Below, piece after piece: positions 1 to 64,000 of a DNA stretch of 64,000 nt. Source of the DNA: an uncultured bacterium (lineage in GTDB: Bacteria > Omnitrophota > Omnitrophia > Omnitrophales > Abzuiibacteriaceae). The notes under the pieces were generated by a model. That model saw only the letters and a program-made list of their open reading frames with translations, made no database searches and was not told the origin of the DNA. Each line of letters opens with the position of its first letter. Position 1 is the first letter of the stretch. The position numbers and the translations under genes are program-made. The DNA lies in contig CAYLXA010000006.1 of the NCBI GenBank assembly GCA_964387845.1, positions 135,040 through 199,039 of the forward strand, given 5' to 3'.

Positions 1-648
1 AAAAAGATATCCCAAGTCGCCAAATTTCTCGAGAAGCCGGCCGATGAAGTTAAAAAGATTTTGCAGCGGCTTTTGCATGACCGTTTTGTGGAGAAGAAAG
101 GTGTCTTTTTTGCGGTGCCCGATTCGCTTTACCGTTTCTGGCTTCAGGAAGTTTATTATTTAAAGCGTGCTTCTTTTGATTTGGATCTAACCGATACCCG
201 TCAGGCATTCCGAAAATCTATCGAACGGACATTTGAATTTTTTGCCAAAGAAGATAGCAAGGATGTATCGCGGCGCATTGAGGAGCTTTTCCGCCAGTTT
301 GGAAACGAAATTGTAGAGCTTGGGCGGAAGAAAATCAAATGCCCGCGCTTTTCTGATGTCCAATTCAAGCCGACCAACGGACGTGTGTTTCCGGTGGTTG
401 CCAAAAATCAGAATACCAAATGGATGTTCCAGATTGTCCGGGAGCGCGCCCGCGAGGAAGACGTGCGGCTATTTCTGGATGACATGAATAAACTAAAAAG
501 TACCGTCCAAAAAAAGGTGATGATTACGCTTCGGGGCGTTGAATTAAATGCAAAGTTATTGGCGCAAGAGTCGAAAATTCAGTTGTGGGATTTGCGCGAA
601 TTGAACGCGCTTTTAGATTTATATAATCAGCCCAAGTTAATTTTGTAA
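1..648 (+). CDS. hypothetical protein, 5'-truncated by the window edge (possibly the C-terminal DUF234-like region of an ATPase)
   Basis: The reading frame is open from position 1 and stops with TAA at 646-648. No catalytic motif is recognisable. It lies on the same strand as the downstream genes. Confidence 0.4.
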   Translation, partial: KKISQVAKFLEKPADEVKKILQRLLHDRFVEKKGVFFAVPDSLYRFWLQEVYYLKRASFDLDLTDTRQAFRKSIERTFEFFAKEDSKDVSRRIEELFRQFGNEIVELGRKKIKCPRFSDVQFKPTNGRVFPVVAKNQNTKWMFQIVRERAREEDVRLFLDDMNKLKSTVQKKVMITLRGVELNAKLLAQESKIQLWDLRELNALLDLYNQPKLIL

Positions 649-649
649 T

Positions 650-1156
650 ATGAGAAAAACATCTCGGAAAACAGTTCGGAAATCAAGCCAGCAGCTTCTA
701 TGGGCGCCTTGGCGAGCGCCTTACATTCAGCATATTGCCCAACCCAAAGGCTGTGTTTTTTGCAGGGCGATCAGGAGTTCAAAAGATGCTGAAAATCTCG
801 TAGTGAAGCGCAGCCGTCATTCGTTTGCAATTCTGAATTTGTATCCTTACAACAATGGCCATCTGCTCATCGTGCCGAAACGCCATGTACCGGAATTCAG
901 CCGGCTTACGGATCGTGAAATCCTGGATTTGATGGCCCTTCAAAATAGTATGCTGAAACGCATCAAACAAAAACTGAAACCGGACGGATTTAATGTCGGC
1001 GCCAATCTCGGCAGAGTCGCGGGCGCCGGAATTCCGGGTCATTTGCATCTGCACATCGTTCCGCGCTGGCGCGGCGACACCAACTTCATGCCGGTTATCG
1101 GAAAGACCAAAGTCATCTCTCAATCGCTTGCGGCATTGCGCGATCTGCTACAATAG
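650..1156 (+). CDS. HIT family hydrolase (histidine triad nucleotide-binding protein)
   Basis: The histidine-triad motif 'GHLHLHIVPRW' is present, preceded by the conserved 'WAPWRAPYI' N-terminal box. The size, 168 aa, is typical of the family. Confidence 0.85.
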   Translation: MRKTSRKTVRKSSQQLLWAPWRAPYIQHIAQPKGCVFCRAIRSSKDAENLVVKRSRHSFAILNLYPYNNGHLLIVPKRHVPEFSRLTDREILDLMALQNSMLKRIKQKLKPDGFNVGANLGRVAGAGIPGHLHLHIVPRWRGDTNFMPVIGKTKVISQSLAALRDLLQ

Positions 1157-1159
1157 GGC

Positions 1160-2275
1160 ATGATTTTAACCCGCAAGGAATATGAAGACCGCGAATCCCA
1201 GTTTTTAGCTCCTTACGCCGTCAAAAGCGCCGAAAGCCGCGGCCGCGATTATTCCGAAAAAGAGCATGAATACCGCACTTGTTTTCAGCGTGACCGGGAC
1301 CGTATCGTGCATTCGACCGCATTCCGGCGTCTTCAGTACAAAACCCAAGTCTTTGTAAATTCCGAAGGCGATCATTATAGAACTCGCCTGACTCATACCA
1401 TCGAAACTGCGCAAATCGCACGCACCATCGGCCGGACGCTTGGCCTGAACGAAGATTTGATTGAAGCAATTGCGCTCGCGCATGATTTGGGCCATGGGCC
1501 TTTCGGTCATGCCGGTGAGTGGGCGCTTGAGTCCCTGATGAAAAATCATGGCGGCTTTGAACACAATCTGCAGGGAATCCGAATTGTCGAAGAGCTTGAA
1601 GAAGTATATTCAAACTTTCCTGGCCTTAATTTAACATCCGAAGTACGGGAGGGCATGAAGAAGCATCAGCAGAACATATCGTTATCATTTGAAGCGCGTG
1701 TGGTCGATTTGTCGGACGAGATTGCCTATGACAGTCATGATTTGGATGACGGAATCCGTTCAGGCTATCTTTCCGGATCGGATCTTGAGAAGCTCGCGAT
1801 TTGGAAAAAAATTAGCCAATATTTGGGTACCAAATCTAACCTGAAGCAGGACCCGTCGTGGCGGCGCGCCGCGATCCGGCTTCTCATCAACCATCAGGTG
1901 AAGGATTTGCTTGAGACGACTAACCGAAATCTTAAAAAACTTAAGTCTGCTAAAAAATTATCATCCGACATAATTATCCGCCTAGTTCATTTTTCTTTGC
2001 CGGTACGGAAATGGAAGAAGGAACTTAAAAGTTTTCTGCATGAAAATCTTTATAATCATTACCGCGTTGTTCGCATGACCGATAAGGGGCAGCGGATTAT
2101 CCGGAAATTGTTTCGGGCATATCTCGATAAGCCTAAGCAATTATCGCCCGGTATCCAACGGCGGATCGGAAAAGATTCTATCGAGCGGGTGATCTGTGAT
2201 TACGTTGCCGGAATGACAGATCGGTTTGCACTGGATGAATATAAGCGGTTATTTGACCCGGATGAACGGGTTTAA
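1160..2275 (+). CDS. dgt: dGTP triphosphohydrolase-like HD-domain protein
   Basis: The HD motif 'AHDLGHGPFGHAGE' and the 'FQRDRDRIVHSTAFRRL' box are characteristic of Dgt-type dNTPases. Confidence 0.8.
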   Translation: MILTRKEYEDRESQFLAPYAVKSAESRGRDYSEKEHEYRTCFQRDRDRIVHSTAFRRLQYKTQVFVNSEGDHYRTRLTHTIETAQIARTIGRTLGLNEDLIEAIALAHDLGHGPFGHAGEWALESLMKNHGGFEHNLQGIRIVEELEEVYSNFPGLNLTSEVREGMKKHQQNISLSFEARVVDLSDEIAYDSHDLDDGIRSGYLSGSDLEKLAIWKKISQYLGTKSNLKQDPSWRRAAIRLLINHQVKDLLETTNRNLKKLKSAKKLSSDIIIRLVHFSLPVRKWKKELKSFLHENLYNHYRVVRMTDKGQRIIRKLFRAYLDKPKQLSPGIQRRIGKDSIERVICDYVAGMTDRFALDEYKRLFDPDERV

Positions 2276-2287
2276 CGATGTAAGTAT

Positions 2288-3955
2288 TTGTTCAGAAACG
2301 ACTTATATCGGCCGATTGACAAGATACACCTCAGTGCTACAATCAATGCTGTCAAAAGGAATCTTGGGCGAATGAGTCGTTCTAATGAACATAAGAGTGT
2401 TATTGAAAGATTTCTCCTAACAAACCCCGGCTGGATAGAGGGGTATCGCGTTTTCAATCGTCTCTTCGGACATCCTCTCGGCTGGCTCTATATTATCCAC
2501 GAAGGCAAAAGCAGGCTTATCCGGCTTAATCAAAAAGGTAACTGTTCTTTTTTTGCCTCATCAGCAAGCAATCAATCCGGTTGCGTCGGTTTTTTGCTTA
2601 AATATTGTGAACAACTCAAGGATGATGCCGACAAAAAAGCTTTCAAGCCTTTCAACTATAAATGCGCCTACGGCCGCAAGGGATTGGTATTCAATCTTGA
2701 GTATTTAAATCAACTCAAGGGTTATTTGATCCTGTGCGCAACGTCGAAGAGCGAGAAAGAAACACGCGATTTAATGCCCCTTTTCAATCAATTCCTGAAA
2801 AGCCAGATTGAGCTTGCCTACAAGGCATTCGAGCTCCAAAATTTTTACGAAACCGTTCATCCGCGTGCACTCGCGCTTTCGACCATGCATTCGGTTCATC
2901 GAGTCATTAGTTCCTCGCTTCACTTGAATGAACTTCTTCCAAAAATTGGCAGGCTGTGTGCGCAAATTTTGAAAGCCCAAGGGTGCACGATTTTCTTATT
3001 AGATGAAGAAAGAAAATATTTGGTCCCGCACTTTCATCTGCAAAATAAAAAAGATATCGGAAAGCGTTCGCGTCTCCAAGTTGGTAAGGGCGTCGAAGGG
3101 AAGGTGGCAGAAACCGCTGAATTTCATGTTTCGCGAAATTCAATTTCAGTTCCTTTTATCGAAGAAGATGTGATCGGCGTTATCACGCTTCGCGACAAGG
3201 TGGGTGGGGAAGCATTTGGAAAAATGGATATGGAAATTTTGAAGACTTTGTCCGAGCAGGCTGTTGTGGCGATTAAGAATGCAAAACTTTTCGAAGAAAC
3301 CGAGCATTTGACCCACAGCAGTATTCAGGCGATCAATGAACTGCTTGAAATGAGCTATGAAGGAAGTAATATGCAGCTTCCTTTATTCGGGGAACTTGTT
3401 TTCGAAATGGGTAAGGATTTGCGCCTTTCCAGCATGGAGTTAACGCATCTTCACCGTGCCACTTTTTTGATCGATGCTGGCCATCTGGGTACGCCGGCTC
3501 ATATATTAAAAAAGAAAACCCAGCTCACGAAGCGCGAGTTCGACGCGATTAAAGAGCATCCGCATGCCGGTGCCGCGGTTTTGAAGAAAATGGGTGCGTT
3601 GAAGCCCGTTATTCCGATTATTTTGCACCACCATGAGCGCTACGACGGCAAAGGCTATCCACAGGGATTGAAAGGCGATGAAATTCCGCTCAGCGCCAGG
3701 ATTATGGCGGTGGCAGATGCTTTTTTTGCGATCACTGCCGAGCGGCCTTACCGCCCGGCCCGAACTCATGCAGAGGCGATTAGCGAAATTAAAAAGAATT
3801 CAGGCACGCAATTTGACCCTGCCGTGGTTGCGAGCTTCGTAAAAGTGGTTGAAAATCCCGAATTTATGAAGAAAATAACAAGGTGGGAGCAGGCGCGCGA
3901 TAAAACTGAGCGCCATGGACCGAATTCAAAACAAGAAACAGCTTTTGTTAATTAA
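2288..3955 (+). CDS. GAF domain / HD-GYP domain c-di-GMP phosphodiesterase
   Basis: The C-terminal 'HHHERYDGKGYPQGLKGDEIP...IMAVADAFFAITAERPYR' is a canonical HD-GYP domain. A GAF-like region (~aa 190-330) lies upstream of it. Confidence 0.75.
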   Translation: MFRNDLYRPIDKIHLSATINAVKRNLGRMSRSNEHKSVIERFLLTNPGWIEGYRVFNRLFGHPLGWLYIIHEGKSRLIRLNQKGNCSFFASSASNQSGCVGFLLKYCEQLKDDADKKAFKPFNYKCAYGRKGLVFNLEYLNQLKGYLILCATSKSEKETRDLMPLFNQFLKSQIELAYKAFELQNFYETVHPRALALSTMHSVHRVISSSLHLNELLPKIGRLCAQILKAQGCTIFLLDEERKYLVPHFHLQNKKDIGKRSRLQVGKGVEGKVAETAEFHVSRNSISVPFIEEDVIGVITLRDKVGGEAFGKMDMEILKTLSEQAVVAIKNAKLFEETEHLTHSSIQAINELLEMSYEGSNMQLPLFGELVFEMGKDLRLSSMELTHLHRATFLIDAGHLGTPAHILKKKTQLTKREFDAIKEHPHAGAAVLKKMGALKPVIPIILHHHERYDGKGYPQGLKGDEIPLSARIMAVADAFFAITAERPYRPARTHAEAISEIKKNSGTQFDPAVVASFVKVVENPEFMKKITRWEQARDKTERHGPNSKQETAFVN

Positions 3956-3979
3956 TGTCAGACAACCAGGGAAAATGAA

Positions 3980-4207
3980 GTGAATGACCTTTCAGCCGTT
4001 AATCCAGCCGGTCCGACGCCAAAAATCAGCTTGAAAATCGAAAAACCGCGTGACCAAAGTATTCACGGTTTTTTTAACACGCTTCTAATCATTTCGTTTT
4101 TATTGATTGCTGCGACTTTGTGGGTGCTCGCGCTTGAATATTTGGACATGCCGGCACCGATGTGGCTTCTTGATTTGATTGATGAATTGAAGCTCATTTT
4201 CGCTTGA
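3980..4207 (+). CDS. small hypothetical membrane protein
   Basis: A 75-aa ORF with one hydrophobic helix (LLIISFLLIAATLWVLAL). It sits on the same strand and is closely spaced to its neighbours. Confidence 0.3.
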   Translation: MNDLSAVNPAGPTPKISLKIEKPRDQSIHGFFNTLLIISFLLIAATLWVLALEYLDMPAPMWLLDLIDELKLIFA

Positions 4208-4216
4208 TAATTAGAT

Positions 4217-4681
4217 ATGACACGACGCGTTGCCCTCAAGCCTGCCGCCATCCTTCTGATTCTAGGTATTTTTTTGGCTTTCCCGTGGCTGAGCGGCTAC
4301 ACGTTTCTTCAATATATGAAAATGAAGCACAGTGTTACGATTCACGGTTTTTGGTATCCTTCTTATTTCCCGATCGGAAAGTTTTATGTGCGTCAATTAA
4401 ATGCGGATTGGAAAGATGATTTTCGAATCCAGTCCGGGACGCTTGAAGTCCAATATAATCCGTTTCTGTTTTCAATTTCGCGCGGTGGTGTTTCGTTGAA
4501 AGGGCGCGATCTGGAGGTTTCGGTGAAGAAATTGAACTCAAATCTCAAAGTGAAAGGGCCGTTTGTCGTAAACCGGTTTGATGCCAAGCTGGAATTGCGG
4601 CCTCGCGCAGAGCCCTTCATCCACTCGCTTGAAATTGACTCGCCGGTGATTCAATTCAAAATCAACGGGCAATCGGCATGA
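4217..4681 (+). CDS. hypothetical membrane-anchored protein
   Basis: An N-terminal TM/signal-anchor (AAILLILGIFLAFPWL) is present. Its stop overlaps the next start (ATGA). Confidence 0.4.
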   Translation: MTRRVALKPAAILLILGIFLAFPWLSGYTFLQYMKMKHSVTIHGFWYPSYFPIGKFYVRQLNADWKDDFRIQSGTLEVQYNPFLFSISRGGVSLKGRDLEVSVKKLNSNLKVKGPFVVNRFDAKLELRPRAEPFIHSLEIDSPVIQFKINGQSA

Positions 4682-5400
4682 ACCTCTATTCCGGAAAAAA
4701 TTTCTCAGCACCTTCTGTGCTGATTTCGCTGTGTGTGCACGCCGGTATTTTACTCATCGGCCATGCGGCAGTAGCGTATTCGTGGGTGATTCCGATTCAG
4801 ACGGAACAGAGCATCCTGCTTGAGTTAAATTCGTCGGCATCCCATCCAAAATCGTCCGCACAGAAAGCGGCGCTGCCCAAGACCGAAGAGAAGCCGCAGA
4901 ATCCTGCGCCGGAAAAGGAAAAATTAGCGGATGCGGCGCCAAAAAATTCAGGTTGGGACAACCGCGAATTTCAAGACCGGCAAGCCAGGATGGATCAAAA
5001 AATTGAACTAATCCGTGAACAAATTAGAAAAATCAAAGAAGGCCAATCCACAGGCGCCGAATTGAAAGGCTTCGAGCTGATTTCGGCAGGCCTTGATAGC
5101 GAATCGTGGCGGTCTTATTTGGCAAAGCTTCGGCGGCAAGTTCTTGAAAAATGGTATCCGATGATTCTTTCACGAGAAAGCCAATTAAAAACCAGCGAAG
5201 CGCGGCTTGATTTCTATATCGGGACGGATGGGCGAGTGGTGGCTTATGAAATTGCAGATTTAAAAGGCGTGCCTGTTTTTGGTGAAATTTGTTTGGAAGC
5301 TTTCCGGCGTGCTATTGGGACCGAAGCAAGCCTTGCGAGACAAGCGGTGAAGCCCGTCGGCAATTTCCTAAAGGTGTCGCTCTTTTTTTATTACCAATAG
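4678..5400 (+). CDS. TonB-family C-terminal domain protein
   Basis: There is an N-terminal TM, a Pro/Lys-rich linker (KPQNPAPEKEK) and a C-terminal block 'YP...DFYIGTDGRVVAYEI...' resembling the TonB_C fold. Confidence 0.45.
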   Translation: MNLYSGKNFSAPSVLISLCVHAGILLIGHAAVAYSWVIPIQTEQSILLELNSSASHPKSSAQKAALPKTEEKPQNPAPEKEKLADAAPKNSGWDNREFQDRQARMDQKIELIREQIRKIKEGQSTGAELKGFELISAGLDSESWRSYLAKLRRQVLEKWYPMILSRESQLKTSEARLDFYIGTDGRVVAYEIADLKGVPVFGEICLEAFRRAIGTEASLARQAVKPVGNFLKVSLFFYYQ

Positions 5401-5506
5401 AACCAGGCTCTGCCCAAGTCAAGTATTGAAGCTTTTTTTCCGAAATATGAAGCACTGCTCTTGGGTTATTTTAAAGAGTAAATTTTTCGGGTCTGGGTGA
5501 TGATTT

Positions 5507-6997
5507 ATGAAATTGTTGGGTGAGTTTTTGCAGGATATCCGGTATCAATGGAATGGCCGGGGATCTTTATTTGTTCCGGTTCATCGCGTGGTATCGGATT
5601 CGCGCATTGTTCAGAAGGGTGATATTTTCGTTGCGTTGAAAGGGCCGCTTGCGGACGGCCATGATTTTATACCGCATGCGGCAAGCCGTGGCGCAGCGGC
5701 CATTATTGCGGAAACCAAGCTGAATCCGTCAACCAATCTCCAAGACACCGCTTTTCTCCAAGTCGAAGACAGCCATTTTGCATTCAGCCGTTTACTGACA
5801 AGATTGCACGGCCTGGAGGCACGGCCCATTCAATTAATCGGCGTTACAGGCACCAACGGCAAGACAACGATTACTTACTTGATCCGATTTTTGCTGAACC
5901 AGCTTTCGGCTTGCGGCCTAATCGGAACCGTGCGCTACGAGTGGGCGAATAAATCCATCGAGTCTAAAAACACAACACCGGGCCTCGGGCAGCTCATTCC
6001 GCTTCTTTCCGACATGGTCCAAGACGGCATGAAATATTGTGTGGCTGAAATTTCAAGCCACGGGCTTGATCAAAACCGCCTTGCCGGGCTTGATTTCACG
6101 GCTGCTGTTTTTACGAACCTGACGCAAGACCACCTGGATTATCACCGCACGCTTGAAAATTATTATTTGGCAAAACGCAAACTTTTTGTATCTAAGCCGG
6201 CGCCGAAATTTTCGGCGGTTAATTTAGACGATGAGTACGGCCGGAGACTGTTGTCGGAGTTGGGCAAACGTGCCGTTAGTTTTGGTTTTGACGCGGGCGC
6301 TACTTACCGTGCTCAAAATGAAAAAGTAACGCTCGAAGGTTCCGAGTTTGATCTCATTTACCGGGGGGGAACCCACCGCGTTAAAACCAATTTACCGCTC
6401 CGGCATAATATTTATAATGTCTTAGCGGCGCTCAGCATTCTTTCAGAACTTGATTTTGCTCTGGAGCAATTAATCCCGCTGCTTCCCAAGTTTCCGGGCG
6501 TGCCTGGGCGCATGGAGCGTGCAGATGCGAAGGGCGGCGCGCTTGTGTTTGTGGATTACGCGCACACGCCGGACGCTGTTTTTAATGTGCTGTCATCGGC
6601 GCGGCCGCTTGTAGGCGGAAAAATCATCACCGTCTTGGGCTGCGGCGGCAATCGCGATAAAGGCAAGCGCCCTTTGATGGGCCGTATCGCCGGTGAAGGA
6701 TCTGACATTGCAATCGTGACGAGTGATAATCCAAGAAATGAAGAGCCGCAATCGATTCTGGACGCCATTCGGCCGGGGATAGCGGAAGGCAGGCAAGCCG
6801 AATTTATTTTAGACCGCAAAAAAGCGATTGAGCGCGCCATTGAATTGGCGGGCCCCAAAGATGTGGTGCTCATTCTCGGAAAAGGACATGAAAAGTATCA
6901 AATCGTCGGCGATCAAACGCTTCCGTTTGATGACGTTGAGGTTGCGCAAGAATGTTTAAGAAAAAAGGCGGGTAAATCACATGCTGTCCATTCCTGA
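5507..6997 (+). CDS. murE: UDP-N-acetylmuramoyl-L-alanyl-D-glutamate--2,6-diaminopimelate ligase
   Basis: Mur-ligase P-loop 'GVTGTNGKTTITYL' and the motifs 'DYAHTPDA' and 'DNPR'. The gene is first in the dcw block. Confidence 0.9.
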   Translation: MKLLGEFLQDIRYQWNGRGSLFVPVHRVVSDSRIVQKGDIFVALKGPLADGHDFIPHAASRGAAAIIAETKLNPSTNLQDTAFLQVEDSHFAFSRLLTRLHGLEARPIQLIGVTGTNGKTTITYLIRFLLNQLSACGLIGTVRYEWANKSIESKNTTPGLGQLIPLLSDMVQDGMKYCVAEISSHGLDQNRLAGLDFTAAVFTNLTQDHLDYHRTLENYYLAKRKLFVSKPAPKFSAVNLDDEYGRRLLSELGKRAVSFGFDAGATYRAQNEKVTLEGSEFDLIYRGGTHRVKTNLPLRHNIYNVLAALSILSELDFALEQLIPLLPKFPGVPGRMERADAKGGALVFVDYAHTPDAVFNVLSSARPLVGGKIITVLGCGGNRDKGKRPLMGRIAGEGSDIAIVTSDNPRNEEPQSILDAIRPGIAEGRQAEFILDRKKAIERAIELAGPKDVVLILGKGHEKYQIVGDQTLPFDDVEVAQECLRKKAGKSHAVHS

Positions 6998-8393
6998 AAT
7001 CGCCGGCGCGTGCCGCGGAAAAATCATTGGTCTGCAAACCAGTGTCCTGTCGGGCATTTCTACGGATACAAGGAATATTAAGCCGGGTTCGGTTTTTTAT
7101 GCGTTGCGCGGAAAGAATTTTAACGGCCATCAATTTTTACAAGACGCTTTCCGGAAGGGTGCCGCTGTCGCCGTCGTTGATGACCAATTTGCCAGAGCGT
7201 CATCCGAAGCCTTGTCGCAGCTCGGCGCTTCCAACACGCTTATTGTTGTTCCGGATGTTTATCGAGCGCTTTTAGATTCTGCGTGTGCTTACCGCCAAAA
7301 ATTCAAGATTCCCGTCGTAGGTATCACCGGAAGCGCCGGAAAAACGACGACAAAGGAATGTGTTCGCGCCATTTTAGGCTTGCGTTACCAAACACTTTCC
7401 AACATTGGTAATTTCAATAATCACATTGGCCTCCCGCTCAGTATTTTCGAAATGAATCAAGCAACGCAGGCCGCTGTCTTCGAGCTTGGCGCCAATAAAT
7501 CCGGCGATATTCGCGAACTTTGTGAAACAGCCCGGCCAACCGTTGGTGTTTTGACCTGTGTTCAGCCCGTTCATTTGGAGGGATTCGGCTCTCTCGACAA
7601 TATTTACAAAACCAAGCTTGAGCTTGCCGGATGGATCGCATCTCAAAAAGGTGTCATGATTATTTATGGTGACGACCCCGAGCTTTTGAAAAGAGCGAAA
7701 AAAATTTCTTCTAAACTAAAAACATTCGGCCGGGGGAAAGGTTGTGATTACCGCGTTTCAAACGAGCGGCAAGACGGTGAGCGGATTCGTTTTACAATCA
7801 ATGAAAAATTCGACTTTTCCGTGAAAGCCATGGGCCTTTTCAACGTGCTGAATTTTGCAGCCGGCATCGCGGCGGCGGCCGAATTGAAATTAGATTTGAA
7901 TGATCTTGCCCGGGATTGGCACGACTTTCAGCCGGCAGCCAATCGGTTTGAAATCGAACGTATGGAAAATCCCAAGGTTGTGTTTGTCAAAGATTTTTAT
8001 AATTCCAACCCGGTTTCATTTCAGATTGCTTTGCAAGCATTTGAAGCGCTTCCATCCGAAGGCAGGAAGATCATTGTGGCGGGTGATATGCTCGAGCTTG
8101 GTCCGGATGCAGCGAAATATCATGGGGAGTTGGGAGAGCAAGCCGGCAAAAGCCGCGCGAACGCTTTCATTTATATCGGAAAATACGCAGAGCCCGCCGC
8201 AGCCGCAGCGCGGAAGCTCAACCATCAGATTCAGATTGCGACATTTTCCGACAATCAACATGCAGCCGATTATTTATCCGGATTTTTACGTGACCGCGAC
8301 TGTGTGTTTATGAAAGCTTCGCGCGGCATGAAGTTTGAAGAAATTTTGAATGCACTTAAAAATGTTCCGGATTTATCGTTAACACATCCGTAA
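6981..8393 (+). CDS. murF: UDP-N-acetylmuramoyl-tripeptide--D-alanyl-D-alanine ligase
   Basis: 'GITGSAGKTTTKE' P-loop. It overlaps the murE end by 17 bp. Its size and position are those of MurF. Confidence 0.9.
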   Translation: MLSIPEIAGACRGKIIGLQTSVLSGISTDTRNIKPGSVFYALRGKNFNGHQFLQDAFRKGAAVAVVDDQFARASSEALSQLGASNTLIVVPDVYRALLDSACAYRQKFKIPVVGITGSAGKTTTKECVRAILGLRYQTLSNIGNFNNHIGLPLSIFEMNQATQAAVFELGANKSGDIRELCETARPTVGVLTCVQPVHLEGFGSLDNIYKTKLELAGWIASQKGVMIIYGDDPELLKRAKKISSKLKTFGRGKGCDYRVSNERQDGERIRFTINEKFDFSVKAMGLFNVLNFAAGIAAAAELKLDLNDLARDWHDFQPAANRFEIERMENPKVVFVKDFYNSNPVSFQIALQAFEALPSEGRKIIVAGDMLELGPDAAKYHGELGEQAGKSRANAFIYIGKYAEPAAAAARKLNHQIQIATFSDNQHAADYLSGFLRDRDCVFMKASRGMKFEEILNALKNVPDLSLTHP

Positions 8394-8406
8394 GGAAAGG
8401 GGAAAC

Positions 8407-9495
8407 GTGTTTTATTATTTTCTTTATCCGCTGAGTGATCATTCAATTTTGTTTAACGTTTTTAAATACATCACATTCCGCTCGGTCGGGGCGAGCGTGA
8501 CCGCCTTTTTGTTCTGCATTTTTATGGCACCGGCCGTTATTGATTGGCTGAGCCGTTTGTGCGTGGTCAATTCCACAAAGCGCGAACATGCGCAATCGAT
8601 TCATAAATTCTATGAGCATAAAGGCAAAGTGCCGACAATGGGCGGCGTTCTGATCGTCGGCAGCATTCTTCTTTCGTGCCTTTTGTGGGGCAATTTCGGA
8701 AACGCGTTTTTTAATTTATCGCTGATTGTCTTGATTTTGTTTGCCGCTGTCGGTTTTTTGGATGATTACATTAAATTGAAATCTAAAAGCTCAAGAGGCC
8801 TAAGCGCGCGCGTCAAATTGGCGGGACAATTGGGCGCTGGTTTACTGCTCGCAGTTTATCTTTTTTGGGATCCTGCAGTGGATACTAAATTATTTATTCC
8901 GTTTTTCAAGACTGCCACCGTGATGCTGGGCTGGCTTTATATTCCGTTTGTGGTGCTCGTGCTGGTCGGTACATCCAACGCCCTTAATTTAACCGATGGG
9001 CTTGACGGGCTTGCGATCGGCTGCTTCACCATCGCAGCTGGTGTTTTTGGGCTTATTTGCTATATCGTGGGCCGTATCGACTATGCCACTTATTTAGAAG
9101 TCCGCTATATTGCCCAAGCAGCGGAACTGTCCATATTTTGCGCGGCCCTTGTCGGCGCGGCCCTTGGTTTTCTTTGGTATAATTCCTATCCTGCGAGTAT
9201 CATGATGGGCGACACAGGCTCTCTTGCACTTGGCGGCGCGTTGGGCACGATTGCCATTTTAGTCAAAAAGGAAGCTATTTTAATCGTCGTCGGCGGCGTT
9301 TTTGTGTGGGAAGCGCTTTCTGTTATTTTGCAGGTGTTTTGCTATAAAAATTTTAAAAAGCGGATATTTTTAATGTCGCCCTTTCATCATCACCTACAAC
9401 TGAAAGGCTGGCCCGAATCCAAAGTGACGATCCGGCTGTGGATTGTCGCGTTTATTTTGGCGCTTCTCGGACTCAGCATGCTGAAATTGAGATGA
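8407..9495 (+). CDS. mraY: phospho-N-acetylmuramoyl-pentapeptide transferase
   Basis: A polytopic membrane protein carrying 'NLTDGLDGLA' and 'HHHLQLKGW' MraY signatures. Starts with GTG. Confidence 0.9.
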   Translation: MFYYFLYPLSDHSILFNVFKYITFRSVGASVTAFLFCIFMAPAVIDWLSRLCVVNSTKREHAQSIHKFYEHKGKVPTMGGVLIVGSILLSCLLWGNFGNAFFNLSLIVLILFAAVGFLDDYIKLKSKSSRGLSARVKLAGQLGAGLLLAVYLFWDPAVDTKLFIPFFKTATVMLGWLYIPFVVLVLVGTSNALNLTDGLDGLAIGCFTIAAGVFGLICYIVGRIDYATYLEVRYIAQAAELSIFCAALVGAALGFLWYNSYPASIMMGDTGSLALGGALGTIAILVKKEAILIVVGGVFVWEALSVILQVFCYKNFKKRIFLMSPFHHHLQLKGWPESKVTIRLWIVAFILALLGLSMLKLR

Positions 9496-10790
9496 GCTCA
9501 ACTCAAGAAGCGAAAACCGGTTCTGAAACGGCCAACACCGCTGTGAAGTTGGTCGGCGAGTCTGTTTCTGTCCTTGGGCTTGGAAAAAGCGGATTTGAAA
9601 GCGCGAAGTTTCTTGCCAAGCGCGGCGTTCAAGTGTTTGCCAGCGAATCCAAATTCTCGCCGGAATTACTCAAGCGCAAAGAAGAGCTCGAACAGCTTGG
9701 TGTCCGCGTTGAAATCGGAAAACATTCCATCCGATCGATCGCGCGGGCCGATCGTGTCATTATTTCTCCCGGGATCCCGCCGTCTGCGCCGGTCTATGAA
9801 TCGCTTCGGAAAAAGAAAATCCCGATTTGGAGCGAAATCGAACTGGCATATCAATTTTGCCCGGCACCCATTATTGCCGTGACCGGGACGAACGGAAAAA
9901 CGACCGTCACATCATTAATTGCGCGAATTTTATGCGCCAATCAGTTTCATGCGATTTCCTGCGGCAACATTGGCAACCCGCTGATCGGTGAAATCGAAAA
10001 TTTAACGGATCAATCCATTGCTGTCACTGAGGTTAGTTCGTTTCAACTCCAAAACATTGATCAATTTCGTCCCTATATCGGTATCGTGCTTAATCTCACC
10101 GTTAATCACCTAGACTGGCACGCCAATTTTGCAGAATACGCGGCAGCCAAATGGAACTTGTTTAAAAATCAAAGGCCGCACGATTATGCGTTTTTAAATG
10201 CCGACGATATTGAAAGCATGCACCGCGCGGATTTGATTCAATCGCAAAAAGTTTATTTCAACGGCGGCGAGCACGAAAACCCGAATTTTGCGGCGTGCCT
10301 TGCAGTGGCGAATTTGTACCGGCTGGATGATCACAAAACGCGAAAAATCATCGATGAATTTCCCGGCATTGAGCATAGGCTCGAAAAAGTGCCGTCCCGG
10401 GATGGTTTTCGGTACTTTAATGATTCGAAATCAACGACAATCGCATCGCTCGGTTGGGCGCTTGACCGGATGAAAGACAAAGCCGTATTAATCATGGGCG
10501 GTAAGCATAAAGGCGGTGATTTTTCGGTCTTACGCGATAAAATAAAATCAAAAGTTCGTTTTTTGGTTTTAATCGGAGAGGCCGCGCCGGTTTTGGAGAA
10601 AGCCTTTGGAAGAATTGTTAAAACCATGACGGCGCCCAATTTGGAACAAGCGGTCCGGCAGGCGCGTGCGGCGGCTTGCGCAAGTGACGCCATTTTATTT
10701 TCGCCGGCGTGTGCAAGTTTTGATATGTTCGAAAATTACGAAGACCGGGGCCGGAAGTTTAAAGCCATTGTTCAAAGCTTTCAGAAATAA
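9492..10790 (+). CDS. murD: UDP-N-acetylmuramoylalanine--D-glutamate ligase
   Basis: 'VTGTNGKTTVTSL' P-loop. ATG at 9492 overlaps the mraY stop (ATGA). The ORF-track start at 9438 is probably an upstream extension. Confidence 0.88.
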   Translation: MSSTQEAKTGSETANTAVKLVGESVSVLGLGKSGFESAKFLAKRGVQVFASESKFSPELLKRKEELEQLGVRVEIGKHSIRSIARADRVIISPGIPPSAPVYESLRKKKIPIWSEIELAYQFCPAPIIAVTGTNGKTTVTSLIARILCANQFHAISCGNIGNPLIGEIENLTDQSIAVTEVSSFQLQNIDQFRPYIGIVLNLTVNHLDWHANFAEYAAAKWNLFKNQRPHDYAFLNADDIESMHRADLIQSQKVYFNGGEHENPNFAACLAVANLYRLDDHKTRKIIDEFPGIEHRLEKVPSRDGFRYFNDSKSTTIASLGWALDRMKDKAVLIMGGKHKGGDFSVLRDKIKSKVRFLVLIGEAAPVLEKAFGRIVKTMTAPNLEQAVRQARAAACASDAILFSPACASFDMFENYEDRGRKFKAIVQSFQK

Positions 10791-10830
10791 AACCGGCCAA
10801 CATTAATCTTCATGATTATTTGAGATCCTC

Positions 10831-11940
10831 ATGTCACAAGAATCCAGAAGCATTTTTATTGTGATGCTTCTTTTAATTGCCGTCGGCGTGATCATGATCT
10901 ACAGCGCTAGCGCGGTGTTTGCGGACCAATTGTTCGGAAGTTCCACTTATTTCCTGCGCCGTCAGCTTTTTTATTTAATTTTGGGCCTTCTGGCGTTCGG
11001 TGTTAGTTACTATGCAAACCCCGAATTTTTAAGAAGTCACGCAAAGGGGCTCATGATTTTCGCTTTTTTCATACTGCTCCTCGTTTTTATTCCCGGGCTC
11101 GGCCATTCGGCGGGCGGTGCGCGGCGCTGGATCGGTTTCTCGTTTTTTACATTCCAACCTGTTGAATATGCGAAACTGGCGGTTTGTTTGTATCTATCGG
11201 ACTACCTCACCCGAAAAATGAAATTGATGGTAACGGGGGACCATATGGTTTTAGTTCCGCCTATCGCAATACTGCTTTTTATGCTCTCACTTTTAATCGC
11301 GCAGCCTGATCTTGGTTCAACTATTTTTGTTTTAATGATCGCAGGCATTTTGTTCATTTTGGCCGGCATCCGGCTGAGATATATTGCCATGGCAGTGGTT
11401 CCGGTCGTTTTTGCCATCGTTATTTTGATCATCAAGGCGCCGTACCGGATGAACCGCATCGCGGCTTTCTTGGATCCCTGGAAGGACCCGCGCGGCACGG
11501 GATTTCAAATTATTCAATCGTTTCTTGCGTTTTCATCCGGGGGCGTGAAGGGTGTAGGGCTCGGCCAAAGCACCCAAAAATTATTTTATTTGCCGCAAAG
11601 CTACACCGATTTTATCTTTTCAATTATTGCCGAAGAGCTTGGTCTTATCGGCGCGTTGTTTGTGGTTTCGCTCTACGGTTGTTTTTTTGTGATGGGCGTC
11701 CGGATTGCCAACAAAACACACGACCCGTTTTACCGCCTCTTTGCTTATTCACTGGTGCTGATTATTACACTGCAGGCTTTGATCAATATTCTGGTGACAA
11801 CCGGGCTTGTGCCGACCAAAGGGCTTCCGCTTCCGTTCGTCAGTTACGGCGGTACTTCACTTATTTTTAATATGATCGCAGTCGGTCTTCTGCTGGCGAT
11901 TGACCGTCATATTGTTTATAGATCTCCCGCTTATCGTTAA
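10831..11940 (+). CDS. ftsW: SEDS-family peptidoglycan glycosyltransferase / cell division protein FtsW
   Basis: A 10-TM SEDS protein placed between murD and murG as in canonical dcw clusters. Confidence 0.85.
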   Translation: MSQESRSIFIVMLLLIAVGVIMIYSASAVFADQLFGSSTYFLRRQLFYLILGLLAFGVSYYANPEFLRSHAKGLMIFAFFILLLVFIPGLGHSAGGARRWIGFSFFTFQPVEYAKLAVCLYLSDYLTRKMKLMVTGDHMVLVPPIAILLFMLSLLIAQPDLGSTIFVLMIAGILFILAGIRLRYIAMAVVPVVFAIVILIIKAPYRMNRIAAFLDPWKDPRGTGFQIIQSFLAFSSGGVKGVGLGQSTQKLFYLPQSYTDFIFSIIAEELGLIGALFVVSLYGCFFVMGVRIANKTHDPFYRLFAYSLVLIITLQALINILVTTGLVPTKGLPLPFVSYGGTSLIFNMIAVGLLLAIDRHIVYRSPAYR

Positions 11941-11944
11941 CGCT

Positions 11945-13033
11945 ATGAGAGAGGCGCCAAAACATTCGATAGTGATTACAACCGGAATGACGGGAGGGCA
12001 TTTTTTCCCGGCTTTGAGTTTTGCGGAAAGTTTTGCAGCCGCACATCCTGATTTTGAAGTTCATTTTCTGCTTCCGCGCGAGAATAAACGATTTGATCTG
12101 GCACGCGTGAATCCTAAAATTTCCTTTCACCCGATTCCAGTCGAGCCTTTTCCGCGCGCTTTTAGTTTAAAGCTCATGTCTTTTTTGATACACTATCTGC
12201 GTTCTTTGAGAGCTACTTTTCAATTTTTTTCCCGCAGAAAACCGGCGGTAATTGTAAGTTTCGGGAGTTACGGCTCATTTCCAGGTGTTTTATGTGCTTG
12301 GGTTCTTGGAATTCCCGTAGTCTTGCATGAACAAAACCGGATTGCGGGCTGGGCAAATCGTTTGGCGTCTTTTTTAGCAACGTATGTGGCGGTATCGTTT
12401 TCTGATACGAGCGGGATCGTGTTGAAAGGCAAAATCAAAAAAGTCGGATATCCGCTTAGAAAAGAAATTTTGGAAGCGGCTCATAGAAAACAGAGCGAGG
12501 CAGCAAACAGCCGGCCGGCGAATATTCTCGTTTTGGGAGGTTCACAGGGTGCCTCAGCCATCAATGAGGCTGTTTTAGAGCTCTTCGATAAATTATCTGT
12601 TGAGGAAAAACAAAAATTAGCCGTAATACATATCACCGGCGAGGCGCAGCATTCCGAGGTTTTGAAGCGCTATCAAGCGAACGGCGTGAAACATCAAGTG
12701 TTCGCGTTTTCGGATGAAATGCATCGCTGGTACGAGCAGGCGGATCTTGTGATTGCGCGTGCCGGCGCAGGAACGGTCTTTGAGTTGATCGAATTTAATT
12801 TGCCGTCGGTTTTGATTCCGTATCCGTTTGCACATTCGCATCAATTCAAAAATGCGCAATATTTGGAAGAAAAACGGATGGCTATGATTATCGAACAAAC
12901 GGAATTAACAGCGACGCGGCTTCACAGTGCAATTTTTGAAATGTTGAAGCGTTTTGATCAAAAGGACAAGTCGCCGCGCGTGATGCAAAATCCGAATCAA
13001 AATTTTATTCAGTTGGTTGATCAATTGATTTAA
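11945..13033 (+). CDS. murG: undecaprenyldiphospho-muramoylpentapeptide beta-N-acetylglucosaminyltransferase
   Basis: N-terminal 'ITTGMTGGHFFPAL' G-loop, GT28 fold length, dcw position. ATG at 11945 is preferred over the track's TTG at 11900. Confidence 0.88.
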   Translation: MREAPKHSIVITTGMTGGHFFPALSFAESFAAAHPDFEVHFLLPRENKRFDLARVNPKISFHPIPVEPFPRAFSLKLMSFLIHYLRSLRATFQFFSRRKPAVIVSFGSYGSFPGVLCAWVLGIPVVLHEQNRIAGWANRLASFLATYVAVSFSDTSGIVLKGKIKKVGYPLRKEILEAAHRKQSEAANSRPANILVLGGSQGASAINEAVLELFDKLSVEEKQKLAVIHITGEAQHSEVLKRYQANGVKHQVFAFSDEMHRWYEQADLVIARAGAGTVFELIEFNLPSVLIPYPFAHSHQFKNAQYLEEKRMAMIIEQTELTATRLHSAIFEMLKRFDQKDKSPRVMQNPNQNFIQLVDQLI

Positions 13034-13058
13034 GAGCAGTCAACCATGAGGGCGTCCT

Positions 13059-14471
13059 ATGACACAGTTACAGCAGGCGGTTAAGGACATTCAAAGTCTT
13101 TTACAGCCCGGAAAACGGGCTCATTTAATCGGTGTGGGCGGCGTCGGCATGAGTGCGCTTGCCAAGGTTTTGAAGCATATGGGCCTTGCCGTCAGCGGAT
13201 CCGATATGAAAGCAGGCCGCGTCGCTTCCGAGCTCACTTCCGGCGGCATTCAGATTTTCAACGGGCATGATAGCCACAACGTTTCCAATTGCGATTTCAT
13301 TATTTATTCTTCCGCCATCCGTGTTGACAATCCCGAAAGGCGCCAGGCGCTGATTAGCGGTATTCCGTCTTTTCATCGCGCAGAAGTTTTGTCGAATATC
13401 ATGAACCGGGGTATTTCAATCGGCGTTACAGGCACGCACGGTAAAACAACCACATCGGCCCTCATTAGCTTTTTGCTTCAAGCTGCAGGTTTACGCCCGA
13501 CTTGTTTGGTGGGTGGTAATATTTTAAATTTCGGATCCAACACGCTGCTTGGCGATCCCAATCTTTTTGTCGCAGAAGTGGACGAGAGCGATAAAAGCCA
13601 TTTGAATTTTAAGCCTGATTTTGCGGTTTTGACCAATCTCGAAGAAGACCACATGGATGTCTATCAGGATTTTGCGAATCTGCAGCTCGCATTTTCCCAG
13701 TTTGTCGAAAACATTCAGCACTCGGGACATGTGATCTTTTCGGCGCACGATTCAAACCTAAAGGAGATTACGCGCATTACAACCCGCAAAACGGATTACG
13801 GATTGTCGCGCAATTACGGTTTTGGAGCAGAAGAAGTTGTGTTGGAGGGCTTTCAGTCGCGCTTCCGGCTTTACGAAAAAGGTGAATTTATTTCAACGGT
13901 TTCGCTAACCGTGCCGGGCATGCACAACGTGCTGAATGCGCTTGGCGCAATCGCGACGCTCAGAACCTTTGGAATTCCGTTCAGAAGTTTCGAAGCAGCG
14001 CTCCCCAAATTTCGCGGTGCCGGACGTCGGCTCGAGGTGAAGCTTGAGCATCGCGGCTGGACCGTTATTGATGATTACGCGCATCATCCCACGGAAGTGA
14101 TTGCGTCATTGAAAGCAATTCGGACATTGGGCAAACCGACGACGGTGGTGTTTCAGCCGCACCGGTATTCGCGCATGCAGTATCTCGGAGAGTCGTTTTC
14201 TAAAGCATTTCATCATGCAGATTGCCTCATTTTAACGGATATTTACAGTGCAAATGAAGAGAATGCAAAAGGAATTGATGTGAGCGACTTGTATGAAATG
14301 GTAAAAAGTGCCGGGCATCCGAATGTTCGCATGGTAGCCCGCGATCAATTAATCGATCATTTGCTCCAGGACTCCGCAGGCGAAGGCGTGGTTGCCTTTC
14401 TCGGAGCCGGAGATATCGGAGAGGTGGCCTGTGAATTTGCCGAACGGCTTCGTGGTTCCGATCCAGAATAA
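13059..14471 (+). CDS. murC: UDP-N-acetylmuramate--L-alanine ligase
   Basis: 'GVTGTHGKTTTSAL' P-loop and an N-terminal Rossmann 'GVGGVGMSALA'. Confidence 0.9.
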   Translation: MTQLQQAVKDIQSLLQPGKRAHLIGVGGVGMSALAKVLKHMGLAVSGSDMKAGRVASELTSGGIQIFNGHDSHNVSNCDFIIYSSAIRVDNPERRQALISGIPSFHRAEVLSNIMNRGISIGVTGTHGKTTTSALISFLLQAAGLRPTCLVGGNILNFGSNTLLGDPNLFVAEVDESDKSHLNFKPDFAVLTNLEEDHMDVYQDFANLQLAFSQFVENIQHSGHVIFSAHDSNLKEITRITTRKTDYGLSRNYGFGAEEVVLEGFQSRFRLYEKGEFISTVSLTVPGMHNVLNALGAIATLRTFGIPFRSFEAALPKFRGAGRRLEVKLEHRGWTVIDDYAHHPTEVIASLKAIRTLGKPTTVVFQPHRYSRMQYLGESFSKAFHHADCLILTDIYSANEENAKGIDVSDLYEMVKSAGHPNVRMVARDQLIDHLLQDSAGEGVVAFLGAGDIGEVACEFAERLRGSDPE

Positions 14472-15366
14472 CGTTCCGCTTTGCCGGTTTTCAACTTTGC
14501 AAATCGGCGGCCCGGCTGCCTATTTTGCAGAGCCGGATACGCGCGAAGCACTATTACCGCTTCTGGAATTTCAAAAACAGGAAAATCTCCCGCTTCTTGT
14601 AATCGGCCGCGGTTCCAATATTTTATTTTCCGACGAAGGATTCCCAGGGCTTGTTATTTCGCTTCGGAAATTTGAACTCGAACGCATTCAATTCAATCCC
14701 AAAGGCCTAGTAAAAGTTTCCGCCGGTATGAGCCTTTTTCGATTGTCCGCATTATGCCAGGAGCAGGGAGTGAGCGGGCTTGAATTCATTTGCCACATTC
14801 CCGGCACTGTCGGCGGTGCTTGCGCCATGAATGCCGGTTTCGGCCGCGCCGGGGTTCATTATCAGGAAATCAAAGACGTTCTAAATTCGGTCACGGTTTT
14901 GGATGCGGCAACAAGCAAATTGCGTGTGATTCAACGCAGTGAAATTGATTTTCAATACCGCAAAAGCAGTCTCGAGCGGGAAATTGTTTTAGATGCCACG
15001 TTCCAATTAAAGCCATCCACACGCGAGGCGGTGCGAGATGAAGTAAAAGCCAACTTTGCTTATCGGAATTCCGTGCAGGATCTGCGCTATCCGAGCGCCG
15101 GATCCGTTTTTAAGAATCCGAAAAAACCCACGGAATCAGCCGGGAAGCTGATCGACCGCGCAGGGCTTCGCGGAACGCGGATCGGCGGCGCCATGATTTC
15201 GGAAAAACACGGCAATTTTATTTTAAACGTCGGAAATGCAAAGTCAGCCGACGTTTTGCAGCTTATTGATTTGGCAAAATCTCGGGTTCTTGAGCAGTTT
15301 GGTATTGAGTTAGAGCCCGAAGTAAAACTGATGGTGCCCGGCTTGTCGTCTGCGTGCGCCGTTTAA
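14431..15366 (+). CDS. murB: UDP-N-acetylenolpyruvoylglucosamine reductase
   Basis: 'VPLCRFSTLQIGGPAAYF' FAD-binding N-terminus and a MurB C-terminal domain. GTG at 14431 follows a GGAGAGG RBS. The gene overlaps the murC 3' end. Confidence 0.8.
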   Translation: MNLPNGFVVPIQNNVPLCRFSTLQIGGPAAYFAEPDTREALLPLLEFQKQENLPLLVIGRGSNILFSDEGFPGLVISLRKFELERIQFNPKGLVKVSAGMSLFRLSALCQEQGVSGLEFICHIPGTVGGACAMNAGFGRAGVHYQEIKDVLNSVTVLDAATSKLRVIQRSEIDFQYRKSSLEREIVLDATFQLKPSTREAVRDEVKANFAYRNSVQDLRYPSAGSVFKNPKKPTESAGKLIDRAGLRGTRIGGAMISEKHGNFILNVGNAKSADVLQLIDLAKSRVLEQFGIELEPEVKLMVPGLSSACAV

Positions 15367-15396
15367 TGCAAACTCCACAACATTGACAGGGAATTC

Positions 15397-16326
15397 GTGA
15401 AATCGTTTAATCAAATCTGCGTACTTTTGGGAGGTAACTCGCACGAACGTGAAATTTCAATCCGTTCTGGATCTGCAGTGGCCGAAGCGCTTGTCCGCTC
15501 CGGGTTCGAAGTCTCGCAGCTTGATGCTAAAAACGGCTGGCGTGAAAAACTCAAAAATAAAAAACCTGACGCAGTATTTGTGGCGCTTCACGGTACCGGC
15601 GGAGAAGACGGCGAGGCGCAAAAAGTTTTAGAGGGCCTCGGAATCCCTTATGTCGGTTCCAGCCCTGATGCAAGTTTGGATGCTTTTGATAAACTCCGCT
15701 CCAAAAGAATATTCGAGAAAGAATCCATTCCGACCCCGGCCTGGGCCCTCATCACCGGAAAAAATTGGAAAAAGAAAATTGAAGAGCTGAAAATCCCGAT
15801 TTTTATCAAGCCGATTGCCGATGGTTCCAGCATCGGCGTTGAATTAATCGAATCTGAAATTGAACTAGAGCCGACGATCGAAAAGAGCCTTAAACAGTAC
15901 GAATCCATCATTGTTGAAACTGCAATCCAGGGAAGGGAGTTTACGGTCGGTATTTTAGGAGACCAGGCGTTGCCCGTATTGGAAGTGAGGCCGAAGCGCC
16001 GTTTTTATGATTACACAGCCAAATATACGAAAGGGCAGACGGATTATCTCGTCCCGGCACCGATTGATGAGAATTTTGCCGTCAAGCTTCAAGCGCTTGC
16101 GTTAAAAACGCACTTAGCTTTGGGGCTTCGCGATTTTTCAAGAGTTGACATGATTGTTGATCTGGCCGGAAATCCGTATATTTTAGAGGCCAATTCAATT
16201 CCGGGTTTTACTGAAACAAGTCTTTTGCCAAAAGCGGCCCAAGCAGTCGGAATTAGTTTTGATAAGTTGTGCGTGAAATTAGTAGAGCTTGCGTATCAGC
16301 GAGTTGCGGGGAAGGTTTATGCGTAA
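15397..16326 (+). CDS. ddl: D-alanine--D-alanine ligase
   Basis: ATP-grasp protein with 'ICVLLGGNSHEREISIRSG' N-terminus and a 'EANSIPG' C-terminal motif. GTG start. Confidence 0.88.
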   Translation: MKSFNQICVLLGGNSHEREISIRSGSAVAEALVRSGFEVSQLDAKNGWREKLKNKKPDAVFVALHGTGGEDGEAQKVLEGLGIPYVGSSPDASLDAFDKLRSKRIFEKESIPTPAWALITGKNWKKKIEELKIPIFIKPIADGSSIGVELIESEIELEPTIEKSLKQYESIIVETAIQGREFTVGILGDQALPVLEVRPKRRFYDYTAKYTKGQTDYLVPAPIDENFAVKLQALALKTHLALGLRDFSRVDMIVDLAGNPYILEANSIPGFTETSLLPKAAQAVGISFDKLCVKLVELAYQRVAGKVYA

Positions 16327-17128
16327 GCGTTCAAACCGCGGAAAATCAAAAAATATTTTCGTCCGTCTTTTTGAAAAAATATTTCTTTTGTTTTTCTTGC
16401 TATGGAAAAGCATCCCAATCCTAATTATTGCCGCAATTTTTTACTTCTCATTTTTCGGTGTCAAAGATTTGTTAAGTGCGGATTCTCATTTTCAAATCGC
16501 CAGTCTTAAAATTTTTCCGCGCGGCATATTGACTGATCAGGAATATCAGGCGCTCGAGCGGCGTTCAACCGGTGTTAATTTACTCAAAGCCGACCTCCGG
16601 ACGCTCAGGGCAATGATTGAAACAAATCCCAAAGTTAAGCAGGCGGATGTGGTCCGAAAACTTCCAAATGAACTGGAAATTACGCTGACGCCTCGAAAAG
16701 TGGCCATGCAGTTTCGGACGTCGCCCCGCGGCCCGTTCTACACGCTCGGCGAAGATGCGGTCGTGATGTCGTCGGCAGATTCCCGGGATTTATCGCTCAT
16801 TGAATTCTCGAATTTTGACTATGCCGCGAAACGCCTTTCGCCTCTTGACCGTTATTCCGATCCTTCTTGGCACAAGCTCCAGTCGATTTTGGACTCTTTG
16901 AAAAAGCATGACGCAACAAAGCGGGAAAAGGTTGACCGCGTATCAGTTGATAAAACCGGAAATTTTACGGTGTCGTTTGTAGGCGGTCTTGAGCTTGTAC
17001 TGCGTGATACGAGCGATATGACAAACCAAAAAATGATAGCGCTCGGGAACTTGTTGGCGTCACCGGAACGGGACTTGATTGCTTATATTGATTTGCGCCA
17101 CCTTGACATTATTTTGAAGTACAAATAA
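16319..17128 (+). CDS. ftsQ: cell division protein FtsQ/DivIB (POTRA domain)
   Basis: A basic N-terminus, a single TM, and a periplasmic POTRA-like region. It lies between ddl and ftsA. ATG at 16319 overlaps the ddl end. Confidence 0.7.
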   Translation: MRKRSNRGKSKNIFVRLFEKIFLLFFLLWKSIPILIIAAIFYFSFFGVKDLLSADSHFQIASLKIFPRGILTDQEYQALERRSTGVNLLKADLRTLRAMIETNPKVKQADVVRKLPNELEITLTPRKVAMQFRTSPRGPFYTLGEDAVVMSSADSRDLSLIEFSNFDYAAKRLSPLDRYSDPSWHKLQSILDSLKKHDATKREKVDRVSVDKTGNFTVSFVGGLELVLRDTSDMTNQKMIALGNLLASPERDLIAYIDLRHLDIILKYK

Positions 17129-17146
17129 AACAACGCACCGTTTAGC

Positions 17147-18385
17147 ATGAACCAAAAGCCGCTTATCCGCTACATTCTGCACATCGGTACCGTCAAAATA
17201 TCGTTCCTGAAAATACTCTTTAAACCGACCGGCCAGCGCGAAATTTTAAAAACCGTAACCTGCAGTTCGGACGGTTTTGACAAAGGAGTCGTGACAGACC
17301 TGTCCAAGGCTGCCGAAAGCATTCACCAGGGGCTTAAAGTGATTACGAGCGGTTCTAACGAGTCGCTGATTCCATGCCGGGTCGTCGTGTCAAACGGCCA
17401 TCTTAAAAACTATACCTATTCGAGTTCGCTTTATTTTTACGGCAATTCGCATGAGCTCAGCATGAAGGATGTCCGCGATGTGATTGCCCAAACCCGCAGT
17501 GTAGCCACAATCCCGCTGAACGAAATGATTATCCAGGCTATTCCGCAGGAATTTTTGGTAGACAATATGGCTGGTATTTCAAATCCGATCGGCCTCGAAG
17601 CGACGCGGCTTGGCGTTACGTTACGGCTTTTTACGACCGAATATAGTATTTATCAAAATTTATTAAAAGCAACCGAGCGCGCCGATGTAGACGCGCGGGA
17701 TATCGTACCGACCTCTCTGACATCCGCTCACGCCGTCCTCACACAGGAAGAAAAGCAGGAGGGTGTAATCTTGATTGATGTGGGCGGTCACGCAACACAT
17801 GTGGTTGCGTTTCAAAACGGCATTTTGCAGGAATCAAAATCATTTCAGGATGGATCTGAGGTGATTACGGATGCTCTTGCGCGAAAATACAATCTCAAAC
17901 TGGATGAAGCGCGCCGCGTTAAAGAAACCTATGCTTCTTTGTCAAAGAAGCCTGAATTTGCCGACGAGCTTATCCCGATTTGCGACAAGGAAGGGCATAA
18001 AAGCTCACATGTTTCAAAATCGGAATTGCAAACCGAAATTGAAAGTTCTCTTTCAATTTTTACGCACAAACTGCTGGACCCGGCGCGTCACATGATTAAA
18101 AAGCACGCACCAATTACGCAAGTTGTCATGACAGGCGGCGGCGCGAAGCTGGACGGTCTTTTAGAGTTTGTTCAGCAGGAGCTTGGCTCGAGCGTGCGGC
18201 TCGGTGTTGCGAAGAATATTTTTGGAGATCAAAAAGTCATTAATGATCCCGCTTTCGCGGGCGCCATCGGCGCTTCGGACTATTCTAGTTTTATCATGGA
18301 TCCCATCACGGTTCTCAACCAATCCGGAAACGCGGTTTATAAAATCCTCAACACGGCCAAACGCTGGGTTTCCGAATACTTCTGA
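17147..18385 (+). CDS. ftsA: cell division protein FtsA (actin-like ATPase)
   Basis: 'ILIDVGGHATHVVAFQNG' phosphate-2 motif and 'VVMTGGGAKLDGLLEFVQQELGSSVRLG' adenosine motif. Confidence 0.85.
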   Translation: MNQKPLIRYILHIGTVKISFLKILFKPTGQREILKTVTCSSDGFDKGVVTDLSKAAESIHQGLKVITSGSNESLIPCRVVVSNGHLKNYTYSSSLYFYGNSHELSMKDVRDVIAQTRSVATIPLNEMIIQAIPQEFLVDNMAGISNPIGLEATRLGVTLRLFTTEYSIYQNLLKATERADVDARDIVPTSLTSAHAVLTQEEKQEGVILIDVGGHATHVVAFQNGILQESKSFQDGSEVITDALARKYNLKLDEARRVKETYASLSKKPEFADELIPICDKEGHKSSHVSKSELQTEIESSLSIFTHKLLDPARHMIKKHAPITQVVMTGGGAKLDGLLEFVQQELGSSVRLGVAKNIFGDQKVINDPAFAGAIGASDYSSFIMDPITVLNQSGNAVYKILNTAKRWVSEYF

Positions 18386-18451
18386 AGTTTGTTTTCCTCT
18401 TTATATTTAGCTGACCGACTGCTATAATTCACACCTTATTAACCGCTTATC

Positions 18452-19576
18452 ATGACTGCTACTATTATGACTCAAGACATACGCAAACTTCCGCTGCACA
18501 ACACGCACGTTCAGCTGGGCGGTAAAATGGGCGCTTTCGGCGAATGGGAAGTGCCGCTTTACTATTCAAGCATTCTCGAAGAGCATGCAGCCGTCCGTGA
18601 AAAATGCGGGATTTTTGATATTTCTCACATGGGCGAAGTTTGGTTTAGAGGTTCGAATGCGCGCAAAGCGCTCAATTCTTTGCTTCCGGGGAAAATTGAA
18701 AAGCTGGTGCCCGGCAAAGCCGTTTACAGCCCGATGCTGAATGAGCGAGGCGGCATTGTGGATGATTTGATTGTTTCGCAGATTGACGCGGATTCTTATC
18801 TCGTGGTTGTCAACGCCGCCAACGTGGAAAAGGATTACAATTGGTTTCTGGCGCACAATCCGTTGAAAGCTGAAATTGTTAACGAAAGCGATGCGTTCGG
18901 TTTGTTAGCGGTTCAGGGCCCCGAAAGCGCAAAAGTCGTGTCGCAAGTTTTTTCAGACGATATTCTCAAGCTTCCGTATTACCACATCCAAAAATCGGAC
19001 ATTCCCTGGAAGGGAAGTTATATTTCCCGGACCGGTTACACGGGAGAAATCGGCTTTGAAATTTTTCTGGCCCAAAAAAATTTAAAACCCGCGTATAATA
19101 CATTTCTTGAAATTGGAAAATCGTTCGGAATCAAACCCATTGGATTTGGCGCGCGCGATACTTTGAGGCTTGAGTCCTGCATGCTGCTGTACGGGCAAGA
19201 CATGAATGATGACACCTCGCCGCTCGAAGCCGGGCTTGAATGGACTTTGGATCTCGAGAAAGATTTTGTCGGAAAAGATCCGCTCGTCAAATTAAAAACG
19301 CAGGGAATCGCGAAGAAGCTTGTCGGATTTGAAATGATTGACCGCGGACTTGCGCGCCATGACTATTCTGTTTTTAAAAACGGAAAAATAATCGGAAAAG
19401 TAACGAGCGGAACGTTTGCACCGACTTTGAAGAAAAATATCGGTCTAGCCTATGTCGATACGCCGGAATCTGCGGTCGGCAATGAAATTCAAATTCAGAT
19501 CCGAGACCAACAGGCGAAAGCCAGAATTGTGAAAACGCCTTTTTACAAAAAAAATACCACGAAGGAGATTGTATGA
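18452..19576 (+). CDS. gcvT: glycine cleavage system aminomethyltransferase T
   Basis: 'LHNTHVQLGGKMGAFGEWEVPLYY' and a GcvT fold, followed by gcvH-gcvP. Confidence 0.9.
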   Translation: MTATIMTQDIRKLPLHNTHVQLGGKMGAFGEWEVPLYYSSILEEHAAVREKCGIFDISHMGEVWFRGSNARKALNSLLPGKIEKLVPGKAVYSPMLNERGGIVDDLIVSQIDADSYLVVVNAANVEKDYNWFLAHNPLKAEIVNESDAFGLLAVQGPESAKVVSQVFSDDILKLPYYHIQKSDIPWKGSYISRTGYTGEIGFEIFLAQKNLKPAYNTFLEIGKSFGIKPIGFGARDTLRLESCMLLYGQDMNDDTSPLEAGLEWTLDLEKDFVGKDPLVKLKTQGIAKKLVGFEMIDRGLARHDYSVFKNGKIIGKVTSGTFAPTLKKNIGLAYVDTPESAVGNEIQIQIRDQQAKARIVKTPFYKKNTTKEIV

Positions 19577-19962
19577 ATTTCCCGAAAGAACTGCACTATA
19601 CCAAAACACACGAATGGGCTAAGAAAAACGCGGATTCGGTGACGGTCGGCATCAGCGATTACGCGCAGCATGAAATCTCGGACATTGTGTTTGTTGAGCT
19701 TCCGAAAGTCGGCCAAAAAGTGGCGCAGGGGAAGGCGATTTCTGTGGTAGAATCCGTGAAAGCCGCGTTCGATATTTATGCCCCGGTGTCGGGCACGGTG
19801 AAATCGATTAACACAACGCTGGAATCGGACCCGTCGATTGTTAATCGCGACTGTTATGGTAACGGCTGGTTTTTTGAAATCACGCCGGATAACGCGGGTG
19901 AATTAAGTTCGCTTTTATCTGCCGAACAATATGAGAGTTTTTTAAAGGAAGCTGCGCACTAA
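19573..19962 (+). CDS. gcvH: glycine cleavage system H protein (lipoyl carrier)
   Basis: Lipoyl-lysine motif 'VESVKAAFDIYAPVSG'. 129 aa. ATGA overlap with gcvT. Confidence 0.9.
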   Translation: MNFPKELHYTKTHEWAKKNADSVTVGISDYAQHEISDIVFVELPKVGQKVAQGKAISVVESVKAAFDIYAPVSGTVKSINTTLESDPSIVNRDCYGNGWFFEITPDNAGELSSLLSAEQYESFLKEAAH

Positions 19963-19965
19963 TTT

Positions 19966-21309
19966 ATGCATTATTTTCCGCTCACGAATGAAGAACGCCA
20001 GGAAATGCTCGACACGATCGGTGTCGAGAATTTTGGCCAGATTTTAACGCCGATCCCTGCCAAACTTAAAAATCCCGCGCTGGATATTCCGCCGCATTTG
20101 AGTGAAATCGAAATTAACCGTTTGCTCGGTGATTTGGCGGCGAAGAACCTGCACTGCAAAAATCGTTCATCATTCTTAGGTGCGGGTGCCTATGATCATT
20201 TTTCACCTTCGATTGTTAACGAGATCATTTCCAGAAACGAATTCTACACGGCTTACACGCCGTATCAGGCAGAGGCATCGCAGGGGACTTTGCAGGCGAT
20301 CTTTGAATACCAGAGTTTAATTTGCGAGCTGACCGGCATGGATGTGTCCAATGGCTCGCATTATGACGGCGCCACAGCGCTTGCGGAAGCCGCGCTCCTC
20401 AGTTTAACTAAAACACAGCGCGCCAAAATTTTAATCGCGCGATCGGTTCATCCGGATTATCGGAGAGTCGTGCAAACCTATGTCGAAAGACCGGGACATC
20501 AAATCGAGGAAATTCCGTTTCTGGCGGACGGTAATCTCGATAAGGAATTCTTGAAGAAGAAACTAACGAATGAAGTTGCGTCCGTGATTATCGCAAGCCC
20601 GAACTTTCTGGGATTGGTCGAAGATTTGGAAGGGCTTTCGGATCAAATTCATCAAAACGGGTCACTTTTTATTTTGGTTTCGAATCCGTTGTCGCACGGT
20701 TTTTATAAAACACCGGCGGAACTCGGCGCTGACATCAGCTGCGGTGAAGGGCAGCCGCTTGGGATTCCGATGAGTTACGGAGGTCCCTGGCTCGGGTTTT
20801 TTGCTACAAAGCGCGAGTTGGTCCGTCAAATTCCGGGTCGTCTTGTGGGTCTTACAAAAGATTCGGATGGAAAACGCGCATTTTGCCTCACCCTTCAGGC
20901 CCGCGAGCAACACATCCGCCGTGAAAAAGCCGCTTCCAATATTTGTACCAACCAAGCGCTTTGCGCGCTTGCGGCTTGCGTTTATATGGCTGCAATGGGC
21001 AAAGCCGGTATCCGACAGGTCGCGGAGCTCAATATTGAAAATGCGGTGTATTTACGCCGGGAAATCGCGAAATTAAGGGGGTTTAAAATTCTGACCGCCG
21101 GCCCCATTTTCAATGAGTTCAGCGTGATTTGCCCCAAGCCCGTTTCGGATATTAATCGCGAGCTTTTAAATCAAGGCATTATCGGCGGCTACAATGCTTC
21201 TAAGAAATACGATGAACTCGAAAACACGATGGTTATTTGTGCGACAGAAACTAAAACCAAAGAAGAGCTGGACCGGTTTGTGAAAGTGCTCGGGCAGGTT
21301 GCGTCATGA
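19966..21309 (+). CDS. gcvPA: glycine dehydrogenase (decarboxylating) subunit 1
   Basis: P-protein N-terminal half ('FLGAGAYDHF', 'YTPYQAEASQG'). Confidence 0.9.
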   Translation: MHYFPLTNEERQEMLDTIGVENFGQILTPIPAKLKNPALDIPPHLSEIEINRLLGDLAAKNLHCKNRSSFLGAGAYDHFSPSIVNEIISRNEFYTAYTPYQAEASQGTLQAIFEYQSLICELTGMDVSNGSHYDGATALAEAALLSLTKTQRAKILIARSVHPDYRRVVQTYVERPGHQIEEIPFLADGNLDKEFLKKKLTNEVASVIIASPNFLGLVEDLEGLSDQIHQNGSLFILVSNPLSHGFYKTPAELGADISCGEGQPLGIPMSYGGPWLGFFATKRELVRQIPGRLVGLTKDSDGKRAFCLTLQAREQHIRREKAASNICTNQALCALAACVYMAAMGKAGIRQVAELNIENAVYLRREIAKLRGFKILTAGPIFNEFSVICPKPVSDINRELLNQGIIGGYNASKKYDELENTMVICATETKTKEELDRFVKVLGQVAS

Positions 21310-22829
21310 TGAAAACCAATGCTTCGATTGGGCTTCAATCAACGGATGACCGTTTGATTTTCGAAAAAAGCAAATCCGGAAAGCTCGGCGCATCGCTTCC
21401 GGCCCGCAAATTCACTTCCATCGATCTTACCAAAGAAGTGCCGGCAAAATATCAACGTGCTCAAGCTGCGAAGATGCCCGAAGTCAGCGAGCCTGAAATC
21501 GTGCGCCACTACGTGAATTTATCGAAGAAGAATTTCAGTATCGACACGCATTTTTATCCGCTCGGTAGCTGCACGATGAAATATAACCCCAAAATTAACG
21601 AAAAAGTTGCCCGTTGGGACGGTTTCGCGGCCGTGCATCCGTATCAGCCGGAGCACGAAGTCCAAGGATTCTTGCAGATTTTTCACGAGCTTTCAAAATA
21701 TCTCTGTGAAGTTGTGGGAATGGACGCGTTTACTTTGCAGCCCGCCGCCGGCGCGCAAGGTGAAATGTGCGGCCTGATGCTTGTGCGCGCGTATCATCAA
21801 TCACTCGGCAATCATAAAAAAACAAAAGTCATTGTGCCGGATTCCAGCCATGGCACGAATCCCGCGACCGCAGCGCTGGCGGGTTTCACAGTGGTTCAAA
21901 CGCCGTCTAATTCGCGCGGCAGAACCGATTTAAAAGCCTTAAAAGAGCTTGTGAATGAGGAAACAGCGTGTTTGATGCTCACAAACCCTAACACGCTCGG
22001 CCTTTTTGAGGATGAAATCCTGGAAATCGGTGAGATTGTCCACAAACACGGTGCGCTTCTTTATTATGACGGTGCTAATCTCAATCCTTTGCTCGGCATC
22101 GCCCGGCCCGGCGACATGGGTTTTGATATTGTTCATATCAATTTACATAAAACATTCTCAACACCGCATGGCGGCGGCGGCCCCGGCGCAGGCCCGGTCG
22201 GTGTTAAAAAGAAGCTCGCCGAATTTTTACCGAGCCCGGTTTTATCGAAAGGCAGTGAAGGCTTTTTTTGGGATTACAACCGTCCAAAATCGATCGGCAA
22301 GCTGAAATCTTTCTATGGAAATGTCGGCATGCTGCTGCGTGCCTATGTCTATATCCGGACGCTCGGATTAGAAGGTTTGAAGCAGGTGAGCAAAGATGCG
22401 ATTTTAAATGCCAATTATTTACGCAAGAAACTCGAAGGGGTTTTACAAATTCCTTTTCCGGAATTCTGCATGCATGAGTTTGTTGCAACGGTCCGGAATT
22501 ACAAATCAAAGAACCTCCATGCCAGCGACGTTGGCAAAAGACTGCTCGATTACGGCATTCATGCGCCGACCGTTCATTTTCCGCTTGTGGTGGAAGATGC
22601 GCTGATGATTGAACCGACGGAAACTGAATCAAAAGAGGCGCTTGATAAGCTGGTGGAAGCGTTGAAAGCGATTGTCAAAGAAATCGAGCAGGATCCGCAG
22701 ATTGTGTTGACCGCGCCGCACACGATGCCCGTCAAACGCCCGGATGAAGTGCAGGCGGCGAGAAAGCCGATTTTAAGTTGGCGCGATTTTCAAGGCGAGC
22801 AAGCAGCCAATACGCCTAAAGCGGCGTAA
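21306..22829 (+). CDS. gcvPB: glycine dehydrogenase (decarboxylating) subunit 2
   Basis: PLP-lysine region 'HINLHKTFSTPHGGGGPG'. It overlaps gcvPA (ATGA). Confidence 0.9.
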   Translation: MMKTNASIGLQSTDDRLIFEKSKSGKLGASLPARKFTSIDLTKEVPAKYQRAQAAKMPEVSEPEIVRHYVNLSKKNFSIDTHFYPLGSCTMKYNPKINEKVARWDGFAAVHPYQPEHEVQGFLQIFHELSKYLCEVVGMDAFTLQPAAGAQGEMCGLMLVRAYHQSLGNHKKTKVIVPDSSHGTNPATAALAGFTVVQTPSNSRGRTDLKALKELVNEETACLMLTNPNTLGLFEDEILEIGEIVHKHGALLYYDGANLNPLLGIARPGDMGFDIVHINLHKTFSTPHGGGGPGAGPVGVKKKLAEFLPSPVLSKGSEGFFWDYNRPKSIGKLKSFYGNVGMLLRAYVYIRTLGLEGLKQVSKDAILNANYLRKKLEGVLQIPFPEFCMHEFVATVRNYKSKNLHASDVGKRLLDYGIHAPTVHFPLVVEDALMIEPTETESKEALDKLVEALKAIVKEIEQDPQIVLTAPHTMPVKRPDEVQAARKPILSWRDFQGEQAANTPKAA

Positions 22830-22839
22830 GAATCTTTCA

Positions 22840-23592
22840 ATGATGACTCTACGCGTAATTTCAAGCCCAAGCCTTGATTGTTTCTCTCAAATGGCAATCG
22901 ACGAGGCGCTTTTTTTGATTGCCCAAGATTCCGAGTCAGCCCAACCGATCATTCGTTTCTATCAGTTTTCAAATCCATGCTGCACAATCGGATTCTCGCA
23001 AAGACGCCTGCCGCTTTTAGAATCCATCGAAAACCAAAATCTGCCATGGGTGAGGCGCCCGACGGGCGGCGGCGTGGTTTGGCATACGAACGACATCATT
23101 TTTTCGATGGTCCTTCCGGAATCGATTCATCCGGATTTTCATTGCGCTCCGGAAACTTACCGGCTCATCCACGAAGCCGTTGTTTCGGCCCTCACAGCAT
23201 TTTCAATCAATCCAGAGTATTTTTCAGAAAATGAAAAGCAAAAAACGCCCGATGAGTTGATTTGCTTTGATCATCCGGTGAAGAACGATGTTTTGCTGAA
23301 TGGCGATAAAATTGCGGGCGGTGCCGAGCGCCGGTCAAATCACTACGTGCTGCATCAAGAATCGCTTCAGTTGCACGGAATCGCTGTTCAGGATTTCAAA
23401 ACGCAATTAATCCGGGAATTTGAGATAAAATTCGGATGGATGAGTGAAGCTTCAGAAATCACGGATTCTGAAATCGCGCTGTCTGAAAAGTTAAAACGTT
23501 TCAAATATCAAACATCAGAATGGAATTGGAAAGGGAAAACCGGTTTTCAAAAGGATCATGAGCAAAAGACTTTCGCCGCCGCAGCTGACTAA
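22840..23592 (+). CDS. lipoate--protein ligase / octanoyltransferase family protein (BPL_LplA_LipB domain)
   Basis: 'RRPTGGGVVWH' and 'GDKIAGGAERR' are motifs of the LplA/LipB/LipM catalytic domain. It lies immediately 3' of gcvPB. Confidence 0.65.
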   Translation: MMTLRVISSPSLDCFSQMAIDEALFLIAQDSESAQPIIRFYQFSNPCCTIGFSQRRLPLLESIENQNLPWVRRPTGGGVVWHTNDIIFSMVLPESIHPDFHCAPETYRLIHEAVVSALTAFSINPEYFSENEKQKTPDELICFDHPVKNDVLLNGDKIAGGAERRSNHYVLHQESLQLHGIAVQDFKTQLIREFEIKFGWMSEASEITDSEIALSEKLKRFKYQTSEWNWKGKTGFQKDHEQKTFAAAAD

Positions 23593-23602
23593 CAAGCTTG
23601 AT

Positions 23603-23983
23603 ATGATCGAAAATAACGAAATTATCCAGAAGCTTAAAAAATTAAGCGATTTGTATCCCGAATACAAAATCGAAGGCTACAGTTTTCTCTTAACCGCGCT
23701 CAATTTCACTGTGTCAAAACTCTCGAAGCCTCGGCATGTCTCGGGGCAGGAATTATTAGAAGGAATCCGCTTGTTTGCGCTGGATCAGTTCGGCCCTCTC
23801 GCGAAAACGGTGCTGAATCATTGGGGTATTTATAAAACCATCGATTTCGGCAATATGGTTTTTGCTTTAATCGAAGTTGATTTAATGCGCAAAAATGACG
23901 ATGACTCTATTGAGGACTTCCGGGACGGATTTGAGTTTGAAACCGCATTTCAAGCGAAGTTAAGCTTTAGCGATGATTCATGA
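23603..23983 (+). CDS. hypothetical protein
   Basis: An ORF with ATG at 23603 just after the ligase stop. Its end overlaps the helicase start (ATGA). No recognisable motif. Confidence 0.4.
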   Translation: MIENNEIIQKLKKLSDLYPEYKIEGYSFLLTALNFTVSKLSKPRHVSGQELLEGIRLFALDQFGPLAKTVLNHWGIYKTIDFGNMVFALIEVDLMRKNDDDSIEDFRDGFEFETAFQAKLSFSDDS

Positions 23984-26067
23984 TATCAGCCGATGAGCTT
24001 CTAAAAGACCTAAACGATGTGCAGCGCGACGCGGTCGCGGCAGACCCTTCACAGCCGCTTTTGATTGTAGCGGGCGCCGGAAGCGGCAAGACACGGATTT
24101 TAACCCGCCGAATCGCATATTTCATCGCTAACAACATCCCTTCATTTCATATTCTCGGCATTACATTTACCAACAAGGCCGCCGAAGAAATGCGCAAGCG
24201 TGTCGGCCAAATGGTTCATCATCAGGTCTGGATTTCCACGTTTCATTCAACGTGTTTGCAAATTCTTCGAATGGACGGCGAGAAAATCGGACTCAAAAAA
24301 AGTTTCGCAATTTATGATGATACGGATCAGATTATTTTGATTAAGGAGTGCATGAAAGATTTGGGAATCAGCGACAAGCATATCAATCCCAAAGGTGCAC
24401 GCGAAATGATTCAGCGCGCCAAAGACCAGCTCAGAACGCCGGAAGAAGTTGCGGAAGGTGCGCAGGATTATTTTGAAGAAACGGTCGCTAAGATTTATTC
24501 GCTTTATCAAGAAAAGCTTTCGGGCCTCAATGGCTGCGACTTTGGCGATTTGATTATGAAAACCGTTCAGCTTTTCAACGCCCATCCGGGCGTTCTTGCG
24601 AGCTGGCAGGACCGGTTTCGTTATATTTTAATCGACGAGTATCAAGATACGAATCACGCGCAATATTCATTTGTGAATCAGTTGGCGGATAAATACAAGC
24701 AAATCACAGTAGTAGGCGATCCGGACCAATCGATTTACGCCTGGCGCGGCGCCAACATTGAGAACATTCTCCATTTTGAAGAAGATTATCCGAAGTGCTC
24801 GATATTGAAACTCGAGCAGAACTACAGGTCTACTCAAAACATTTTGGACGCGGCCAATAACTTGATTCAAAAAAACGCCAGCCGAAAGCCCAAAAATTTG
24901 TGGACCGAGAATGATGAAGGCGAAAAGATTTCGCTTTATGAGGCGACGGATGAGTTGGATGAGGCACGTCATATCGTAGACCAAATCCGCGATCACCAAA
25001 GGCAGGGCAAGCGGCTTTCCGATATGGTCATTTTCTACCGGGTTCATGCTCAGTCGCGCGTGATTGAAGACGCTTTGAGAAGACAGAAGTTGATGTACAA
25101 AATCATCGGCGGTATCCGGTTTTATGACCGCCGCGAAATAAAAGATTTAATCGCGTATTTGCGCGTGATCGCGTTTCCGGACGATGCGGTGGGCCTTAAG
25201 CGCATCATGAATGTCCCGAGCCGCGGAATTGGGAAAAAGGCGCTTGCAGAAATTGAGAATTTTCAAATCATCCAGAATATTTCATTATTTCAAACTCTGG
25301 AACGAATTCGCGAAATTGAAGCAATCGGCAACAAAACCGGTCTCCAGATTAAAAAGTTTTGCGGCCTTATCAGTGAAATGCGAGGGAAGAAGCATGAGCT
25401 CTTAATCAGCGAAGTTTTGCAGCGCGTGTTGGATGAAACGGGCTACCTGAAAGAGCTCGAAGAAGAGCGGACGATCGAGTCTAAGCAGCGCCTCGAAAAT
25501 ATCCAGGAGTTCTTCTCAGCAGTTCGGGAATTTGAAGAAACCTGGGAGCCCAATCTTGATCAGTTGCCAAAGCCGGACAAAGAAGTTTCGCGCGAAGGTT
25601 TGCTGGACGCATTTTTAGAAAGTATTGCGCTCCGCTCAGATGCGGACGATGTCGAGACGGAAGTGGAATGGCTGACGCTGATGACGATCCACTGCGCCAA
25701 AGGGCTTGAATTTCCAGTGGTATTTATGGTCGGTATGGAAGAGGAGATTTTCCCGCACGTCAATTCTTTCGGCGAAGATGTGCGCGAACTCGAAGAAGAA
25801 CGCCGGCTTTGTTATGTCGGCATGACACGCGCGAAAGAAAAGCTCTATATGACTTTTGCCAATAGCCGCAGGCTTTACGGTTTTCGCGAGCACAATTTGC
25901 CTTCCAGGTTTCTGAATGAAATTCCGTCCGAACTTTGCGATATGCCGGATCGTTTCAGCGAACGTGTTGAGCTCGATCAGGTTACGGAAGATGATTTGGA
26001 AGGGGATGTCGATTTCGATATCGATTCCGATGATGATAACACCAAACGCCGGATTTTGTTTGGATGA
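23980..26067 (+). CDS. ATP-dependent DNA helicase, UvrD/PcrA family
   Basis: Walker A 'AGAGSGKTRILTRRIA' and helicase motifs 'DEYQDTN', 'VGDPDQSIYAWRGA', 'QNYRST' and 'TIHCAKGLEF'. Confidence 0.88.
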   Translation: MISADELLKDLNDVQRDAVAADPSQPLLIVAGAGSGKTRILTRRIAYFIANNIPSFHILGITFTNKAAEEMRKRVGQMVHHQVWISTFHSTCLQILRMDGEKIGLKKSFAIYDDTDQIILIKECMKDLGISDKHINPKGAREMIQRAKDQLRTPEEVAEGAQDYFEETVAKIYSLYQEKLSGLNGCDFGDLIMKTVQLFNAHPGVLASWQDRFRYILIDEYQDTNHAQYSFVNQLADKYKQITVVGDPDQSIYAWRGANIENILHFEEDYPKCSILKLEQNYRSTQNILDAANNLIQKNASRKPKNLWTENDEGEKISLYEATDELDEARHIVDQIRDHQRQGKRLSDMVIFYRVHAQSRVIEDALRRQKLMYKIIGGIRFYDRREIKDLIAYLRVIAFPDDAVGLKRIMNVPSRGIGKKALAEIENFQIIQNISLFQTLERIREIEAIGNKTGLQIKKFCGLISEMRGKKHELLISEVLQRVLDETGYLKELEEERTIESKQRLENIQEFFSAVREFEETWEPNLDQLPKPDKEVSREGLLDAFLESIALRSDADDVETEVEWLTLMTIHCAKGLEFPVVFMVGMEEEIFPHVNSFGEDVRELEEERRLCYVGMTRAKEKLYMTFANSRRLYGFREHNLPSRFLNEIPSELCDMPDRFSERVELDQVTEDDLEGDVDFDIDSDDDNTKRRILFG

Positions 26068-27167
26068 GCACCACAGATCTTAAGCGCGCGAAGGAATATC
26101 AAAAGACGCGCAATTGGCTGACACTGTGGAATTTGGTGCTGACCATCACACTCCTGTCTTTGATGATTGCCTTGCGGATTCACGAAGCATTTTTCAGTCG
26201 GACCTCCGGTTTTCAAAACATTTATGCACAATTGGTTTTATTTTTTCTGCTTTTCTCGATATATTTCCTAATTTTCCAACTACCGCTCGGCTTTTATTCC
26301 AGCTACGTTTTAGAGCATCAATATCAATTGTCCAACCACACTTTAAAATCCTGGATTTTGGATGAGATTAAAAAGGAAGTCTTGTCGTTTGTGTTTTCAG
26401 CAGCTCTGGTTGCCGGGCTTTTTGCGATTATTTGGAATTCTCCGGAATTTTGGTGGCTGTGGGCTTGGGCAGCCTATTTGGTTGTCAGTATTGTAATGGG
26501 CAAGCTCTTTCCGGTTTTTATTATCCCGCTTTTTTATAAATACAGCCCGCTTCAGGATACTGCGTTAAAAACCCGACTGATTCAGTTATCCGACCGATTT
26601 GGCATTAAAATAGAGAATATTTCGTCGCTTAATTTGAGTAAAAATACCAAAAAAGCGAATGCAGCTTTCACGGGTATGGGTAAGACAAAACGCATTATTT
26701 TAGGAGATACGTTATTGAATCATTTCACGCATGATGAGATTGAAACTGTGGTGGCTCACGAAATCGGCCACTACAAACACTTGGACATCTGGAAACAGCT
26801 CATTTTTGGGGCTATATTTTCATTGGTGACGTTTTGGATCGGATTTCAGTTAATCAGTTTTTGGATGCCGGAATTCGGCCATCAAGGCGCAAGGGATTTG
26901 CTCGGAATGCCGATGTTATTTTTAATCTTTTATTTGTGCGGTCTCGCAATCGGCCCTGCGTCTAATGCGTATTCGCGTCATGCTGAGCGTAGAGCCGATC
27001 AATTTGCGCTGGAAAATACAAGGAATAAACAGGCCTTCATTTCGGCCATGGAAAAACTGAGTGAAACCAATTTGGCGGATCCTGATCCGCATCCGATTAT
27101 CGAATTTTTACTCTATGATCATCCGGCCATTCAAAAACGAATCGATTTTGCAAAACAGTATGCCTAA
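26064..27167 (+). CDS. M48 family (Ste24/HtpX-like) zinc metalloprotease
   Basis: Multi-TM N-terminus, then 'HEIGHYKH' (HExxH) and a downstream E. Size matches the M48 family. Confidence 0.78.
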   Translation: MSTTDLKRAKEYQKTRNWLTLWNLVLTITLLSLMIALRIHEAFFSRTSGFQNIYAQLVLFFLLFSIYFLIFQLPLGFYSSYVLEHQYQLSNHTLKSWILDEIKKEVLSFVFSAALVAGLFAIIWNSPEFWWLWAWAAYLVVSIVMGKLFPVFIIPLFYKYSPLQDTALKTRLIQLSDRFGIKIENISSLNLSKNTKKANAAFTGMGKTKRIILGDTLLNHFTHDEIETVVAHEIGHYKHLDIWKQLIFGAIFSLVTFWIGFQLISFWMPEFGHQGARDLLGMPMLFLIFYLCGLAIGPASNAYSRHAERRADQFALENTRNKQAFISAMEKLSETNLADPDPHPIIEFLLYDHPAIQKRIDFAKQYA

Positions 27168-28572
27168 GCGTTTTGCCGGTATAGCGGGCAAGGCAGTGCC
27201 GTACTTAATTGTTCTGAGCACCGTTCTTTTCCCAGCATCAGGTATCGGTGAAGACCCGGCACCCTCCAAAGCGGTAACCGAATTTTCTATTTTCCAGAAA
27301 GCGAATGAGCATGTCCAGAACAAAGAATATCAAAAAGCCATCCCTCTGCTTGAAGAATTGCTGAAAGCCCACCCCAAAGACAATACCATTAAATCGTTTC
27401 TTGCCCGTGTTTACATTGCAAACGGCAATCAACTTCAAAGCGAAGGAAAATTAGATCAATCGCTCGACATGATCGTGAAATCAAAAAAAATAATTGAAGA
27501 AGTGAGCGCCGACAAAGCCGCCAAAGCGATACGCGGCGAAGGCCAGAGCGACGAAGAAAGGGCGTTGTCGAATTTGCGGCAGTATTTTGTTGGGGAAAGC
27601 GGTTCGGGCGAAGCAGCTATCACCGATAGCAAGGCGCAGGTTTTGTTGGAGAAAGCAGCGCAAAGCTACAAAGAGAAGCAATACAAATTAGCGAAAGATT
27701 TAATCAAGCAGGCCCTTCAACTCCAGCCCAAAAATGCCCTGGCTTACGAATTGCTGGGTGATTGCGAATATTTTTCTCATAACATGACGGCAGCCAAAGG
27801 CGCATACGAACAATCTTTTTTAAACGATGCTAACGGTCGCGTTAAAGGCAAGCTTGAAAAAATTGAAAAAGAACTTCAACTTGAGTCGCAATTTGCAGAG
27901 TACGCGGATGAGCATTTTCTGATCCGCTACAAACGCTCCGAACGGTTTGAGGGCTCCGAGATCCGTGAATATTTGCGGGATGCTTATCGCGAAGTTTCTC
28001 GCGATTTCGGGCATTATTTGGATTATAAAACAGTGGTGATTTTGTACAGCAAAGGTGAGTATGAAACAATCGCGAACATGCCGCACTGGTCCGGCGCACT
28101 TTATGACGGCAAAATCCGAATTCCCATCCATGATCCGAAAGTTGATTCGCGAAACCTCAGGAAATATATCCAGCACGAACTGACGCATGTTTTCATCATT
28201 GATTTAAGCGACAATCAATGTCCGACATGGCTGCATGAAGGAGTTGCGCAGTATGAAGAAAATAAAATTATTCCGATTGATATGTCTCTGCTGAAAAAAG
28301 CGGCCAAAAATGACAGTTTGCTGCCCTGGGAAGATCTGAATCAGGGCATTACGCAGGCAAAAGATCAGGCTAGCGCCATTTTGTTTTATCATCAGTCATT
28401 CAGCATGGCTAAGTACATGATCGAAAAGTACAGGTTTGTGAAAGTCAAAGCGCTATTGAAGGAAATGGCTCAAGAAACGCCGATTGATGAAGCATTTAAG
28501 AAATCCTTAGGAGTAGACCGGGACGGTTTTTATGCCCGCTGGAAGAAGGCCGCCATGGCCGAACTCGTTTAA
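27160..28572 (+). CDS. secreted TPR-repeat protein with C-terminal peptidase-MA-like (HExxH...E) domain
   Basis: Signal peptide, TPR-like helices, then 'HELTHVFI...LHEGVAQYEE' in gluzincin arrangement. ATG 27160 overlaps the M48 stop. Confidence 0.5.
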   Translation: MPKRFAGIAGKAVPYLIVLSTVLFPASGIGEDPAPSKAVTEFSIFQKANEHVQNKEYQKAIPLLEELLKAHPKDNTIKSFLARVYIANGNQLQSEGKLDQSLDMIVKSKKIIEEVSADKAAKAIRGEGQSDEERALSNLRQYFVGESGSGEAAITDSKAQVLLEKAAQSYKEKQYKLAKDLIKQALQLQPKNALAYELLGDCEYFSHNMTAAKGAYEQSFLNDANGRVKGKLEKIEKELQLESQFAEYADEHFLIRYKRSERFEGSEIREYLRDAYREVSRDFGHYLDYKTVVILYSKGEYETIANMPHWSGALYDGKIRIPIHDPKVDSRNLRKYIQHELTHVFIIDLSDNQCPTWLHEGVAQYEENKIIPIDMSLLKKAAKNDSLLPWEDLNQGITQAKDQASAILFYHQSFSMAKYMIEKYRFVKVKALLKEMAQETPIDEAFKKSLGVDRDGFYARWKKAAMAELV

Positions 28573-28609
28573 TCGGGCGCCGCGCCAGATAAAATAGCTT
28601 ATCCGCGAA

Positions 28610-28638
28610 TTGACTTCGCACGTTCCTTTCTGTAAAAT
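28610..28638 (+). promoter_or_regulatory. putative sigma70-type promoter (TTGACT-17 nt-TAAAAT) upstream of the BatD-like gene
   Basis: TTGACT at 28610-28615, a 17-nt spacer, TAAAAT at 28633-28638, in the 123-bp gap ahead of the GTG start at 28696. Confidence 0.35.
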
Positions 28639-28695
28639 TAGCTACTCTCGTTTCGGCAATTCAAATCTTTGTAAGTTAAGGTATTTGGAGTACTT

Positions 28696-30630
28696 GTGAA
28701 AAAATTCAGCGTCGTCGCGCTAATCGCTTTCTTTGTTCTCTTGGCGGGAATCAATCCGGCACTTTTAAATGCTGATCAGGTTACGGTGGCAGCCACTGTC
28801 GATAAGAAGACGGTTTCTCAAGATGAAGAGGTTAGTCTCAATATCAAAATCTCCGGTGTTAGCGGCAATATTCCGGCACCACGTTTACCGAGTTTTCAAG
28901 CGTTTGATTCGTTTTATTCAGGCCGGGCTTCTCATTTTACGTTCATCAATGGCAAAAGCGAATCATTGGTGTCTTTTAATTATGTCTTAGTCCCTAAATC
29001 AACCGGCGCTTTTCAAATTCAGCCAATTGAAGTTGTTGTGGACGGGAAGATATACAAAACAGAGCCGATTCAAATCGAAGTTCTAACTCATTCAGCCGCG
29101 CCGCCAATGCAGGCTCCGCCGGTAGCGCCAATTGCTAATCCTTCGCCCGCTCAGCATCAGCAGCCCGTTTCTTACTCTGCATCGCCTGCAACGCCTGCTT
29201 ATCCGTCTGCCCCCGCCGTTTCTTCGGGCGGTGATGAAAATATATTTTTGCGTGTTGTACCGAGCAAATATGAGGTTTATACCAATGAGCAATTGCTTTT
29301 AGTTTATTCGCTGTTGACCCGGTACGATACTCGGTATGAGGGTTTTGAAGAGGAGCCGGAGACGAGCGGTTTCTGGATCGAAGATTTTCCGATGGACAAA
29401 GACATTGGTAAACAGACCGAAACGGTAAACGGACGTAAATATGTCCGGGCCGACATCAAGAAGTCAGCGCTTTTTCCGACAGCACCCGGCGAATATGTGA
29501 TTAAACCCGGCACGATCAAAGCCAGTGTTCAAATTCAGCAGCGGTCAAACAGTTTTCTGGACGAATTTTTCAACGACAGTTTCTTCAGCGGTTCCGGCGT
29601 GTTTGCCCGCCGGGTGGATAAATTATTGACCGTACCGCCGATCAAAATCACAGTAAAACCGATCCCGGAGGCCGGCAAGCCCAAAAGTTTTAACGGTGCG
29701 GTTGGTGATTTTCGAATCGCTTCATCAGTCGATAAGCGGGTCATCAATCAAAACGAGCCCGTAACACTCCGGCTCGTGATCGAAGGGCAGGGTAACATTG
29801 AAACGCTTGCACGTCCGCCGATTCCGGAAATGCAGGATGTTAAAATCTATGATTCCGACACCAAGAGCGAGTTTTTTAAAGCGCAGGATTTAATTGCCGG
29901 CAAAAAAACGTTCGAAATTATTTTCATCCCGCGCTTGGCCGGTTCTTTGGCAATTCCGGCGGTCGAGTTTAGTTTTTTCAATCCGCGCACGGGCGGCTAT
30001 CAAACTTTAACGACCGAGCGTTATGAAATCACGGTCAATCAATCGTTTGCTCCGGTTCCCGAAACGCCCAGAGAATTGCTGGATGTCACTGAAAAAAATA
30101 AACAAGAGATCAAAACCGAGGGCCGCGAGATTCGCTATATCCACGAGCGGCTCGCACCATCCCGGACTTGGCTGAACTCGTATTTAACCGCAGTCGGCGG
30201 CTTAGGCGGTCTTTTCACATTAGCGGGCCTGATTTTAATCGGGATGCGGCGCAATGAAGCATTTTTGGATTCCAACACCGGGCTTAAGCGCAGCCGGTAT
30301 GCGCTTCGGAATGCGGCGCAGCAATTAAAAAAGCTCAAAAATTTGATGTCGAAACAAGGCGGTAAAAGCCAGCAGCGTTTTTTTGACGATGCCGAGCGGT
30401 TGATGAATCAGTATTTAGCTGACAAACTGAATTTGTCGCCGCAGGCACTTACGCAAAACCTGATAGCCGAAAAATTAAGCGAGCGTGGCATTTCGGAAGA
30501 AATTATTCAAAAGATCCGCCGCTTCTATGATGATTGCGGCATGATCCGCTTTGCGCCGCCAGGCAGTTTTTCGGCAAGGTCGCATGAAATTCTAGGGGCA
30601 ATCGAATCCATTTTGAGAGAAAAGATATGA
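28696..30630 (+). CDS. BatD-like protein (aerotolerance operon family)
   Basis: Signal peptide, a long beta-rich ectodomain with a Pro/Ala-rich linker, a single C-terminal TM and a cytoplasmic tail. It is immediately followed by a BatE-like TPR-TM-SH3b protein. Confidence 0.5.
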   Translation: MKKFSVVALIAFFVLLAGINPALLNADQVTVAATVDKKTVSQDEEVSLNIKISGVSGNIPAPRLPSFQAFDSFYSGRASHFTFINGKSESLVSFNYVLVPKSTGAFQIQPIEVVVDGKIYKTEPIQIEVLTHSAAPPMQAPPVAPIANPSPAQHQQPVSYSASPATPAYPSAPAVSSGGDENIFLRVVPSKYEVYTNEQLLLVYSLLTRYDTRYEGFEEEPETSGFWIEDFPMDKDIGKQTETVNGRKYVRADIKKSALFPTAPGEYVIKPGTIKASVQIQQRSNSFLDEFFNDSFFSGSGVFARRVDKLLTVPPIKITVKPIPEAGKPKSFNGAVGDFRIASSVDKRVINQNEPVTLRLVIEGQGNIETLARPPIPEMQDVKIYDSDTKSEFFKAQDLIAGKKTFEIIFIPRLAGSLAIPAVEFSFFNPRTGGYQTLTTERYEITVNQSFAPVPETPRELLDVTEKNKQEIKTEGREIRYIHERLAPSRTWLNSYLTAVGGLGGLFTLAGLILIGMRRNEAFLDSNTGLKRSRYALRNAAQQLKKLKNLMSKQGGKSQQRFFDDAERLMNQYLADKLNLSPQALTQNLIAEKLSERGISEEIIQKIRRFYDDCGMIRFAPPGSFSARSHEILGAIESILREKI

Positions 30631-31379
30631 AAAAAATCTTCATATGCCTTGTATTTTTTATGTTACTGGCAGCGGAACGGTCTGCGGCTGAGGTCCACAA
30701 TTTTGAGCAGTCGTTTGCTCAGGCCAACACAGCTTATCGCGATGGAAATTACAAAGAAGCTTTATCGGTTTATCAAAATTTAGCGAAGCAGATGCAAGAA
30801 GCGGATATTTTTTACAATTTGGGGAACGCGGCGTTCAAAACCAAAGAGCTCGGCCTCGCAATCACGAGTTACGAGCGTGCCCGCCGTCTGGATCCGCGAA
30901 ATCCCGATATTTTAGAAAACCTGAAGCTTGCCAAAAGCCTTGTGGAATACCGCGTGGAAGACAAGCGCAGCTGGTATCATCAGAAAACCGTCGAGCTTCT
31001 GGAATCTGTCCGGTTTGAGGAACTGTTGGCAGTTTCGCTTTCGGTTTATTTGATTCTAGCCGTTTTGGTTTTGGTCAGAATTGCATGGAGACAGCAGCCG
31101 GTTTTAACGGATTTTTCAGTTTTGATACTTTGGGTATTTTTGATTGTTTCGATTCCGACTGCTGCCAAATTTTACAAAATGAAATTTCAACAAAAAGCAA
31201 TTGTGACCAGCGCGCAAGTCAACGCGCGTTTCGCGCCGTCTGACCGGGACAAGGTGGCTTTTCGCCTGACGGAAGGCATTTCGGCGGATGTGGAGGATCA
31301 GGTGGGTGATTGGTACCGCATTGCGCTTGTGAGCGGCGACACCGGCTGGGTTCAGGGAAGTGAAATTGCAATCATATGA
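30627..31379 (+). CDS. BatE-like protein (TPR repeats, TM segments, C-terminal SH3b domain)
   Basis: Signal peptide, TPR ('[16 protein letters not shown]...'), two TM helices, and a C-terminal SH3b-like '[21 protein letters not shown]'. Confidence 0.55.
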
Positions 31380-32566
31380 AAAAGATAAAAAAATTACCAG
31401 ATTCCAAAGGCTATTTTGATCAATTTGGCGGCCGGTTTGTGCCCGAGACGCTGGTAGCAGCGCTTGATCAATTAACATCAGCTTACGGCTGGATTAAGCA
31501 AGATGCGAAATTTCAGCGCGAGCTCAAAACATTGCTCCATGATTATGCGGGGAGGCCCACCGCACTTTATTTTGCGAAGAACCTCACGGAATTTGCACGC
31601 GGCGCCAAAATTTTCCTGAAACGGGAAGACCTTTGCCATACAGGTGCGCATAAAATCAATAATACGATTGCACAAGGTTTGCTCACGACTAAATTGGGCA
31701 AAAAACGGATCGTGGCGGAAACCGGTGCGGGGCAGCACGGTGTCGCTTCGGCGACTGCGGCACGTATTTTTGGGCTCGAGTGCGATGTTTATATGGGCGA
31801 GGAAGATATCGAGCGTCAGGCCTTGAACGTTTACAAAATGAATTTGTTGGGTGCGCGCGTCATTCCGGTGTCGTCGGGCTCCAAAACGCTCAAAGATGCG
31901 ACGAACGAAGCGATCCGCGATTGGGTCGCAAATGTCGACACCACACATTATTTGTTGGGCTCTGCAGTCGGCCCGCACCCCTATCCGATGATGGTACGCG
32001 ATTTTCAATCGGTGATCGGAAAAGAAACCTTACAGCAAACCCGTCAGAAAATTGGGCGCTTGCCGGATGCGTTGGTGGCCTGCGTTGGCGGCGGCAGCAA
32101 CTCGATCGGATTTTTTTATCCCTTTCTCAAGACCAAAGTCAAAATGGTTGGTGTCGAAGCGGCGGGAAAAGGCGTTGGAACGCCTCATCATGCTGCCTCG
32201 CTGGGAAAAGGTTCGGTTGGCGTGCTTCACGGCATGAAAAGTTATTTGCTTCAAAATCAAGACGGGCAAGTTCAGCTCGCGCATTCAATTTCAGCAGGCC
32301 TCGATTATCCGTCGGTCGGCCCCGAGCATGCTTATCTAAAAACAACCAAACGTGTTTCATACGAATCCATTACCGACAAAGAAGCGGTGCGGGCATTTCA
32401 CACGCTGACCCGGCTTGAGGGCATTATGCCGGCGCTGGAATCGGCACATGCCGTGGCGCATGCTTTAAAGCTTGCGAAAAAACTCGGAAAAAATAAATCA
32501 ATCGTCATTTGTCTTTCAGGCCGCGGCGATAAAGACATTCACACCATTCAGAATTCCAAACTTTGA
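31376..32566 (+). CDS. trpB: tryptophan synthase beta chain
   Basis: PLP-lysine motif 'HTGAHKINN' and 'GGGSNSIG'. 396 aa. Confidence 0.92.
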
Positions 32567-32572
32567 GATCTA

Positions 32573-33364
32573 ATGAACCGCCTTGAACAGTATTTAAAAT
32601 CAGCGCGCAGCAGAAAAGAAAAAATTGTCTGTGCATTCTTGACGCTCGGATTTCCGTCAATTGCTGCTACCGAGAAATTAATTCAGGAGTTCGAAAAATC
32701 CGGCGTCGGAATTTTGGAGCTCGGGTTTCCGTACTCAGATCCGCTCGCGGACGGCCCGACCATCCAATATGCATCCGATCAGGCGCTCAAACGTGCCCAT
32801 ATTCAGCTTCAAGACGCTTTCCGGTTGGTTGCGCGCTTGCGCAAAAAGGGCGCACGAATTCCGATTGTTTTTTTCTCGTACGTAAACCCGATTCTTAATT
32901 TCGGTTTTACAAAATTTGCCGCCAAAATCAAGCAATCCGGTTTCGACGGCCTGATTGTTCCGGATTTACAGCCGGATGAAGCGCATGCCATGGAAAAAAT
33001 ATGCCGCAGGAAGAAAGTGTCGCTCGTCCATTTGATTGCACCGACGACCGAATCAAAGCGAATGAAACAAATCGCCGCCCGTTCGCAGAGTTTTATTTAT
33101 TATGTGTCGCTTCGCGGCGTAACCGGTGCGCGGCAAAAATTAGCGAAAGATTTAAAAACCAATATCGCCAAAATCAAGCGTGCGACCAAGAAGCCGGTGT
33201 TGGTCGGTTTCGGCGTTTCATCGCCGGCTCACGTGAGGCAGATTTGCAAATTCGCCGATGGTGTTATCGTCGGCAGTGCGATCATTGATTCGATCCGGAA
33301 AAGCGGCGGTAATTTAACAAAAACCGTCAGGTTTGCAAATGCGCTGGTCCGGGCTGCGCGATGA
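32573..33364 (+). CDS. trpA: tryptophan synthase alpha chain
   Basis: TIM-barrel TrpA signatures 'LELGFPYSDPLADGP' and 'GFGVSSPAHV'. Confidence 0.88.
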   Translation: MNRLEQYLKSARSRKEKIVCAFLTLGFPSIAATEKLIQEFEKSGVGILELGFPYSDPLADGPTIQYASDQALKRAHIQLQDAFRLVARLRKKGARIPIVFFSYVNPILNFGFTKFAAKIKQSGFDGLIVPDLQPDEAHAMEKICRRKKVSLVHLIAPTTESKRMKQIAARSQSFIYYVSLRGVTGARQKLAKDLKTNIAKIKRATKKPVLVGFGVSSPAHVRQICKFADGVIVGSAIIDSIRKSGGNLTKTVRFANALVRAAR

Positions 33365-33795
33365 TTTATTTGGGGCTTGATTACGGCGAAAAACGGATCG
33401 GCGTTGCATGTTCGGATGAAACCGGATTAATCGCGGAGCCGCTTGGTTTTATCGAAGTGACCGGATTTAAAAAGGTCAAGGCCGAGCTTAAGAAATATTT
33501 GAGCGAGATGCGCGCAGAACAAATTGTGGTAGGGCTTCCGGTTACGACTAAAAACGAAATCGGAAAACAGGCAACGGTCGTACTTGAATTTGTTGCCAAA
33601 CTGAAAAAAGAGCTGCCGTGTGAAATTGTCACATGGGATGAGCGGTTTACGACCAAAGAAGCGGATCGCGTTTTGCGCGAAACGGAGACTGCCATTCGTG
33701 ACCGGAAAGCCCGGCGAGATGCGCTGGCAGCGCAATTCATGCTTCAAAATTTTCTCGATTTTCAAAGGATGAAAAGTACAAATGTATCAAATTAG
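33361..33795 (+). CDS. ruvX: Holliday junction resolvase-like protein RuvX/YqgF
   Basis: 'LGLDYGEKRIGVACSD' RNase H-like N-terminus. 144 aa. Confidence 0.85.
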   Translation: MIYLGLDYGEKRIGVACSDETGLIAEPLGFIEVTGFKKVKAELKKYLSEMRAEQIVVGLPVTTKNEIGKQATVVLEFVAKLKKELPCEIVTWDERFTTKEADRVLRETETAIRDRKARRDALAAQFMLQNFLDFQRMKSTNVSN

Positions 33796-35053
33796 CAAAC
33801 TGGGTAACGGTGCACGGATTCTGACGGTTAACCTCGAGAACCGGAACTCGGTTGGGATGGGAATTTGGGTCAAAGTCGGTGCGCGTTTTGAGCCGCAACG
33901 GATTTCTGGTGTCTCGCACTGCCTTGAACACATGCTGTTCAAAGGGACGAAACACCGCTCGACGCAAAAAATTAAAGCCGATGTCGAAGGCGTGGGCGGC
34001 ATGCTGAATGCTTTTACCGGGGAGGAATCGACGTGTTATTTCGTTAAAATCATGAAGGATCACGCCAATCGCGCGTTCGATGTATTGGCTGATATGATGA
34101 ATCACGCGACGCTGGATGCAAAGGAGCTCGAAAAAGAGCGGACGGTTATTTTGGAAGAAATTAAAATGTATTTGGATCTGCCGTCTCATCATGTGCATGA
34201 GCTCATGGGCGAACTTTTGTGGCCCGAGCAGTCGCTCGGCCGGCCGATCGCGGGATCTGTTGATACCGTGTCGCGCTTGACGCAATCGGAGCTCAAGACG
34301 TTTCGGGATAAATATTATCACCCGCGCAATCTCCTGATTTCGTTTTCGGGCGAAGTGCCCCATGACGAAGTCTGCGCAAGAGTGGGAGAATATTTCGGAA
34401 ACCGGAAATCAAGAGACAGTTCAAAATTTGAGCCTTCCAAATCAATTCAGAAAAGCCCGCGGTTCCGTTTCATTAATAAAAAGACCGAGCAAATGCATTT
34501 TGTGGTCGGGTTTCACGGCCTCTCGCGCAATGACCCCGACCGGTATAAACTTGCGGTTTTGAATGTGATTTTAGGAGCCAATATGAGCTCGCGGTTATTT
34601 GAAGAGGTCCGCGAAAAGCGCGGGCTTGCGTATGAAATCCGCTCAAGTTTAAGTTTTTATGAAGACGCAGGCGCTATCACGGTTTCGGCAGGCGTTGAGC
34701 CTAAAAAGGCGGTGCTGGCCACGCATGTCATCATGCGAGAGCTGCGGCGCCTGAAGCACGGTTTGGTTTCAAAGGGCGAGCTTCAGCGTGCGAAAGATTA
34801 TTTTGTCGGTAATTTTTTCCTCGGCCTTGAAGACACGCTCGATCATATGCTTTGGCTCGGTGACCGCATGATTTACCGGGACGATCTTCCCAATCAGGAA
34901 GAGATTTGCGCTAAAATCCAGTCAGTCACGAGTGACGATGTTCGGAGTCTTGCGAATAAGATTTTTAGAACCAAAAATTTAAATTATTCATTGATAGGGT
35001 CTTATAACGGCCGCTTTGAAAAACAAATCGAACGGGAGTGTCATTGTGACTAA
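33782..35053 (+). CDS. M16 family (pitrilysin/insulinase-like) zinc peptidase
   Basis: Inverted zincin motif 'HCLEHMLFKGT' (HxxEH) with a downstream E. Confidence 0.8.
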   Translation: MYQISKLGNGARILTVNLENRNSVGMGIWVKVGARFEPQRISGVSHCLEHMLFKGTKHRSTQKIKADVEGVGGMLNAFTGEESTCYFVKIMKDHANRAFDVLADMMNHATLDAKELEKERTVILEEIKMYLDLPSHHVHELMGELLWPEQSLGRPIAGSVDTVSRLTQSELKTFRDKYYHPRNLLISFSGEVPHDEVCARVGEYFGNRKSRDSSKFEPSKSIQKSPRFRFINKKTEQMHFVVGFHGLSRNDPDRYKLAVLNVILGANMSSRLFEEVREKRGLAYEIRSSLSFYEDAGAITVSAGVEPKKAVLATHVIMRELRRLKHGLVSKGELQRAKDYFVGNFFLGLEDTLDHMLWLGDRMIYRDDLPNQEEICAKIQSVTSDDVRSLANKIFRTKNLNYSLIGSYNGRFEKQIERECHCD

Positions 35054-35702
35054 AAAACCGGATTATTTGATCGCACCGAGCATTTTGTCAGCCGATTTCA
35101 GCAAGCTGGGCTCCGAAATTTCGGAAGTTGAAAAAGCAGGCTGCGATATCATCCATGTCGATGTGATGGACGGTCATTTTGTTCCGAATTTGACCATCGG
35201 TCCTGTCGTGATTTCCTGGATCCGCAAGATCACGAAATTGCCGCTTGATGTCCATTTGATGATTGACGAGCCGATCCGTTACGTCAACGAATTCCGGAAA
35301 GCCGGCTCAGATTGGATCACGGTGCACGTCGAAGCGTGCAAGGATGTCAAAAAGACGCTCAAAGAAATTAAAAATTTAGGCGCCCGATGCGGAATTTCGC
35401 TTCGGCCCAAAACACCGCTGAGTGCGATTGAACCGTATCTGGCCGATCTTGATTTGGTGCTGGTCATGACCGTAGAGCCCGGCTTCGGCGGCCAAAGTTT
35501 CATGCCGGACATGATGGATAAAGTCCGGATGCTCAAAAAACAGTTCAAAGGGCATATTTCGGTAGACGGAGGTATTAGCGCCGAGACCATTCAGGTGACG
35601 CGGGATGCCGGCGCTAGCGTGTTTGTCGCAGGCAGCGCGATTTTCGGCGGTTCCGACCGGAAGCAAAAAGTCGCCGAACTTCGCCGCGCTCTCGAGTCGT
35701 GA
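35016..35702 (+). CDS. rpe: ribulose-phosphate 3-epimerase
   Basis: 'HVDVMDGHFVPNLTIGP' and 'MTVEPGFGGQ' are Rpe signatures. The start is ambiguous (TTG 35016 or GTG 35046). Confidence 0.85.
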   Translation: MKNKSNGSVIVTKKPDYLIAPSILSADFSKLGSEISEVEKAGCDIIHVDVMDGHFVPNLTIGPVVISWIRKITKLPLDVHLMIDEPIRYVNEFRKAGSDWITVHVEACKDVKKTLKEIKNLGARCGISLRPKTPLSAIEPYLADLDLVLVMTVEPGFGGQSFMPDMMDKVRMLKKQFKGHISVDGGISAETIQVTRDAGASVFVAGSAIFGGSDRKQKVAELRRALES

Positions 35703-35706
35703 TGTA

Positions 35707-37491
35707 ATGGACCCTGCCAAGATCCGCAATTTTTCCATCATTGCACATATTGATCACGGCAAGTCTACGCTCGCAGACCGCTTCTTGCTGATCACCAAGG
35801 CGATTTCAGCGCGTGAATTTCAGGCACAGTTTTTGGATGATATGGATTTGGAGCGCGAGCGCGGCATCACGATCAAGGCGCGGACGGTGCGGATTAAATA
35901 CAAAAATCATCTCATTAATCTTATCGATACGCCGGGCCACATTGATTTTACCTACGAAGTTTCAAAGAGCCTTTCTGCTTGCGAAGGCGTCTTGCTTCTG
36001 GTGGATGCATCGCAGGGGATCCAGGCGCAAACCATCACGAATTTATATTTGGCGCTCGAAGCCAATCTGGTGATTATTCCGGTTATTACGAAAATCGATC
36101 TGCCGAATGCGGATTTGGAAAAGACAAAGCATGAAATTGAAAAATTGACATCCATTTCCGAGAAAGAAATTCTGATTTGCAGCGCAAAATCAGGGGAGGG
36201 CGTTGAAGAAATTTTAAATGCGATTATTGAGCGTATTCCGCCGCCGACCGGAAATGCCCAAGCGCCTGCCAAGGCATTGATTTTTGATTCGAAATATGAT
36301 TCCTACAAAGGGGTTTTGATTTATATGCGCGTGATGGACGGAAAGTTTGAGCTCAAACAAAAAAGCCGGATGATGGGAACCGGGTTTGCTTATGATATTG
36401 AAGAGCTCGGCGTTTTTAATCCGCACATGGAGGCTGTCGGCGAGCTCGGTGTCGGCGAGGTGGGTTATATGGGCGGCAGCATCAAGGATGTGACGCATGT
36501 GCGCGTTGGGGACACGCTCACGCTTGACAATAATCCTTGCGCAGAACCGCTGCCCGGATACAAGCCGGTCCAGCACATGGTTTTTTGCGGCCTTTATCCG
36601 ATTAATTCCAAGGATTACATACCCCTGCGCGAAGCTTTGGATAAATTAAGGTTGAATGATTCTTCATTTTCGTATGAACCGGAAACATCGGCGTCGCTCG
36701 GCCTCGGTTTTCGCTGCGGCTTTTTGGGGCTTTTGCATATGGATGTTATTCGCGAGAGGCTTGAGCGCGAGTTTAATCTCAGCTTGCTCATTACCGCACC
36801 CAACGTGATGTATCAGATCATGAAAACAAACGGCGAAATTATGACGCTCGACAATCCCACCAAGATGCCTGCGCCGCAACACATCGAATCGATGGATGAG
36901 CCGTTCATTCGTGCGCGGATTCTGCTACCCACAGCTTCGCTTGGCGCTGTCATGAAGTTGTGTCAGGAGCGGCGTGGTGATTACAAAGGAACGGAATATT
37001 TGGATCCGACACGCGCGATGTTGACTTATGAAATTCCGTTCTCCGAAGTTCTCATTGATTTTTATGACAAAATTAAATCACTGACGAGCGGTTATGGCTC
37101 GCTCAACTATGAGCTGATCGGCTATAAACCCTCAGAGCTTGTGAAATTAGATATATTGATCAACAGCGAACCGGTCGATGCATTATCCACGATCACGGTC
37201 CGCGAAAAAGCGTATTTTCGCGGCAAGGCGCTGGTTGAAAAATTAAAAGAAGTGATCCCGCGTCAATTATTTGAAGTGGTGATTCAAGCCGCGATTGGTT
37301 CCAAGATCATTGCACGCGATTCTCTCCGAGCGATGGGAAAAAACGTGACGGCCAAATGTTACGGCGGTGATATTACGCGAAAGCGAAAATTGTGGGAACG
37401 TCAGAAAGAAGGCAAGAAGCGCATGAAGCGCATCGGGCATGTGGATTTGCCGCAGGAAGCGTTTATTTCTATTTTAAAAATTGAAGGATAA
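35707..37491 (+). CDS. lepA: elongation factor 4
   Basis: 'IRNFSIIAHIDHGKSTLADR' G1 motif and 'DTPGHIDF'. It has LepA-specific C-terminal domain length. ATG 35707 directly follows the rpe stop. Confidence 0.92.
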   Translation: MDPAKIRNFSIIAHIDHGKSTLADRFLLITKAISAREFQAQFLDDMDLERERGITIKARTVRIKYKNHLINLIDTPGHIDFTYEVSKSLSACEGVLLLVDASQGIQAQTITNLYLALEANLVIIPVITKIDLPNADLEKTKHEIEKLTSISEKEILICSAKSGEGVEEILNAIIERIPPPTGNAQAPAKALIFDSKYDSYKGVLIYMRVMDGKFELKQKSRMMGTGFAYDIEELGVFNPHMEAVGELGVGEVGYMGGSIKDVTHVRVGDTLTLDNNPCAEPLPGYKPVQHMVFCGLYPINSKDYIPLREALDKLRLNDSSFSYEPETSASLGLGFRCGFLGLLHMDVIRERLEREFNLSLLITAPNVMYQIMKTNGEIMTLDNPTKMPAPQHIESMDEPFIRARILLPTASLGAVMKLCQERRGDYKGTEYLDPTRAMLTYEIPFSEVLIDFYDKIKSLTSGYGSLNYELIGYKPSELVKLDILINSEPVDALSTITVREKAYFRGKALVEKLKEVIPRQLFEVVIQAAIGSKIIARDSLRAMGKNVTAKCYGGDITRKRKLWERQKEGKKRMKRIGHVDLPQEAFISILKIEG

Positions 37492-37496
37492 AAATA

Positions 37497-38135
37497 ATGC
37501 AAATCATCATCGGCTTCGCGGCCATTGCTATTTTGGTTTTGTACCGTAAACAAATTTTGGCAGATATTGCTTTTTTGAGATCCAAACCGAAAGAATGGCT
37601 GCGGCACAAATGGAAGGAGTGGGGCGAGCCGCTCGTGATCGCCGGTATTTTGGCTCTCGCCATCCGCACGTATGTTATAGGCCCCTACAAAATTCCAACC
37701 GGCTCCATGCGGCCGACGTTAATGGAAGGTGACCGTATTTTTGTCGACAAAATCACTTACCGGTTCCGAGGGCCCGAGCGCGGCGAAATTGTCGTATTTA
37801 AATATCCGCTGGACCTGAAGAAAGATTTTGTGAAGCGTTTGGTTGCCTTTGGCGGTGAAACGGTGGAAATCAGGGATGGAAATCTTTATGTTAACGGGAA
37901 AAAGCTCGACAGCGAGCCTTTAATTCAGGGCCGGTATTACTACAACCGTTCCGATTGGGATTACGGCAAAGAAGGCCAGCTTGTGACCGTGCCGGAGGGG
38001 TCTTTATTTGTCCTTGGGGATAACAGTGCGCATTCAAGCGATAGCCGGAACTGGGGTTTTGTGCCCGAGAAGGATTTGGTCGGGCGAGCGGTGGTCATTT
38101 GGTGGCCGCCAAAGCGCGTCGGTTTTACTAAGTAG
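37497..38135 (+). CDS. lepB: signal peptidase I
   Basis: 'GSMRPTL' serine box and 'VLGDNSAHSSDSRNWGFVP' box E. The lepA-lepB linkage is conserved. Confidence 0.88.
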   Translation: MQIIIGFAAIAILVLYRKQILADIAFLRSKPKEWLRHKWKEWGEPLVIAGILALAIRTYVIGPYKIPTGSMRPTLMEGDRIFVDKITYRFRGPERGEIVVFKYPLDLKKDFVKRLVAFGGETVEIRDGNLYVNGKKLDSEPLIQGRYYYNRSDWDYGKEGQLVTVPEGSLFVLGDNSAHSSDSRNWGFVPEKDLVGRAVVIWWPPKRVGFTK

Positions 38136-38278
38136 GCTCACCAGTCTTCTTGCCGCAAAATTATTACGATTCTCTATTAATATTTCCGGTATGCTGCCGT
38201 TAAGTAATACCACAACGCTTTTATTGAAAACCAACGTTTATTTTATAAAGATTTATCACATAAAAAGGAGTTCACAGT

Positions 38279-38857
38279 ATGGCCCAAGAAGAATTGTTTA
38301 AGGATGATTCGAGCGCATGGCAAACCGCAAACCGCACTTCATTTTTTTCAACCAAGCAATGGACCATCGGCCTCGATAAAATTATTCTTCTGATGATTGT
38401 GACCATGATTTTCTTCGTCCTGTCTTATTCTTTCGGTTATGAGCGCGGCCGCCATTCTATGGAAGAGAAAATGCGGGAACTGACCAAGCAAATCGAAACA
38501 CTTCCCGTGGTTCCCGAACCGCAGCAAATAGTTGTTCAAGAGGATGCTCCTGAAAACGCGCAGGTCTCACCGGCCTTAAGCGCCCCCGAAACTGCTTCTG
38601 ACGCGCAAGCCATTGATCTCCAAAACGGCAAGTACACCATTCAACTTGCTACTGTTTTACAAAAGGACCGTGCGGAAGAACAGATCAAATCACTCGAGAA
38701 AAAAGGGATTAAAGCATTCATTTTAGTTCGTGGGAAGTACTATGAAATCTGTTCCGGTTCTTTCGCAACCGCTAGCAGCGCAAAAGGGCCGCTCAATCAG
38801 ATTCATTCCGAAGGCCGTTTTTCGGATGCTTTCATCCGCCCGCTTCCGCAAGCGTAG
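38279..38857 (+). CDS. SPOR domain-containing membrane protein
   Basis: TM helix, then a C-terminal 'YTIQLATVLQKDRAEEQIKSLEKKGIKAFI...' SPOR-like fold. RBS AAAAGGAG. Confidence 0.55.
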   Translation: MAQEELFKDDSSAWQTANRTSFFSTKQWTIGLDKIILLMIVTMIFFVLSYSFGYERGRHSMEEKMRELTKQIETLPVVPEPQQIVVQEDAPENAQVSPALSAPETASDAQAIDLQNGKYTIQLATVLQKDRAEEQIKSLEKKGIKAFILVRGKYYEICSGSFATASSAKGPLNQIHSEGRFSDAFIRPLPQA

Positions 38858-38964
38858 TCCGGACAGTTTATTTTTAGCTTATTTTAAGCCGAAATATACC
38901 TAGCCAACCTCTGAGTTCCTGAGTATAATAACCTCCGTTATTTCATTTTTTTAAGGAGAAAAGC

Positions 38965-39246
38965 ATGTCGCAGCATACCAGTTTAAAAGTGGCTAGTGTC
39001 GGTAAAAAACATCGAAATGTGTTGAAGCGCTATGAGCGGATCAAGCGTCTCAAGGAAACCGAAAAATGGGGCGGTCGCCAATCTGCCTATGGTCTTCCAA
39101 AGATTAAATCGATGAAAATCAAGGTCCGCAAAGCTAAATCTGAGAAGGCGGAAGAAGCAGAGGGCGCAGCAGGAACTGCTGCAGCGCCGGCAAAAGCAGC
39201 CGCACCAGCAGCTCCCGCGGCAAAAGCAAAAGCACCGGCAAAATAA
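38965..39246 (+). CDS. small basic protein with Ala/Lys/Pro-rich histone H1-like tail (putative nucleoid-associated)
   Basis: 93 aa, very basic, C-terminus 'AAPAKAAAPAAPAAKAKAPAK'. Strong RBS AAGGAGAA. Confidence 0.5.
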   Translation: MSQHTSLKVASVGKKHRNVLKRYERIKRLKETEKWGGRQSAYGLPKIKSMKIKVRKAKSEKAEEAEGAAGTAAAPAKAAAPAAPAAKAKAPAK

Positions 39247-39257
39247 CACGTTGACTC

Positions 39258-39725
39258 ATGGTCAAAATCCGAAAGTTTCAATCCGGGGATGAGCAGGCGG
39301 TTAAAGATCTGATTGCTGGAATCATGAATCAGGAATTTCCGCAGAGTTTGTCGGCTTTTCCGCTGGATGACCTCAACCACATTCAGGATGTTTATGGAAA
39401 GCTCGGAGAAGCTTTTTTTGTTGCTGAGAATAGCCATAAAATCATCGGAACGGTTGGAGTTAAACGCGAAGATGACCGGATTGCGCTTTTAAGGCGCATC
39501 TTTGTCGCGCCGGAATATCGAAAGCAGAAAATCGGTATCCAATTAGTAGAGCGCGCAATCGAGTTCTGTCAGGAAGTCGGTTATCAAGAAGTTGTATTTA
39601 AAAGTTCTTCGAAGATGGACGGCGCTATCCGGCTTTGCCAAAAAAAAGGATTCCACCAACGCGCCAAGCTGGAAATGGGCGGTATGGAATTGTTGAAATT
39701 TGTTCTGGCCTTCAATCACAGTTAA
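39258..39725 (+). CDS. GNAT family N-acetyltransferase
   Basis: 'RRIFVAPEYRKQKIGIQLVERAIEF' acetyl-CoA binding motif A. Confidence 0.7.
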   Translation: MVKIRKFQSGDEQAVKDLIAGIMNQEFPQSLSAFPLDDLNHIQDVYGKLGEAFFVAENSHKIIGTVGVKREDDRIALLRRIFVAPEYRKQKIGIQLVERAIEFCQEVGYQEVVFKSSSKMDGAIRLCQKKGFHQRAKLEMGGMELLKFVLAFNHS

Positions 39726-39793
39726 ATTAAAGCGTATCCGCCGAGCTGCATCCCGCATTCATCATTATTGAGACCAAAAAGTTGGATATCAGC

Positions 39794-40642
39794 ATGTGGT
39801 TTTCGAAGCAAAAAGAAAAAGACGAGCCGCTTAAAGTACTGAAAGAAAGAGAAATTCAGGAAAAGCTTTACGGCCGCTTCCGTAAGCCGTATCCCGAAAC
39901 GGTTTCCGGCGATGCCAATTCCGGCATGCCGGAGAATCAGACGGCGACTATCACCGCGCAGCCAAAACCCGCAATTTCGATAGAGCCGCCAAAACCAAAA
40001 GAAGCAAGCCAGTCCAGGCCTTCAATTAATTCTACGTATCAAACCAAAACGTCAGCCGCGTCTGAAAGTTACCGTCAGGCCGCAATTCCGCGATCGAGCC
40101 GCTCACTCCGGATTTTGAATATTCCGGTTATGATCAAGCTTTTAGGTTTCGTCGTTTTGAGCATCGTGGTTTTCTTTGCTGCTTGGTGGTTTGCTATCCA
40201 GTTTCATCGCAGCAAGTCGCCTGTGAACGAACAGCCGGTACGCGAAGGGGTTTCAACGCTCGTGGCACCCGCGCCGCAAGCGTATTCAGGAAAGCCCTCC
40301 TCATCCGAAACGGCGTCACGGGTCGATCAAATTGAAAAAGTCGAGCCCGCATCTGGCAGTCCAAGTGCGAACGAGCCGGCACTGCCTAGCAACTTTTACT
40401 CAATTCAGATCTGTACCTACTATTCGGAATCCGATGCCAACAAATTAATCGAAGAAATGAAGGCGCTCAATATTCCTGCCTTTCACCGGACGTCGGGAAT
40501 CCGGGGATCTGATTCCAAGTTGCATATGGTGATGCTGGGTAAAGATGCCACATTCCAAGAAGCGCAAAAGCGGCTGGAGCAATTTCAAAAAACCGAAATT
40601 TCTAAAAAGTTTCTTGATGCATACGTGAGGAGGGTGTCGTAA
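39794..40642 (+). CDS. SPOR domain-containing membrane protein
   Basis: A central TM and a C-terminal 'YSIQICTYYSESDANKLIEEMKALNIPAF' SPOR-like fold. Confidence 0.5.
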   Translation: MWFSKQKEKDEPLKVLKEREIQEKLYGRFRKPYPETVSGDANSGMPENQTATITAQPKPAISIEPPKPKEASQSRPSINSTYQTKTSAASESYRQAAIPRSSRSLRILNIPVMIKLLGFVVLSIVVFFAAWWFAIQFHRSKSPVNEQPVREGVSTLVAPAPQAYSGKPSSSETASRVDQIEKVEPASGSPSANEPALPSNFYSIQICTYYSESDANKLIEEMKALNIPAFHRTSGIRGSDSKLHMVMLGKDATFQEAQKRLEQFQKTEISKKFLDAYVRRVS

Positions 40643-41004
40643 TGTGGGCGGGGCTTGAGAGCAGAAAGTTTCCTAGAGTAAAGGCGAGTTGTAAAATATT
40701 TCTTCAGCACGGATCGGACGTTCAGCCGGTGAAAGCGTCGACTGAAAATTTGGGCGCCGGCGGTCTGTGTATTTTTTTGGATCGTCCCCTCGATAAAATG
40801 TCGAACGTCAAAATAGAACTTGATTTACAAGACGGAAAAAATCCGATCCAATGTTCCGGCCGAGTGGTTTGGACGGTACGGAAGCGTTCGTTTAAGGCAG
40901 GCGAAGAGGGGCATGATATCGGAATAGAGTTTGTCAATTTGCCCGAGACGGATTTGAGCCGGATCTCCGCTCTAGTAAGCCGCACCGGCACTGCAAAAAA
41001 ATAA
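40642..41004 (+). CDS. PilZ domain protein (c-di-GMP effector)
   Basis: 'FPRVKASCKI' (RxxxR-like) and 'TENLGAGGLCI' (DxSxGG-like) boxes. 120 aa. GAGGAGGG RBS. Confidence 0.55.
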   Translation: MWAGLESRKFPRVKASCKIFLQHGSDVQPVKASTENLGAGGLCIFLDRPLDKMSNVKIELDLQDGKNPIQCSGRVVWTVRKRSFKAGEEGHDIGIEFVNLPETDLSRISALVSRTGTAKK

Positions 41005-41006
41005 CT

Positions 41007-41510
41007 ATGGGCAAAGAGTTTTCGTTCGATATTGTCTCCGAGGTTAATTTGCAAGAAGTGGACAATGCCGTGAATCAGGCCATGAAAGAAATTCTCACTC
41101 GGTTTGATTTTAAGGGCAGTAAAAGTCAGATTGCGTTTAACCGCACGGAAAAAAAAGTCCAGCTAATTGCGGATGATGAAATGAAGATGCGGAATTTACG
41201 CGATGTTCTTTCCACCCGCCTAGCGAAACGGTCGATTTCAATGAAAGCACTCGATTACGGAACCGAAGAGAAGGCGTTTGACGGCATGGTCCGCCAGGAG
41301 GCAAAACTAGTGGACGGTATTTCTCAGGAGCATGCGAAAGATATTGTCCGCCGGATCAAAGATTTTAAGCTCAAAATCCAGCCGAGCATTCAGGGCGAGA
41401 GCGTTCGAGTGACCGGGAAAAGCAAAGACGATCTACAATTTATCATGCAGCAATTGAAAGCAAGCGACCTTACCATTCCGCTCCAATTCGCAAATTTTCG
41501 CGAGCATTAA
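41007..41510 (+). CDS. yajQ: YajQ family (UPF0234) cyclic-di-GMP-binding protein
   Basis: 'FDIVSEVNLQEVDNAVNQAMKEILTRFDFKGS' matches the YajQ N-terminus. 167 aa. Confidence 0.78.
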   Translation: MGKEFSFDIVSEVNLQEVDNAVNQAMKEILTRFDFKGSKSQIAFNRTEKKVQLIADDEMKMRNLRDVLSTRLAKRSISMKALDYGTEEKAFDGMVRQEAKLVDGISQEHAKDIVRRIKDFKLKIQPSIQGESVRVTGKSKDDLQFIMQQLKASDLTIPLQFANFREH

Positions 41511-41879
41511 TCTCTTCTAAAAATCCCTGTTTTGAAGATTTTTTAACCCATCGAGATTTAACTATCTCTTTGTAACTCTATTAAATACAAGAGCTTATAC
41601 TGCGATAAAGTTAAAATAACTTTTATAAAACCGTTTATTAATAAAAAATGACCGCTTACCCCTTGCTTTCAGTAAAACACGTGTTATACTTCTAATAACA
41701 GATAAAAATAAGCGTAACATATTGAAAATTAAGAAGTTACAAGAATAAACAATCTGTATAGCAAACGCGTAGAGCAGCCGAAATATAAAGGCCCGCATTG
41801 TTAAATTAAAATTGAAAAGGAAAATTGAAAAACCATGAATTCGAATATTGAAGCAGTTGATCAACACGGGAGGCGAGAC

Positions 41880-42275
41880 ATGTCAAAGGAGCGGCGAAGG
41901 TTTAAGCGTTTCGATGCTTATATGAGCGTTAAATGTGCGGTGCCGAGCAACGAAAATGCAAAAAATTATACGGTCGGTCTCACCAGAGATTTATCTCGTG
42001 ATGGAATATGTTTGAGTACCAGCCAGCCTCTACCGAGCGGTTCGACCTTGAATATTGAAATCGATATTCCGGATGATCCGCGGCCCATCTGCACTACGGG
42101 CAAAGTGATGTGGACTAAGAATGGAAATGCTGACGAGGGTAGTAATCACGGAATACGGTTCGTCAATATTGATCCTATCGATAAGTTTCGAGTTTTGGAT
42201 TACGCTTACAACCATTGGCTTGAAACCAAAGTCAATGATTATGCGGACCCGGAGCAAGTATCTGAATTAGGCTGA
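41880..42275 (+). CDS. PilZ domain protein
   Basis: 'RRRFKRF' and 'TRDLSRDGICL' PilZ boxes. GGGAGG RBS 6 nt before the ATG at 41880. Confidence 0.55.
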   Translation: MSKERRRFKRFDAYMSVKCAVPSNENAKNYTVGLTRDLSRDGICLSTSQPLPSGSTLNIEIDIPDDPRPICTTGKVMWTKNGNADEGSNHGIRFVNIDPIDKFRVLDYAYNHWLETKVNDYADPEQVSELG

Positions 42276-42431
42276 GCAACAATCTAGTTTTGCAAAAGAG
42301 CGTCTTATCCAAAGACGCTCTTTTGTTTTCTGCATACCCCATCCTCACCCCTAAAATCCCTCTATTTCTCATCAGATCGGCCGATAAATTAGGAAAACAA
42401 TTTATCTAAATGAATTAACCTTACAATAGCC

Positions 42432-44507
42432 ATGGCACCCTTTTTTAGATTTGGCAAAGCCGCTCAGCCCAAGAAAGAATATGACATTACTCTTTTCCCG
42501 ATTTTCACGGGATTGAGCCAAGCTGAGATTAAGATGGTCGAGGAGAAAATCCGCCTCGTAGAGCTCAAGAAAGGCGAGTGCGCGTATCAGAAAGGCGAGG
42601 CGGCAAGCGCCTTTTACGTGATCTTAACCGGACGTTTTCAAATTCTTCGTGAAAACGGCGAGGTGATCAATCACTTACACCATGGTGATTATTTCGGCGA
42701 AACTTCAATCATCACGGATCATCCGCACAGCGCAACGGTTCAGGCGAAAAATGATTCGATTGTGCTCAAGATCGAAAAGAATGATTTTTTGTGGCTCTTA
42801 AAACGTATTCCGGCACTATCACTTCAAATCAGCCGCACGTTGGGGCACCGGTTAACTTCCAATATGGCCGGCGAAGAACTGGAAGGCCAATCCAAAATCC
42901 TCTCAATTTATCATGCGCAGCCGCGGATCGGTAATTCAACGTTCGCCGTCCGTTTGGCTGCATCGCTTGCATTTGAGATGAAGAAAAAAGTGATCGTGGT
43001 TGATTTGAGCCAGATTCATGCCGAAGGGCGGTCGGTTTCTCGAACCCGGCCGCATGCGCGTTCTTATTCTCTTGCGTCTCATGGTTTGCCAAGCGCGCAG
43101 TCGCTCGACCCGTTCATTCTTAAAAAAGACGGGCCTTTTGATTTTTTGAACGTCTCAAACCATGTGGAACTCGAAAAGGCCGAACGCCAGTTGGCACATT
43201 TATTGTCTTACTTGCTGTCACGCTATCACTACATCCTGATTGATTTACCAGCCGAATCATCCGGGCTCGGGCCTAAGGCTATTCAACAATCCGACTTGTT
43301 ATATTTTTTAGTGGATTCGGGCGAAAAGGAAACACAAAAGACTCAAAACATCATTTATCATTTCAAAGAGACATTCAGCCTCAACGATAACGACATCCGC
43401 TTGGTTCTGGTAGAAAGTAAGGATGCCAAAAGAATTTTTTCTTCCAATGTCGCGACTAAGCAATTTTATTCATATCCTGTTTTTGCGACACTGCCGCATG
43501 TTTCGGGAATGCCGTCGCCGAGCGAGACTAATTTAAAAGAGCCGCTTCCCGGCGATGCGGGAAAAGCTTATTCAAAGGTTATTCGGTTTTTAGCCCGTGA
43601 GGTAACCGGGACTTCGGTGGGGCTTGTGCTTGGAAGCGGCGCTGCGTTTGGTTTTGCACACATCGGTGTTTTGAAAGCGCTGGAGGAAGCAGGCATTGAA
43701 ATTGATATTTTAGGCGGATGCAGCATGGGCTCGTTGATCGGCGGTATGTGGGCGCTCGGCATCACAACGGATGAGCTGGTCAAAATTGCGACTGACCTGA
43801 ACCCGAAGAATGTTTTTTTTAAATTAATCGGGCTTCAGGACCTATCCATCGCCCACCGCGGGTTCTTTAAAGGCGACCAGGTGACGGAATTTTTGCGGGA
43901 ACACATCGGAAATGCGTCTTTTAGGGATGTGAAAGTTCCGATAAAAGTAATGGCAGCGGACTTGGCAAACGGTAATCCGGTGGTTTTAGATGAAGGGTCG
44001 CTCTTGGCGGCAATTCGCGCCAGTATTTCGATTCCCGGAATTTTCCGTCCGTTTCAGATCGGGAACCGGTATTTAATGGACGGCGGCGTGGTGGATCCGC
44101 TTCCGGTCCAGATGCTCCGGCGGTACGGCGCTAAAAAAGTAATTGCCGTGAATGTGCTGCAATCGCCGGATGACCATGCGAACCGGCTTGAAATCCTCCA
44201 GAGAAAAGATGAAAAGACAAATGAAATTATTCAAAATAAAAGCATCTTCGTCCGACATTTATATGAATACCGAAAAGACTTTATGGATAAACAAACGGCC
44301 AATATCTTCAACGTGGTCATGAAGGCCATTCAATTTATGGAGTTTGAAATGGCGGAAAATTCCGAACTGCACGCCGATGTGGTTCTGCGGCCGATCGTGA
44401 CGGATGCGCACTGGGCCGAGTTTTATCACGCGGAAAAATTTATCCGCAGGGGCGAAGACGAAACCTTGAAGGCGATGGATGAAATTAAGCGGATGATGAG
44501 CGAGTAA
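42432..44507 (+). CDS. cyclic nucleotide-binding domain / patatin-like phospholipase (NTE-like)
   Basis: An N-terminal cNMP-binding fold ('GDYFGETS') and a C-terminal patatin domain with oxyanion loop 'LGSGAAFGFAHIG', serine 'GCSMGS' and 'DGGVVDPLP' (Asp of the dyad). Confidence 0.75.
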   Translation: MAPFFRFGKAAQPKKEYDITLFPIFTGLSQAEIKMVEEKIRLVELKKGECAYQKGEAASAFYVILTGRFQILRENGEVINHLHHGDYFGETSIITDHPHSATVQAKNDSIVLKIEKNDFLWLLKRIPALSLQISRTLGHRLTSNMAGEELEGQSKILSIYHAQPRIGNSTFAVRLAASLAFEMKKKVIVVDLSQIHAEGRSVSRTRPHARSYSLASHGLPSAQSLDPFILKKDGPFDFLNVSNHVELEKAERQLAHLLSYLLSRYHYILIDLPAESSGLGPKAIQQSDLLYFLVDSGEKETQKTQNIIYHFKETFSLNDNDIRLVLVESKDAKRIFSSNVATKQFYSYPVFATLPHVSGMPSPSETNLKEPLPGDAGKAYSKVIRFLAREVTGTSVGLVLGSGAAFGFAHIGVLKALEEAGIEIDILGGCSMGSLIGGMWALGITTDELVKIATDLNPKNVFFKLIGLQDLSIAHRGFFKGDQVTEFLREHIGNASFRDVKVPIKVMAADLANGNPVVLDEGSLLAAIRASISIPGIFRPFQIGNRYLMDGGVVDPLPVQMLRRYGAKKVIAVNVLQSPDDHANRLEILQRKDEKTNEIIQNKSIFVRHLYEYRKDFMDKQTANIFNVVMKAIQFMEFEMAENSELHADVVLRPIVTDAHWAEFYHAEKFIRRGEDETLKAMDEIKRMMSE

Positions 44508-44595
44508 GCCGGCGCTCGGTGTTTGACGGCTTATAACCCGCTATGCTAAACTCTCGTTAACTTGACATTAACCGCACGAAACGAAAGCAGGCTTT

Positions 44596-45786
44596 ATGAA
44601 ATCAGTAGTGATCGTTGACGGTGTCAGGACACCCCAAGGCATTCTTGGCGGGTCGCTTAAAAGTTTTACCAATCAAAAACTTGGTCAAGTGGTCGTCAAG
44701 GCGCTGCTCGAGCGTAACAAGCTTGATCCCAAACTGGTCCAGGAAGTTATTTTCGGCTGTGTCGGCCAGGCGAGCGATGCGGCGAACGTGTCGCGGGTTA
44801 TCAGCTTGATGTCCGGAATTCCCCATACCGTTCCGGCTTTTACCGTGGCGCGTAATTGCGCCTCAGGCCTTCAGGCGGTTGTTTCGGCTTATCAGATGAT
44901 TGTCTGCAATGAAGCCGATATCATTATCGCAGGGGGTGCGGAATCCATGTCGTGCGCGCCTTACGTGAACCGCGATCTCCGATTCGGTAAAAAATTACGC
45001 CACTCAACGATGATTGATTCGCTCTGGGAAGGTTTGACGGACCCGGTCTGCAAACAAATTATGGGCGAAACCGCCGAAAATCTTGTCGAGGAATTTAAAA
45101 TTACCCGGCAGGAACAGGACCAGTTCGCGGTTCAATCACACCAAAAAGCTTTCCGGGCAAACCGCGAAGGAAAATTCAAAGACGAAATTGTCAAAGTCAG
45201 CGTCCCCAAGTTTGCGGCGGGCAAAGAAATGCCGCCCGAGATTTTTTCGGAAGATGAGGGGATTAATGTCGGGCTCACCGAACAAATTTTGTCACAATAT
45301 CCCACGGTTTTCAAAGAAGGCGGCAGCGTAACGCCGGGCAATTCGTGCCCGATTTCAGACGGAGCGGCAGCGCTTTTGATCATGAGTGAAGACAAAGCAA
45401 AAGAAATGAATCTCAAGCCCCTGGGCTACATAAAGTCTTACGCGTTTGCGGGCGTCGAGCCTCAGCGGATGGGCATCGGCCCTTCGTGTGCGGCACCGAT
45501 TGCGCTTAAGCGTGCTAACTTAACACTCAAAGACATTCAATTAATGGAACTGAACGAAGCGTTCGCGGCTCAATTCATCGCTTGTGAGCGGCTGATGAAA
45601 TTTGACCGCAACATCGTAAACGTCAACGGCGGTGCCATTGCGCTCGGCCATCCGGTTGGCGCCACAGGTGCGCGTCTTTTGGTAACGCTTCTCAATGAAA
45701 TGAAACGCAAAAATTCAACCCTCGGGCTTGCAATGATGTGCGTGGGCGGCGGCCAGGGCGGTGCGATGATCGTGGAGAGAAAATAA
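44596..45786 (+). CDS. acetyl-CoA C-acyltransferase (thiolase)
   Basis: 'VARNCASGLQAV' active-site Cys region and a C-terminal 'GGGQGGAMIVE'. Confidence 0.88.
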   Translation: MKSVVIVDGVRTPQGILGGSLKSFTNQKLGQVVVKALLERNKLDPKLVQEVIFGCVGQASDAANVSRVISLMSGIPHTVPAFTVARNCASGLQAVVSAYQMIVCNEADIIIAGGAESMSCAPYVNRDLRFGKKLRHSTMIDSLWEGLTDPVCKQIMGETAENLVEEFKITRQEQDQFAVQSHQKAFRANREGKFKDEIVKVSVPKFAAGKEMPPEIFSEDEGINVGLTEQILSQYPTVFKEGGSVTPGNSCPISDGAAALLIMSEDKAKEMNLKPLGYIKSYAFAGVEPQRMGIGPSCAAPIALKRANLTLKDIQLMELNEAFAAQFIACERLMKFDRNIVNVNGGAIALGHPVGATGARLLVTLLNEMKRKNSTLGLAMMCVGGGQGGAMIVERK

Positions 45787-45787
45787 T

Positions 45788-47005
45788 ATGTATATCTACA
45801 AAGCAGGCGTTGTCGGTGCGGGAACGATGGGCGCAGGGATTGCTCAGGTCATTACGTATTCGGGCTTGCCGGTCGTGCTAAAAGACGTTAACCAGCAGCT
45901 GGTCGATCAAGGCATCAAAAAAATTAAGGCAGTCTATGAAGCCAGGGTTTCAAAAGGAAAGATGTCATCGGATGAGATGGCCAAAAAAATGAGCCTTGTG
46001 ACCGGTGCTGTTGATTGGGAATCATTCAAAGATGTCGACATCGTGATTGAAGCAGCGCCCGAAAAAATGGAGCTCAAGAAAAAAATATTCCAAGAGTTGG
46101 ATTCAATACTGCCGCAAACGGCGATTTTGGCGACCAATACCTCAGCGCTTTCGATTTCGGAACTTGGCGCAGCGACCAAGCGGCCCGGGAAAGTCATTGG
46201 TTTTCACTTTTTTTATCCGGCTCATGTCATGAAATTGATCGAAGTAATACCTGGTTTAGCAACAAGCGAGGAAACCATTAACGATTCAATCAGCTTTTCG
46301 GAATCAATCCGTAAGATTCCCGTGAAAGTCAATGAATGCGCAGGGTTTTTGGTGAACCGCGTGTTAATGCCTTATTTAAATGAAGCCGCGTTTTGCCTTC
46401 AGGAGGGCGCTGCCACGATTCAAGAAATCGACCAGGCGATCGTAAAATTCGGGCTTCCGATGGGTCCGTTTACACTCGTGGACAATCTCGGGATGGATGT
46501 GTGTTTTGATGTTGTCCAGGTCCTAATGGGTTCCTACGGCAGCCGGATGAAGCCTGCCGAAATTTGGGACTCGTTTCATCAAGCGAAAATGTTCGGGCGT
46601 AAGACCGGTGCGGGTTTTTACAGCTACGGAGAAAAGTCCGACGCCGATATCGATAAAATCGTGAAAGATGCTCAAGCTAAGTCGCCGAAAAAGAAAACCA
46701 AATTTTCCGTGGAGCGTTTGATTTATCCGATGATCAACGAGTCGGTGCTTTGCTTGGAAGAAAATGTTTCGAAAGCGGCGGATATCGATATGGCGATGGT
46801 TGCCGGAATCGGGTTCCCGCAGGATAAAGCCGGCATCCTGCATTATGCCGACGAAGTCGGGTTGGATAACGTGCTTAAAACGCTGGAAGAACTGACCAAA
46901 GAGCACGGCGAGCGTTTTTGGCCCGCGCCGCGTCTGCGCCGGATGGTCGCCGCGAATTTTCTCGGCAAAAAAACAGGGCGCGGATTTTTCGAATACTCAT
47001 CCTAA
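45788..47005 (+). CDS. 3-hydroxyacyl-CoA dehydrogenase
   Basis: 'GVVGAGTMGAGIAQV' NAD Rossmann, plus a 3HCDH C-terminal domain. Confidence 0.85.
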   Translation: MYIYKAGVVGAGTMGAGIAQVITYSGLPVVLKDVNQQLVDQGIKKIKAVYEARVSKGKMSSDEMAKKMSLVTGAVDWESFKDVDIVIEAAPEKMELKKKIFQELDSILPQTAILATNTSALSISELGAATKRPGKVIGFHFFYPAHVMKLIEVIPGLATSEETINDSISFSESIRKIPVKVNECAGFLVNRVLMPYLNEAAFCLQEGAATIQEIDQAIVKFGLPMGPFTLVDNLGMDVCFDVVQVLMGSYGSRMKPAEIWDSFHQAKMFGRKTGAGFYSYGEKSDADIDKIVKDAQAKSPKKKTKFSVERLIYPMINESVLCLEENVSKAADIDMAMVAGIGFPQDKAGILHYADEVGLDNVLKTLEELTKEHGERFWPAPRLRRMVAANFLGKKTGRGFFEYSS

Positions 47006-47021
47006 CGCGAAAGGAATACGC

Positions 47022-47807
47022 ATGGCTGACAACCAATTTGTAAAGACCAAAATGGACGAAGGTGTCCTGATCCTCACAATCGATAATCCGCCTGTCAATG
47101 TTTTAAACAAACAAACGCTTGCCGAGCTGGACAAGACAATCGCAGACGCGCAAAGCGATTCAAAAGTGAAGGTGATTGTCATCACCGGTGCAGGCTCCAT
47201 GGCATTTATTGCCGGCGCGGACATCAAAATCATTGCCAGCGTCCAATCTAAGCAGGAAGCCGTGTCGCTCGCACTTCAAGGCCAGGCGGTTTTGGATAAA
47301 ATCGAAGCTTCAAAAAAACCTGTGATTGCGGCAATCAACGCTGTTTGTTTGGGCGGCGGCAACGAATTGGCAATGGCTTGCCATATTCGCATTGCATCGG
47401 ACCGCGCGAAATTCGGACAGCCGGAGGTAAGCCTTGGTATTGTGCCGGGGTTCGGCGGGTCGCAGCGCCTTGCGCGTTATTCCGGCGTTTCGAAAGCGCT
47501 GGAGCTTTGCTTGACGGGTGATTTGATTACTGCACAAGAAGCGCTCCGGATTAATTTGATCAACCGTGTTGTTCCGGATGGCGAAGTTCTCAAGCAAGCG
47601 GTCGGTATGGCGAAACGGATTGCATCAAAAGGGCAAGTGGCTGTCCGATTAATTACGGAAGCTGTGGTAGAGGGTATTAAAAAACCGCTCTCCGAAGGGC
47701 TTAAATTGGAGGCAGAGCAGTTTGGTAAAGTCAGTGAAACGAGTGATATGAAAGAGGGTGTCCGTGCTTTCTTGGAAAAAAGACAGCCTAAATTTGAAGA
47801 TAAGTAA
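47022..47807 (+). CDS. enoyl-CoA hydratase (crotonase family)
   Basis: 'AAINAVCLGGGNELAMACHIRIAS' crotonase oxyanion-hole region. Confidence 0.85.
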   Translation: MADNQFVKTKMDEGVLILTIDNPPVNVLNKQTLAELDKTIADAQSDSKVKVIVITGAGSMAFIAGADIKIIASVQSKQEAVSLALQGQAVLDKIEASKKPVIAAINAVCLGGGNELAMACHIRIASDRAKFGQPEVSLGIVPGFGGSQRLARYSGVSKALELCLTGDLITAQEALRINLINRVVPDGEVLKQAVGMAKRIASKGQVAVRLITEAVVEGIKKPLSEGLKLEAEQFGKVSETSDMKEGVRAFLEKRQPKFEDK

Positions 47808-47852
47808 CCCTTGAAACTGCCCGATATCAGTGATACTTTTTAAACTCAACCT

Positions 47853-48386
47853 ATGAAGTTATTCCGCATAAAATCTATCGGTTTATCAGTCCTTGTTTTA
47901 GCTGTTTTGGCGAGCTACGGCTTCACTTTTGATTTTCAACAATGGGGCAAGAATCAGCAGGAGAATACCGCTCAAAACGGTGAACCAGCGGGTTCCGGAC
48001 AAAAAGTAGTTGCGGCTAATGTTAAAAGGCCCGTAACGCCTTCGTTGGCGCAGCCGGTGGCGGATACCGAAATTGTCGAAATCCAAAATCAGATTCAACA
48101 AATTACCGAACATACCAAAGTCGTTGAGCAGCAAAGCGCTGCAGACCGTGCCGCACTTCAAAAAGTTTTGCAGCAAGTTCAAATCCAGAAAAAGCTTGTT
48201 GATACATTGAAGGTGCCGAAACAACCGGTTCCGGGCGATGCGTTGAATACCGACGAAATTATCCGGCAGGCAAAATTGCGTCTTATTGCCGAAGATGTCC
48301 GCCGGACGCAGGAAGTGCTGCGGACGTCTAAAGTTGTTACTCCCGTTCCAAAACCTGTCCAAACAGTTAAAACCAGTGATCGGTAA
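47853..48386 (+). CDS. hypothetical secreted Gln-rich coiled-coil protein
   Basis: Signal peptide and a Q/V-rich low-complexity region. It sits inside the fatty-acid locus. Confidence 0.35.
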   Translation: MKLFRIKSIGLSVLVLAVLASYGFTFDFQQWGKNQQENTAQNGEPAGSGQKVVAANVKRPVTPSLAQPVADTEIVEIQNQIQQITEHTKVVEQQSAADRAALQKVLQQVQIQKKLVDTLKVPKQPVPGDALNTDEIIRQAKLRLIAEDVRRTQEVLRTSKVVTPVPKPVQTVKTSDR

Positions 48387-48407
48387 AATTTTCTAGAGCA
48401 ATCGAGC

Positions 48408-50252
48408 ATGTCGAACGATTTGCCTTATCAAAATTTACCCGAAATGTTTTTTGATCAGGCCGATCGCCTTCAAAACAAAACCGCTCTTCTTTCAAAAAAA
48501 GAAGGCCTCTACACGCCTATTTCGTGGCTTCAATTTAAAACGCAAGTACTCAAAGCGGTGCGCAGCTTCCAAAAGCTCGGTATCGGGTCGGGTGATTGTG
48601 TGGCGCTTCTGTCAGAAAACCGGCCTGAGTGGGCAATTACGGATCTCGCCGTACAGTCATTTGGTGCTTGCCTGGTTCCGGTGTATGCGACGAGTTCCAT
48701 TAAAGAAGTCGGTTACGTCGTGCGGCATTCTGAAGCGAAAGTGATCGTGGTATCGACGGCGGAACAATTCTGTAAAGTTCAAAGTTTTCTGATCGAATCG
48801 TCATCAGTACGCCATATCATCGTCATGGATGGACCAGCCGCATCAGATCCACGCGTACTGAATTGGGAGAGCTTTTTGGGAAGCAGTCAGGTGAGTGATT
48901 CTGAAGAAAAAGCCATTCGCCAAAACGTTGAAAAAATTCAGCCTGATCATTTGGCAACCGTCATTTACACATCCGGCACCACGGGGCCACCGAAAGGCGT
49001 CATGCTCAGCCACCGGAATTTTTTGATCAACTGTTGGGATGCAAAGCATGCAATTGATCTGCGTCCGGATGACGTCTCGCTTTCGTTTTTACCGCTCAGC
49101 CATGTATTCGAACGCACCGCAGGGTATTATTTTCCGATTATGGTCGGTTCTACTATCGCTTACGCCGAAAGTATGAATACGGTTCCTGAAAACTTGCTCG
49201 AAGTAAAACCGACAGTTGCCAGCAGCGTGCCGCGCCTTTATGAAAAAATTCACGAAAAGATAATGGATAAAATCCGGAACGCGCCGCCGCTTCGAAAAAA
49301 ACTGGCCAACTGGGCAATCAAAGTCGGTTACCGGACCGCGCCATACCGGCTTGTGCATAAAAGTTTACCGGCACTGCTTGCGATTCAATATAAAATTGCC
49401 AAACTTCTTATCTTTAATAAATTACAAAAACAACTGGGCGGCCGGATGCGGTTTTTTATTTCAGGCGGCGCACCTCTTTCAAAACAAATTGCGGAGTTCT
49501 TTTATGCAGCCGGTGTTGTGATTTTGGAGGGATATGGCCTCACCGAAACATCGCCTGTGATTGCTGTCAATCGGCTTGACCGTCTGAAATTCGGAACGGT
49601 CGGAATCCCGTTTGATCATGTTGAGGTCAGGATCGCAGATGATGGTGAAATCGCGGCACGCGGCCCTTCGATTATGAAGGGTTATTACAAAGATGATACC
49701 GCAACAAACGAAGTAATTCGGGACGGCTGGTTTTATACGGGCGATATCGGCCAAATTGATTCTGAAGGTTTTCTATCGATTACCGACCGGAAAAAAGATC
49801 TCATCGTTACATCCGGCGGCAAGAATATTGCTCCGCAAAATATTGAAAATTCACTGACGCGCCATCCGCTGATTCAGCAGGCAGTGATATTGGGAGACCG
49901 TTATAATTTTCTAACTGCCCTCATCGTGCCCAAGTTTGAAAATCTCGCAAAGCAACTCGGAAAGGATGAGGTGTCGAAGAGAGCATTGATTGCTGTGCCG
50001 GAGGCATATAGACTCATCGCAGAAGCAATCCGGGAGCAGACGCTTGAATTACCGAATTATGAAAAGGTGAAAACTTTTAGGATGTTGGACGAGGAATTTT
50101 CGCAGGAGAAAGGCGAGCTTACGCCGACACTGAAAGTGAAAAGGAAGATCGTGGCGGACCGGTACCGGCAGCTGATCGAAGAAATGTGTGCTGAAGTCGA
50201 AGAAAGAAAAAAACACGACCCTTCGTTATCAAAGGAAGTGATGGGCGGTTAA
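48408..50252 (+). CDS. long-chain fatty acid--CoA ligase (AMP-dependent synthetase)
   Basis: 'YTSGTTGPPKGV' AMP-binding motif and 'GYGLTETS'. Confidence 0.85.
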   Translation: MSNDLPYQNLPEMFFDQADRLQNKTALLSKKEGLYTPISWLQFKTQVLKAVRSFQKLGIGSGDCVALLSENRPEWAITDLAVQSFGACLVPVYATSSIKEVGYVVRHSEAKVIVVSTAEQFCKVQSFLIESSSVRHIIVMDGPAASDPRVLNWESFLGSSQVSDSEEKAIRQNVEKIQPDHLATVIYTSGTTGPPKGVMLSHRNFLINCWDAKHAIDLRPDDVSLSFLPLSHVFERTAGYYFPIMVGSTIAYAESMNTVPENLLEVKPTVASSVPRLYEKIHEKIMDKIRNAPPLRKKLANWAIKVGYRTAPYRLVHKSLPALLAIQYKIAKLLIFNKLQKQLGGRMRFFISGGAPLSKQIAEFFYAAGVVILEGYGLTETSPVIAVNRLDRLKFGTVGIPFDHVEVRIADDGEIAARGPSIMKGYYKDDTATNEVIRDGWFYTGDIGQIDSEGFLSITDRKKDLIVTSGGKNIAPQNIENSLTRHPLIQQAVILGDRYNFLTALIVPKFENLAKQLGKDEVSKRALIAVPEAYRLIAEAIREQTLELPNYEKVKTFRMLDEEFSQEKGELTPTLKVKRKIVADRYRQLIEEMCAEVEERKKHDPSLSKEVMGG

Positions 50253-51103
50253 TGAGGCAGGAAACCGGTTTTTTCGATTCGTTCGACCAAACCAAACTGT
50301 TTTACCGTTGCTGGATTTCGGAAAAACCAAATCCAAAACCATGCCTAATTCTTCATGGGTACGGCGAACATTCCCGGCGCTATGACGAGCTCGTGAGCTT
50401 TTTGCAGGATGTCCCGTATTCATTTTTTTCATTTGATTTACGCGGGCAAGGGCGTTCAGGCGGTGTTCGGGTTCATGCCGATCAATTTGAAGATTTTGTA
50501 AAGGATGCCGAAACATATCTCAATTTTCTGCAGCGAGATAAGATCTCTGTAAATCAGAAAGCGGCATTGCTCGGCCACAGTTTGGGCGGTTTGATCGCAA
50601 TCCGGCTTGCATTGCAAATTCCGAGCCGGTTTGACAAGGCAATTTTATCATCACCGTTTTTGGGTGCGCACGGCCTGGCAGCGCTCGACTTGACGTTCTG
50701 GCTTGCGGCGTTTCTCAATCAAGCAATGCCGAAATTGCAGCTTCCGGGGCCCGCAAGACCGCGGTATCTTTTTCATGACGCCGAGAAAATGAAGCAATAT
50801 CTAGCCGATACGCTGATCGAGCGCAGAATCACGGCTCGCCTCGGCTATGAATTGTTGCGCGAGTCCCGTGCGGCAGGTGAGCGGGCGGTGCATTTGCAAA
50901 TGCCGCTTCTTGTTTTGGCAAGCGGGGATGACCGGATTGTATCGCTTGAGAAAACCAAAAGCTGGTTTGAGCAAGTTTCGGCGCCCGAGAAAGAGATGAA
51001 AGTCTATCCGGATTTTTATCACGAAATTTTTCATGAAACCGGCAGGAAAGAGCCGATGACGAAAGTGAAAGAATTTCTCGAAAAAAATAATGGAGGTATG
51101 TGA
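50252..51103 (+). CDS. alpha/beta hydrolase (lysophospholipase/monoacylglycerol lipase-like)
   Basis: 'GHSLGG' nucleophile elbow and 'HGYGEH' oxyanion region. Confidence 0.72.
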   Translation: MRQETGFFDSFDQTKLFYRCWISEKPNPKPCLILHGYGEHSRRYDELVSFLQDVPYSFFSFDLRGQGRSGGVRVHADQFEDFVKDAETYLNFLQRDKISVNQKAALLGHSLGGLIAIRLALQIPSRFDKAILSSPFLGAHGLAALDLTFWLAAFLNQAMPKLQLPGPARPRYLFHDAEKMKQYLADTLIERRITARLGYELLRESRAAGERAVHLQMPLLVLASGDDRIVSLEKTKSWFEQVSAPEKEMKVYPDFYHEIFHETGRKEPMTKVKEFLEKNNGGM

Positions 51104-51243
51104 TGAAACCAATATTGAAGTTAGCAGTAGTAGTTTTGCTTTTGGGTATGTTGGCTGGATGCGGCGAAACATTCCGCGGTATCGGAAAAGACACATCCAG
51201 GATTTGGTACGGCACCAAAACAATTTTTGTTAGTCAAGAATAA
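51103..51243 (+). CDS. entericidin A/B-like micro-lipoprotein (46 aa)
   Basis: Not in the ORF track (<60 aa). GGAGG RBS. ATG overlaps the upstream TGA. Lipobox 'LAGC' followed by 'GETFRGIGKD', resembling EcnA/EcnB. Confidence 0.45.
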   Translation: MKPILKLAVVVLLLGMLAGCGETFRGIGKDTSRIWYGTKTIFVSQE

Positions 51244-51253
51244 CGAGGCCCCA

Positions 51254-51910
51254 TTGTTACACCGATTAATTTCATGCGTGGTAATCATATCGGTCTTGAT
51301 TTCAGGCTGCGTGCAATACAAGCGCCCGCCGATGATGATCAAAGTGCCGAGCTACTACGACAATCAAATCTCGCTCAAAGATTTGACGCTGGTTGCTGAT
51401 CCTTACATTGAACGCGCGAAGATCGAGCATTTATTTAACACCAATTTGCTTGAAAAAGGTTTTCTTGCGATCCAGCTGATTGCTTTCAATGACGGAGACG
51501 GCGTTTTTGACATGTCGCGTTCTGCAGTCGTTTTAGTGCGTGACGATGGGATTGTTTTCCCGCCGGTTCCGCCCAAACAGGTAAGCAAGAAGGTCTTGCG
51601 TCGCACATCGCTCCGGATGTTGGGGTGGGGATTCGCCGGACTTATCGTTTTGAGCATTCCGCTGTCGCTGGCTGCGGGCGTTGATTCTCGGCGCGCCAAT
51701 CAGGGAATCCGTCGCACCCTTAAAGAGAATGTGCTGAGCTCTCACGAAATCGGCGCCCGTGAAGTTGTAAGTGGTTTTTACTTTTTCAAGATTGGAAAGT
51801 CGCATGGCCATAGCCAGGGCTCGCTTGCGCATCAGTACCGGTTCAAAATTGATCGATTGTTAGAGGTTGACTCCGGAGTAGAATACGAGTTTAATATCGG
51901 GATAAATTAA
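51254..51910 (+). CDS. hypothetical lipoprotein
   Basis: A TTG start gives 'MLHRLISCVVIISVLISGC' (lipobox LISGC). The ORF track extends it to 51227. Confidence 0.4.
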   Translation: MLHRLISCVVIISVLISGCVQYKRPPMMIKVPSYYDNQISLKDLTLVADPYIERAKIEHLFNTNLLEKGFLAIQLIAFNDGDGVFDMSRSAVVLVRDDGIVFPPVPPKQVSKKVLRRTSLRMLGWGFAGLIVLSIPLSLAAGVDSRRANQGIRRTLKENVLSSHEIGAREVVSGFYFFKIGKSHGHSQGSLAHQYRFKIDRLLEVDSGVEYEFNIGIN

Positions 51911-51928
51911 GTTTTATTTTGCGAATAG

Positions 51929-52001
51929 GGGCCAGTAGCTCAGCTGGGAGAGCGCTACATTCGCATTGTAGAGGTCACGAGTTCAATCCTCGTCTGGTCC
52001 A
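51929..52001 (+). tRNA. tRNA-Ala (anticodon CGC)
   Basis: Manual cloverleaf: acceptor GGGCCAG/CTGGTCC with a G3:U70 pair, D-arm GCTC-AGCTGGGA-GAGC, anticodon stem CTACA/TGTAG, loop TTCGCAT, T-arm ACGAG-TTCAATC-CTCGT, discriminator A. CCA is not encoded. Confidence 0.85.
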
Positions 52002-52008
52002 AATTTCT

Positions 52009-52292
52009 GAAGCCGGTAGCTCAGCCCTCACGCTACCATGAATATTCACGTATTATTTTAATGAAGCGTGAGGGTAGTCCTGATTTCTAATGAATAAATG
52101 ATTGTCATTTATTGATGAAAATCAGGGCAGCTGGGAGAGCGCTACATTCGTATTGTAGAGGTCAGGACTCATTTTCATTGAGGGATCCAGACGGTCAATA
52201 GGAAATGAGTTCAGCTCCTGAGCCTGATCAAGAATTCCTTAGTCGATTTTTACAGTAGCTCAGGGGCGGGGGTTCGGTCCCCCTTCGGTCCA
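52009..52292 (+). other. tRNA-like mosaic / pseudo-tRNA region with nested perfect hairpin insertions
   Basis: It contains a 5' tRNA fragment (GCCGGTAGCTCAG), a D-loop-to-variable-loop copy almost identical to the tRNA-Ala but with anticodon loop TTCGTAT, a third GTAGCTCAG copy, and a T-arm/3'-end-like GGGGGTTCGGTCCCCCTTCGGTCCA. Two inserts with perfect 8-10-bp inverted repeats interrupt it. Confidence 0.4.
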
Positions 52293-52422
52293 AAGTTAGT
52301 TTTACACCTAAAATTAGCCTCGAATTAATCTCACCTAACGTCTTAAGCTATCAGATAAAAGAGCCGAAACATTATCCTACAAGCTTGGAGTGTCTTTAAG
52401 CGGTTAAACGTAGGATAAAATT

Positions 52423-53295
52423 ATGAGCTACTACCGCATTTTAGGTTTTGATAAAGAGCCTTTTTCCACAAGCCCGGACCCTAACTTTTTTTATCTTACC
52501 CGCGAGCACGAAACGGCGCTGACCAATGTTTTAATCGAGCTCAGATTGCGCCGAGGTTTGTCGGTTGTTTTGGGGGATGTTGGAACCGGCAAAACAAGTC
52601 TTTCCCGGAAATTAGTTCAGTGCTTGCGTGAGCGGAGCGACTTTATATTTCATATTGTTTTAGATCCCTGCTTCGAGAATGAGCATCTTTTCTTAACCTC
52701 CTTAATTCGCAATTTGGGAATCGTTGTCGATCAGCCGCATGAACAAGACCGAACTCTGCTTCGGCACACGGTTTTAGACTTAAAAGAGGCTTTAGAAAAG
52801 TACCTTTATCAGAAGTGCGTTATCGAAAATAAAACAGTGGTTTTGATTGTCGACGAGGCGCAGAAGCTGAGCGAATCCTCGATGGAAATGCTGCGTGTTA
52901 TACTTAATTACGAAACCAACGAAAACAAATTGTTGCAGCTCGTCCTTTTGGGCCAAATGGAGCTTCATGCAAAAATCGTGAATATCCCGAATTTTTGCGA
53001 CCGGATTAGTTTTAAATATTCGCTCAACCCGCTGGATTTCAAGGAAACGAAAGACATGATCCGCTACCGGATCAAGCAAGCAGGCTACAACGCGCCGTCC
53101 CATCTTTTTTTAGATGATGCAATTCAGCTGATTCACAAAGTGTCGCGCGGATATCCGAGAAAAATCACGATGCTGTGCCATCGCTCGCTCAAGAAGCTTG
53201 TGATGCAAAGTAAATGGTCGGTCGACGAAAATTTGGTGCGCGAAATCGTGAATGAAGATATTCATTCCGGCTGGCTTGCGCCGACGCTGCATTAA
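52423..53295 (+). CDS. ExeA/GspA/MshM-like AAA+ ATPase (secretin-associated)
   Basis: N-terminal 'YRILGFDKEPFSTSPDPNFFYLTREHETAL' and Walker A 'GDVGTGKTSL', Walker B 'LIVDEAQ'. It lacks a C-terminal peptidoglycan-binding extension. Confidence 0.7.
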   Translation: MSYYRILGFDKEPFSTSPDPNFFYLTREHETALTNVLIELRLRRGLSVVLGDVGTGKTSLSRKLVQCLRERSDFIFHIVLDPCFENEHLFLTSLIRNLGIVVDQPHEQDRTLLRHTVLDLKEALEKYLYQKCVIENKTVVLIVDEAQKLSESSMEMLRVILNYETNENKLLQLVLLGQMELHAKIVNIPNFCDRISFKYSLNPLDFKETKDMIRYRIKQAGYNAPSHLFLDDAIQLIHKVSRGYPRKITMLCHRSLKKLVMQSKWSVDENLVREIVNEDIHSGWLAPTLH

Positions 53296-53312
53296 GGATT
53301 TTAAAATCCGAT

Positions 53313-54032
53313 ATGGGAGACGAAACACCGGAACAGCAGCTTTTAAAGCTGATTGAGCAGCCGCAAGCGAGCGGTGCTCAGCCGGCGGGGGATTCTAAAG
53401 ATCCCAAAGCGGATACAGCGGCAGCGGCAAAAGCAAAGAAAGGTCTCAATTTTAAGAGCCTGCTGACACCAAGCGGATGGAAAGGCGTTTTGTCCTATGC
53501 AAAGGAACAAGGCGCAACGCTGGCAAAGCAAAAGCCGGAAGTTTACAGTCTCCGAAGTTTTAACCGTTTTTTTCGGATCGCGCTCGGCGCCGGCGGAATA
53601 GTAATGTTTTGTTACATTGCTTATGCGGCTTACGTCATGAATAGTGAGTTTCACGAGCTGTCTGATTCGACACAAAAGGAAATGGCTGATCTGCCCATGT
53701 CGGGCGGGCGAATGTTGGATCCGAATTTTTTTGAGGATATTGCGAAACGGAATATTTTTGCACCGATGGAAAAAAAGCTGGAGCCCGAGCTTGCGCTTGA
53801 GTCTGGAGTTAGCAAAGCGGCTCTCGTTGAAATGGCAAAAGATATCAAGCTAACGGGGATTTCCGTAAATCCAACGGATGAGAGCCGCACATTTTGCATG
53901 ATCGAAGACCTTAAGAAAAACACGACAAGTTTTTTAAAAGTTGGCGACGGAATCGCCGGATTTACGATTAGCAAAATCGGTCCTGACAGCGTTGAGCTCA
54001 AATACCAAAAGGAAGCGATCGAGCTGAGATAA
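53313..54032 (+). CDS. hypothetical bitopic membrane protein, possible PilP/GspC-like secretin partner
   Basis: One TM (FFRIALGAGGIVMFCYIAYAAYVM) and a C-terminal beta-rich '...SFLKVGDGIAGFTISKIGPDSVELKY' resembling secretin-binding HR/PilP domains. It overlaps the secretin start (ATAATGA). Confidence 0.3.
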   Translation: MGDETPEQQLLKLIEQPQASGAQPAGDSKDPKADTAAAAKAKKGLNFKSLLTPSGWKGVLSYAKEQGATLAKQKPEVYSLRSFNRFFRIALGAGGIVMFCYIAYAAYVMNSEFHELSDSTQKEMADLPMSGGRMLDPNFFEDIAKRNIFAPMEKKLEPELALESGVSKAALVEMAKDIKLTGISVNPTDESRTFCMIEDLKKNTTSFLKVGDGIAGFTISKIGPDSVELKYQKEAIELR

Positions 54033-55687
54033 TGAAAAGAACAATTTCACAAAAAAAGCACTTACTCATCATTGTATTAACGGTTATCGTTTCGGCAATG
54101 CCCGTGAGCTCATTCAGCGCAACGTTACCGGCTCCGGAAACAGCACAAGTCGCAGCGCAGCCGTCAGAGAAAGCCGAGCCATTACAGATTGCCTCAGCCG
54201 CATCGACAACCGGGCTTGATAAAACTATTTTTCTAGATCTTCGCGATATCAACGTTATCGATATTCTTAAGTTTTTAGCTTTGGAAGGGGATTTGAATAT
54301 TGTGACGAGCAAAAACGTCCAGGGCCGATCAACGCTGCTTTTGCGTGACGTAAAAATCCGCGATGCGCTCGACATTATTGTTTTATCAAACCAGCTTGCC
54401 TACGACATGAGGAACAGCATTATTTACGTTATGACCGAGCAGGAGTATTTGCAGCTTTACGGAAAAAATTTTAGCGATCAGAAAAAAATCAAAACTCGGG
54501 TTTTGACGTACGCCAAGCCCAGTCACGCGCTTGCGGCGCTGCAATCAATTCAAAGCGCTTTGGGAAAAGTGATCATTGACGAGGAAACCGGCTCGGTGAT
54601 CATGATCGATACTACCGAAAAATTATCCGAAATGGATGCTCTGTTGGATAAGCTGGAAACCAAAGTTGAGACCAAATCCATCACACTTCAATATGCGATG
54701 GCGAAAGATATCGAAACGCAGCTGAAGCCGAAATTAGATGTCAAATCCGTTGGTTCGGTTATTGCGGATGAACGGTCCAATCAAGTGACCATCACAGCGT
54801 ATCCGGGCCGGATGGAAGAAATTGTGGAGCTTGTGCAGTCGTTGGACGCTAAAACCAAAGCGGTTTTGGTGGATGTTCGCATTCTGCAGTTAACCATTAA
54901 TCCGAAGTACGATGCCGGAATCGAGTGGGAAAGAGTATTTACGAACAGTAAGAACGAACTTTTCAAAAGCCTCGATTTCAACCATGCATTTCCGATCGCT
55001 TCAACAGTTTCATCCAGCGCGGCTCTGGGCTCGGTCGGCCAATACACGATCGGAAACTTAACGACGGATGAATTTACGGCCGAATTAAGATTTCTAAAGC
55101 AAATCGAGCGCACCAACGTTGTTGCCAGTCCGCGGATGATGATTCTGGATCGCCAAGAAGCGAAGATTAATATCGGTGACCGGATTCCGTATGTTATTAC
55201 CACAACAACCGGAACGGGAACGAACGTGTCGGTTAGTGAGGACATTCAATTTATTGACGTTGGCCTTAATCTTGTTGTGACGCCGGTTATTAATGACGAG
55301 GGGTATGTGACGATGAAAATTCGTCCGGAAATTTCAAGCCGCACGGGAACGCTTACAACACCCACAGATAACGCAATCCCGATTGTTAATACAACGTTTA
55401 TCGAAACCAATATCGTTGTAAAGGATGGAGTCACCATTATCTTGGGCGGCCTCAGGCGGGATGAATTAACCGAATCAAACAAAGGCGTCCCGTATTTGAT
55501 GGATGTGCCCTTCATCGGCAACGCGTTTAAAAGCAGGGCTGAAACAACGCGAAAAACGGAGATTGTTATTTTCATCACGCCCAAAATTGTCAGCGGAACT
55601 GAAACAATGGCGTGGCAAAATCCGCCTTTTAAACCGGCAAAGTTAGAGATGATTCCACAGGCGCAGAAAAACAAAAAAATATCATGA
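54032..55687 (+). CDS. secretin (GspD/PilQ/MshL family outer-membrane channel)
   Basis: Signal peptide, N-domains, and a C-terminal secretin core ('VVASPRMMILDRQEAKINIGDRIPY', 'VVTPVINDEGYVTMKIRPEIS', 'IILGGL...VPYLMDVPFIGNAF...EIVIFITPKIV'). Confidence 0.8.
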   Translation: MKRTISQKKHLLIIVLTVIVSAMPVSSFSATLPAPETAQVAAQPSEKAEPLQIASAASTTGLDKTIFLDLRDINVIDILKFLALEGDLNIVTSKNVQGRSTLLLRDVKIRDALDIIVLSNQLAYDMRNSIIYVMTEQEYLQLYGKNFSDQKKIKTRVLTYAKPSHALAALQSIQSALGKVIIDEETGSVIMIDTTEKLSEMDALLDKLETKVETKSITLQYAMAKDIETQLKPKLDVKSVGSVIADERSNQVTITAYPGRMEEIVELVQSLDAKTKAVLVDVRILQLTINPKYDAGIEWERVFTNSKNELFKSLDFNHAFPIASTVSSSAALGSVGQYTIGNLTTDEFTAELRFLKQIERTNVVASPRMMILDRQEAKINIGDRIPYVITTTTGTGTNVSVSEDIQFIDVGLNLVVTPVINDEGYVTMKIRPEISSRTGTLTTPTDNAIPIVNTTFIETNIVVKDGVTIILGGLRRDELTESNKGVPYLMDVPFIGNAFKSRAETTRKTEIVIFITPKIVSGTETMAWQNPPFKPAKLEMIPQAQKNKKIS

Positions 55688-56691
55688 AAGAAAATAATAC
55701 CAAGTTTTTAATACAAGCACTCACCAGAATGGCTCTGATTTTATTAATCGCTACAGGCGCGGCCCGTCCCGGCTCGGCATTTTGGCCGTTTGATACCGGT
55801 GAAGAAAAACAAAGCGAAGAGTTTAGTGCTCCGACAGCCTCACTTCCGACACCCGAACAGAAAAGGGAAGAATCGCTCAAGATTGATACGATTCTAAGCA
55901 CGCTAAACGAGTCCCTGGAAGAAAACAAAAAACTCCGGACCGATGCGGAAAACGCGCAAGAGCAGCTGAACCGATCCTCAATCGAGAACAACGTACTTCG
56001 AAGCCAATTGCGCACATTGCAAGCAGAAGCCGATTCGTACAAAACCGAGCTCACCAAGCACGCAGAAGAAACAAAAAAAAACATTCAAAAGCTTGAGCAG
56101 GAAGTTGGTCGTCTTCAAATTGAGGCCAAAAAAGCAGAAGAGATGAAGGAATTTGCCGAAGAAAGCATGGCCTACACCGAAGCGGAAAATCAAAAGGTGA
56201 GAAAGCTGCTTGAACAATCTATTCTTGAAAGCGAACGGGACACATACGTGAAGCTGATTTCGGAGTCGGAGATAAAGGCGAATCGAGCTGCGGAAAAGCT
56301 GATGACAGCAAAGCGCCAGAATGAACGCATGAGATCCGAACTGGCTTCGGCTTATTATAATTTGGGCAATATGCTGGCCGGGTCGGCGCAATATCGGAGC
56401 GCTTTAACGCAATACAAAAAGGCGCTCAAACTTAACCCAAATGATGCGTGGACGCATTACAATTCGGCCATTATTTATGATTATTATTTAAACAATAAAG
56501 AAAAATCGCTCGCACACTACAAGAAATATTTAAGCTTAGAACCTGCTGAAAAAGAGATCAATAAAGTGCGCGAGCGCGTTTTAGAAATGGAATTACTGAA
56601 TCCTGTCACGCCCGGCCAGCCGCTCAAGTCTGATTTTGACAAATATCAAAAGGATTTGAACAAGCCCTACGTCATCAAGGCAAACGGTTAA
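55684..56691 (+). CDS. secreted coiled-coil / TPR-repeat protein (MshN-like position)
   Basis: Signal peptide, a long E/K/Q-rich coiled coil, and C-terminal TPRs ('AYYNLGNMLAGSAQYRSALTQYKKALKLNPNDAWTHYNSAIIY'). ATGA overlap with the secretin gene. Confidence 0.5.
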   Translation: MKENNTKFLIQALTRMALILLIATGAARPGSAFWPFDTGEEKQSEEFSAPTASLPTPEQKREESLKIDTILSTLNESLEENKKLRTDAENAQEQLNRSSIENNVLRSQLRTLQAEADSYKTELTKHAEETKKNIQKLEQEVGRLQIEAKKAEEMKEFAEESMAYTEAENQKVRKLLEQSILESERDTYVKLISESEIKANRAAEKLMTAKRQNERMRSELASAYYNLGNMLAGSAQYRSALTQYKKALKLNPNDAWTHYNSAIIYDYYLNNKEKSLAHYKKYLSLEPAEKEINKVRERVLEMELLNPVTPGQPLKSDFDKYQKDLNKPYVIKANG

Positions 56692-56772
56692 TTTTTTTAA
56701 CCCACACCCGGCCTTACACCTAAAGCCACATTCTAAAGCATTTTTTTAAGATATTTTTATCTGATAAAAAAA

Positions 56773-56801
56773 TTGCATTGAATTTCAGGTTATGATACTA
56801 T
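56773..56801 (+). promoter_or_regulatory. putative sigma70-type promoter (TTGCAT-17 nt-TACTAT) upstream of the FGE-like paralog pair
   Basis: A hexamer match with 17-nt spacing in the 247-bp AT-rich gap. A GNRA hairpin CCTGCC-GAAA-GGCGGG (56884-56899) lies between the putative promoter and the ATG at 56939. Confidence 0.3.
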
Positions 56802-56938
56802 TTTTTTGTTGTCCCATAACCCTAAATTAAACTGCTGAATTAACATATGGCGATTGGGAAATTTCTGACTTGAAAAAGGCAAACCTGCCGAAAGGCGGGG
56901 ACGCAAAACCGAAGTTCTAAATCTCATCAAGGAGAGAC

Positions 56939-58726
56939 ATGAAGGCTGGGTTACCAAGCTGCTTGCGCAATGCGCACACCATGCGTATTGACGCTCAAAT
57001 AAATTGCAAATTTTTCTTCTATGCGATCAGTCTTTTCGTCTTCCTTTTTGGCGCGTCTCCTAAAACCGTTTGGGCCAACAACCTCAGCATTTCAAACGTC
57101 ACACTGACAAGCCAGGATTCCGCAAACGACACCGTCGCGATTCAGTTTGATATTTCGTGGGACAATTCATGGCGGAACCAGACCAATTGGGATGCGGTTT
57201 GGATATTTATTAAATACACAACAGAAACCTCAACGCCGCAGCGATGGTTTCATGCAATTCTACGCAAGACTTCCGCAGCAGCATCCCAGACAAATCCTTC
57301 CGGATATTCTCAAGGAAGCGGAACTGGTCTGGACATTCTTTTGCCGGATGATAATACGGGTGCGGATACCGGTGTTTATGGCGCGTTTCTTTACCGCTCA
57401 GAGATCGGAACTGGCAGCGTTTCAACCACCAGCGTGAAGCTTTTGTGGGATTATGGCGAAAACGGCTTGGCAGATACCGCGACACCGATTGTGCAAGTAT
57501 TCGGCATCGAAATGGTTTATGTTCCACAGGCGTATTTTGTAGCCGGCGATTCCACTAACTCAGCCAGTAATCCGCCGGGCGGATTTGTGGACGGCGGAAG
57601 CGGTACCTATGCTGCTTACACAGTGAGCAGCGAAACTCAGATTGGGTTAGGATCTCCGACGACTGGATGGATTCAATCGCGCTCCGGCATGTCGCCCGCG
57701 GATGATTTTTCAAGCGCTGCTCACAAAAATCTCCCGATTGCATATCCAAAAGGCTACAACGCGTTTTACATGATGAAATATGAACTGACACAAGGTCAAT
57801 ACGCCGAATTTTTAAACACGCTGGAACGTAAAGGCCAAGTCAACTTAGTCGGTGCTACCGTGTCGGCTGATACGATTGCAAATTATTATGTCATGAGCGC
57901 CGAATCTCAATTATCAAGAAGCAACCGAAATACGATTACAGCTCCTTCGTTTGGAAACGGCAGTATCAATCCTATTGCGTTTTCGGTCTCAAGGCCTTAC
58001 CGGGCTATGAACTATCTTGCTTGGATGGATTTGGCGGCCTATGCCGATTGGGCTGCTTTGCGCCCGATGTCTGAGTTGGAGTATGAGAAGGCGGCGCGCG
58101 GTTTTTATGGCTATCAAGCTCCATTACCTGCTTTAAGTTTGGGATTTGCTTGGGGAACGACCGATTTGGTAATTGCAACGACTCCGAATGCATCGGAAGA
58201 TAGTGGAACGGAAGGAATCAACGGAAATGCAGCTTACGGTAATTATACCTACGGCGCTGGCGATGGTTCAACGGGTCCGCTCCGTGTGGGCATTTTCGCA
58301 AGCGGAACCGCGACGGCTACTCGCCCGCTGAGCGGTGCCGGCTTTTACGGCGCGATGGAGCTCTCGGGGAATGTCGCAGAACAGGTTGCGTCCATAACAG
58401 ATACGCTGGCTGCCAACATCCGCGGCGGCAGGGATTTTGACGGATCACATGGCAACGGCACAGTGGTGACTGGTTCTGCGTGTTCTTGGGTCGGGCGGGC
58501 CGACGTGAAGCAATGGCCGGGGTCGTTAACGACATTTTCAGATGGTAACTGCAGCGGCGGCGGAACGGTTCGGCTCATCTATTCACGCGGCGCTATCCGG
58601 CGCGGTGGCTCGTGGAGCAGTGTATCAGCGCGGCTGCAGCTTTCAGACCGCCTAGATTCAGGAAGCGTGCCGAGTTTTACGCGTTCCAGCGCGCATGGCG
58701 GCCGGTTGGTGAGGACTGCGCCATGA
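56939..58726 (+). CDS. secreted protein with N-terminal conserved domain and C-terminal non-catalytic FGE-sulfatase-like (SUMF1/GldJ-type) domain, paralog 1
   Basis: AAGGAGAGA RBS and a signal peptide. 'ELTQGQYAEFLNT', 'RPYRAMNYLAWMDLAAYADWAALRPMSELEYEKAARG' and 'GGRLVRTAP' follow the FGE-sulfatase fold pattern, but no Cys pair is present. Confidence 0.6.
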   Translation: MKAGLPSCLRNAHTMRIDAQINCKFFFYAISLFVFLFGASPKTVWANNLSISNVTLTSQDSANDTVAIQFDISWDNSWRNQTNWDAVWIFIKYTTETSTPQRWFHAILRKTSAAASQTNPSGYSQGSGTGLDILLPDDNTGADTGVYGAFLYRSEIGTGSVSTTSVKLLWDYGENGLADTATPIVQVFGIEMVYVPQAYFVAGDSTNSASNPPGGFVDGGSGTYAAYTVSSETQIGLGSPTTGWIQSRSGMSPADDFSSAAHKNLPIAYPKGYNAFYMMKYELTQGQYAEFLNTLERKGQVNLVGATVSADTIANYYVMSAESQLSRSNRNTITAPSFGNGSINPIAFSVSRPYRAMNYLAWMDLAAYADWAALRPMSELEYEKAARGFYGYQAPLPALSLGFAWGTTDLVIATTPNASEDSGTEGINGNAAYGNYTYGAGDGSTGPLRVGIFASGTATATRPLSGAGFYGAMELSGNVAEQVASITDTLAANIRGGRDFDGSHGNGTVVTGSACSWVGRADVKQWPGSLTTFSDGNCSGGGTVRLIYSRGAIRRGGSWSSVSARLQLSDRLDSGSVPSFTRSSAHGGRLVRTAP

Positions 58727-60408
58727 TGAGGCAAATATTACTGCCGTTTTCTATGTTTGTTTTTTTAGGTTTTCAGGCGTCCTACCTGCACGCTAACAAT
58801 TTGAACATTTCAAACGCTAAAATTGCAAGCCAGGATACTTCGAATGACACCTTGACCATCCAATTCGATATCAGTTGGGAAAACTCATGGCGCGATGGAG
58901 AAAATTTTGACGCAGTTTGGGTTTTTATAAAATACAGCACGCAGGTGGATCATTGGATTTCCACTGAGCAGCCGACTGGGTGGCAGCACGCAGTTTTAAA
59001 ATCATCAGGAACAAATCCAAGCGGATATTCTCAAGGATCCGGAACTGCGCTGGACATTGTGGTGCCGAGTGACCGGCGCGGCTTTTTTCTGCAGCGCTCC
59101 AGTACCGGCGCGGTAGGTACGGTGAACACCACAAGTATTAAAGTTTTATGGAATTACGCAGAAAATTCTGTGTCGGACACAGAAGCCAATTCTGCTTACA
59201 CCCATATCAAAGTATTTGGAATTGAAATGGTTTATATTCCGCAGGCCGGTTTTTACACTGGAGATGGTAGTGATGGTCTTAATGGGGAATTTGAGTTCGG
59301 GGGCTCGACGGCGTCAAGGCCGGCGTCGGTCAATAGTGAGCAAGAGGTTGTGTTTGGAACGGGTACTTTTTCGAATCAATGGTATTACAACACTGATTTG
59401 TCAGGGGATGACTACACATCCGGGACTATCTTCACATTAGCTGAAAGTTTCCCAAAAGGCTTTCAGGCGTTTTACGCCATGAAATACGAAATTACGCAGG
59501 GCCAGTACGTCGAATTCTTAAACACATTGCAGAGAAGCGCTCAAAAGAGCCGGGTGGCAAGTGATCCTGTTAATGCAATTCCGAATTATTATGTGATGAG
59601 CGCCGAATCTTTATTGACTCGCAGTGACCGTAACACGATTACAGCGCCTTCTACGGGCAATGGCTCCTATCATCCTGTCAAGTTTTACGCCCAAAGGCCT
59701 TACCGCGCGATGAATTATATGAGCTGGATGGACCTGGCGGCATTCGCTGATTGGGCGGCTCTTCGGCCGATGTCGGAGCTCGAGTATGAAAAAATAGCAC
59801 GGGGCCCATTGTATCCGGTGGATGGCGAGTATTCTTGGGGAAGTACGGTCGTTTCGTTTGTGGATATAAACGGGGTTGGTGATGAGCTAGGCACAGAAAA
59901 CTTGGATGTGGGCAAATCACCAACGCCTGCCGCCAATTACAGCAACACGGCTTTTGCAGGGGGCGACACCGGCACAGGCCCGTGGCGTGTGGGGATTGTG
60001 AGCGGCGCCCCTCCTGAGCTTACTCTTTATGACCGCGCCAACAATGGAATGGGTTACTACGGGAATGCCGATTTAACCGGCAATGTCTGGGAGCGGGCCG
60101 TCACGGTTGGGAATTCGGCGGGGCGGAATTTTGCGGGTACGCATGGAGATGGAAAGCTTATATATAGCAGCAGCGATACAACCTACATTAATTATTTCGG
60201 AAACGCGACCAACTTGGATTGGCCCGGCATGGATACGACCGACATCAATAGGGGTATTACGGGTGCGCATGGAAGCGGGTTTCGAGGTGGCGCTTGGACC
60301 ACAACGTCGCTCAATTCATTACAAGTTTCAAATCGCGCAGAAGCCGCGCGGGTAGATACCACGCGCGGTTCGTCGTATGGTGGGCGCTTGGTCAGGACAG
60401 CGCCGTAA
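58723..60408 (+). CDS. secreted protein with non-catalytic FGE-sulfatase-like domain, paralog 2
   Basis: ATGATGA overlap with paralog 1. It shows the same architecture ('ANNLNISNAKIASQDTSNDTLTIQFDISWENSWR', '...RPMSELEYEKIARG', '...GGRLVRTAP'). Confidence 0.6.
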   Translation: MMRQILLPFSMFVFLGFQASYLHANNLNISNAKIASQDTSNDTLTIQFDISWENSWRDGENFDAVWVFIKYSTQVDHWISTEQPTGWQHAVLKSSGTNPSGYSQGSGTALDIVVPSDRRGFFLQRSSTGAVGTVNTTSIKVLWNYAENSVSDTEANSAYTHIKVFGIEMVYIPQAGFYTGDGSDGLNGEFEFGGSTASRPASVNSEQEVVFGTGTFSNQWYYNTDLSGDDYTSGTIFTLAESFPKGFQAFYAMKYEITQGQYVEFLNTLQRSAQKSRVASDPVNAIPNYYVMSAESLLTRSDRNTITAPSTGNGSYHPVKFYAQRPYRAMNYMSWMDLAAFADWAALRPMSELEYEKIARGPLYPVDGEYSWGSTVVSFVDINGVGDELGTENLDVGKSPTPAANYSNTAFAGGDTGTGPWRVGIVSGAPPELTLYDRANNGMGYYGNADLTGNVWERAVTVGNSAGRNFAGTHGDGKLIYSSSDTTYINYFGNATNLDWPGMDTTDINRGITGAHGSGFRGGAWTTTSLNSLQVSNRAEAARVDTTRGSSYGGRLVRTAP

Positions 60409-60615
60409 ATTTTTTTAGAAAACCCCGGCCTTTAGCTTTGGAGAGGGTTGAAGGCAGGATGGAAAGTAAAAAAATCGTAACCTCTGGCCCCAGTCCGGAG
60501 GAAGCGAAAGCAAGACCCAATTGACACCGGCTTTGGAGAGGAGGCGTTTAAAAACGCTTTGAGTAGTCGTCCCAGTTTAAAAAGGAAAATTATAGGTCGT
60601 CCCAATAACGCCTGG

Positions 60616-63600
60616 TTGAAGAGATTAGCTTGGCTGCTGATCTTGACACAGGCACTTTCTGCGCCTTATCAAGCCCGTCTTGAAGCGGCTTACTATGGCG
60701 GCGGCAGCTACTCAGGCGATGATGTTGTCCAGGTCACCCAAGCGCAGTATATGGGCGGTTCCTATGCGGGTTATTCATCTGCAACCAGCTCTGCCACATC
60801 CGTCGGCGCCAACAAACTGGCTTTTGCCATTACGCCTCCAACCAGCTCGGTCAATCAAGCCTTCACGGCAACTGTTCAGGTCCAAGATGCCAGTGGCGCC
60901 GTAGTTTCCACAGCAGAGAATTCTGTAACCGTAGCGCTATCAAGCAATCCGACGAGCGCCACCTTGGGTGGTACTTTGACCGCCCCCGCTTCCTCCGGTA
61001 CGGCAACCTTCAATACGCTTTACATTAATCAACCCGGCACATACACATTATCGGCCATGGCAAGCGGCCTCACATCGGCAACTTCATCGTCATTTAGTAT
61101 TGTTTCGGGAGAGTTTAGGGTTCAGGGCTCGCTCGGTTACGCTGCGTCGAGCAATGCATACTATGTCAATTGCTGGATTGAAAACATTTCAGGCACGATT
61201 CTGACGGGCCCGACCTCTTGCGCAGCGGTAGTTTATGCGCCCGATGGATCAACCCACGCCACGTTGACGACCGTTAATTTTGGAAGCCCGGATTCTGACG
61301 GTGTTTTTCGTACAACCGCATGGGATCCGGGCGCTAATTATTTGGATGCCTATACAGCCCGGTTGACTGTCGTCTATAACAGCGCAAGCTACAGTGCCGT
61401 TATTGGTTTAAATCCAGCGCTCAACCGAGGCATTGATGAAATTTACACATCAACCTCAGGAATCAGTGATATCGCAAGCGATGTCACGGATATCGCAGCC
61501 GCAGTCGGCGTTGGTCAAGCGCAGACGGTTTGGCAGAAGGCCGATAGCATCCTCACCTCCATCAGCAAAGCCAACTGGGATGATTTGAAAGTTCTTACCG
61601 AAGCCGGAATTAATTGGGCGGACGTCAATAACCAGAGCCGGGCCGGGATCAACTGGGACGACCTGCGCTCTCTGACCAAGGCCGGCATCAACTGGAACGA
61701 CATCATGAAGTTCAGCCTCTCGGGAATCAATTGGGATGACTTGGTGAAACTCACCAAAGCCGGAATCAACTGGAACGATTTCGGCACGCTCACGAAATCG
61801 GGCGTTAACTGGGACGACCTCAATAGAATGACCAAGGCCGGCATCAACTGGACGGACATTGCCGTATTGAGTTTGAAGGGTGTTAACTGGGCGGACATCT
61901 ATACTTTGTCACGTTCCGGCGTAAACTGGGATGATATCAAAGCGCTCTCCAAAGCAGGTGTCAACTGGTCTGACATCGGCCGTCTCTCCAAATCAGGCGT
62001 TAACTGGGACGATTTTAGCAAGCTTTCTAAGGCCGGTATCAACTGGTCCGACATCGGGCGTTTGTCAAAGTCAGGCGTTAACTGGGATGATTTAAAGGTG
62101 TTGAGCAAGGCAGGTGTTTCGTGGGCCTCGCTCGGTTATGAAGTGACTTGCGGCGCTGCGATTGATACGGATGGGGTCAGCTACATTTATACGGGTCTAC
62201 GGAGGAACGGGGCGCCGGCGCCGTTCACGACGGACTGCGAGTCGATGGCAGTTGCGGATGATATTCAAATTTCAGTACTGAGTGCTGATGCAGGTTCTAC
62301 GGTAGACACGATTGACGATAACACGGGTACGGGGATTGACAGTTCGACGTGCCGGTATGAAACAGTCAATCAATATATCCAAACTCATTTAACGGAAGAT
62401 TACGTGATTAGTTGTTATGTTGTGTTGAATGGAATTGGATATGAAGGCCTGACCACTTATAGTCCGCAAGCCCATTATGTCGCCACTGCAGTGAATTGGA
62501 CAGATATCGGCCTTTTGGCGGATGCCGGCATCAATTGGGCGGACATCGGTCGGCTCTCCAAGTCGGGCGTCAACTGGGATGATTTGAAAGTATTTTCAAA
62601 GGCGGGTGTCAATTGGTCCGACATCGGCCGTCTCTCTAAGTCGGGGGTCAATTGGGACGATATTGGCAAACTTTCCGCCGCCGGCATCAACTGGTCTGAC
62701 ATCGGCCGCCTCTCCAAATCCGGCGTCAATTGGGACGATTTGCGTGCACTCACGAAAGCCGGGGTCAATTGGACCGATATAAAAGCACTGGCCGCGGCGG
62801 GCAATTATCGGTTTGGCGGATATTTTACATCGTTTAGCCATGTTTCGCCGTCGGCTACGGGCGGTACGTTTGCGGTTTATTTTGAGCGCAATGGATCGAT
62901 CGTGCCTCCGGCCAGTTGGTGTTCGGCAGCCACCTTCACGGTGACTAGCGGAAGCTGTGGCTCGTTTGGCTTATTCCCTTACGATTGCTCGAATGCGTGT
63001 TGCTATGATGTGGATTCGTGTAGCTCACAGCCTACCAGCACGGAAGTATCCTTAAGCTATGGCGGTCGAAGCTATTCTGGTCAAGTACGGTTTGATGTGC
63101 TGGGAACTGCAGGGGTCAACTGGAATGATATACAGGCGTTCTCCAAATCCGGTATTAACTGGACGGATATCGGCCGCCTTTCCAAATCCGGTGTCAATTG
63201 GGATGACCTGAAAGCGCTTTCCAAAACCGGCATTAATTGGACGGATATCGGCCGCCTCTCCAAATCCGGCGTCAATTGGGATGATTTTGGGAAATTATCA
63301 AAAGCGGGAATTAATTGGAGCGATCTCGGACGTCTCTCGAAATCCGGTATTAATTGGGATGATTTGCAAGTTCTTACAAAGTCAGCCATTAACTGGACGG
63401 ATCTGGCGGTGATGACAAAAGCTGGGAGTAACTGGATGGACAATGTCAACTGGATGAATTTAGCCGCTCTTACAAAATCCGGGGTCAATTGGACCGACAT
63501 CAAAATCATGAGCGATACCAATATTAACTGGGATGGCATGAAGGCGCTTTCAGAAGGCGGGGTCAATTGGACGGATATCGGTGTATTGACAAAATCAGCG

Positions 63601-64000
63601 ATTAACTGGGATGATTTAAAAACGCTCTCTAAAACAGGTGTCAATTGGGACGACTTAAAGTCTCTCTCTCGGGCCGGCGTTAACTGGACGGACATCGGAA
63701 AAATGAGTAAATCCGGCGTCAATTGGGATGATCTCAATAAACTCTCCAAGGCCGGGGTGAATTGGCAAGGCATTGAGACCTTGTCAAAAACCGGCATCAA
63801 TTGGACGGACTTAGGGGCTCTGACAAAAGCTGGCATTAACTGGAATGATCTTCTCTCACTCAGTAAAACAGGCGTTAATTGGGATGATCTCTCAAGGCTC
63901 TCCAAAGCCGGTGTCAATTGGGATGACTTGAATAAACTCAGCAAGGCCGGTGTTAATTGGGATGATTTGAATAAACTCTCTAAGGCCGGGGTCAATTGGC
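60616..64000 (+). CDS. giant secreted repeat protein (3'-truncated by the window), with 11-residue G(V/I)NW(S/D/T)D(I/L)xxLSK(S/A) tandem repeats
   Basis: My own frame-1 translation is open from 60481 to the window end, which is why it is absent from the ORF track. Inferred TTG start 60616 gives 'MKRLAWLLILTQALSA|PYQA' (signal-peptide-like). There is a ~320-aa N-terminal Ser/Thr/Ala-rich region, then three repeat arrays separated by Cys-containing inserts. The start codon is uncertain. Confidence 0.6.
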   Translation, partial: MKRLAWLLILTQALSAPYQARLEAAYYGGGSYSGDDVVQVTQAQYMGGSYAGYSSATSSATSVGANKLAFAITPPTSSVNQAFTATVQVQDASGAVVSTAENSVTVALSSNPTSATLGGTLTAPASSGTATFNTLYINQPGTYTLSAMASGLTSATSSSFSIVSGEFRVQGSLGYAASSNAYYVNCWIENISGTILTGPTSCAAVVYAPDGSTHATLTTVNFGSPDSDGVFRTTAWDPGANYLDAYTARLTVVYNSASYSAVIGLNPALNRGIDEIYTSTSGISDIASDVTDIAAAVGVGQAQTVWQKADSILTSISKANWDDLKVLTEAGINWADVNNQSRAGINWDDLRSLTKAGINWNDIMKFSLSGINWDDLVKLTKAGINWNDFGTLTKSGVNWDDLNRMTKAGINWTDIAVLSLKGVNWADIYTLSRSGVNWDDIKALSKAGVNWSDIGRLSKSGVNWDDFSKLSKAGINWSDIGRLSKSGVNWDDLKVLSKAGVSWASLGYEVTCGAAIDTDGVSYIYTGLRRNGAPAPFTTDCESMAVADDIQISVLSADAGSTVDTIDDNTGTGIDSSTCRYETVNQYIQTHLTEDYVISCYVVLNGIGYEGLTTYSPQAHYVATAVNWTDIGLLADAGINWADIGRLSKSGVNWDDLKVFSKAGVNWSDIGRLSKSGVNWDDIGKLSAAGINWSDIGRLSKSGVNWDDLRALTKAGVNWTDIKALAAAGNYRFGGYFTSFSHVSPSATGGTFAVYFERNGSIVPPASWCSAATFTVTSGSCGSFGLFPYDCSNACCYDVDSCSSQPTSTEVSLSYGGRSYSGQVRFDVLGTAGVNWNDIQAFSKSGINWTDIGRLSKSGVNWDDLKALSKTGINWTDIGRLSKSGVNWDDFGKLSKAGINWSDLGRLSKSGINWDDLQVLTKSAINWTDLAVMTKAGSNWMDNVNWMNLAALTKSGVNWTDIKIMSDTNINWDGMKALSEGGVNWTDIGVLTKSAINWDDLKTLSKTGVNWDDLKSLSRAGVNWTDIGKMSKSGVNWDDLNKLSKAGVNWQGIETLSKTGINWTDLGALTKAGINWNDLLSLSKTGVNWDDLSRLSKAGVNWDDLNKLSKAGVNWDDLNKLSKAGVNW
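61567..62125 (+). repeat. in-frame 33-bp tandem repeat array 1 (~17 units) inside the giant protein gene
   Basis: Units such as GGCGTTAACTGGGACGATTTTAGCAAGCTTTCTAAGGCC translate to G-V/I-N-W-x-D-I/L-x-x-L-S/T-K-A/S. Confidence 0.8.
62488..62805 (+). repeat. in-frame 33-bp tandem repeat array 2 (~9-10 units)
   Basis: The same unit, e.g. 'AGINWADIGRLSKSGVNWDDLKVFSKAGVNWSDIGRLSKS'. Confidence 0.8.
63101..64000 (+). repeat. in-frame 33-bp tandem repeat array 3 (>=27 units, continues past the window)
   Basis: 'GVNWNDIQAFSKSGINWTDIGRLSKSGVNWDDLKALSKTGINWTDIGRLSKS...' up to the window end. Confidence 0.8.

Follow-up and report, generated by a model that had tools for sequence, protein, structure and literature searches.

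A secretin gene block beside a riboswitch-led FGE/giant-protein operon of Omnitrophota, probably the detached outer-membrane part of a T2SS

The locus described here, part of a 64-kb stretch of DNA that was analysed as a whole (the window), raises the question of which machinery its secretin gene serves and what the conspicuous genes behind it have to do with that machinery. Four genes on the + strand follow each other in the order ATPase, bitopic HR protein, secretin and TPR protein (together, the module); two FGE-like paralogs and the gene of a giant repeat protein come next. These genes and their order, as given in the original prediction, are borne out by Pfam and NCBIfam matches and by frame checks. 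The overlapping stops and starts described there, TAATG, ATGA and ATGATGA, are real at this locus, yet at three junctions the genes are spaced: 17 nt separate the ATPase gene from the HR gene, 247 nt the TPR gene from FGE1, and 150 nt FGE2 from the gene of the giant protein. The promoter-like site TTGCAT/TACTAT did not hold up, as it falls short of agreement in four of six hexamer positions and such sites are no commoner in the region than in shuffled sequences. On its 5′ side the locus is bounded by a tRNA-Ala(cgc) gene (51929..52001, +; ARAGORN, Rfam) 421 nt ahead of the module, and degenerate pieces of a further tRNA-Ala copy are found at 52012-52297 (repeats D1-D3).

The first gene (52423..53295, +) encodes a cytoplasmic AAA+ ATPase of 290 residues and of the ExeA/GspA/MshM class (AAA_22, 69 bits; TIGR03015, 169.7 bits, under the NCBIfam cut-off of 324.5). 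Its Walker A (GDVGTGKT) and Walker B (VLIVDE) motifs are intact, and it carries neither a transmembrane segment nor a peptidoglycan-binding domain. The following gene (53313..54032, +) codes for a bitopic inner-membrane protein of 239 residues with a weak T2SSC match (23 bits). It is composed of a conserved N-terminal cytoplasmic peptide (M-A-D-x-D-x-S-L-T-P-E-Q-x-L-L-K-L-I-E-E-P), an extended hydrophobic helix that is taken for the transmembrane segment, and a C-terminal HR domain of the GspC/GspB/PilP type. The secretin (54032..55687, +; 551 residues; Pfam Secretin 165 bits, Secretin_N 68 bits) has a strongly conserved domain at its N-terminus, followed by Secretin_N repeats and the secretin core (family alignment A1); the N-terminal domain is read as N0-like, in keeping with faint to weak STN matches in two homologues (L011 and L128). 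Against NCBIfam it scores 245.9 bits with PilQ and 217.9 bits with GspD, both under cut-off, and its sequence matches in the PDB are PilQ and GspD with PilQ on top. The fourth protein (55684..56691, +; Pfam TPR_1/2/11) is a coiled-coil/TPR accessory protein. Its N-terminal hydrophobic segment has no lipobox Cys and precedes a coiled coil of ~150 residues, and two TPRs occupy 221-292; its PDB matches are generic TPR proteins only.

Genes for the core of a T2SS or type IV pilus had been reported as locally absent, and none was found in the window: Pfam showed none among 48 larger ORFs of the 64-kb window, a set excluding most ORFs at 6981-17128, phmmer returned no match when the complete Omnitrophota GspE-M set was compared with all six-frame ORFs of the window, and a motif scan of the window gave no GspE/PilB Walker-A motif. 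The further view of an architecture unlike a T2SS finds no support in other Omnitrophota. In L128, L054 and L048 the ATPase-HR-secretin block forms the last three genes of a complete gspEFGHIJKLM operon. On the 671-kb JGI contig of L128 the order is GspE(MshEN)-F-G-H-I-J-K-L(PilM_2+PilN)-M(PilO)-MerR-ATPase-HR protein-secretin, and L054 and L048 share this arrangement; the L048 GspF and ATPase carry the NCBI name Candidatus Omnitrophota. Window-type and T2SS-embedded versions have the N-terminal motif in common and are 52% identical in the ATPase (window against L128), 36% in the secretin and 33% over about 100 residues in the HR protein. Given the 36% identity, the window-type secretin may be a paralog that serves another function. 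The TPR gene, fourth in every window-type locus, is missing from the embedded version. In about 40 window-type loci no gspE-M genes were found within 10 kb, with the exception of L031, a locus with riboswitch and FGE-like genes in which a GspL-like gene (E 9e-9 in phmmer with the L054 GspL), a 169-aa gene, GspE (MshEN, 433 bits) and tRNA-Asp precede the module. The block inside gsp operons and the L031 neighbours thus confine the term orphan to the local neighbourhood.

Downstream of the module, FGE-fold paralog 1 (56939..58726, +; 595 residues; PF03781, 32.7 bits; family alignment A3) comprises a predicted signal peptide, a β-sandwich and an FGE/C-type-lectin-like domain, and paralog 2 (58723..60408, +; 561 residues) an FGE-sulfatase domain (31 bits). 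Both were correctly anticipated to be non-catalytic, since the family alignment contains no invariant Cys and FGE2 no Cys at all. The giant protein (60559..64000, +; TTG start; >1147 residues) runs past the window end. It carries a predicted signal peptide, the conserved motif A-A-Y-Y-G-G-G-S-Y-S-G and an Ig-like domain, and contains arrays of a 13-residue (39-nt) repeat, S-K-[AS]-G-[IV]-N-W-x-D-[IL], alternating with non-repeat domains of about 50-125 residues. Across the loci, the proteins encoded after the FGE-like genes share the N-terminus (conserved in 24 of 27 listed downstream proteins) and the 13-residue GVNW repeats; relatives were called at 7153 (L004) and 4166 (L011) residues. Because contigs break in the repeats, the giant C-termini lie beyond the sequence read, and they may carry a T1SS, autotransporter or other export signal.

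The 247-nt gap between the module and the FGE-like genes holds an element beyond the earlier gene-level description, a c-di-GMP-I (GEMM-I) riboswitch aptamer (56868..56958, +; RF01051, 76.4 bits, E 3e-13, with an Rfam gathering score of 35). Within its second hairpin and 3′ strand lie the SD sequence (GGAGAG), the FGE1 start codon AUG at 56939 and FGE1 codons 2-7. The same register is found in all 14 loci that score above the Rfam gathering score, the window and 13 others, with the AUG 19 nt before the aptamer 3′ end in 14/14 and compensatory changes in 7 of the 19 aptamer pairs. In ~40% of the species, the window's included, the riboswitch opens the FGE/giant operon. Since the ribosome-binding site lies inside the aptamer, binding of c-di-GMP most likely blocks translation initiation of FGE1; judged from this geometry, the switch would be OFF in the bound state. 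The single co-transcript suggested originally for module and downstream genes finds no support, as the gap and its riboswitch imply that the two are at least regulated separately.

The association of the secretin module with the FGE-like and repeat genes, also part of the original prediction, recurs across Omnitrophota despite differing upstream genes. Among 36 species-representative loci, all named ones of which are Omnitrophota, the module genes keep one order in 36/36 wherever the contig covers them. FGE-like genes directly follow the module in 25 of the 29 loci with at least 900 bp downstream; in the other four, the next gene is a long ORF (three loci) or unrelated (L014). Two of three look-ups seeded with FGE-like proteins landed directly after a module; the exceptions to the linkage are one FGE-like gene (L010) and one module (L014) that each stand without the partner. 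The module proteins co-evolve (r 0.73-0.93), and the correlation of secretin with FGE (r 0.51) was reached in none of 2000 Mantel permutations.

Based on these data we consider it probable (roughly 60%) that the module is the outer-membrane/assembly half of an Omnitrophota T2SS, split from gspE-M and fixed beside a probable cargo operon. The inner-membrane part would be encoded elsewhere in the genome, a working T2SS being assumed. The cytoplasmic GspA/ExeA-type ATPase might dock on the bitopic protein at its conserved N-terminal peptide, and the periplasmic HR domain of the bitopic protein would bind the secretin N0 domain like GspC and GspB; the secretin would form the outer-membrane pore, and the exported coiled-coil/TPR protein might help in its assembly or stability. 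The FGE-fold proteins (one or two, Sec-exported and non-catalytic) and the giant Ig-domain/13-residue-repeat protein are most likely substrates or surface-displayed partners of the secretin, with c-di-GMP probably stopping synthesis of the first at the operon-leading riboswitch. As the module stands beside the giant operon in most related species, it offers a possible export route for giant proteins. However, known T2SS substrates are folded and far smaller than 4,000-7,000 residues, which counts against the giant as cargo, and we know of no precedent for a protein of that size crossing a secretin.

The local isolation of the module, with no GspE/F or pilin gene found in the 64-kb window or, L031 apart, within 10 kb of it in about 40 loci, might also suggest, in line with the original prediction, that ATPase, HR protein, secretin and TPR protein work on their own as an outer-membrane exporter or anchor of the FGE-like and giant proteins, without pseudopilus or GspE/F motor and comparable to the secretin/ATPase pair of filamentous phages. 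The extra TPR protein, the tight cargo linkage and a dedicated ATPase with intact Walker motifs fit such a device. We nevertheless regard it as unlikely, given the same three-gene block within canonical T2SS operons of the phylum and the GspL-like and GspE genes adjoining the L031 module. Moreover, ATPases of the ExeA/GspA class are secretin-assembly factors and not translocation motors (see PMC9239104), and no energy coupling for outer-membrane transport can be proposed. Equally improbable in our view is that the module supplies the PilQ/MshL-type pore for a type IVa or MSHA-like pilus whose other genes lie elsewhere, the giant operon being co-located only by a joint role in attachment and its products exported by another route. 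The top rank of PilQ in NCBIfam and the PDB, the resemblance of ATPase, secretin and TPR protein to MshM, MshL and MshN, the MshEN domains in the GspE relatives and the reported common occurrence of T4aP genes in most Omnitrophota classes (PMC10066038) speak for it. All pilus-secretin models, however, remain under cut-off (PilQ 245.9 against 284.35 bits, MshL 159.7 against 250.2), an AMIN domain was not detected, pilMNOP and mshIJK genes are absent at the locus, and the complete homologous operons carry T2SS-specific GspG (115 bits), GspJ and GspK.

Still less probable is that module and giant operon are a genomic island that landed beside tRNA genes, so that their adjacency reflects history and not a pathway. 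The variable upstream neighbourhoods are compatible with this idea, as are the tRNAs directly ahead of the module, which differ between lineages (Ala-cgc, Pro-tgg, Val-tac/Asp-gtc, Val-cac), and the tRNA-Ala fragments between tRNA and module in the window. But no integrase or transposase genes were noticed among the annotated genes around the loci, the components co-evolve, and the module persists with three kinds of downstream partners: GVNW giants with FGE-like proteins, a GVNW giant alone, and a second long-protein family. That the arrangement is conserved at the depth of a phylum speaks for selection acting on the linkage of module and giant operon.

A close counterpart of the proposed T2SS half is the outer-membrane GspC-GspD pair combined with GspA/GspB (ExeA/ExeB). 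In these systems, as here, a secretin is accompanied by a bitopic protein with a GspC/GspB-fold HR domain, which in GspB binds the secretin N0 and acts with GspA (PMC9239104), and the gene immediately upstream codes for an ExeA-class AAA+ ATPase; homologous blocks also stand inside complete gsp operons of the same phylum. Unlike ExeA/GspA, the window ATPase is devoid of a transmembrane segment and a peptidoglycan-binding domain, a single HR protein appears to replace both GspB and GspC, the secretin is under the GspD equivalog cut-off, there is an extra coiled-coil/TPR protein, and the block stands apart from gspE-M. The MSHA genes mshL-mshM-mshN likewise unite a secretin, an ExeA-like ATPase without transmembrane segment and a TPR protein. 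Their order is L-M-N, whereas here it is ATPase-HR protein-secretin-TPR, and besides the low MshL score, mshI/J/K and pilin genes are absent. Physical separation of T2SS genes is also known. According to the account in PMC6567927, which cites Michel 2007, XphA/XqhA of Pseudomonas aeruginosa is an orphan GspC/GspD pair encoded away from the remaining T2SS, separately regulated, and forming a hybrid T2SS with Xcp; the module differs in its additional ATPase and TPR protein, its conservation across many species representatives of a phylum and its tie to specific neighbours. The Lsp T2SS genes of Legionella are split over five loci, lspC always lies beside a Sel1 (TPR-like) repeat protein gene, and in some species a tRNA gene immediately precedes the secretin gene (PMC6617341), all of which recalls our locus; the Legionella substrates, however, are chromosome-scattered and of ordinary size, while the putative cargo here is adjacent and giant.

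The adhesin GbpA of Vibrio cholerae, which is secreted via the T2SS, offers a regulatory parallel. Its gene gbpA is controlled by the class I c-di-GMP riboswitch Vc1 (PMC4744006), as such a riboswitch precedes an FGE-fold gene here; unlike in Vc1, the aptamer itself encloses SD, AUG and six codons and has no separate expression platform, and its targets are the genes of FGE-fold proteins and possibly that of the giant protein. Finally, a T2SS/Tad-like locus upstream of Omnitrophota giant genes was described by West-Roberts et al. 2023 (bioRxiv 10.1101/2023.11.21.568195). That locus has over 10 subunits, gspD/E/F, rcpC and a PPIase among them, against four genes without gspE/F here, and its giants possess many transmembrane segments and SecA-like domains, in contrast to the FGE-fold proteins, predicted Sec signal peptide and 13-residue repeats of the present locus. 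Both, however, belong to the same phylum and place secretion genes next to very long genes thought to serve attachment.

Six genes lie on the forward strand between window positions 52423 and 60408, and a seventh follows directly. The first encodes a P-loop ATPase of 290 residues (52423–53295) which matches AAA_22 at 69 bits and carries intact Walker A (GDVGTGKT) and Walker B (VLIVDE) motifs. It is followed by a bitopic protein of 239 residues with an HR domain (53313–54032), whose match to T2SSC is weak (23 bits), by a secretin of 551 residues (54032–55687) with Secretin (PF00263, 165 bits) and Secretin_N (PF03958, 68 bits) domains, and by a TPR protein of 335 residues (55684–56691) in which a hydrophobic N-terminal segment precedes a long coiled coil and two TPRs. 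Next to this four-gene module come two paralogs with an FGE-sulfatase domain, FGE1 (56939–58726) and FGE2 (58723–60408), and then a giant repeat protein which starts at a TTG codon at 60559, extends past the window end at 64000 and is visible over 1147 residues. The genes, their order and the overlaps TAATG, ATGA and ATGATGA were confirmed in the sequence as originally described; gaps of 17, 247 and 150 nt follow the genes of the ATPase, the TPR protein and FGE2, respectively, the last one lying in front of the giant gene. A promoter and terminator scan yielded no more sites than were obtained in shuffles. The repeat unit of the giant protein consists of 13 residues, S-K-[AS]-G-[IV]-N-W-x-D-[IL], and its arrays are split by non-repeat domains of ca. 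50–125 residues. The G+C content is 0.52 at 58001–62000, where FGE2 ends and the giant gene begins, compared to 0.45–0.49 in the adjoining upstream region.

A secretin with both Secretin and Secretin_N domains, encoded beside a GspC-type HR-domain protein, is as expected for a type II secretion system (T2SS), and an ExeA-class P-loop ATPase with intact Walker motifs next to a bitopic partner with a GspB-like HR domain corresponds to the GspA/GspB (ExeA/ExeB) pair. The transmembrane segment and periplasmic peptidoglycan-binding domain of ExeA/GspA are lacking in the ATPase, on which Pfam returned only P-loop NTPase families and in which no hydrophobic segment was evident. The top NCBIfam scores of the secretin are those for PilQ (245.9 bits, cut-off 284.35) and the GspD equivalog TIGR02517 (217.9 bits, cut-off 351.35), both under cut-off, as is MshL (159.7 bits, cut-off 250.2), and neighbours of the pilMNOP or mshIJK type are present neither in the annotated loci nor in the window. 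Two other names for the ATPase were rejected. TIGR03015, the XrtA/PEP-CTERM ATPase, scores 169.7 bits (E 8e-50) against a cut-off of 324.5, and the constant neighbours of the gene are secretion genes; the NCBI name “transposase” for a family member in a related locus (L048, 16542–17369, MBM3248462.1) presumably stems from the AAA_22 domain shared with TniB-like proteins, and the neighbours again place the gene in a secretion locus.

The proposal that the FGE-like proteins are non-catalytic agrees with an alignment of 56 sequences (A3), in which the active-site Cys pair of catalytic FGE is not conserved and no Cys is invariant; FGE2 is devoid of any Cys. Their suggested resemblance to GldJ/GldK of the T9SS was not borne out, as a GldJ/GldK/PorK lipoprotein match combined with other T9SS genes was not found. 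Matches of the giant protein to Lysostaphin_N, Ntox33 and RecG_dom3_C, all under cut-off for the window protein, were taken as repeat artefacts, and likewise the one segment of a related giant (locus L004) that exceeds the Lysostaphin_N cut-off (125.6 versus 60).

The absence of core T2SS or type IV pilus genes beside the module holds within the 64-kb window by Pfam, phmmer and motif scan, and is confirmed as a fact about the local neighbourhood. Neither phmmer with the full Omnitrophota set of GspE–M against all six-frame window ORFs nor a scan of the window for the GspE/PilB Walker A motif gave a match. The Pfam-scanned window ORFs, which leave aside most ORFs at 6981–17128, have housekeeping functions and include MurE and FtsA of a cell-wall/division cluster, glycine cleavage, UvrD, a BatD/TPR group, tryptophan synthase, LepA, signal peptidase I and beta-oxidation enzymes.

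In other Omnitrophota, GspE, GspF, the pseudopilins G–K and GspL/M are contiguous with a homologous block (loci L128, L054 and L048, partly L031). When L031 GspE served as query, a metagenome scan based on generic GspE motifs was too unspecific to place gspE–M in window-type genomes. It returned GspE loci at 38–51% identity, among them L048 and L054 with strong homologues of the window ATPase (314 and 295 bits) and, in L054, also a partial homologue of the secretin (346 bits); these led on to L128. According to Pfam, the ATPase gene of L054 is preceded by GspE (MshEN and T2SSE domains), GspF and GspG (115 bits), and also, on the same side, by three more genes of pseudopilin type, of which one matches T2SSJ, by GspK, a PilM_2+PilN fusion resembling GspL and a PilO/GspM-like gene; a T2SSC-like HR protein is encoded 3′ of the ATPase. 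L128, a contig of 671 kb, provides the complete order E-F-G-H-I-J-K-L-M-MerR-ATPase-HR protein-secretin, after which amidase and queuosine genes follow and TPR, FGE-like and giant genes are absent. Within this complete T2SS operon, gspM and the ATPase gene are thus separated by a MerR-family gene (9771–10004, 77 residues). The GspF and ATPase of L048 are named Candidatus Omnitrophota by NCBI. Compared with the window proteins, the ATPase is 52% identical, the secretin 36% and, over ca. 100 residues, the HR protein 33%; its N-terminal motif is recognizably common to the window-type and T2SS-embedded versions. L031 is itself arranged as in the window, with riboswitch (see below) and FGE-like genes, and carries directly 5′ of a tRNA-Asp gene and the module a GspL-like ORF, an ORF of 169 residues and GspE with an MshEN domain. 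The GspL-like ORF (446 residues) was recognized by phmmer with Omnitrophota GspL queries (E 9e-9 versus GspL of L054); Pfam confirms neither this ORF nor the one of 169 residues as GspL or GspM, and phmmer supports only the former. Given the homologous block within the gsp operons of L128 and L054 and the GspL-like and GspE neighbours in L031, the original prediction of an architecture other than that of a T2SS is unsupported. The module block is deduced from these homologies to be T2SS-derived and detached from gspE–M in the lineage of the window.

Relatives of the secretin with 54–77% identity form more than 100 clusters, and all named ones belong to Candidatus Omnitrophota. The FGE-like family comprises 1366 matches at E <= 1e-5, the named ones among the 120 listed being all from Omnitrophota. 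Five secretin relatives with 55–77% identity were inspected, and all five show the order ATPase-HR protein-secretin-TPR protein, a gap and a long gene, FGE-like genes being present in some of them only; the upstream neighbourhoods differ, save in the closest relative (L002), which has the upstream genes of the window. When FGE-like proteins served as starting point, two of three turned out to be encoded between the module, which they adjoin, and a giant ORF; the remaining one is a lone FGE-like gene amid housekeeping genes. A scan of one genome per species gave 36 loci, all named ones again from Omnitrophota, with a constant module order wherever the contig covers it. Among 29 loci that extend 900 bp or more beyond the TPR gene, 25 have one or two FGE-like genes next to it; in three of the remaining four a long ORF follows directly, and in L014 unrelated genes on the opposite strand. 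Nearly all listed downstream proteins (24 of 27, including all encoded after FGE-like genes) share an N-terminus, consisting of a predicted signal peptide and a motif of the type A-A-I-Y-T-G-G-S-G-D-G, as well as an Ig-like domain and GVNW repeats. The called lengths of giant relatives reach 7153 (L004) and 4166 (L011) residues, and the former contains 141 copies of the 13-residue repeat in its first 2391 residues. The pairwise distances of the four module proteins are correlated across 22 loci (r 0.73–0.93), and those of secretin and FGE-like proteins at r 0.51, a value reached in none of 2000 Mantel permutations. The predicted linkage of the module to FGE-like and repeat-protein genes is thus sustained by co-occurrence across species loci and by co-evolution.

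Long proteins lacking the GVNW repeats, the conserved N-terminus and FGE-like genes are found in three loci (L007, 13088–16168; L022, from 12853; L025, from 4024). None has a Pfam match, and those of L007 and L022 look alike by eye in an N-terminal (I/L)HIQ..H.N..AQ stretch. These three loci suggest that more than one kind of downstream partner is possible for the module. The N-terminal 330 residues of the giant protein were discarded as a query because a widespread tandem Ig-like domain (8097 matches) swamped the search and rendered it uninformative for the family. Contigs nearly always break inside the giant repeat genes, in the window (60559–64000) and in almost all relatives, and L044 contains a run of N there; public annotations therefore likely under-count and truncate the giant family.

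Upstream of the module, at 51929–52297, a tRNA-Ala(cgc) gene is followed by pieces of a broken second tRNA-Ala copy (52012–52025; 52128–52167, 95% identical over 40 nt; 52251–52297), which may be the scar of a recombination or integration. Same-strand tRNA genes are located 0.1–1.2 kb 5′ of the module in L002, L007, L013, L019, L022, L023, L026, L030, L031, L035 and L047 and vary by lineage (Ala-cgc; Pro-tgg; Val-tac plus Asp-gtc; Val-cac). This adjacency looks more frequent than chance; an integrase gene was not noticed near these sites.

The 247-nt gap that follows the TPR gene harbours a c-di-GMP-I riboswitch aptamer (56868–56958), which scores 76.4 bits with the Rfam model RF01051 (gathering score 35) and did not figure in the original prediction. 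An aptamer above the gathering score is present at the same position in 13 further loci (49.8–85.9 bits). One of these is L002; the others, L013, L016, L017, L018, L020, L023, L026, L030, L031, L036, L038 and L047, account for 12 among the 30 species representatives covered at this place. L004, L005, L007, L009, L011 and others gave no such match. The AUG of the first FGE-like gene is placed exactly 19 nt upstream of the aptamer 3′ end in each of the 14 loci. The second hairpin holds the Shine-Dalgarno sequence (GGAGGAG-like) in its loop and distal stem, and codons 2–7 form the 3′ strand of this hairpin and the closing helix; compensatory changes occur in 7 of the 19 predicted pairs. The location of the first codons inside the aptamer explains the N-terminus M-T-[AV]-W-L-P-S conserved in most loci. 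As an expression platform separate from the aptamer is absent, ligand binding should occlude the ribosome-binding site and, on the basis of this geometry, the riboswitch should act as an OFF switch.

MshEN domains, which bind c-di-GMP, are found on the related GspE proteins of L031, L054 and L128. The Pfam family name points in the same direction. The system is tied to c-di-GMP at two levels, the riboswitch on the downstream operon and MshEN on related GspE ATPases, so that c-di-GMP may act on machine and cargo alike. PilZ, DUF520 and HD-GYP-type domains are tied to c-di-GMP signalling in other bacteria. The window contains two PilZ-domain genes (40642–41004 and 41835–42275), which flank a DUF520 gene (41007–41510), whose product we take to be of the YajQ family, and are adjoined by the gene of a cNMP-binding/AAA_31/patatin protein (42432–44507); an HD_5/GAF protein of HD-GYP type is encoded at 2288–3955.

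Altogether, the interpretation initially put forward retains its linkage to the cargo genes and loses its new, non-T2SS machine. The locus is best described as a split-off T2SS outer-membrane module, consisting of a GspA-like ATPase, a GspC/B-like connector, a GspD-class secretin and a TPR accessory protein. It has become fixed next to an operon, often under a c-di-GMP riboswitch, that encodes FGE-fold proteins and a giant repeat adhesin. Known T2SS substrates are far smaller than the Omnitrophota giants, and the C-termini of the latter lie beyond the available contigs, so that their status as cargo is derived from synteny and co-evolution. Going further, we consider it possible, with a probability of only about one in five, that modules of the window type have specialised, as secretin paralogs, in serving one class of giant Sec-exported repeat adhesins. 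The adhesin fibre would then be threaded through the secretin, while its conserved N-terminal module, i.e. the Tyr/Gly-rich motif after the predicted signal peptide and the Ig-like domain, would be retained in the periplasm. The FGE-fold proteins might form a PorK-like periplasmic collar holding this N-terminal module, and c-di-GMP would gate the display through translation.

The Omnitrophota, bacteria of ultra-small size that probably live as predators or parasites, are noted for extremely long genes. To the question of how their giant proteins exit the cell the locus offers a concrete, testable link, as a conserved secretin module is positioned directly 5′ of one giant-repeat family in most module-bearing species representatives. 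The riboswitch is of compact design, as its aptamer takes in both the ribosome-binding site and the six initial codons, so that RNA structure constrains the protein N-terminus. Full-text literature searches (Omnitrophota with secretin; riboswitch with Omnitrophica) gave no description of a window-type locus or of the riboswitch. If the dedicated-paralog proposal were true, the system would represent a secretin-based counterpart of LapA/LapE retention and a new mode of giant-adhesin display. A secretin that really passed or anchored proteins of 4,000–7,000 residues would stretch the capability supposed for secretins.

The locus reported 5′ of Omnitrophota giants (West-Roberts 2023) comprises more than 10 genes including gspE/F, rcpC and a PPIase gene, whereas the window module has four genes and none of gspE, gspF, rcpC and PPIase. 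The giants of that study are multi-TM proteins with SecA-like domains; by Pfam, no SecA-like domain is present in the 1147 visible residues of the window protein. A survey found most components of type IVa pili to be common in most Omnitrophota classes (PMC10066038), which fits inner-membrane parts encoded elsewhere without proving it. The separation of the module from gspE–M would also be in line with known cases. In Legionella, the lsp genes are distributed over five loci, lspC has a Sel1 repeat protein gene as its neighbour, and some species carry a tRNA gene 5′ of lspD (PMC6617341). Together with XphA/XqhA of P. aeruginosa, an orphan GspCD pair (Michel 2007, as cited in PMC6567927), they provide precedents for scattered T2SS genes and orphan GspCD pairs.

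Follow-up and report, generated by a model that had tools for sequence, protein, structure and literature searches.

Two adjacent genes, ORF1 and ORF2, lie in the same orientation within the 64,000-nucleotide stretch of DNA that was analysed (the window), between a gene for a coiled-coil/TPR protein and a gene for a very large repeat protein, of which the window contains the 5' part. The features of the locus are listed in Table 1.

Table 1. Positions of genes, protein domains and RNA elements in the window
Feature	Position	Strand	Remarks
ExeA/MshM-like AAA ATPase, first cluster gene	52423-53295	+	Pfam AAA_22, E 5e-19
GspC-like small protein	53313-54032	+	weak: Pfam T2SSC 23 bits; NCBIfam GspC_delta E 8e-8, under cut-off
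PilQ/GspD-type secretin	54032-55687	+	Pfam Secretin (E 1e-48) and Secretin_N
Coiled-coil and TPR protein	55684-56691	+	TPR_1/2/11
c-di-GMP-I (GEMM-I) riboswitch aptamer	56868-56958	+	Rfam RF01051; encloses ORF1 SD (56929-56934) and ATG (56939)
ORF1	56939-58726	+	595 aa; FGE-fold protein
ORF1 signal peptide	to about residue 46	+	Sec-type
ORF1 N-terminal beta-sandwich	57077-57505	+	residues ~47-189
ORF1 FGE-fold domain	57506-58723	+	residues ~190-595
ORF1 VR-equivalent segment	58601-58711	+	R555-V591 ('RGGSW...GGRLV'); aligned to VR of P0065, L027 and L061
ORF2	58723-60408	+	561 aa (P0004); domain plan like ORF1
ORF2 VR-equivalent segment	about 60283-60393	+
Very large repeat-protein gene, 5' part	60559-64000	+	continues past window end

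The ATG of ORF1 is preceded 4 nt upstream by a strong SD sequence, AAGGAG. The mechanical ORF of ORF2 starts at a GTG (58612) and would encode 598 aa, whereas gene callers and homologs prefer the ATG at 58723 (MMRQ...). ORF2 is therefore 561 aa long, and the length of about 595 aa that the first-pass annotation gave for both proteins holds for ORF1 and not for ORF2. The overlap of the two genes at ATGATGA, which it had also reported, was found as described: the TGA of ORF1 occupies 58724-58726 and thus forms an ATGA overlap with the start of ORF2.

Aligned by BLASTP over their full length, the two proteins are 45% identical (E 1e-152), far above chance, in agreement with their description as tandem paralogs, and every motif quoted for them is present. 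The contrast proposed between a Gly/Ser-rich central segment in one protein and an acidic one in the other is slight, with G+S counts of 23/80 versus 21/78 and D+E counts of 5 versus 10. The duplication itself is old, as had been suggested: the nearest related genome has two copies, one pairing with ORF1 and the other with ORF2. Both signal peptides are of the Sec type, with an AxA-like cleavage site preceding NNL (across the family the consensus reads A-x-A, then NNL); that of ORF2 is MMRQILLPFSMFVFLGFQASYLHA.

The FGE-type domain and its missing cysteines

The C-terminal region of each protein had been assigned to the FGE fold, and profile searches upheld the assignment. ORF1 and ORF2 matched the Pfam FGE-sulfatase model (PF03781) with 32.7 and 31.5 bits, respectively (cut-off 23.3), although these matches span just positions 33-136 of the 255 in the profile; the paralog P0065 aligned to positions 35-255. 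A profile of the family matched human SUMF1 with an E value of 1.3e-10. Both proteins have the FGE-type, C-type-lectin-like three-dimensional fold, and the motifs MVxIPxGxF, RLPTE.EWE and GG(S)W...R...G.R of the homologous SUMF1 domain are retained. Unlike SUMF1, they have large insertions and an extra N-terminal domain, a family-specific all-beta sandwich. A search of the BFVD viral fold library returned beta-sandwich noise and nothing else.

They also differ from SUMF1 in lacking the Cys336/Cys341 copper site, a deficiency that the first-pass annotation had recognised. In our alignment, Cys336 corresponds to Ser561 of ORF1 and Thr527 of ORF2, and Cys341 sits in a three-residue insertion specific to SUMF1. 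ORF2 has no cysteine at all, and those of ORF1 are confined to the signal-peptide region (C8 and C23) and a non-conserved insertion (C515 and C538). No conserved cysteine column was found among 109 homologs, and no sulfatase gene among the scanned ORFs of the window. When clustered at 50% identity, the family falls into at least 1,724 groups, with members mostly from Omnitrophota, some of them in unrelated contexts such as the interior of a NiFe-hydrogenase operon. Its members carry the database label "SUMF1/EgtB/PvdO family nonheme iron enzyme", which for proteins of the ORF1/ORF2 type is almost certainly wrong.

One alternative is that ORF1 and ORF2 are nevertheless periplasmic enzymes, which would modify a small molecule or the giant repeat protein by a non-cysteine chemistry of the FGE fold. 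Chemistry of this kind has been proposed for PvdO, CalU17 or ToxD. The EgtB/OvoA sulfoxide synthases have an N-terminal DinB-like domain and an iron-binding His triad, whereas ORF1 and ORF2 have neither, and a Pfam scan of both proteins at E ≤ 1 returned PF03781 alone, with no DinB domain. Together with the missing Cys pair, this argues against an enzyme, as does the nature of the invariant family residues, which are mostly Gly, Pro and Trp plus the structural Arg/Glu common to the whole superfamily. An enzymatic role is therefore quite improbable, also in view of the retroelement evidence given below, and a binding role fits the evidence better than catalysis.

The first-pass annotation had proposed binding or structural modules resembling the lipoproteins GldJ and GldK; the binding part of that proposal is in keeping with our results, whereas the resemblance to GldJ/GldK is limited to the fold. 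PorK/GldK and GldJ are T9SS/gliding lipoproteins with a repurposed FGE fold. In contrast, ORF1 and ORF2 are not lipoproteins: their signal peptides have no lipobox, and that of ORF2 has no cysteine. An NCBIfam scan of both proteins at E ≤ 1 found neither GldJ nor GldK, the sole match (13-14 bits) being to an unrelated S-layer model, and the score against PorK was not above the scores of unrelated FGE-fold proteins. The organism belongs to the Omnitrophota, its locus has a secretin and not a T9SS, and no T9SS or gliding genes (PorL/M/N, GldL/M/N) were detected in the window.

Relationship to targets of diversity-generating retroelements

Three full-length paralogs at other loci are targets of diversity-generating retroelements (DGRs), with the "RGG.W...GGR.V" segment as their variable region. 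Template repeat/variable region (TR/VR) pairs adjoin family members in L008, L027 and L061, where the reverse transcriptase (RT) and Avd are also present, and the TR/VR mismatches fall at template adenines in 15/17, 9/10 and 15/18 cases, respectively. The corresponding segment of ORF1, R555-V591, coincides with the Cys336/Cys341 site of FGE. Since DGRs hypermutate it in the paralogs, the active-site region tolerates random residues, a further point against catalysis. FGE-sulfatase/CLec1 proteins are the largest class of DGR targets, and TvpA, a member of that class, is a non-catalytic binder (PMC5758913). ORF1 and ORF2 likewise carry a C-terminal VR-type segment on a C-type-lectin/FGE fold, and their closest functional relatives are the TvpA-type variable proteins.

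ORF1 and ORF2 nonetheless depart from the TvpA-type class (CLec1; Treponema denticola TvpA, PDB 2y3c) in several respects. That class has a DGR, whereas searches of the 64-kb window with BLASTN, with an adenine-tolerant regular expression and with tblastn (RT and Avd queries) revealed no TR and no RT or Avd gene. The segment is conserved in the orthologs of ORF1 and ORF2, which in addition have the family-specific beta-sandwich, are tandem duplicates under predicted riboswitch control, and reside in a cluster with a secretin gene and a giant gene.

One could envision a DGR beyond the window that actively diversifies ORF1 and ORF2 as remote targets. DGRs are able to serve remote targets (PMC5758913), full-length paralogs are DGR targets, and our search covered the 64-kb window, which is part of a 199-kb contig and leaves about 135 kb of it, as well as the other contigs of the genome, outside. 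Several observations weigh against this possibility. The secretin-linked orthologs all lacked a TR at distances of up to 10 kb. The VR-equivalent segments are 69% identical to those of the ortholog, as compared with 58% (ORF1) and 70% (ORF2) for the remainder of the protein, so that the segment is conserved about as well as, or better than, the remaining sequence, and hypervariability between close relatives was not seen in either segment. Moreover, synonymous-site differences between ORF1 and ORF2 are spread throughout the segment, and at the positions variable in P0065 the codons, read from the sequence, are not of the NNY type that AAY templates would give. We regard a remote DGR as very unlikely. 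Since the 64 kb searched contain none of the three DGR components (TR, RT and Avd) and the segment is conserved among orthologs, the copies in the window are probably static relatives of DGR targets and not active targets. Fixed and DGR-diversified copies on one scaffold would thus offer a natural comparison for the origin of DGR targets.

A c-di-GMP-I riboswitch over the ORF1 start codon

The aptamer upstream of ORF1 matched RF01051 over model positions 1-87 of 87 with 76.4 bits (gathering threshold 35; E 3e-13). It extends into the gene, such that residues 1-7 of ORF1 are encoded inside it and the SD sequence and AUG fall within its tetraloop-receptor/P2 region. This exact register is common to seven other loci: in six of them (L002, L011, L013, L209, L210 and L211) the 3' end of the aptamer lies exactly 19 nt past the A of the start codon, and in L018 the register is evident from the ATG context. 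In an alignment of the aptamers, 98.9% of the cells are paired and compensatory changes on both sides occur in 8 of 19 pairs; the covariation score of 0.558 compares with 0.241 in shuffles and was reached by none of 500 shuffles. All three loci that were picked solely by the N-terminus MT[AV]WLP carry the riboswitch. On the other hand, it is missing in 11 of the 17 secretin-linked loci described below, so control by c-di-GMP is not universal.

The sequence GGCAAAC is kept in every riboswitch copy, and we take its first G to be G20 (Vc2 numbering), the c-di-GMP-type base. The G20/C92 contacts of the c-di-GMP-I riboswitch have been described (PMC5888326). A scan of positions 52000-60800 for promoters and terminators gave counts at background level. 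From the geometry, we infer that the riboswitch works in the OFF direction: upon binding of c-di-GMP, the folded aptamer would hide the SD sequence and AUG and reduce translation of ORF1, and translation of ORF2 would drop along with it through the ATGA coupling. A comparable arrangement is Vc1 of Vibrio cholerae, a c-di-GMP-I riboswitch that reportedly controls gbpA, whose product is a GlcNAc-binding adhesin secreted through the T2SS. Both would presumably place a GEMM-I riboswitch 5' of a secreted, non-enzymatic binding protein associated with secretin-dependent export; we take the differences to lie in the protein fold and in the location of the ORF1 start codon inside the aptamer.

The conserved cluster and a candidate function

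The genes around ORF1 and ORF2 occur in the same order at 17 distinct Omnitrophota loci, namely an ExeA-like ATPase, a GspC-like protein, a PilQ-like secretin, a TPR protein, one or two FGE-like proteins and the giant gene with 13-residue repeats, and this order is kept at secretin identities as low as 41%. The ATPase gene scored 169.7 bits against NCBIfam TIGR03015, under the cut-off, and its orthologs at the same place in related loci are 53-95% identical. The GspC-like gene has a conserved position as well. The top NCBIfam model for the secretin is PilQ (245.9 bits, slightly under the cut-off), with orthologs of 41-77% identity in related loci, and the TPR protein, also conserved in position, gave weak NCBIfam matches to the TPR lipoproteins GltE, Tgl and PilW. 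Because neither GspE/F nor pilin genes accompany the secretin module in the window, export of ORF1 and ORF2 through the secretin is a tentative idea. The remaining scanned part of the window consists of housekeeping genes; with such surroundings and phage genes absent, an origin of ORF1 and ORF2 from a prophage or phage tail fibre was rejected.

The giant protein begins with a signal-peptide-like N-terminus and two Ig-like domains, followed by at least 40 strict 13-residue repeats (consensus SK[AS]G[VI]NWxD[IL]xxL). A homolog of its gene lies directly 3' of the FGE-like gene or genes wherever a related locus has enough downstream DNA, and in L013 the ORF encodes at least 3318 aa, a lower bound, since the ORF exceeds the locus end in all cases. 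Homology searches returned mainly Ig-domain matches and incomplete Omnitrophota fragments, none of them named. An AF2 model of the first 760 residues had a mean pLDDT of 48.9 and was confident only for residues 82-290; of its features, the two Ig-like domains alone are credible, and the helix-turn that it gave for the repeats was distrusted.

Given the adjacent secretin, ORF1 and ORF2 might be structural ring or scaffold subunits of that machine, with the FGE fold repurposed as in PorK/GldK of the T9SS. We consider this unlikely. Apart from the lack of a lipobox, of a GldJ/GldK match and of a PorK score exceeding that of unrelated FGE-fold proteins, many family members have no secretin nearby, and several are diversified by DGRs, which would be ill-suited to an invariant machine part. 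Furthermore, ORF1 is just 55% identical to its ortholog, as compared with 91% for LepA and 95% for the ATPase.

The FGE-type C-type-lectin fold is a scaffold used by DGRs for ligand binding. We favour, at somewhat better than an even chance, the interpretation that ORF1 and ORF2, each composed of the family-specific beta-sandwich and the FGE-type C-type-lectin fold, are exported and non-catalytic and serve as c-di-GMP-gated binding proteins together with the giant protein. Located on the surface or in the periplasm, they would work alongside the giant protein and the PilQ-like secretin in a surface apparatus gated by c-di-GMP, where their part would be recognition or attachment, and the C-terminal surface would bind a fixed ligand, which might be a glycan, a structure on the host or prey surface, or the giant protein itself. 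Omnitrophota are uncultured, ultra-small and probably predatory or episymbiotic bacteria. A bolder proposal, possible but doubtful, is that the cluster specifies an undescribed c-di-GMP-gated organelle of these bacteria, in which the secretin exports or anchors a giant repeat fibre, the FGE-fold lectins bind host or prey, and, in other lineages, the DGR paralogs vary the specificity. If this is true, the start codon within the tetraloop receptor would represent an unusually compact expression platform.

Membership in a DGR-target family, the riboswitch over the start codon and the conserved secretin/giant-gene cluster all go beyond the first-pass annotation. The locus offers handles on the role of Omnitrophota giant genes: a presumably ligand-responsive RNA that is amenable in vitro, a small and soluble pair of candidate binding proteins that can be expressed and screened, and a defined cluster in which a secretin and a giant repeat protein are tied to c-di-GMP signalling. 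Omnitrophota giant genes with secretion loci upstream and genes for c-di-GMP-binding PilZ proteins downstream have been reported (West-Roberts et al. 2023, bioRxiv 10.1101/2023.11.21.568195); FGE-like genes and the riboswitch are mentioned neither there nor in 10.64898/2026.06.07.730766. As in our locus, a secretin-containing locus directly precedes a gene for a giant surface protein, and there is also a connection to c-di-GMP, through the downstream PilZ genes and GGDEF domains. The secretion locus described in that study, however, has more than 10 subunits (among them GspD/E/F, RcpC and a PPIase), whereas that in the window is a four-gene module made up of the secretin, the ExeA-like ATPase, the GspC-like protein and the TPR protein.

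Fold and active site of ORF1 and ORF2

The first-pass annotation had assigned the C-terminal regions of the tandem proteins ORF1 and ORF2 to the FGE-sulfatase fold, and this assignment held: the Pfam FGE-sulfatase family exceeded its curated threshold in both, over profile positions 33-136 only, and a profile from an alignment of 109 full-length homologs recovered human SUMF1 (E 1.3e-10), with the first FGE strand (MVxIPxGxF) matched too. The motifs quoted in that annotation were all found. An AlphaFold2 model of ORF1 based on the same alignment was confident (pLDDT 86.5, pTM 0.88). Its N-terminal sandwich matched no Pfam or NCBIfam family, and the structural neighbors of the sandwich were weak and CBM/Fn3-like.

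Location of features in the window and in the retrieved locus L008
Feature	Location	Strand	Description
tRNA-Ala(CGC)	51929-52001	+	just 5' of the ATPase gene
Secretin module	52423-56691	+	stand-alone, four genes: ATPase, GspC-like, PilQ-like secretin, coiled-coil+TPR
c-di-GMP-I aptamer	56868-56958	+	Rfam RF01051, 76.4 bits (gathering score 35)
ORF1	56939-58726	+	595 aa, from ORF list
ORF1 signal peptide	residues to about 46
ORF1 all-beta sandwich	residues about 47-189
ORF1 FGE fold	residues about 190-595
ORF2	58723-60408	+	561 aa, MMRQ..., ATG start per homologs and public gene calls
Very large gene, 5' part	60559-64000	+	runs off window end
DGR cassette, L008	5157-16493		complete, adjoining a family member

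ORF1 and ORF2 share 45% identity along their entire length (E 1e-152). Both had been given as about 595 aa, which is correct for ORF1 but not for ORF2, whose mechanically listed open frame (58612-60408) extends upstream of its ATG. Because the TGA of ORF1 lies at 58724-58726, the genes share ATGA, in agreement with the overlap noticed earlier at ATGATGA. The contrast drawn between Gly/Ser-rich and acidic central segments proved weak.

ORF2 contains no cysteine, the only cysteines of mature ORF1 (C515 and C538) lie within a non-conserved insertion, and the 109 homologs have no conserved Cys column. In the profile alignment, 'GGSYMC336HRSYC341' of SUMF1 is opposite 'RGGSWSS...', so that Cys336 corresponds to Ser561 of ORF1 and Thr527 of ORF2, and Cys341 sits in an insertion found in SUMF1 only. 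Thus, ORF1 and ORF2 share the FGE fold with SUMF1 but lack its catalytic pair, as had been claimed, and, unlike EgtB, they have no DinB domain detectable with Pfam. Judged from their sequences, they are almost certainly not formylglycine-generating enzymes. One could envision FGE-fold enzymes that use non-cysteine chemistry; this is improbable, given that no catalytic residues are conserved and that the site is mutable.

Nearly all of the 2,798 scored homologs of ORF1 cover >90% of its length, and those with names belong to Candidatus Omnitrophota under the label 'SUMF1/EgtB/PvdO family nonheme iron enzyme'. The N-terminal domain alone retrieved 1,724 clusters (50% identity), almost always as the N-terminus of 500-600-aa proteins. 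Several long proteins (P0265, P0276, P0292 of about 1450 aa, P0245 and P0302) carry 2-3 copies of this domain or are fusions, the partners being CBM9-like, hydrazine-synthase-alpha-middle or cytochrome c domains.

A c-di-GMP-I aptamer over the ORF1 start codon

The aptamer upstream of ORF1 extends into the gene. Its first hairpin is CCUGCC/GGCGGG capped by GAAA, in the second hairpin the Shine-Dalgarno sequence AAGGAG of ORF1 takes up the apical loop and 3' strand, and the ORF1 AUG is that of the conserved CUAA...AUGA tetraloop-receptor motif. The same aptamer was found in four retrieved loci (L002, L011, L013 and L018); its ATG begins a full-length ORF (586-613 aa) in the window and the first three, and the context of the ATG is the same in L018. 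Aptamer sequence therefore encodes the first residues, M[KT][AV][GW]LP, which explains the odd extension ahead of the real signal peptide of ORF1. Eight retrieved family proteins start with this motif; when three of these were fetched on the motif alone, RF01051 covered the start codon in each. The aptamer ends exactly 19 nt past the A of the ATG in seven loci, and compensatory changes occur in 8 of 19 pairs; none of 500 shuffles equalled the covariation seen. Eleven other secretin-linked loci have no riboswitch. The ligand-bound aptamer (c-di-GMP or cGAMP) would hide both the Shine-Dalgarno sequence and the AUG, acting as a translational OFF switch, and ORF2 would follow ORF1 by translational coupling.

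A conserved secretin cluster and its hosts

The gene order around ORF1 and ORF2 is common to 17 distinct loci (the window, L002, L006, L011, L013, L015, L016, L018, L022, L023, L025, L026, L032, L033, L057, L065 and L209): an ExeA/MshM-like AAA ATPase, a GspC-like protein, a PilQ-like secretin (41-77% identical over the 17 loci), a coiled-coil/TPR protein, one or two FGE-like genes and a very large ORF homologous to that starting at 60559. The large ORF is found wherever downstream DNA suffices and is never complete within a locus, reaching at least 3318 aa in L013. In the window it opens with a signal-peptide-like segment, followed by two Ig-like domains and then at least 40 exact-period 13-residue repeats, SK[AS]G[VI]NWxD[IL]xxL, in blocks spaced by segments of about 120-150 residues; the repeat belongs to no family in Pfam or NCBIfam, and its AlphaFold2 model was of low confidence. 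L002, L011 and L016 each have a tRNA in the corresponding position, which indicates that the upstream border is conserved. The scanned window ORFs include no GspE/F, pilins or PilMNOP, the remainder being housekeeping genes. Two preprints describe secretion loci 5' and PilZ genes 3' of Omnitrophota giant genes (bioRxiv 10.1101/2023.11.21.568195; 10.64898/2026.06.07.730766); neither mentions the FGE-like genes or the riboswitch.

Elsewhere in the window, a 691-aa protein (42432-44507, plus strand) unites cyclic-nucleotide-binding, ParA/BcsQ-like AAA_31 and patatin phospholipase domains. Genes for an M48 peptidase and a TPR-peptidase_MA protein precede a Bat/aerotolerance-type operon, in which a BatD-like protein is followed by a TPR+SH3 protein (28696-31379, plus strand). 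Neither Pfam nor NCBIfam gave a match for the plus-strand ORFs at 51227-51910 (227 aa) and 47853-48386 (177 aa); the 227-aa ORF has an ortholog at the equivalent position in L002.

LepA from the window shares 70-77% identity with named Omnitrophota proteins and 91% with a protein of a 439-kb JGI contig, which also encodes the orthologs closest to the pair. A rough NJ tree groups ORF1 with the first copy and ORF2 with the second in this nearest genome; the duplication is therefore older than that split, in keeping with the old duplication proposed earlier. Elsewhere the gene is single-copy or independently duplicated (e.g. L022). ORF1 is 55% identical to its ortholog; LepA reaches 91% and the ATPase 95%, and by this measure ORF1 is evolving fast.

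For some relatives, T9SS-type C-terminal sorting domains in the neighboring genes point to the FCB group. In 13 of 31 non-secretin-linked loci (L071, L047, L041, L066, L088 and eight more), the family gene adjoins genes whose products end in such a domain ('NYPNPFNP...'), and these are probably FCB-group genomes. One such flanking gene (L071, 11569-14460) also contains many 'DISxWDVSxVT' repeats. On a 1.17-Mb Omnitrophota contig (L004, 10001-11599), the homolog P0105 sits in a NiFe-hydrogenase/Hyp operon between NuoF-like and HoxU-like genes, a context unrelated to secretion.

Relation to diversity-generating retroelements

P0065, a full-length homolog (40% identical), is followed by bAvd and then a reverse transcriptase (RT). 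An 85%-identical copy of the final 142 nt of its gene lies between Avd and RT, and where the two differ the downstream copy has adenine, as is characteristic of a diversity-generating retroelement (DGR). A systematic search for template repeat/variable region (TR/VR) pairs covered 94 family genes in 83 loci and identified three, with mismatches at template adenines in 15/17 (L008), 9/10 (L027) and 15/18 (L061) cases; in a fourth locus, the contig ends at Avd. The VR of these paralogs, 'GNW...SDR...GGRCV', aligns with R555-V591 of ORF1. According to published surveys, no class of DGR targets is larger than that of FGE-sulfatase/CLec1 domains, and TvpA is a binder without catalysis (PMC5758913).

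ORF1 and ORF2 themselves are probably not diversified in this way. Neither RT nor Avd is present in the 64-kb window, BLASTN and a regex allowing any base from a template adenine found no TR-compatible sequence there, and no locus has a TR within 10 kb of the secretin-linked orthologs. Comparison of the window with its nearest relative gave 69% identity for the 39 VR-equivalent residues, against 58% (ORF1) and 70% (ORF2) for the remaining sequence, and synonymous-site differences between ORF1 and ORF2 occur all along the segment. That the pair are active targets of a remote DGR is very improbable, a reading weakened by the conservation of the proteins among orthologs.

We lean slightly toward ORF1 and ORF2 being exported non-catalytic lectin-fold binders, static relatives of DGR-variable proteins. 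They would themselves be gated by c-di-GMP and would act in surface recognition or attachment alongside the secretin and the giant repeat protein. The first-pass annotation had proposed binding or structural modules like GldJ/GldK; a non-catalytic binding role is favored, but the likeness to these lipoproteins is not, as ORF1 and ORF2 have no lipobox and match no GldJ/K model. For the same reasons, and because the proteins evolve fast and have paralogs diversified by DGR, we consider PorK-like ring subunits unlikely. The fold, the cysteine loss and the riboswitch class are of known kinds. In the literature searched, the large mislabeled family joining the N-terminal sandwich to the FGE fold, its occurrence both as a DGR target and as a fixed paralog, the start codon inside the aptamer and the conserved secretin/lectin/giant gene order appear undescribed.

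In the rough NJ tree, DGR targets are scattered over several clades, one nesting in the large clade that contains all secretin-linked copies. The L008 target also has the c-di-GMP-I aptamer, but with terminator-like hairpins after it; there follow a 52-aa ORF with an AAGC repeat run, the target gene, an ORF for a MutS_I-domain fragment, bAvd, the TR, RT and a 2428-aa Ig-repeat protein.

Follow-up and report, generated by a model that had tools for sequence, protein, structure and literature searches.

A 13-residue tryptophan-centred repeat in a predicted surface protein encoded near a PilQ-like secretin of Candidatus Omnitrophota

The PilY1/PilC proteins and MshQ, large type IV pilus adhesins that are not pilins, are exported by the Sec pathway, measure about 1000 aa or more, are encoded in pilus gene clusters, and are displayed through a secretin. 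In Omnitrophota, type IV pilus loci have been proposed as attachment systems (PMC10066038), and Seymour et al. 2023 (PMC10066038) described co-located "symbiotic" F-type ATPase and type-4a pilus loci. Adhesion to other cells has been proposed for the giant "Archaeovorins" and "Dockerin-type" proteins of this phylum, in which large surface proteins adjoin T2SS-like loci (West-Roberts et al. 2023, 10.1101/2023.11.21.568195). Here we describe a protein, encoded at the end of a 64,000-nucleotide stretch of DNA (the window), that is built from a 13-residue unit not mentioned in the Omnitrophota literature searched, including these two studies. Its gene follows a conserved cluster:

52423..53295, + strand: ExeA-like ATPase (Pfam AAA_22, 4.8e-19), which opens the conserved cluster
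53313..54032, + strand: GspC-like protein (sub-cut-off matches to Pfam T2SSC and NCBIfam GspC_delta)
54032..55687, + strand: secretin, closest to PilQ (Pfam Secretin, 1.3e-48)
55684..56691, + strand: TPR protein (Pfam TPR families), kept in five related loci
56939-58726 and 58723-60408, + strand: a pair of exported paralogs, each with part of the FGE-sulfatase fold (Pfam FGE-sulfatase, 31-33 bits)
60559..64000, + strand: repeat-protein gene, 5' part, 1147 codons, with its 3' end outside the window

The best NCBIfam model for the secretin is the type IV pilus secretin PilQ, at 246 bits and below the 284-bit cut-off. Each of the FGE-fold proteins begins with a signal sequence and lacks a Cys following its RGGSW/RGGAW motif; they were rejected as GldJ, GldK or PorK, with no NCBIfam family matching either at E<=0.01. 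No pilin genes are visible within the window. The first-pass annotation had placed the repeat gene directly 3' of a secretin module, but the TPR and two FGE-fold genes (55684-60408) intervene. The proposed link to the module itself is supported, as the order GspC-like, secretin, TPR, FGE-fold, repeat gene is kept in 5/5 relatives with upstream flanking sequence, each with one or two FGE-fold copies immediately before the repeat gene. The secretin is present in all 5 related loci, the GspC-like gene is kept in L003, L008, and L013, and the ExeA-like ATPase has a 69% identical ortholog in L013. On the other side, a PilB/GspE-type ATPase lies downstream in 5/5 relatives with downstream flank; a membrane-anchored coiled-coil protein is also encoded downstream in relatives. 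In relatives, the repeat gene has a PilQ-like secretin on one side and, on the other, an F-type ATPase operon and the PilB/GspE-type ATPase. The F-type alpha and beta subunits score above the standard cut-offs of atpA and atpD.

Translation confirmed an uninterrupted frame 1 on the + strand between 60481 and 64000, after a TAA at 60478-60480, as expected from an earlier reading of more than 3.5 kb to the window edge. The gene is indeed absent from the list of open reading frames, its frame running off the window end, and a check for an overlooked frameshift or stop found the frame intact for 3.5 kb. The frame has no ATG near its 5' end. The probable start is TTG 60559, which has GGAGG 14 nt upstream and was called on an identical public contig (Logan L001, an independent assembly identical to the window over 51977-62730); a second candidate TTG is at 60616. 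The repeat gene is genuine and comes from a Candidatus Omnitrophota genome; at most its 5' two-thirds lie in the window. Homologs of the protein, at 41-52% identity, are found in Omnitrophota.

TRF and a table of spacings give a repeat unit of 13 residues (39 nt) and, locally, a super-repeat of 26 residues (78 nt). The lengths of 11 and 22 residues first assigned to them are incorrect, and the motif written out with that assignment itself has 13 positions. The consensus unit reads G-[IV]-N-W-x-D-[ILF]-x-x-[LM]-[ST]-x-[AST]. We counted 46 NW motifs and one degenerate SW unit in the window, where at least 50 copies had been reported. Spacings of exactly 13 from W to W occur 43 times, far above chance: 2000 shuffled sequences averaged 1.4 such spacings and never exceeded 7. 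Trp and Asp had both been called invariant; this is true of Trp (46/46) and not of Asp at position 6 (42/46), while Asn occupies position 3 in 45/46. The described layout of three arrays and two non-repeat inserts with Cys-rich strings (TCGAAIDTDG and CSNACCYDVDSC) is correct:

61567..62151, + strand: array 1, fifteen 13-aa units ending in a degenerate one (GVSWASLGYEVTC); TRF period 39/78
62152..62487, + strand: insert 1, ~112 aa, non-repeat, 5 Cys
62488..62799, + strand: array 2, 8 units (spacing table, TRF)
62800..63111, + strand: insert 2, ~104 aa, Cys-rich, contains CSNACCYDVDSC
63112..64000, + strand: array 3, with 8 units, a 6-residue half unit, 14 units, and 1 unit cut by the window end

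Array 3 has 24 NW motifs, counting the half unit and the cut unit. The half unit (63424-63441, GSNWMD before NVNWMNL) is a landmark also seen in orthologs (GVNWxExINWDNL). The two inserts are absent from the relatives, whose arrays are uninterrupted, in contrast to the array here. Insert 1 has no homolog in related loci by tblastn and aligned to a profile of the second Ig-like domain (described below) with an hhalign P of 0.13. Insert 2 aligned to the same profile with a P of 0.005 over 73 colinear columns (reversed controls, 0.3-0.5), a suggestive result by which it is possibly a diverged copy of that domain.

A profile search run exhaustively over 1.84 billion representative proteins returned 507 matches, and every organism-named match is Candidatus Omnitrophota. 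Across the family, Trp is the only absolutely invariant residue (263/263 units); position 1 is G or N in 227/263, position 2 is I or V in 247/263, position 3 is N in 257/263, and position 7 is hydrophobic. Complete relatives measure 868-1292 aa and partial ones up to >3267 aa, with arrays of about 20 to >230 units, a more than tenfold range. L006 has >231 units, L007 has 182 W-to-W spacings of 13, and L008 has 206 spacings of exactly 13, with no indel after about residue 520; there is no universal higher-order period. Complete relatives end in a 160-220-aa C-terminal domain resembling a coiled coil. The unit also occurs in 8-14 copies within other multidomain surface proteins that carry GLUG/M26_N-like and Ig-like domains.

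Alignment of the nucleotide units, suggested earlier as a check on homogenization, gave a mean identity of 56%, with 39% at third codon positions and 65% at the first two. Every unit differs in DNA from all the others (maximum identity, 92% over 39 nt), and the conserved G, N, D, and S use all of their synonymous codons. This strong synonymous-site divergence between units indicates that selection acts on the protein. The same data bear on whether the long frame was made or distorted by collapsed or chimeric repeats, as an assembly artefact or in a decaying pseudogene. The independent assembly does break within array 2, at window position 62730, and most relatives lie at contig ends. However, up to that break the two assemblies are identical, the lack of DNA-identical units makes repeat collapse unlikely, and the 3.5-kb frame is intact, conserved at the protein level, and shared in its architecture with orthologs, so we regard an artefact as extremely improbable.

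The part of the protein that precedes array 1 is divided as follows:

60559..60690, + strand: putative Sec signal peptide, read from the sequence (basic n-region, hydrophobic LAWLLILTQAL, then LEAA before YYGGG)
60691..60807, + strand: N-terminal segment of ~40 aa with two [YF]xGG[SA]xxG motifs, kept in orthologs
60808..61110, + strand: Ig-like beta-sandwich domain 1 (AlphaFold2 pLDDT 77-94, all beta)
61114..61410, + strand: Ig-like beta-sandwich domain 2 (AlphaFold2 pLDDT about 75-87, all beta)
61414..61566, + strand: helical linker or degenerate repeats leading to array 1 (AlphaFold2 helices, low confidence)

The signal-peptide-like N terminus noted in the first-pass annotation is present (KRLAWLLILTQALSAPYQA), and its layout is common to 14/14 aligned orthologs, ending in A-x-A before [YF]xGGS. 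The segment that follows is disordered in the AlphaFold2 model (pLDDT 28-36), and at the linker position orthologs have variants of TDTINWxDIxxIK. The ~320 aa between signal peptide and repeats had been described as a Ser/Thr/Ala-rich region; AlphaFold2 recasts it as two folded Ig-like domains and a linker. Foldseek matched the tandem Ig-like domains to FdeC, SbsC, Sap, and SiiE (E about 1e-5, probability 1.0), with the S-layer protein SbsB also among the top matches. The only Pfam matches in this part are below cut-off (Glyco_hydro2_C5 and CarboxypepD_reg), and hundreds of homolog matches carry Big/invasin-type Pfam domains. On these models, we are confident in assigning the N-terminal part as two Ig-like domains of the adhesin/S-layer type.

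The presence of SbsC, SbsB, and Sap among the top structural matches could instead mean that this is an S-layer-like cell-coat protein, with its adjacency to the secretin cluster functionally meaningless; giant "coat" proteins have been proposed for Velamenicoccus (PMC10066038). We consider this very unlikely. Pfam found no SLH or other anchoring domain, and the gene order is constant although the secretins of the relatives are only 42-59% identical, which argues for selection on the linkage.

In both of two AlphaFold2 runs, positions 4-12 of each unit were modelled as helical, giving a 9-residue helix and a 4-residue turn. Model confidence for the array was low (pLDDT 47 and about 50-58), with no confident packing or solenoid, and a Foldseek search with this low-confidence model found nothing significant (best E 0.024, TM 0.25). 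The models give one short helix per unit and do not show the solenoid proposed at first. The invariant G, N, and D fall at predicted helix-capping positions. General helix-capping rules suggest that each 13-residue unit would form one short capped alpha-helix, with a Gly-Ile/Val turn leading to the next. Asn3 would serve as the N-cap and Asp6 would complete the capping box, Ile/Val2 and Ile/Leu/Phe7 would form a hydrophobic staple, and Gly1 (or Asn) would be the left-handed C' residue. Trp4 and Leu/Met10 would remain free for packing or ligand contact.

The capping model needs no Trp, yet Trp is the one residue that never varies. The repeats may therefore be more than a spacer, with a ladder of Trp and Asp/Asn/Ser/Thr binding a cell-wall or S-layer glycan of host or prey, much as other aromatic-rich cell-wall-binding repeats would. 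The 8-14 copies in other surface proteins are reminiscent of a portable binding module, and an attached or predatory life has been proposed for Omnitrophota. We nevertheless find glycan binding somewhat unlikely: an invariant Trp equally fits a core residue of a helical stack, no carbohydrate-binding family was matched in Pfam, and >200 copies far exceed the usual need of binding modules.

The repeat has no match to any Pfam or NCBIfam family at its curated cut-off and no sequence match to a PDB chain; a PDB profile search gave only a myc-tag artefact (E 0.01). The original remark that it could not be matched to a known repeat family thus holds against Pfam, NCBIfam, and PDB sequences. Pentapeptide, choline-binding (CW_binding_1), SLH, Sel1, and LRR families gave no Pfam match to the whole protein at E<=0.01; a 52-aa segment matched only LRR_10 among them, at 18.5 bits (cut-off 30). 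Of all Pfam models, PF25533, Lysostaphin_N, scores highest on the arrays, at 39 bits for the whole protein and 22.5 bits for a 156-aa array, against a gathering cut-off of 60 and with no single significant stretch. Both sequences have an S-K-A stretch. The lysostaphin N-terminal region likewise consists of 13-residue units, which are not known to have W, N3, D6, or the hydrophobic positions. PF15533, Ntox33, scored 28.0 bits on the window protein against a cut-off of 28.4, and 28.7 bits on a segment of one family member (P0001), where profile positions 8-30 of the 65-position domain were matched repeatedly; by sequence, this is a periodic partial match and not a domain. G-[IV]-N-x-x-D-[LI]-x-x-[LM] is similar to the second half of the dockerin calcium loop and its exit helix, which we treat as a lead only. 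Dockerins and EF-hands bind Ca through a 12-residue loop whose ligands 1, 3, 5, and 12 are acidic or amide residues; the residues here that would supply ligands 1, 3, and 5 are variable or Leu, the unit has 13 residues versus about 22, and Pfam gave no such match at E<=10. A further likeness is in some BlaR1/M56-family proteins (P0186, P0188, and others), whose C-terminal 13+13 repeats have the same period and the skeleton G-hydrophobic-x-x-[DE]-[DY]-[IV]-x-x-[LM], and to which the INW profile of the present repeats scores 1e-28. They differ in having no Trp or Asn, two alternating unit types, and a membrane-sensor architecture, and have no convincing Pfam repeat-family match themselves. The likeness may reflect either common descent or convergence on the same capped-helix motif.

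The combination of synteny, putative signal peptide, and domain types suggests that the protein could be a cargo or fibre of the secretin, as first proposed. We give roughly an even chance that it is a surface fibre or adhesin of variable length that is associated with a type IV pilus-like machine and used for attachment. It would be exported by the Sec pathway and would have a short flexible N terminus, two Ig-like domains, and long arrays. The array would act as a stiff stalk of variable length that holds the Ig-like head off the cell. The PilQ-like secretin or type IV pilus-like machine would deliver the protein to the cell surface or mount it there, where it may attach to surfaces or to host or prey cells; its action as a stalk, its passage through the secretin, and its part in attachment are all inferred. 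Synteny shows linkage of the two genes, not the export route, and Sec export alone would leave the protein in the periplasm.

It could instead stay within the envelope, as a periplasmic or outer-membrane-associated scaffold, ruler, or tether of the pilus/secretin machine. Apart from its putative Sec signal, the protein shows no recognisable signal for secretion across the outer membrane, and its gene is flanked by machine components (secretin and TPR upstream; coiled-coil protein and assembly ATPase downstream in relatives). However, a more than tenfold variation in array length fits a fixed periplasmic width poorly, arrays of >2600 aa are very long for a cell about 0.2-0.3 um wide, and the Ig-like head resembles adhesin and S-layer modules. 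An envelope location is unlikely in our view.

The surface-fibre reading invites comparison with the giants of the same phylum, which are likewise large, repetitive, predicted to be extracellular, and directly downstream of a conserved secretin-containing locus. A position downstream of a type II/IV secretion-like locus was found for the repeat gene and in 5/5 relatives, but the gene content differs: ExeA-like, GspC-like, secretin, TPR, and two FGE-fold genes here, versus the published gspD/E/F, rcpC, and rotamase. Archaeovorins and Dockerin-type proteins measure 30,000 aa or more, while the repeat family spans about 870 to >3267 aa. Their transmembrane segments, SecA-like domains, enzymes, dockerin/TSP3 repeats, and beta-helix tubes were not found here. 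We thus rejected assignment to these giants on size, SecA DEAD-like domain, transmembrane anchor, and dockerin/TSP3/multi-enzyme content. The co-location of PilQ-like secretin, F-type ATPase, and PilB/GspE in relatives agrees with the loci of Seymour et al. (PMC10066038), a study that mentions no repeat protein in them; in the present genome the downstream side falls outside the window.

The repeat protein is similar to PilY1/PilC and MshQ in its putative Sec signal, size, and gene setting, and differs in having no sequence or domain match to them and no beta-propeller. Family member P0001 has an N-terminal LamG domain, as does MshQ. The tandem Ig-like domains match those of FdeC/invasin/intimin, SiiE, SbsC, and Sap, and the idea of a repetitive stalk that sets length is common to both; in those proteins Ig-like domains of about 90-100 aa build up the stalk, whereas here it would consist of uncatalogued 13-residue helical units. 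It is a long shot that the unit represents a new repeat class (one fully capped short helix, in >200 units without an indel) and that its carrier serves the type-4a-pilus/F-type-ATPase attachment apparatus of Omnitrophota as a surface "leg" or fibre that has so far been overlooked. The gliding machine of Mycoplasma mobile, which an F1-like ATPase drives, has huge leg proteins. If the idea is true, the repeat carrier would be comparable in role to those leg proteins.

We confirmed by translation the long open frame that the first-pass annotation had followed to the window edge: frame 1 holds 1173 stop-free codons over window positions 60481-64000, just after a TAA at 60478-60480. The gene within it, hereafter the repeat gene, is absent from the ORF listing, as had been said, because its frame runs off the window. 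No ATG was found near its 5' end. A contig of the Logan assembly SRR15237813 (locus L001), identical in sequence to window 51977-62730, has the gene starting at a TTG at window 60559, with GGAGG 14 nt before it; an alternative TTG at 60616 gives the N terminus MKRLAWLLILTQALSAPYQA, and residue numbers of the window protein are counted from this second TTG. The Logan contig, which stops at window 62730, is the sole public contig with the neighboring gene. To extend the gene, the metagenome collection was searched for an exact 79-nt match, of which there was none, and relatives in the genome collection are all at 61% identity or less.

The window protein repeats a short unit with the consensus G-[IV]-N-W-x-D-[ILF]-x-x-[LM]-[ST]-x-[AST], in which successive NW motifs lie exactly 13 residues apart; in the gene, the periods detected by Tandem Repeats Finder are 39 and 78 nt. 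The unit of 11 residues and super-repeat of 22 residues proposed at first pass were thus a miscount, as the motif given for the unit itself has 13 positions. Where at least 50 copies had been claimed, we counted 46 with the NW motif and one degenerate SW unit, arranged in three arrays.

Repeat arrays of the window protein (+ strand gene)
Array 1, residues 318-512: 15 units
Array 2, residues 625-728: 8 units
Array 3, residue 833 to the window edge: 8 units, a 6-residue half unit, 14 units, and 1 unit cut by the edge

The two inserts that split the arrays, with their quoted Cys-rich strings, are both present as described. Of the two residues called invariant, Trp is so in the window (W4, 46/46), but Asp is not (D6, 42/46); N3 is kept in 45/46 units and G1 in 40/46. 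Spacings of 13 between Trp residues number 43, against a mean of 1.4 and a maximum of 7 in shuffled sequence.

Alignment of the units as nucleotides, the homogenization check proposed at first pass, gave a mean identity of 56%, lower at third codon positions (39%) than at the first two (65%), and every unit in the window protein differs from the others in DNA. All synonymous codons are in use for the invariant Gly, Asn, Asp, and Ser (e.g., AAC 22 and AAT 22). This spread at third positions and the mixed codons show that conservation acts at the protein level and is no product of recent slippage or assembly collapse; the units are old. The repeat gene is thus real and conserved as a protein. 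Minus-strand ORFs of up to 304 aa also overlap the arrays (61515-61898, 61899-62108, 62475-62804, 62596-62841, and 63081-63995); because related loci have a matching pattern, these look like stop-free shadow frames of periodic sequence rather than genes. That the long plus-strand frame is itself an artefact is very improbable, as the Logan contig is identical and no two units match in DNA.

A super-period is seen in the window protein only as a weak lag-2 signal. There is no universal super-repeat with a fixed unit count per turn: the longest arrays give flat lag-identity profiles, and periods of 2, 3, and 6 units are lineage-specific duplications.

Relatives were sought in several collections. 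Among the best 120 matches in a collection of 5.8 billion proteins, 8 have a matching architecture; all those of the 8 with an organism name are annotated Candidatus Omnitrophota, and many other matches cover the Ig-like N-terminal domain only. A profile search of a word-indexed database returned short fragments only. More informative was an exhaustive HMM search with a 12-unit profile, which gave 507 proteins at E<=1e-3 (34 at E<=1e-30) among 1.84 billion cluster representatives. The family is therefore rare, and every organism-named member is annotated as Omnitrophota. A single-protein query of a collection with one genome for each GTDB species returned 12 loci; their labels are Omnitrophota/Omnitrophica for 10 loci and uncultured bacterium for 3, one of these 3 being Planctomycetales. 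Genes of several related loci are much longer than the part seen in the window.

Repeat proteins of related loci
L006: >3267 aa, 231 units
L008: >3056 aa, 209 units, 206 Trp-to-Trp spacings exactly 13
L007: >2736 aa, 187 units
L010: >2588 aa, 177 units

In L008, no indel breaks the 13-residue register after about residue 520. The 6-residue half unit ("GVNWxExINWDNL") is a landmark kept in relatives. Complete relatives have 868 aa (P0010), 900 aa (P0021), and 1292 aa (P0001) and end in a coiled-coil-like region of 160 to 220 aa with the conserved terminus ...VV[KQ]SW[LY]E....

The NW unit also occurs on metagenome contigs (proteins P0168, P0171, P0173, P0175, P0194, and P0189; locus L014, 8001-10844), in 8 to 14 copies beside GLUG/M26_N-like, NBR1-Ig, and InlB-B-repeat domains of large surface proteins. 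Unit lengths in other surface proteins vary to 14 and at times 15 residues, and the L014 neighborhood contains STT3 and several further large surface-protein genes. Separately, BlaR1/M56-family membrane proteins (P0186, P0188, P0204, and P0206) carry C-terminal, Trp-less arrays of a 13+13-residue pair, "AGFSxDDIxELAV" plus "RGIKPEYVKAMKE", which score about 1e-28 against the window-repeat profile and have no convincing Pfam family. These and the NW arrays may belong together in a larger class of capped-helix repeats with 13 residues, or may have converged.

The first-pass annotation could match the unit to no known repeat family, and our searches of Pfam, NCBIfam, and PDB sequences likewise map it onto none. 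Pfam gave the window protein only sub-threshold partial matches driven by periodicity: Lysostaphin_N (39 bits, cut-off 60), Ntox33 (28.0 bits, cut-off 28.4, about one third of the model covered), and RecG_dom3_C. Hits to HTH_26 and DMC1 were rejected on like grounds. With the isolated arrays and Pfam relaxed to E<=10, no dockerin, EF-hand, LRR, choline-binding, or other repeat family rose above cut-off, and a dockerin/EF-hand nature of the unit was rejected. NCBIfam returned nothing meaningful, and the sole match in a profile search of all PDB sequences was a run of myc tags. The names that relatives bear at source are "hypothetical protein," "carboxypeptidase-like regulatory domain-containing," and "LamG domain-containing." No relevant report of a Trp repeat of 13 residues emerged from literature searches, and the Omnitrophota papers examined, the two on giant proteins among them, do not mention one. 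Against every library searched, the 13-residue unit with its strict register is thus new.

Structure prediction, another check proposed at first pass, delivered a helix per unit but no confident packing of the units (pLDDT 47-58). AlphaFold2 models of 12 units with an in-register pseudo-alignment (pLDDT 47) and of residues 21-525 with 14 orthologs (array pLDDT 50-58) both assign unit positions 4-12 to a helix of 9 residues and 13-1-2-3 to a connector of 4, a predicted local helix-turn. Foldseek with the low-confidence array model found no significant match. Setting general helix-capping rules against family-wide conservation, we infer that Asn3, just before the helix, is the N-cap and Asp6 its N3 partner in a capping box, while Ile/Val2 (N') and Ile/Leu/Phe7 (N4) would pair in a hydrophobic staple. 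Gly1 would be the C' residue of a Schellman-type C-cap; its main substitute is Asn, the other residue favoring left-handed conformations. Capping would explain all conserved positions but Trp, with no need for calcium binding, and would leave Leu/Met10 and the invariant Trp4 for packing or binding. That the array binds glycan, a role to which so regular a Trp series might lend itself, is somewhat unlikely.

Ahead of array 1, the region of about 320 residues described as Ser/Thr/Ala-rich exists but resolves into a disordered stretch, two beta-sandwich domains, and a helical linker. The disordered stretch of about 40 residues bears two [YF]xGG[SA]xxG motifs. It follows the probable signal peptide (window 60691-60807) and is disordered in AlphaFold2; aligned orthologs likewise have one or two copies of the motif. 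The segment could be a sorting or processing signal. The two beta-sandwich (Ig-like) domains, modeled at pLDDT 75-94, form the head of a probably exported, multidomain protein, and the helical linker joins the second of them to array 1. By Foldseek, the tandem N-terminal domains match the adhesins FdeC and SiiE and the S-layer proteins SbsC, Sap, and SbsB. Both Cys-rich inserts (62152-62487 and 62800-63111) are absent from 12 related loci and specific to the window protein. BLAST of the inserts against Ig-like domain 2 was not significant (E 0.06-0.24); hhalign against that domain gave P=0.13 for insert 1 and P=0.005 for insert 2 (reversed controls 0.3-0.5), suggesting for insert 2 only that it could have diverged from an additional copy of the domain.

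Upstream of the repeat gene lies a same-strand cluster.

Genes upstream of the repeat gene (+ strand)
52423-53295: ExeA-like AAA_22 ATPase
53313-54032: GspC-like protein
54032-55687: secretin, best model PilQ
55684-56691: TPR protein
56939-58726 and 58723-60408: two paralogous exported proteins with a partial FGE-sulfatase fold

The FGE-fold paralogs are 45% identical, with an N-terminal beta-rich region and a conserved C terminus, GGRLVRTAP. They have no Cys after the RGGSW/RGGAW motif and, with no NCBIfam model matched, are by this measure not GldJ, GldK, or PorK. Immediately upstream of the ExeA-like ATPase gene, 51227-51910 encodes a protein of 227 aa that has a lipoprotein-like N terminus (...LISGC), no Pfam or NCBIfam match, and no homolog in the related loci. 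Further upstream are housekeeping and beta-oxidation genes; those at 42432-51103 (a patatin/cNMP-binding/AAA_31 fusion protein and a beta-oxidation set of thiolase, 3-hydroxyacyl-CoA dehydrogenase, enoyl-CoA hydratase, acyl-CoA ligase, and S33 hydrolase) appear unrelated to the repeat protein.

By tblastn, the order GspC-like, secretin, TPR, FGE-fold, repeat gene recurs in all five relatives with upstream flank, whose secretins are 42-59% identical to that of the window; the FGE-fold genes, one or two copies, always lie between the TPR and repeat genes. In all five relatives with downstream flank (L004 [2655-11331], L002, L009, L011, and L012), the next gene encodes a conserved, coiled-coil-like protein (about 460 aa) whose membrane helix is C-terminal, and all five also have a PilB/GspE-type ATPase that bears an MshEN domain. 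An F-type ATPase operon follows the ~460-aa gene in 4/5, L011 lacking it; its gene order is non-canonical (alpha, epsilon, c, delta, gamma, beta). Gene order thus indicates that the repeat gene is kept inside a PilQ-type secretin/pilus-like cluster, and synteny supports, short of proof, its link to the secretin. The S-layer matches would suit a coat protein linked to the secretin by coincidence, a decidedly unlikely reading beside this recurrent order.

Taken together, the array would be a stiff stalk of species-dependent length; the Ig-like domains, possibly with the Trp ladder, would touch a surface or another cell; and the neighboring secretin/pilus-like machine would carry the protein or bring it to the cell surface. 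We regard this combined model as about equally likely to be right or wrong. A periplasmic scaffold would also be exported; given the adhesin-like head domains, we consider it unlikely.

Omnitrophota are widespread, uncultured, and ultra-small, and are thought to be attached to or to prey on other cells; the family offers a concrete, conserved candidate part of a pilus-related locus already suspected in their cell contact. For protein science, a 13-residue unit that keeps strict register over more than 200 copies is an uncommon way to build a protein. Because the unit belongs to no catalogued family and AlphaFold2 does not succeed in packing it, and because helix-capping positions carry the invariant residues, the array merits an experimental structure. 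Such genes break assemblies and run off contig ends and are therefore missed by ORF lists; the repeat gene exemplifies how they get lost.

Type-4a pilus and F-type ATPase genes are co-located in Omnitrophota exactly as in the relatives with downstream flank, with a proposed role in attachment and surface motility and no mention of a repeat protein (Seymour et al., PMC10066038). T2SS-like loci lie upstream of "Archaeovorin" and "Dockerin-type" proteins (West-Roberts et al., 10.1101/2023.11.21.568195), which, like the window gene, are downstream of a secretion-like locus but are far larger. In kind, a repeat-rich surface protein next to a secretion/pilus locus is already known from Omnitrophota; what is new is the repeat, with its extreme regularity and its position in a pilus/ATPase locus.
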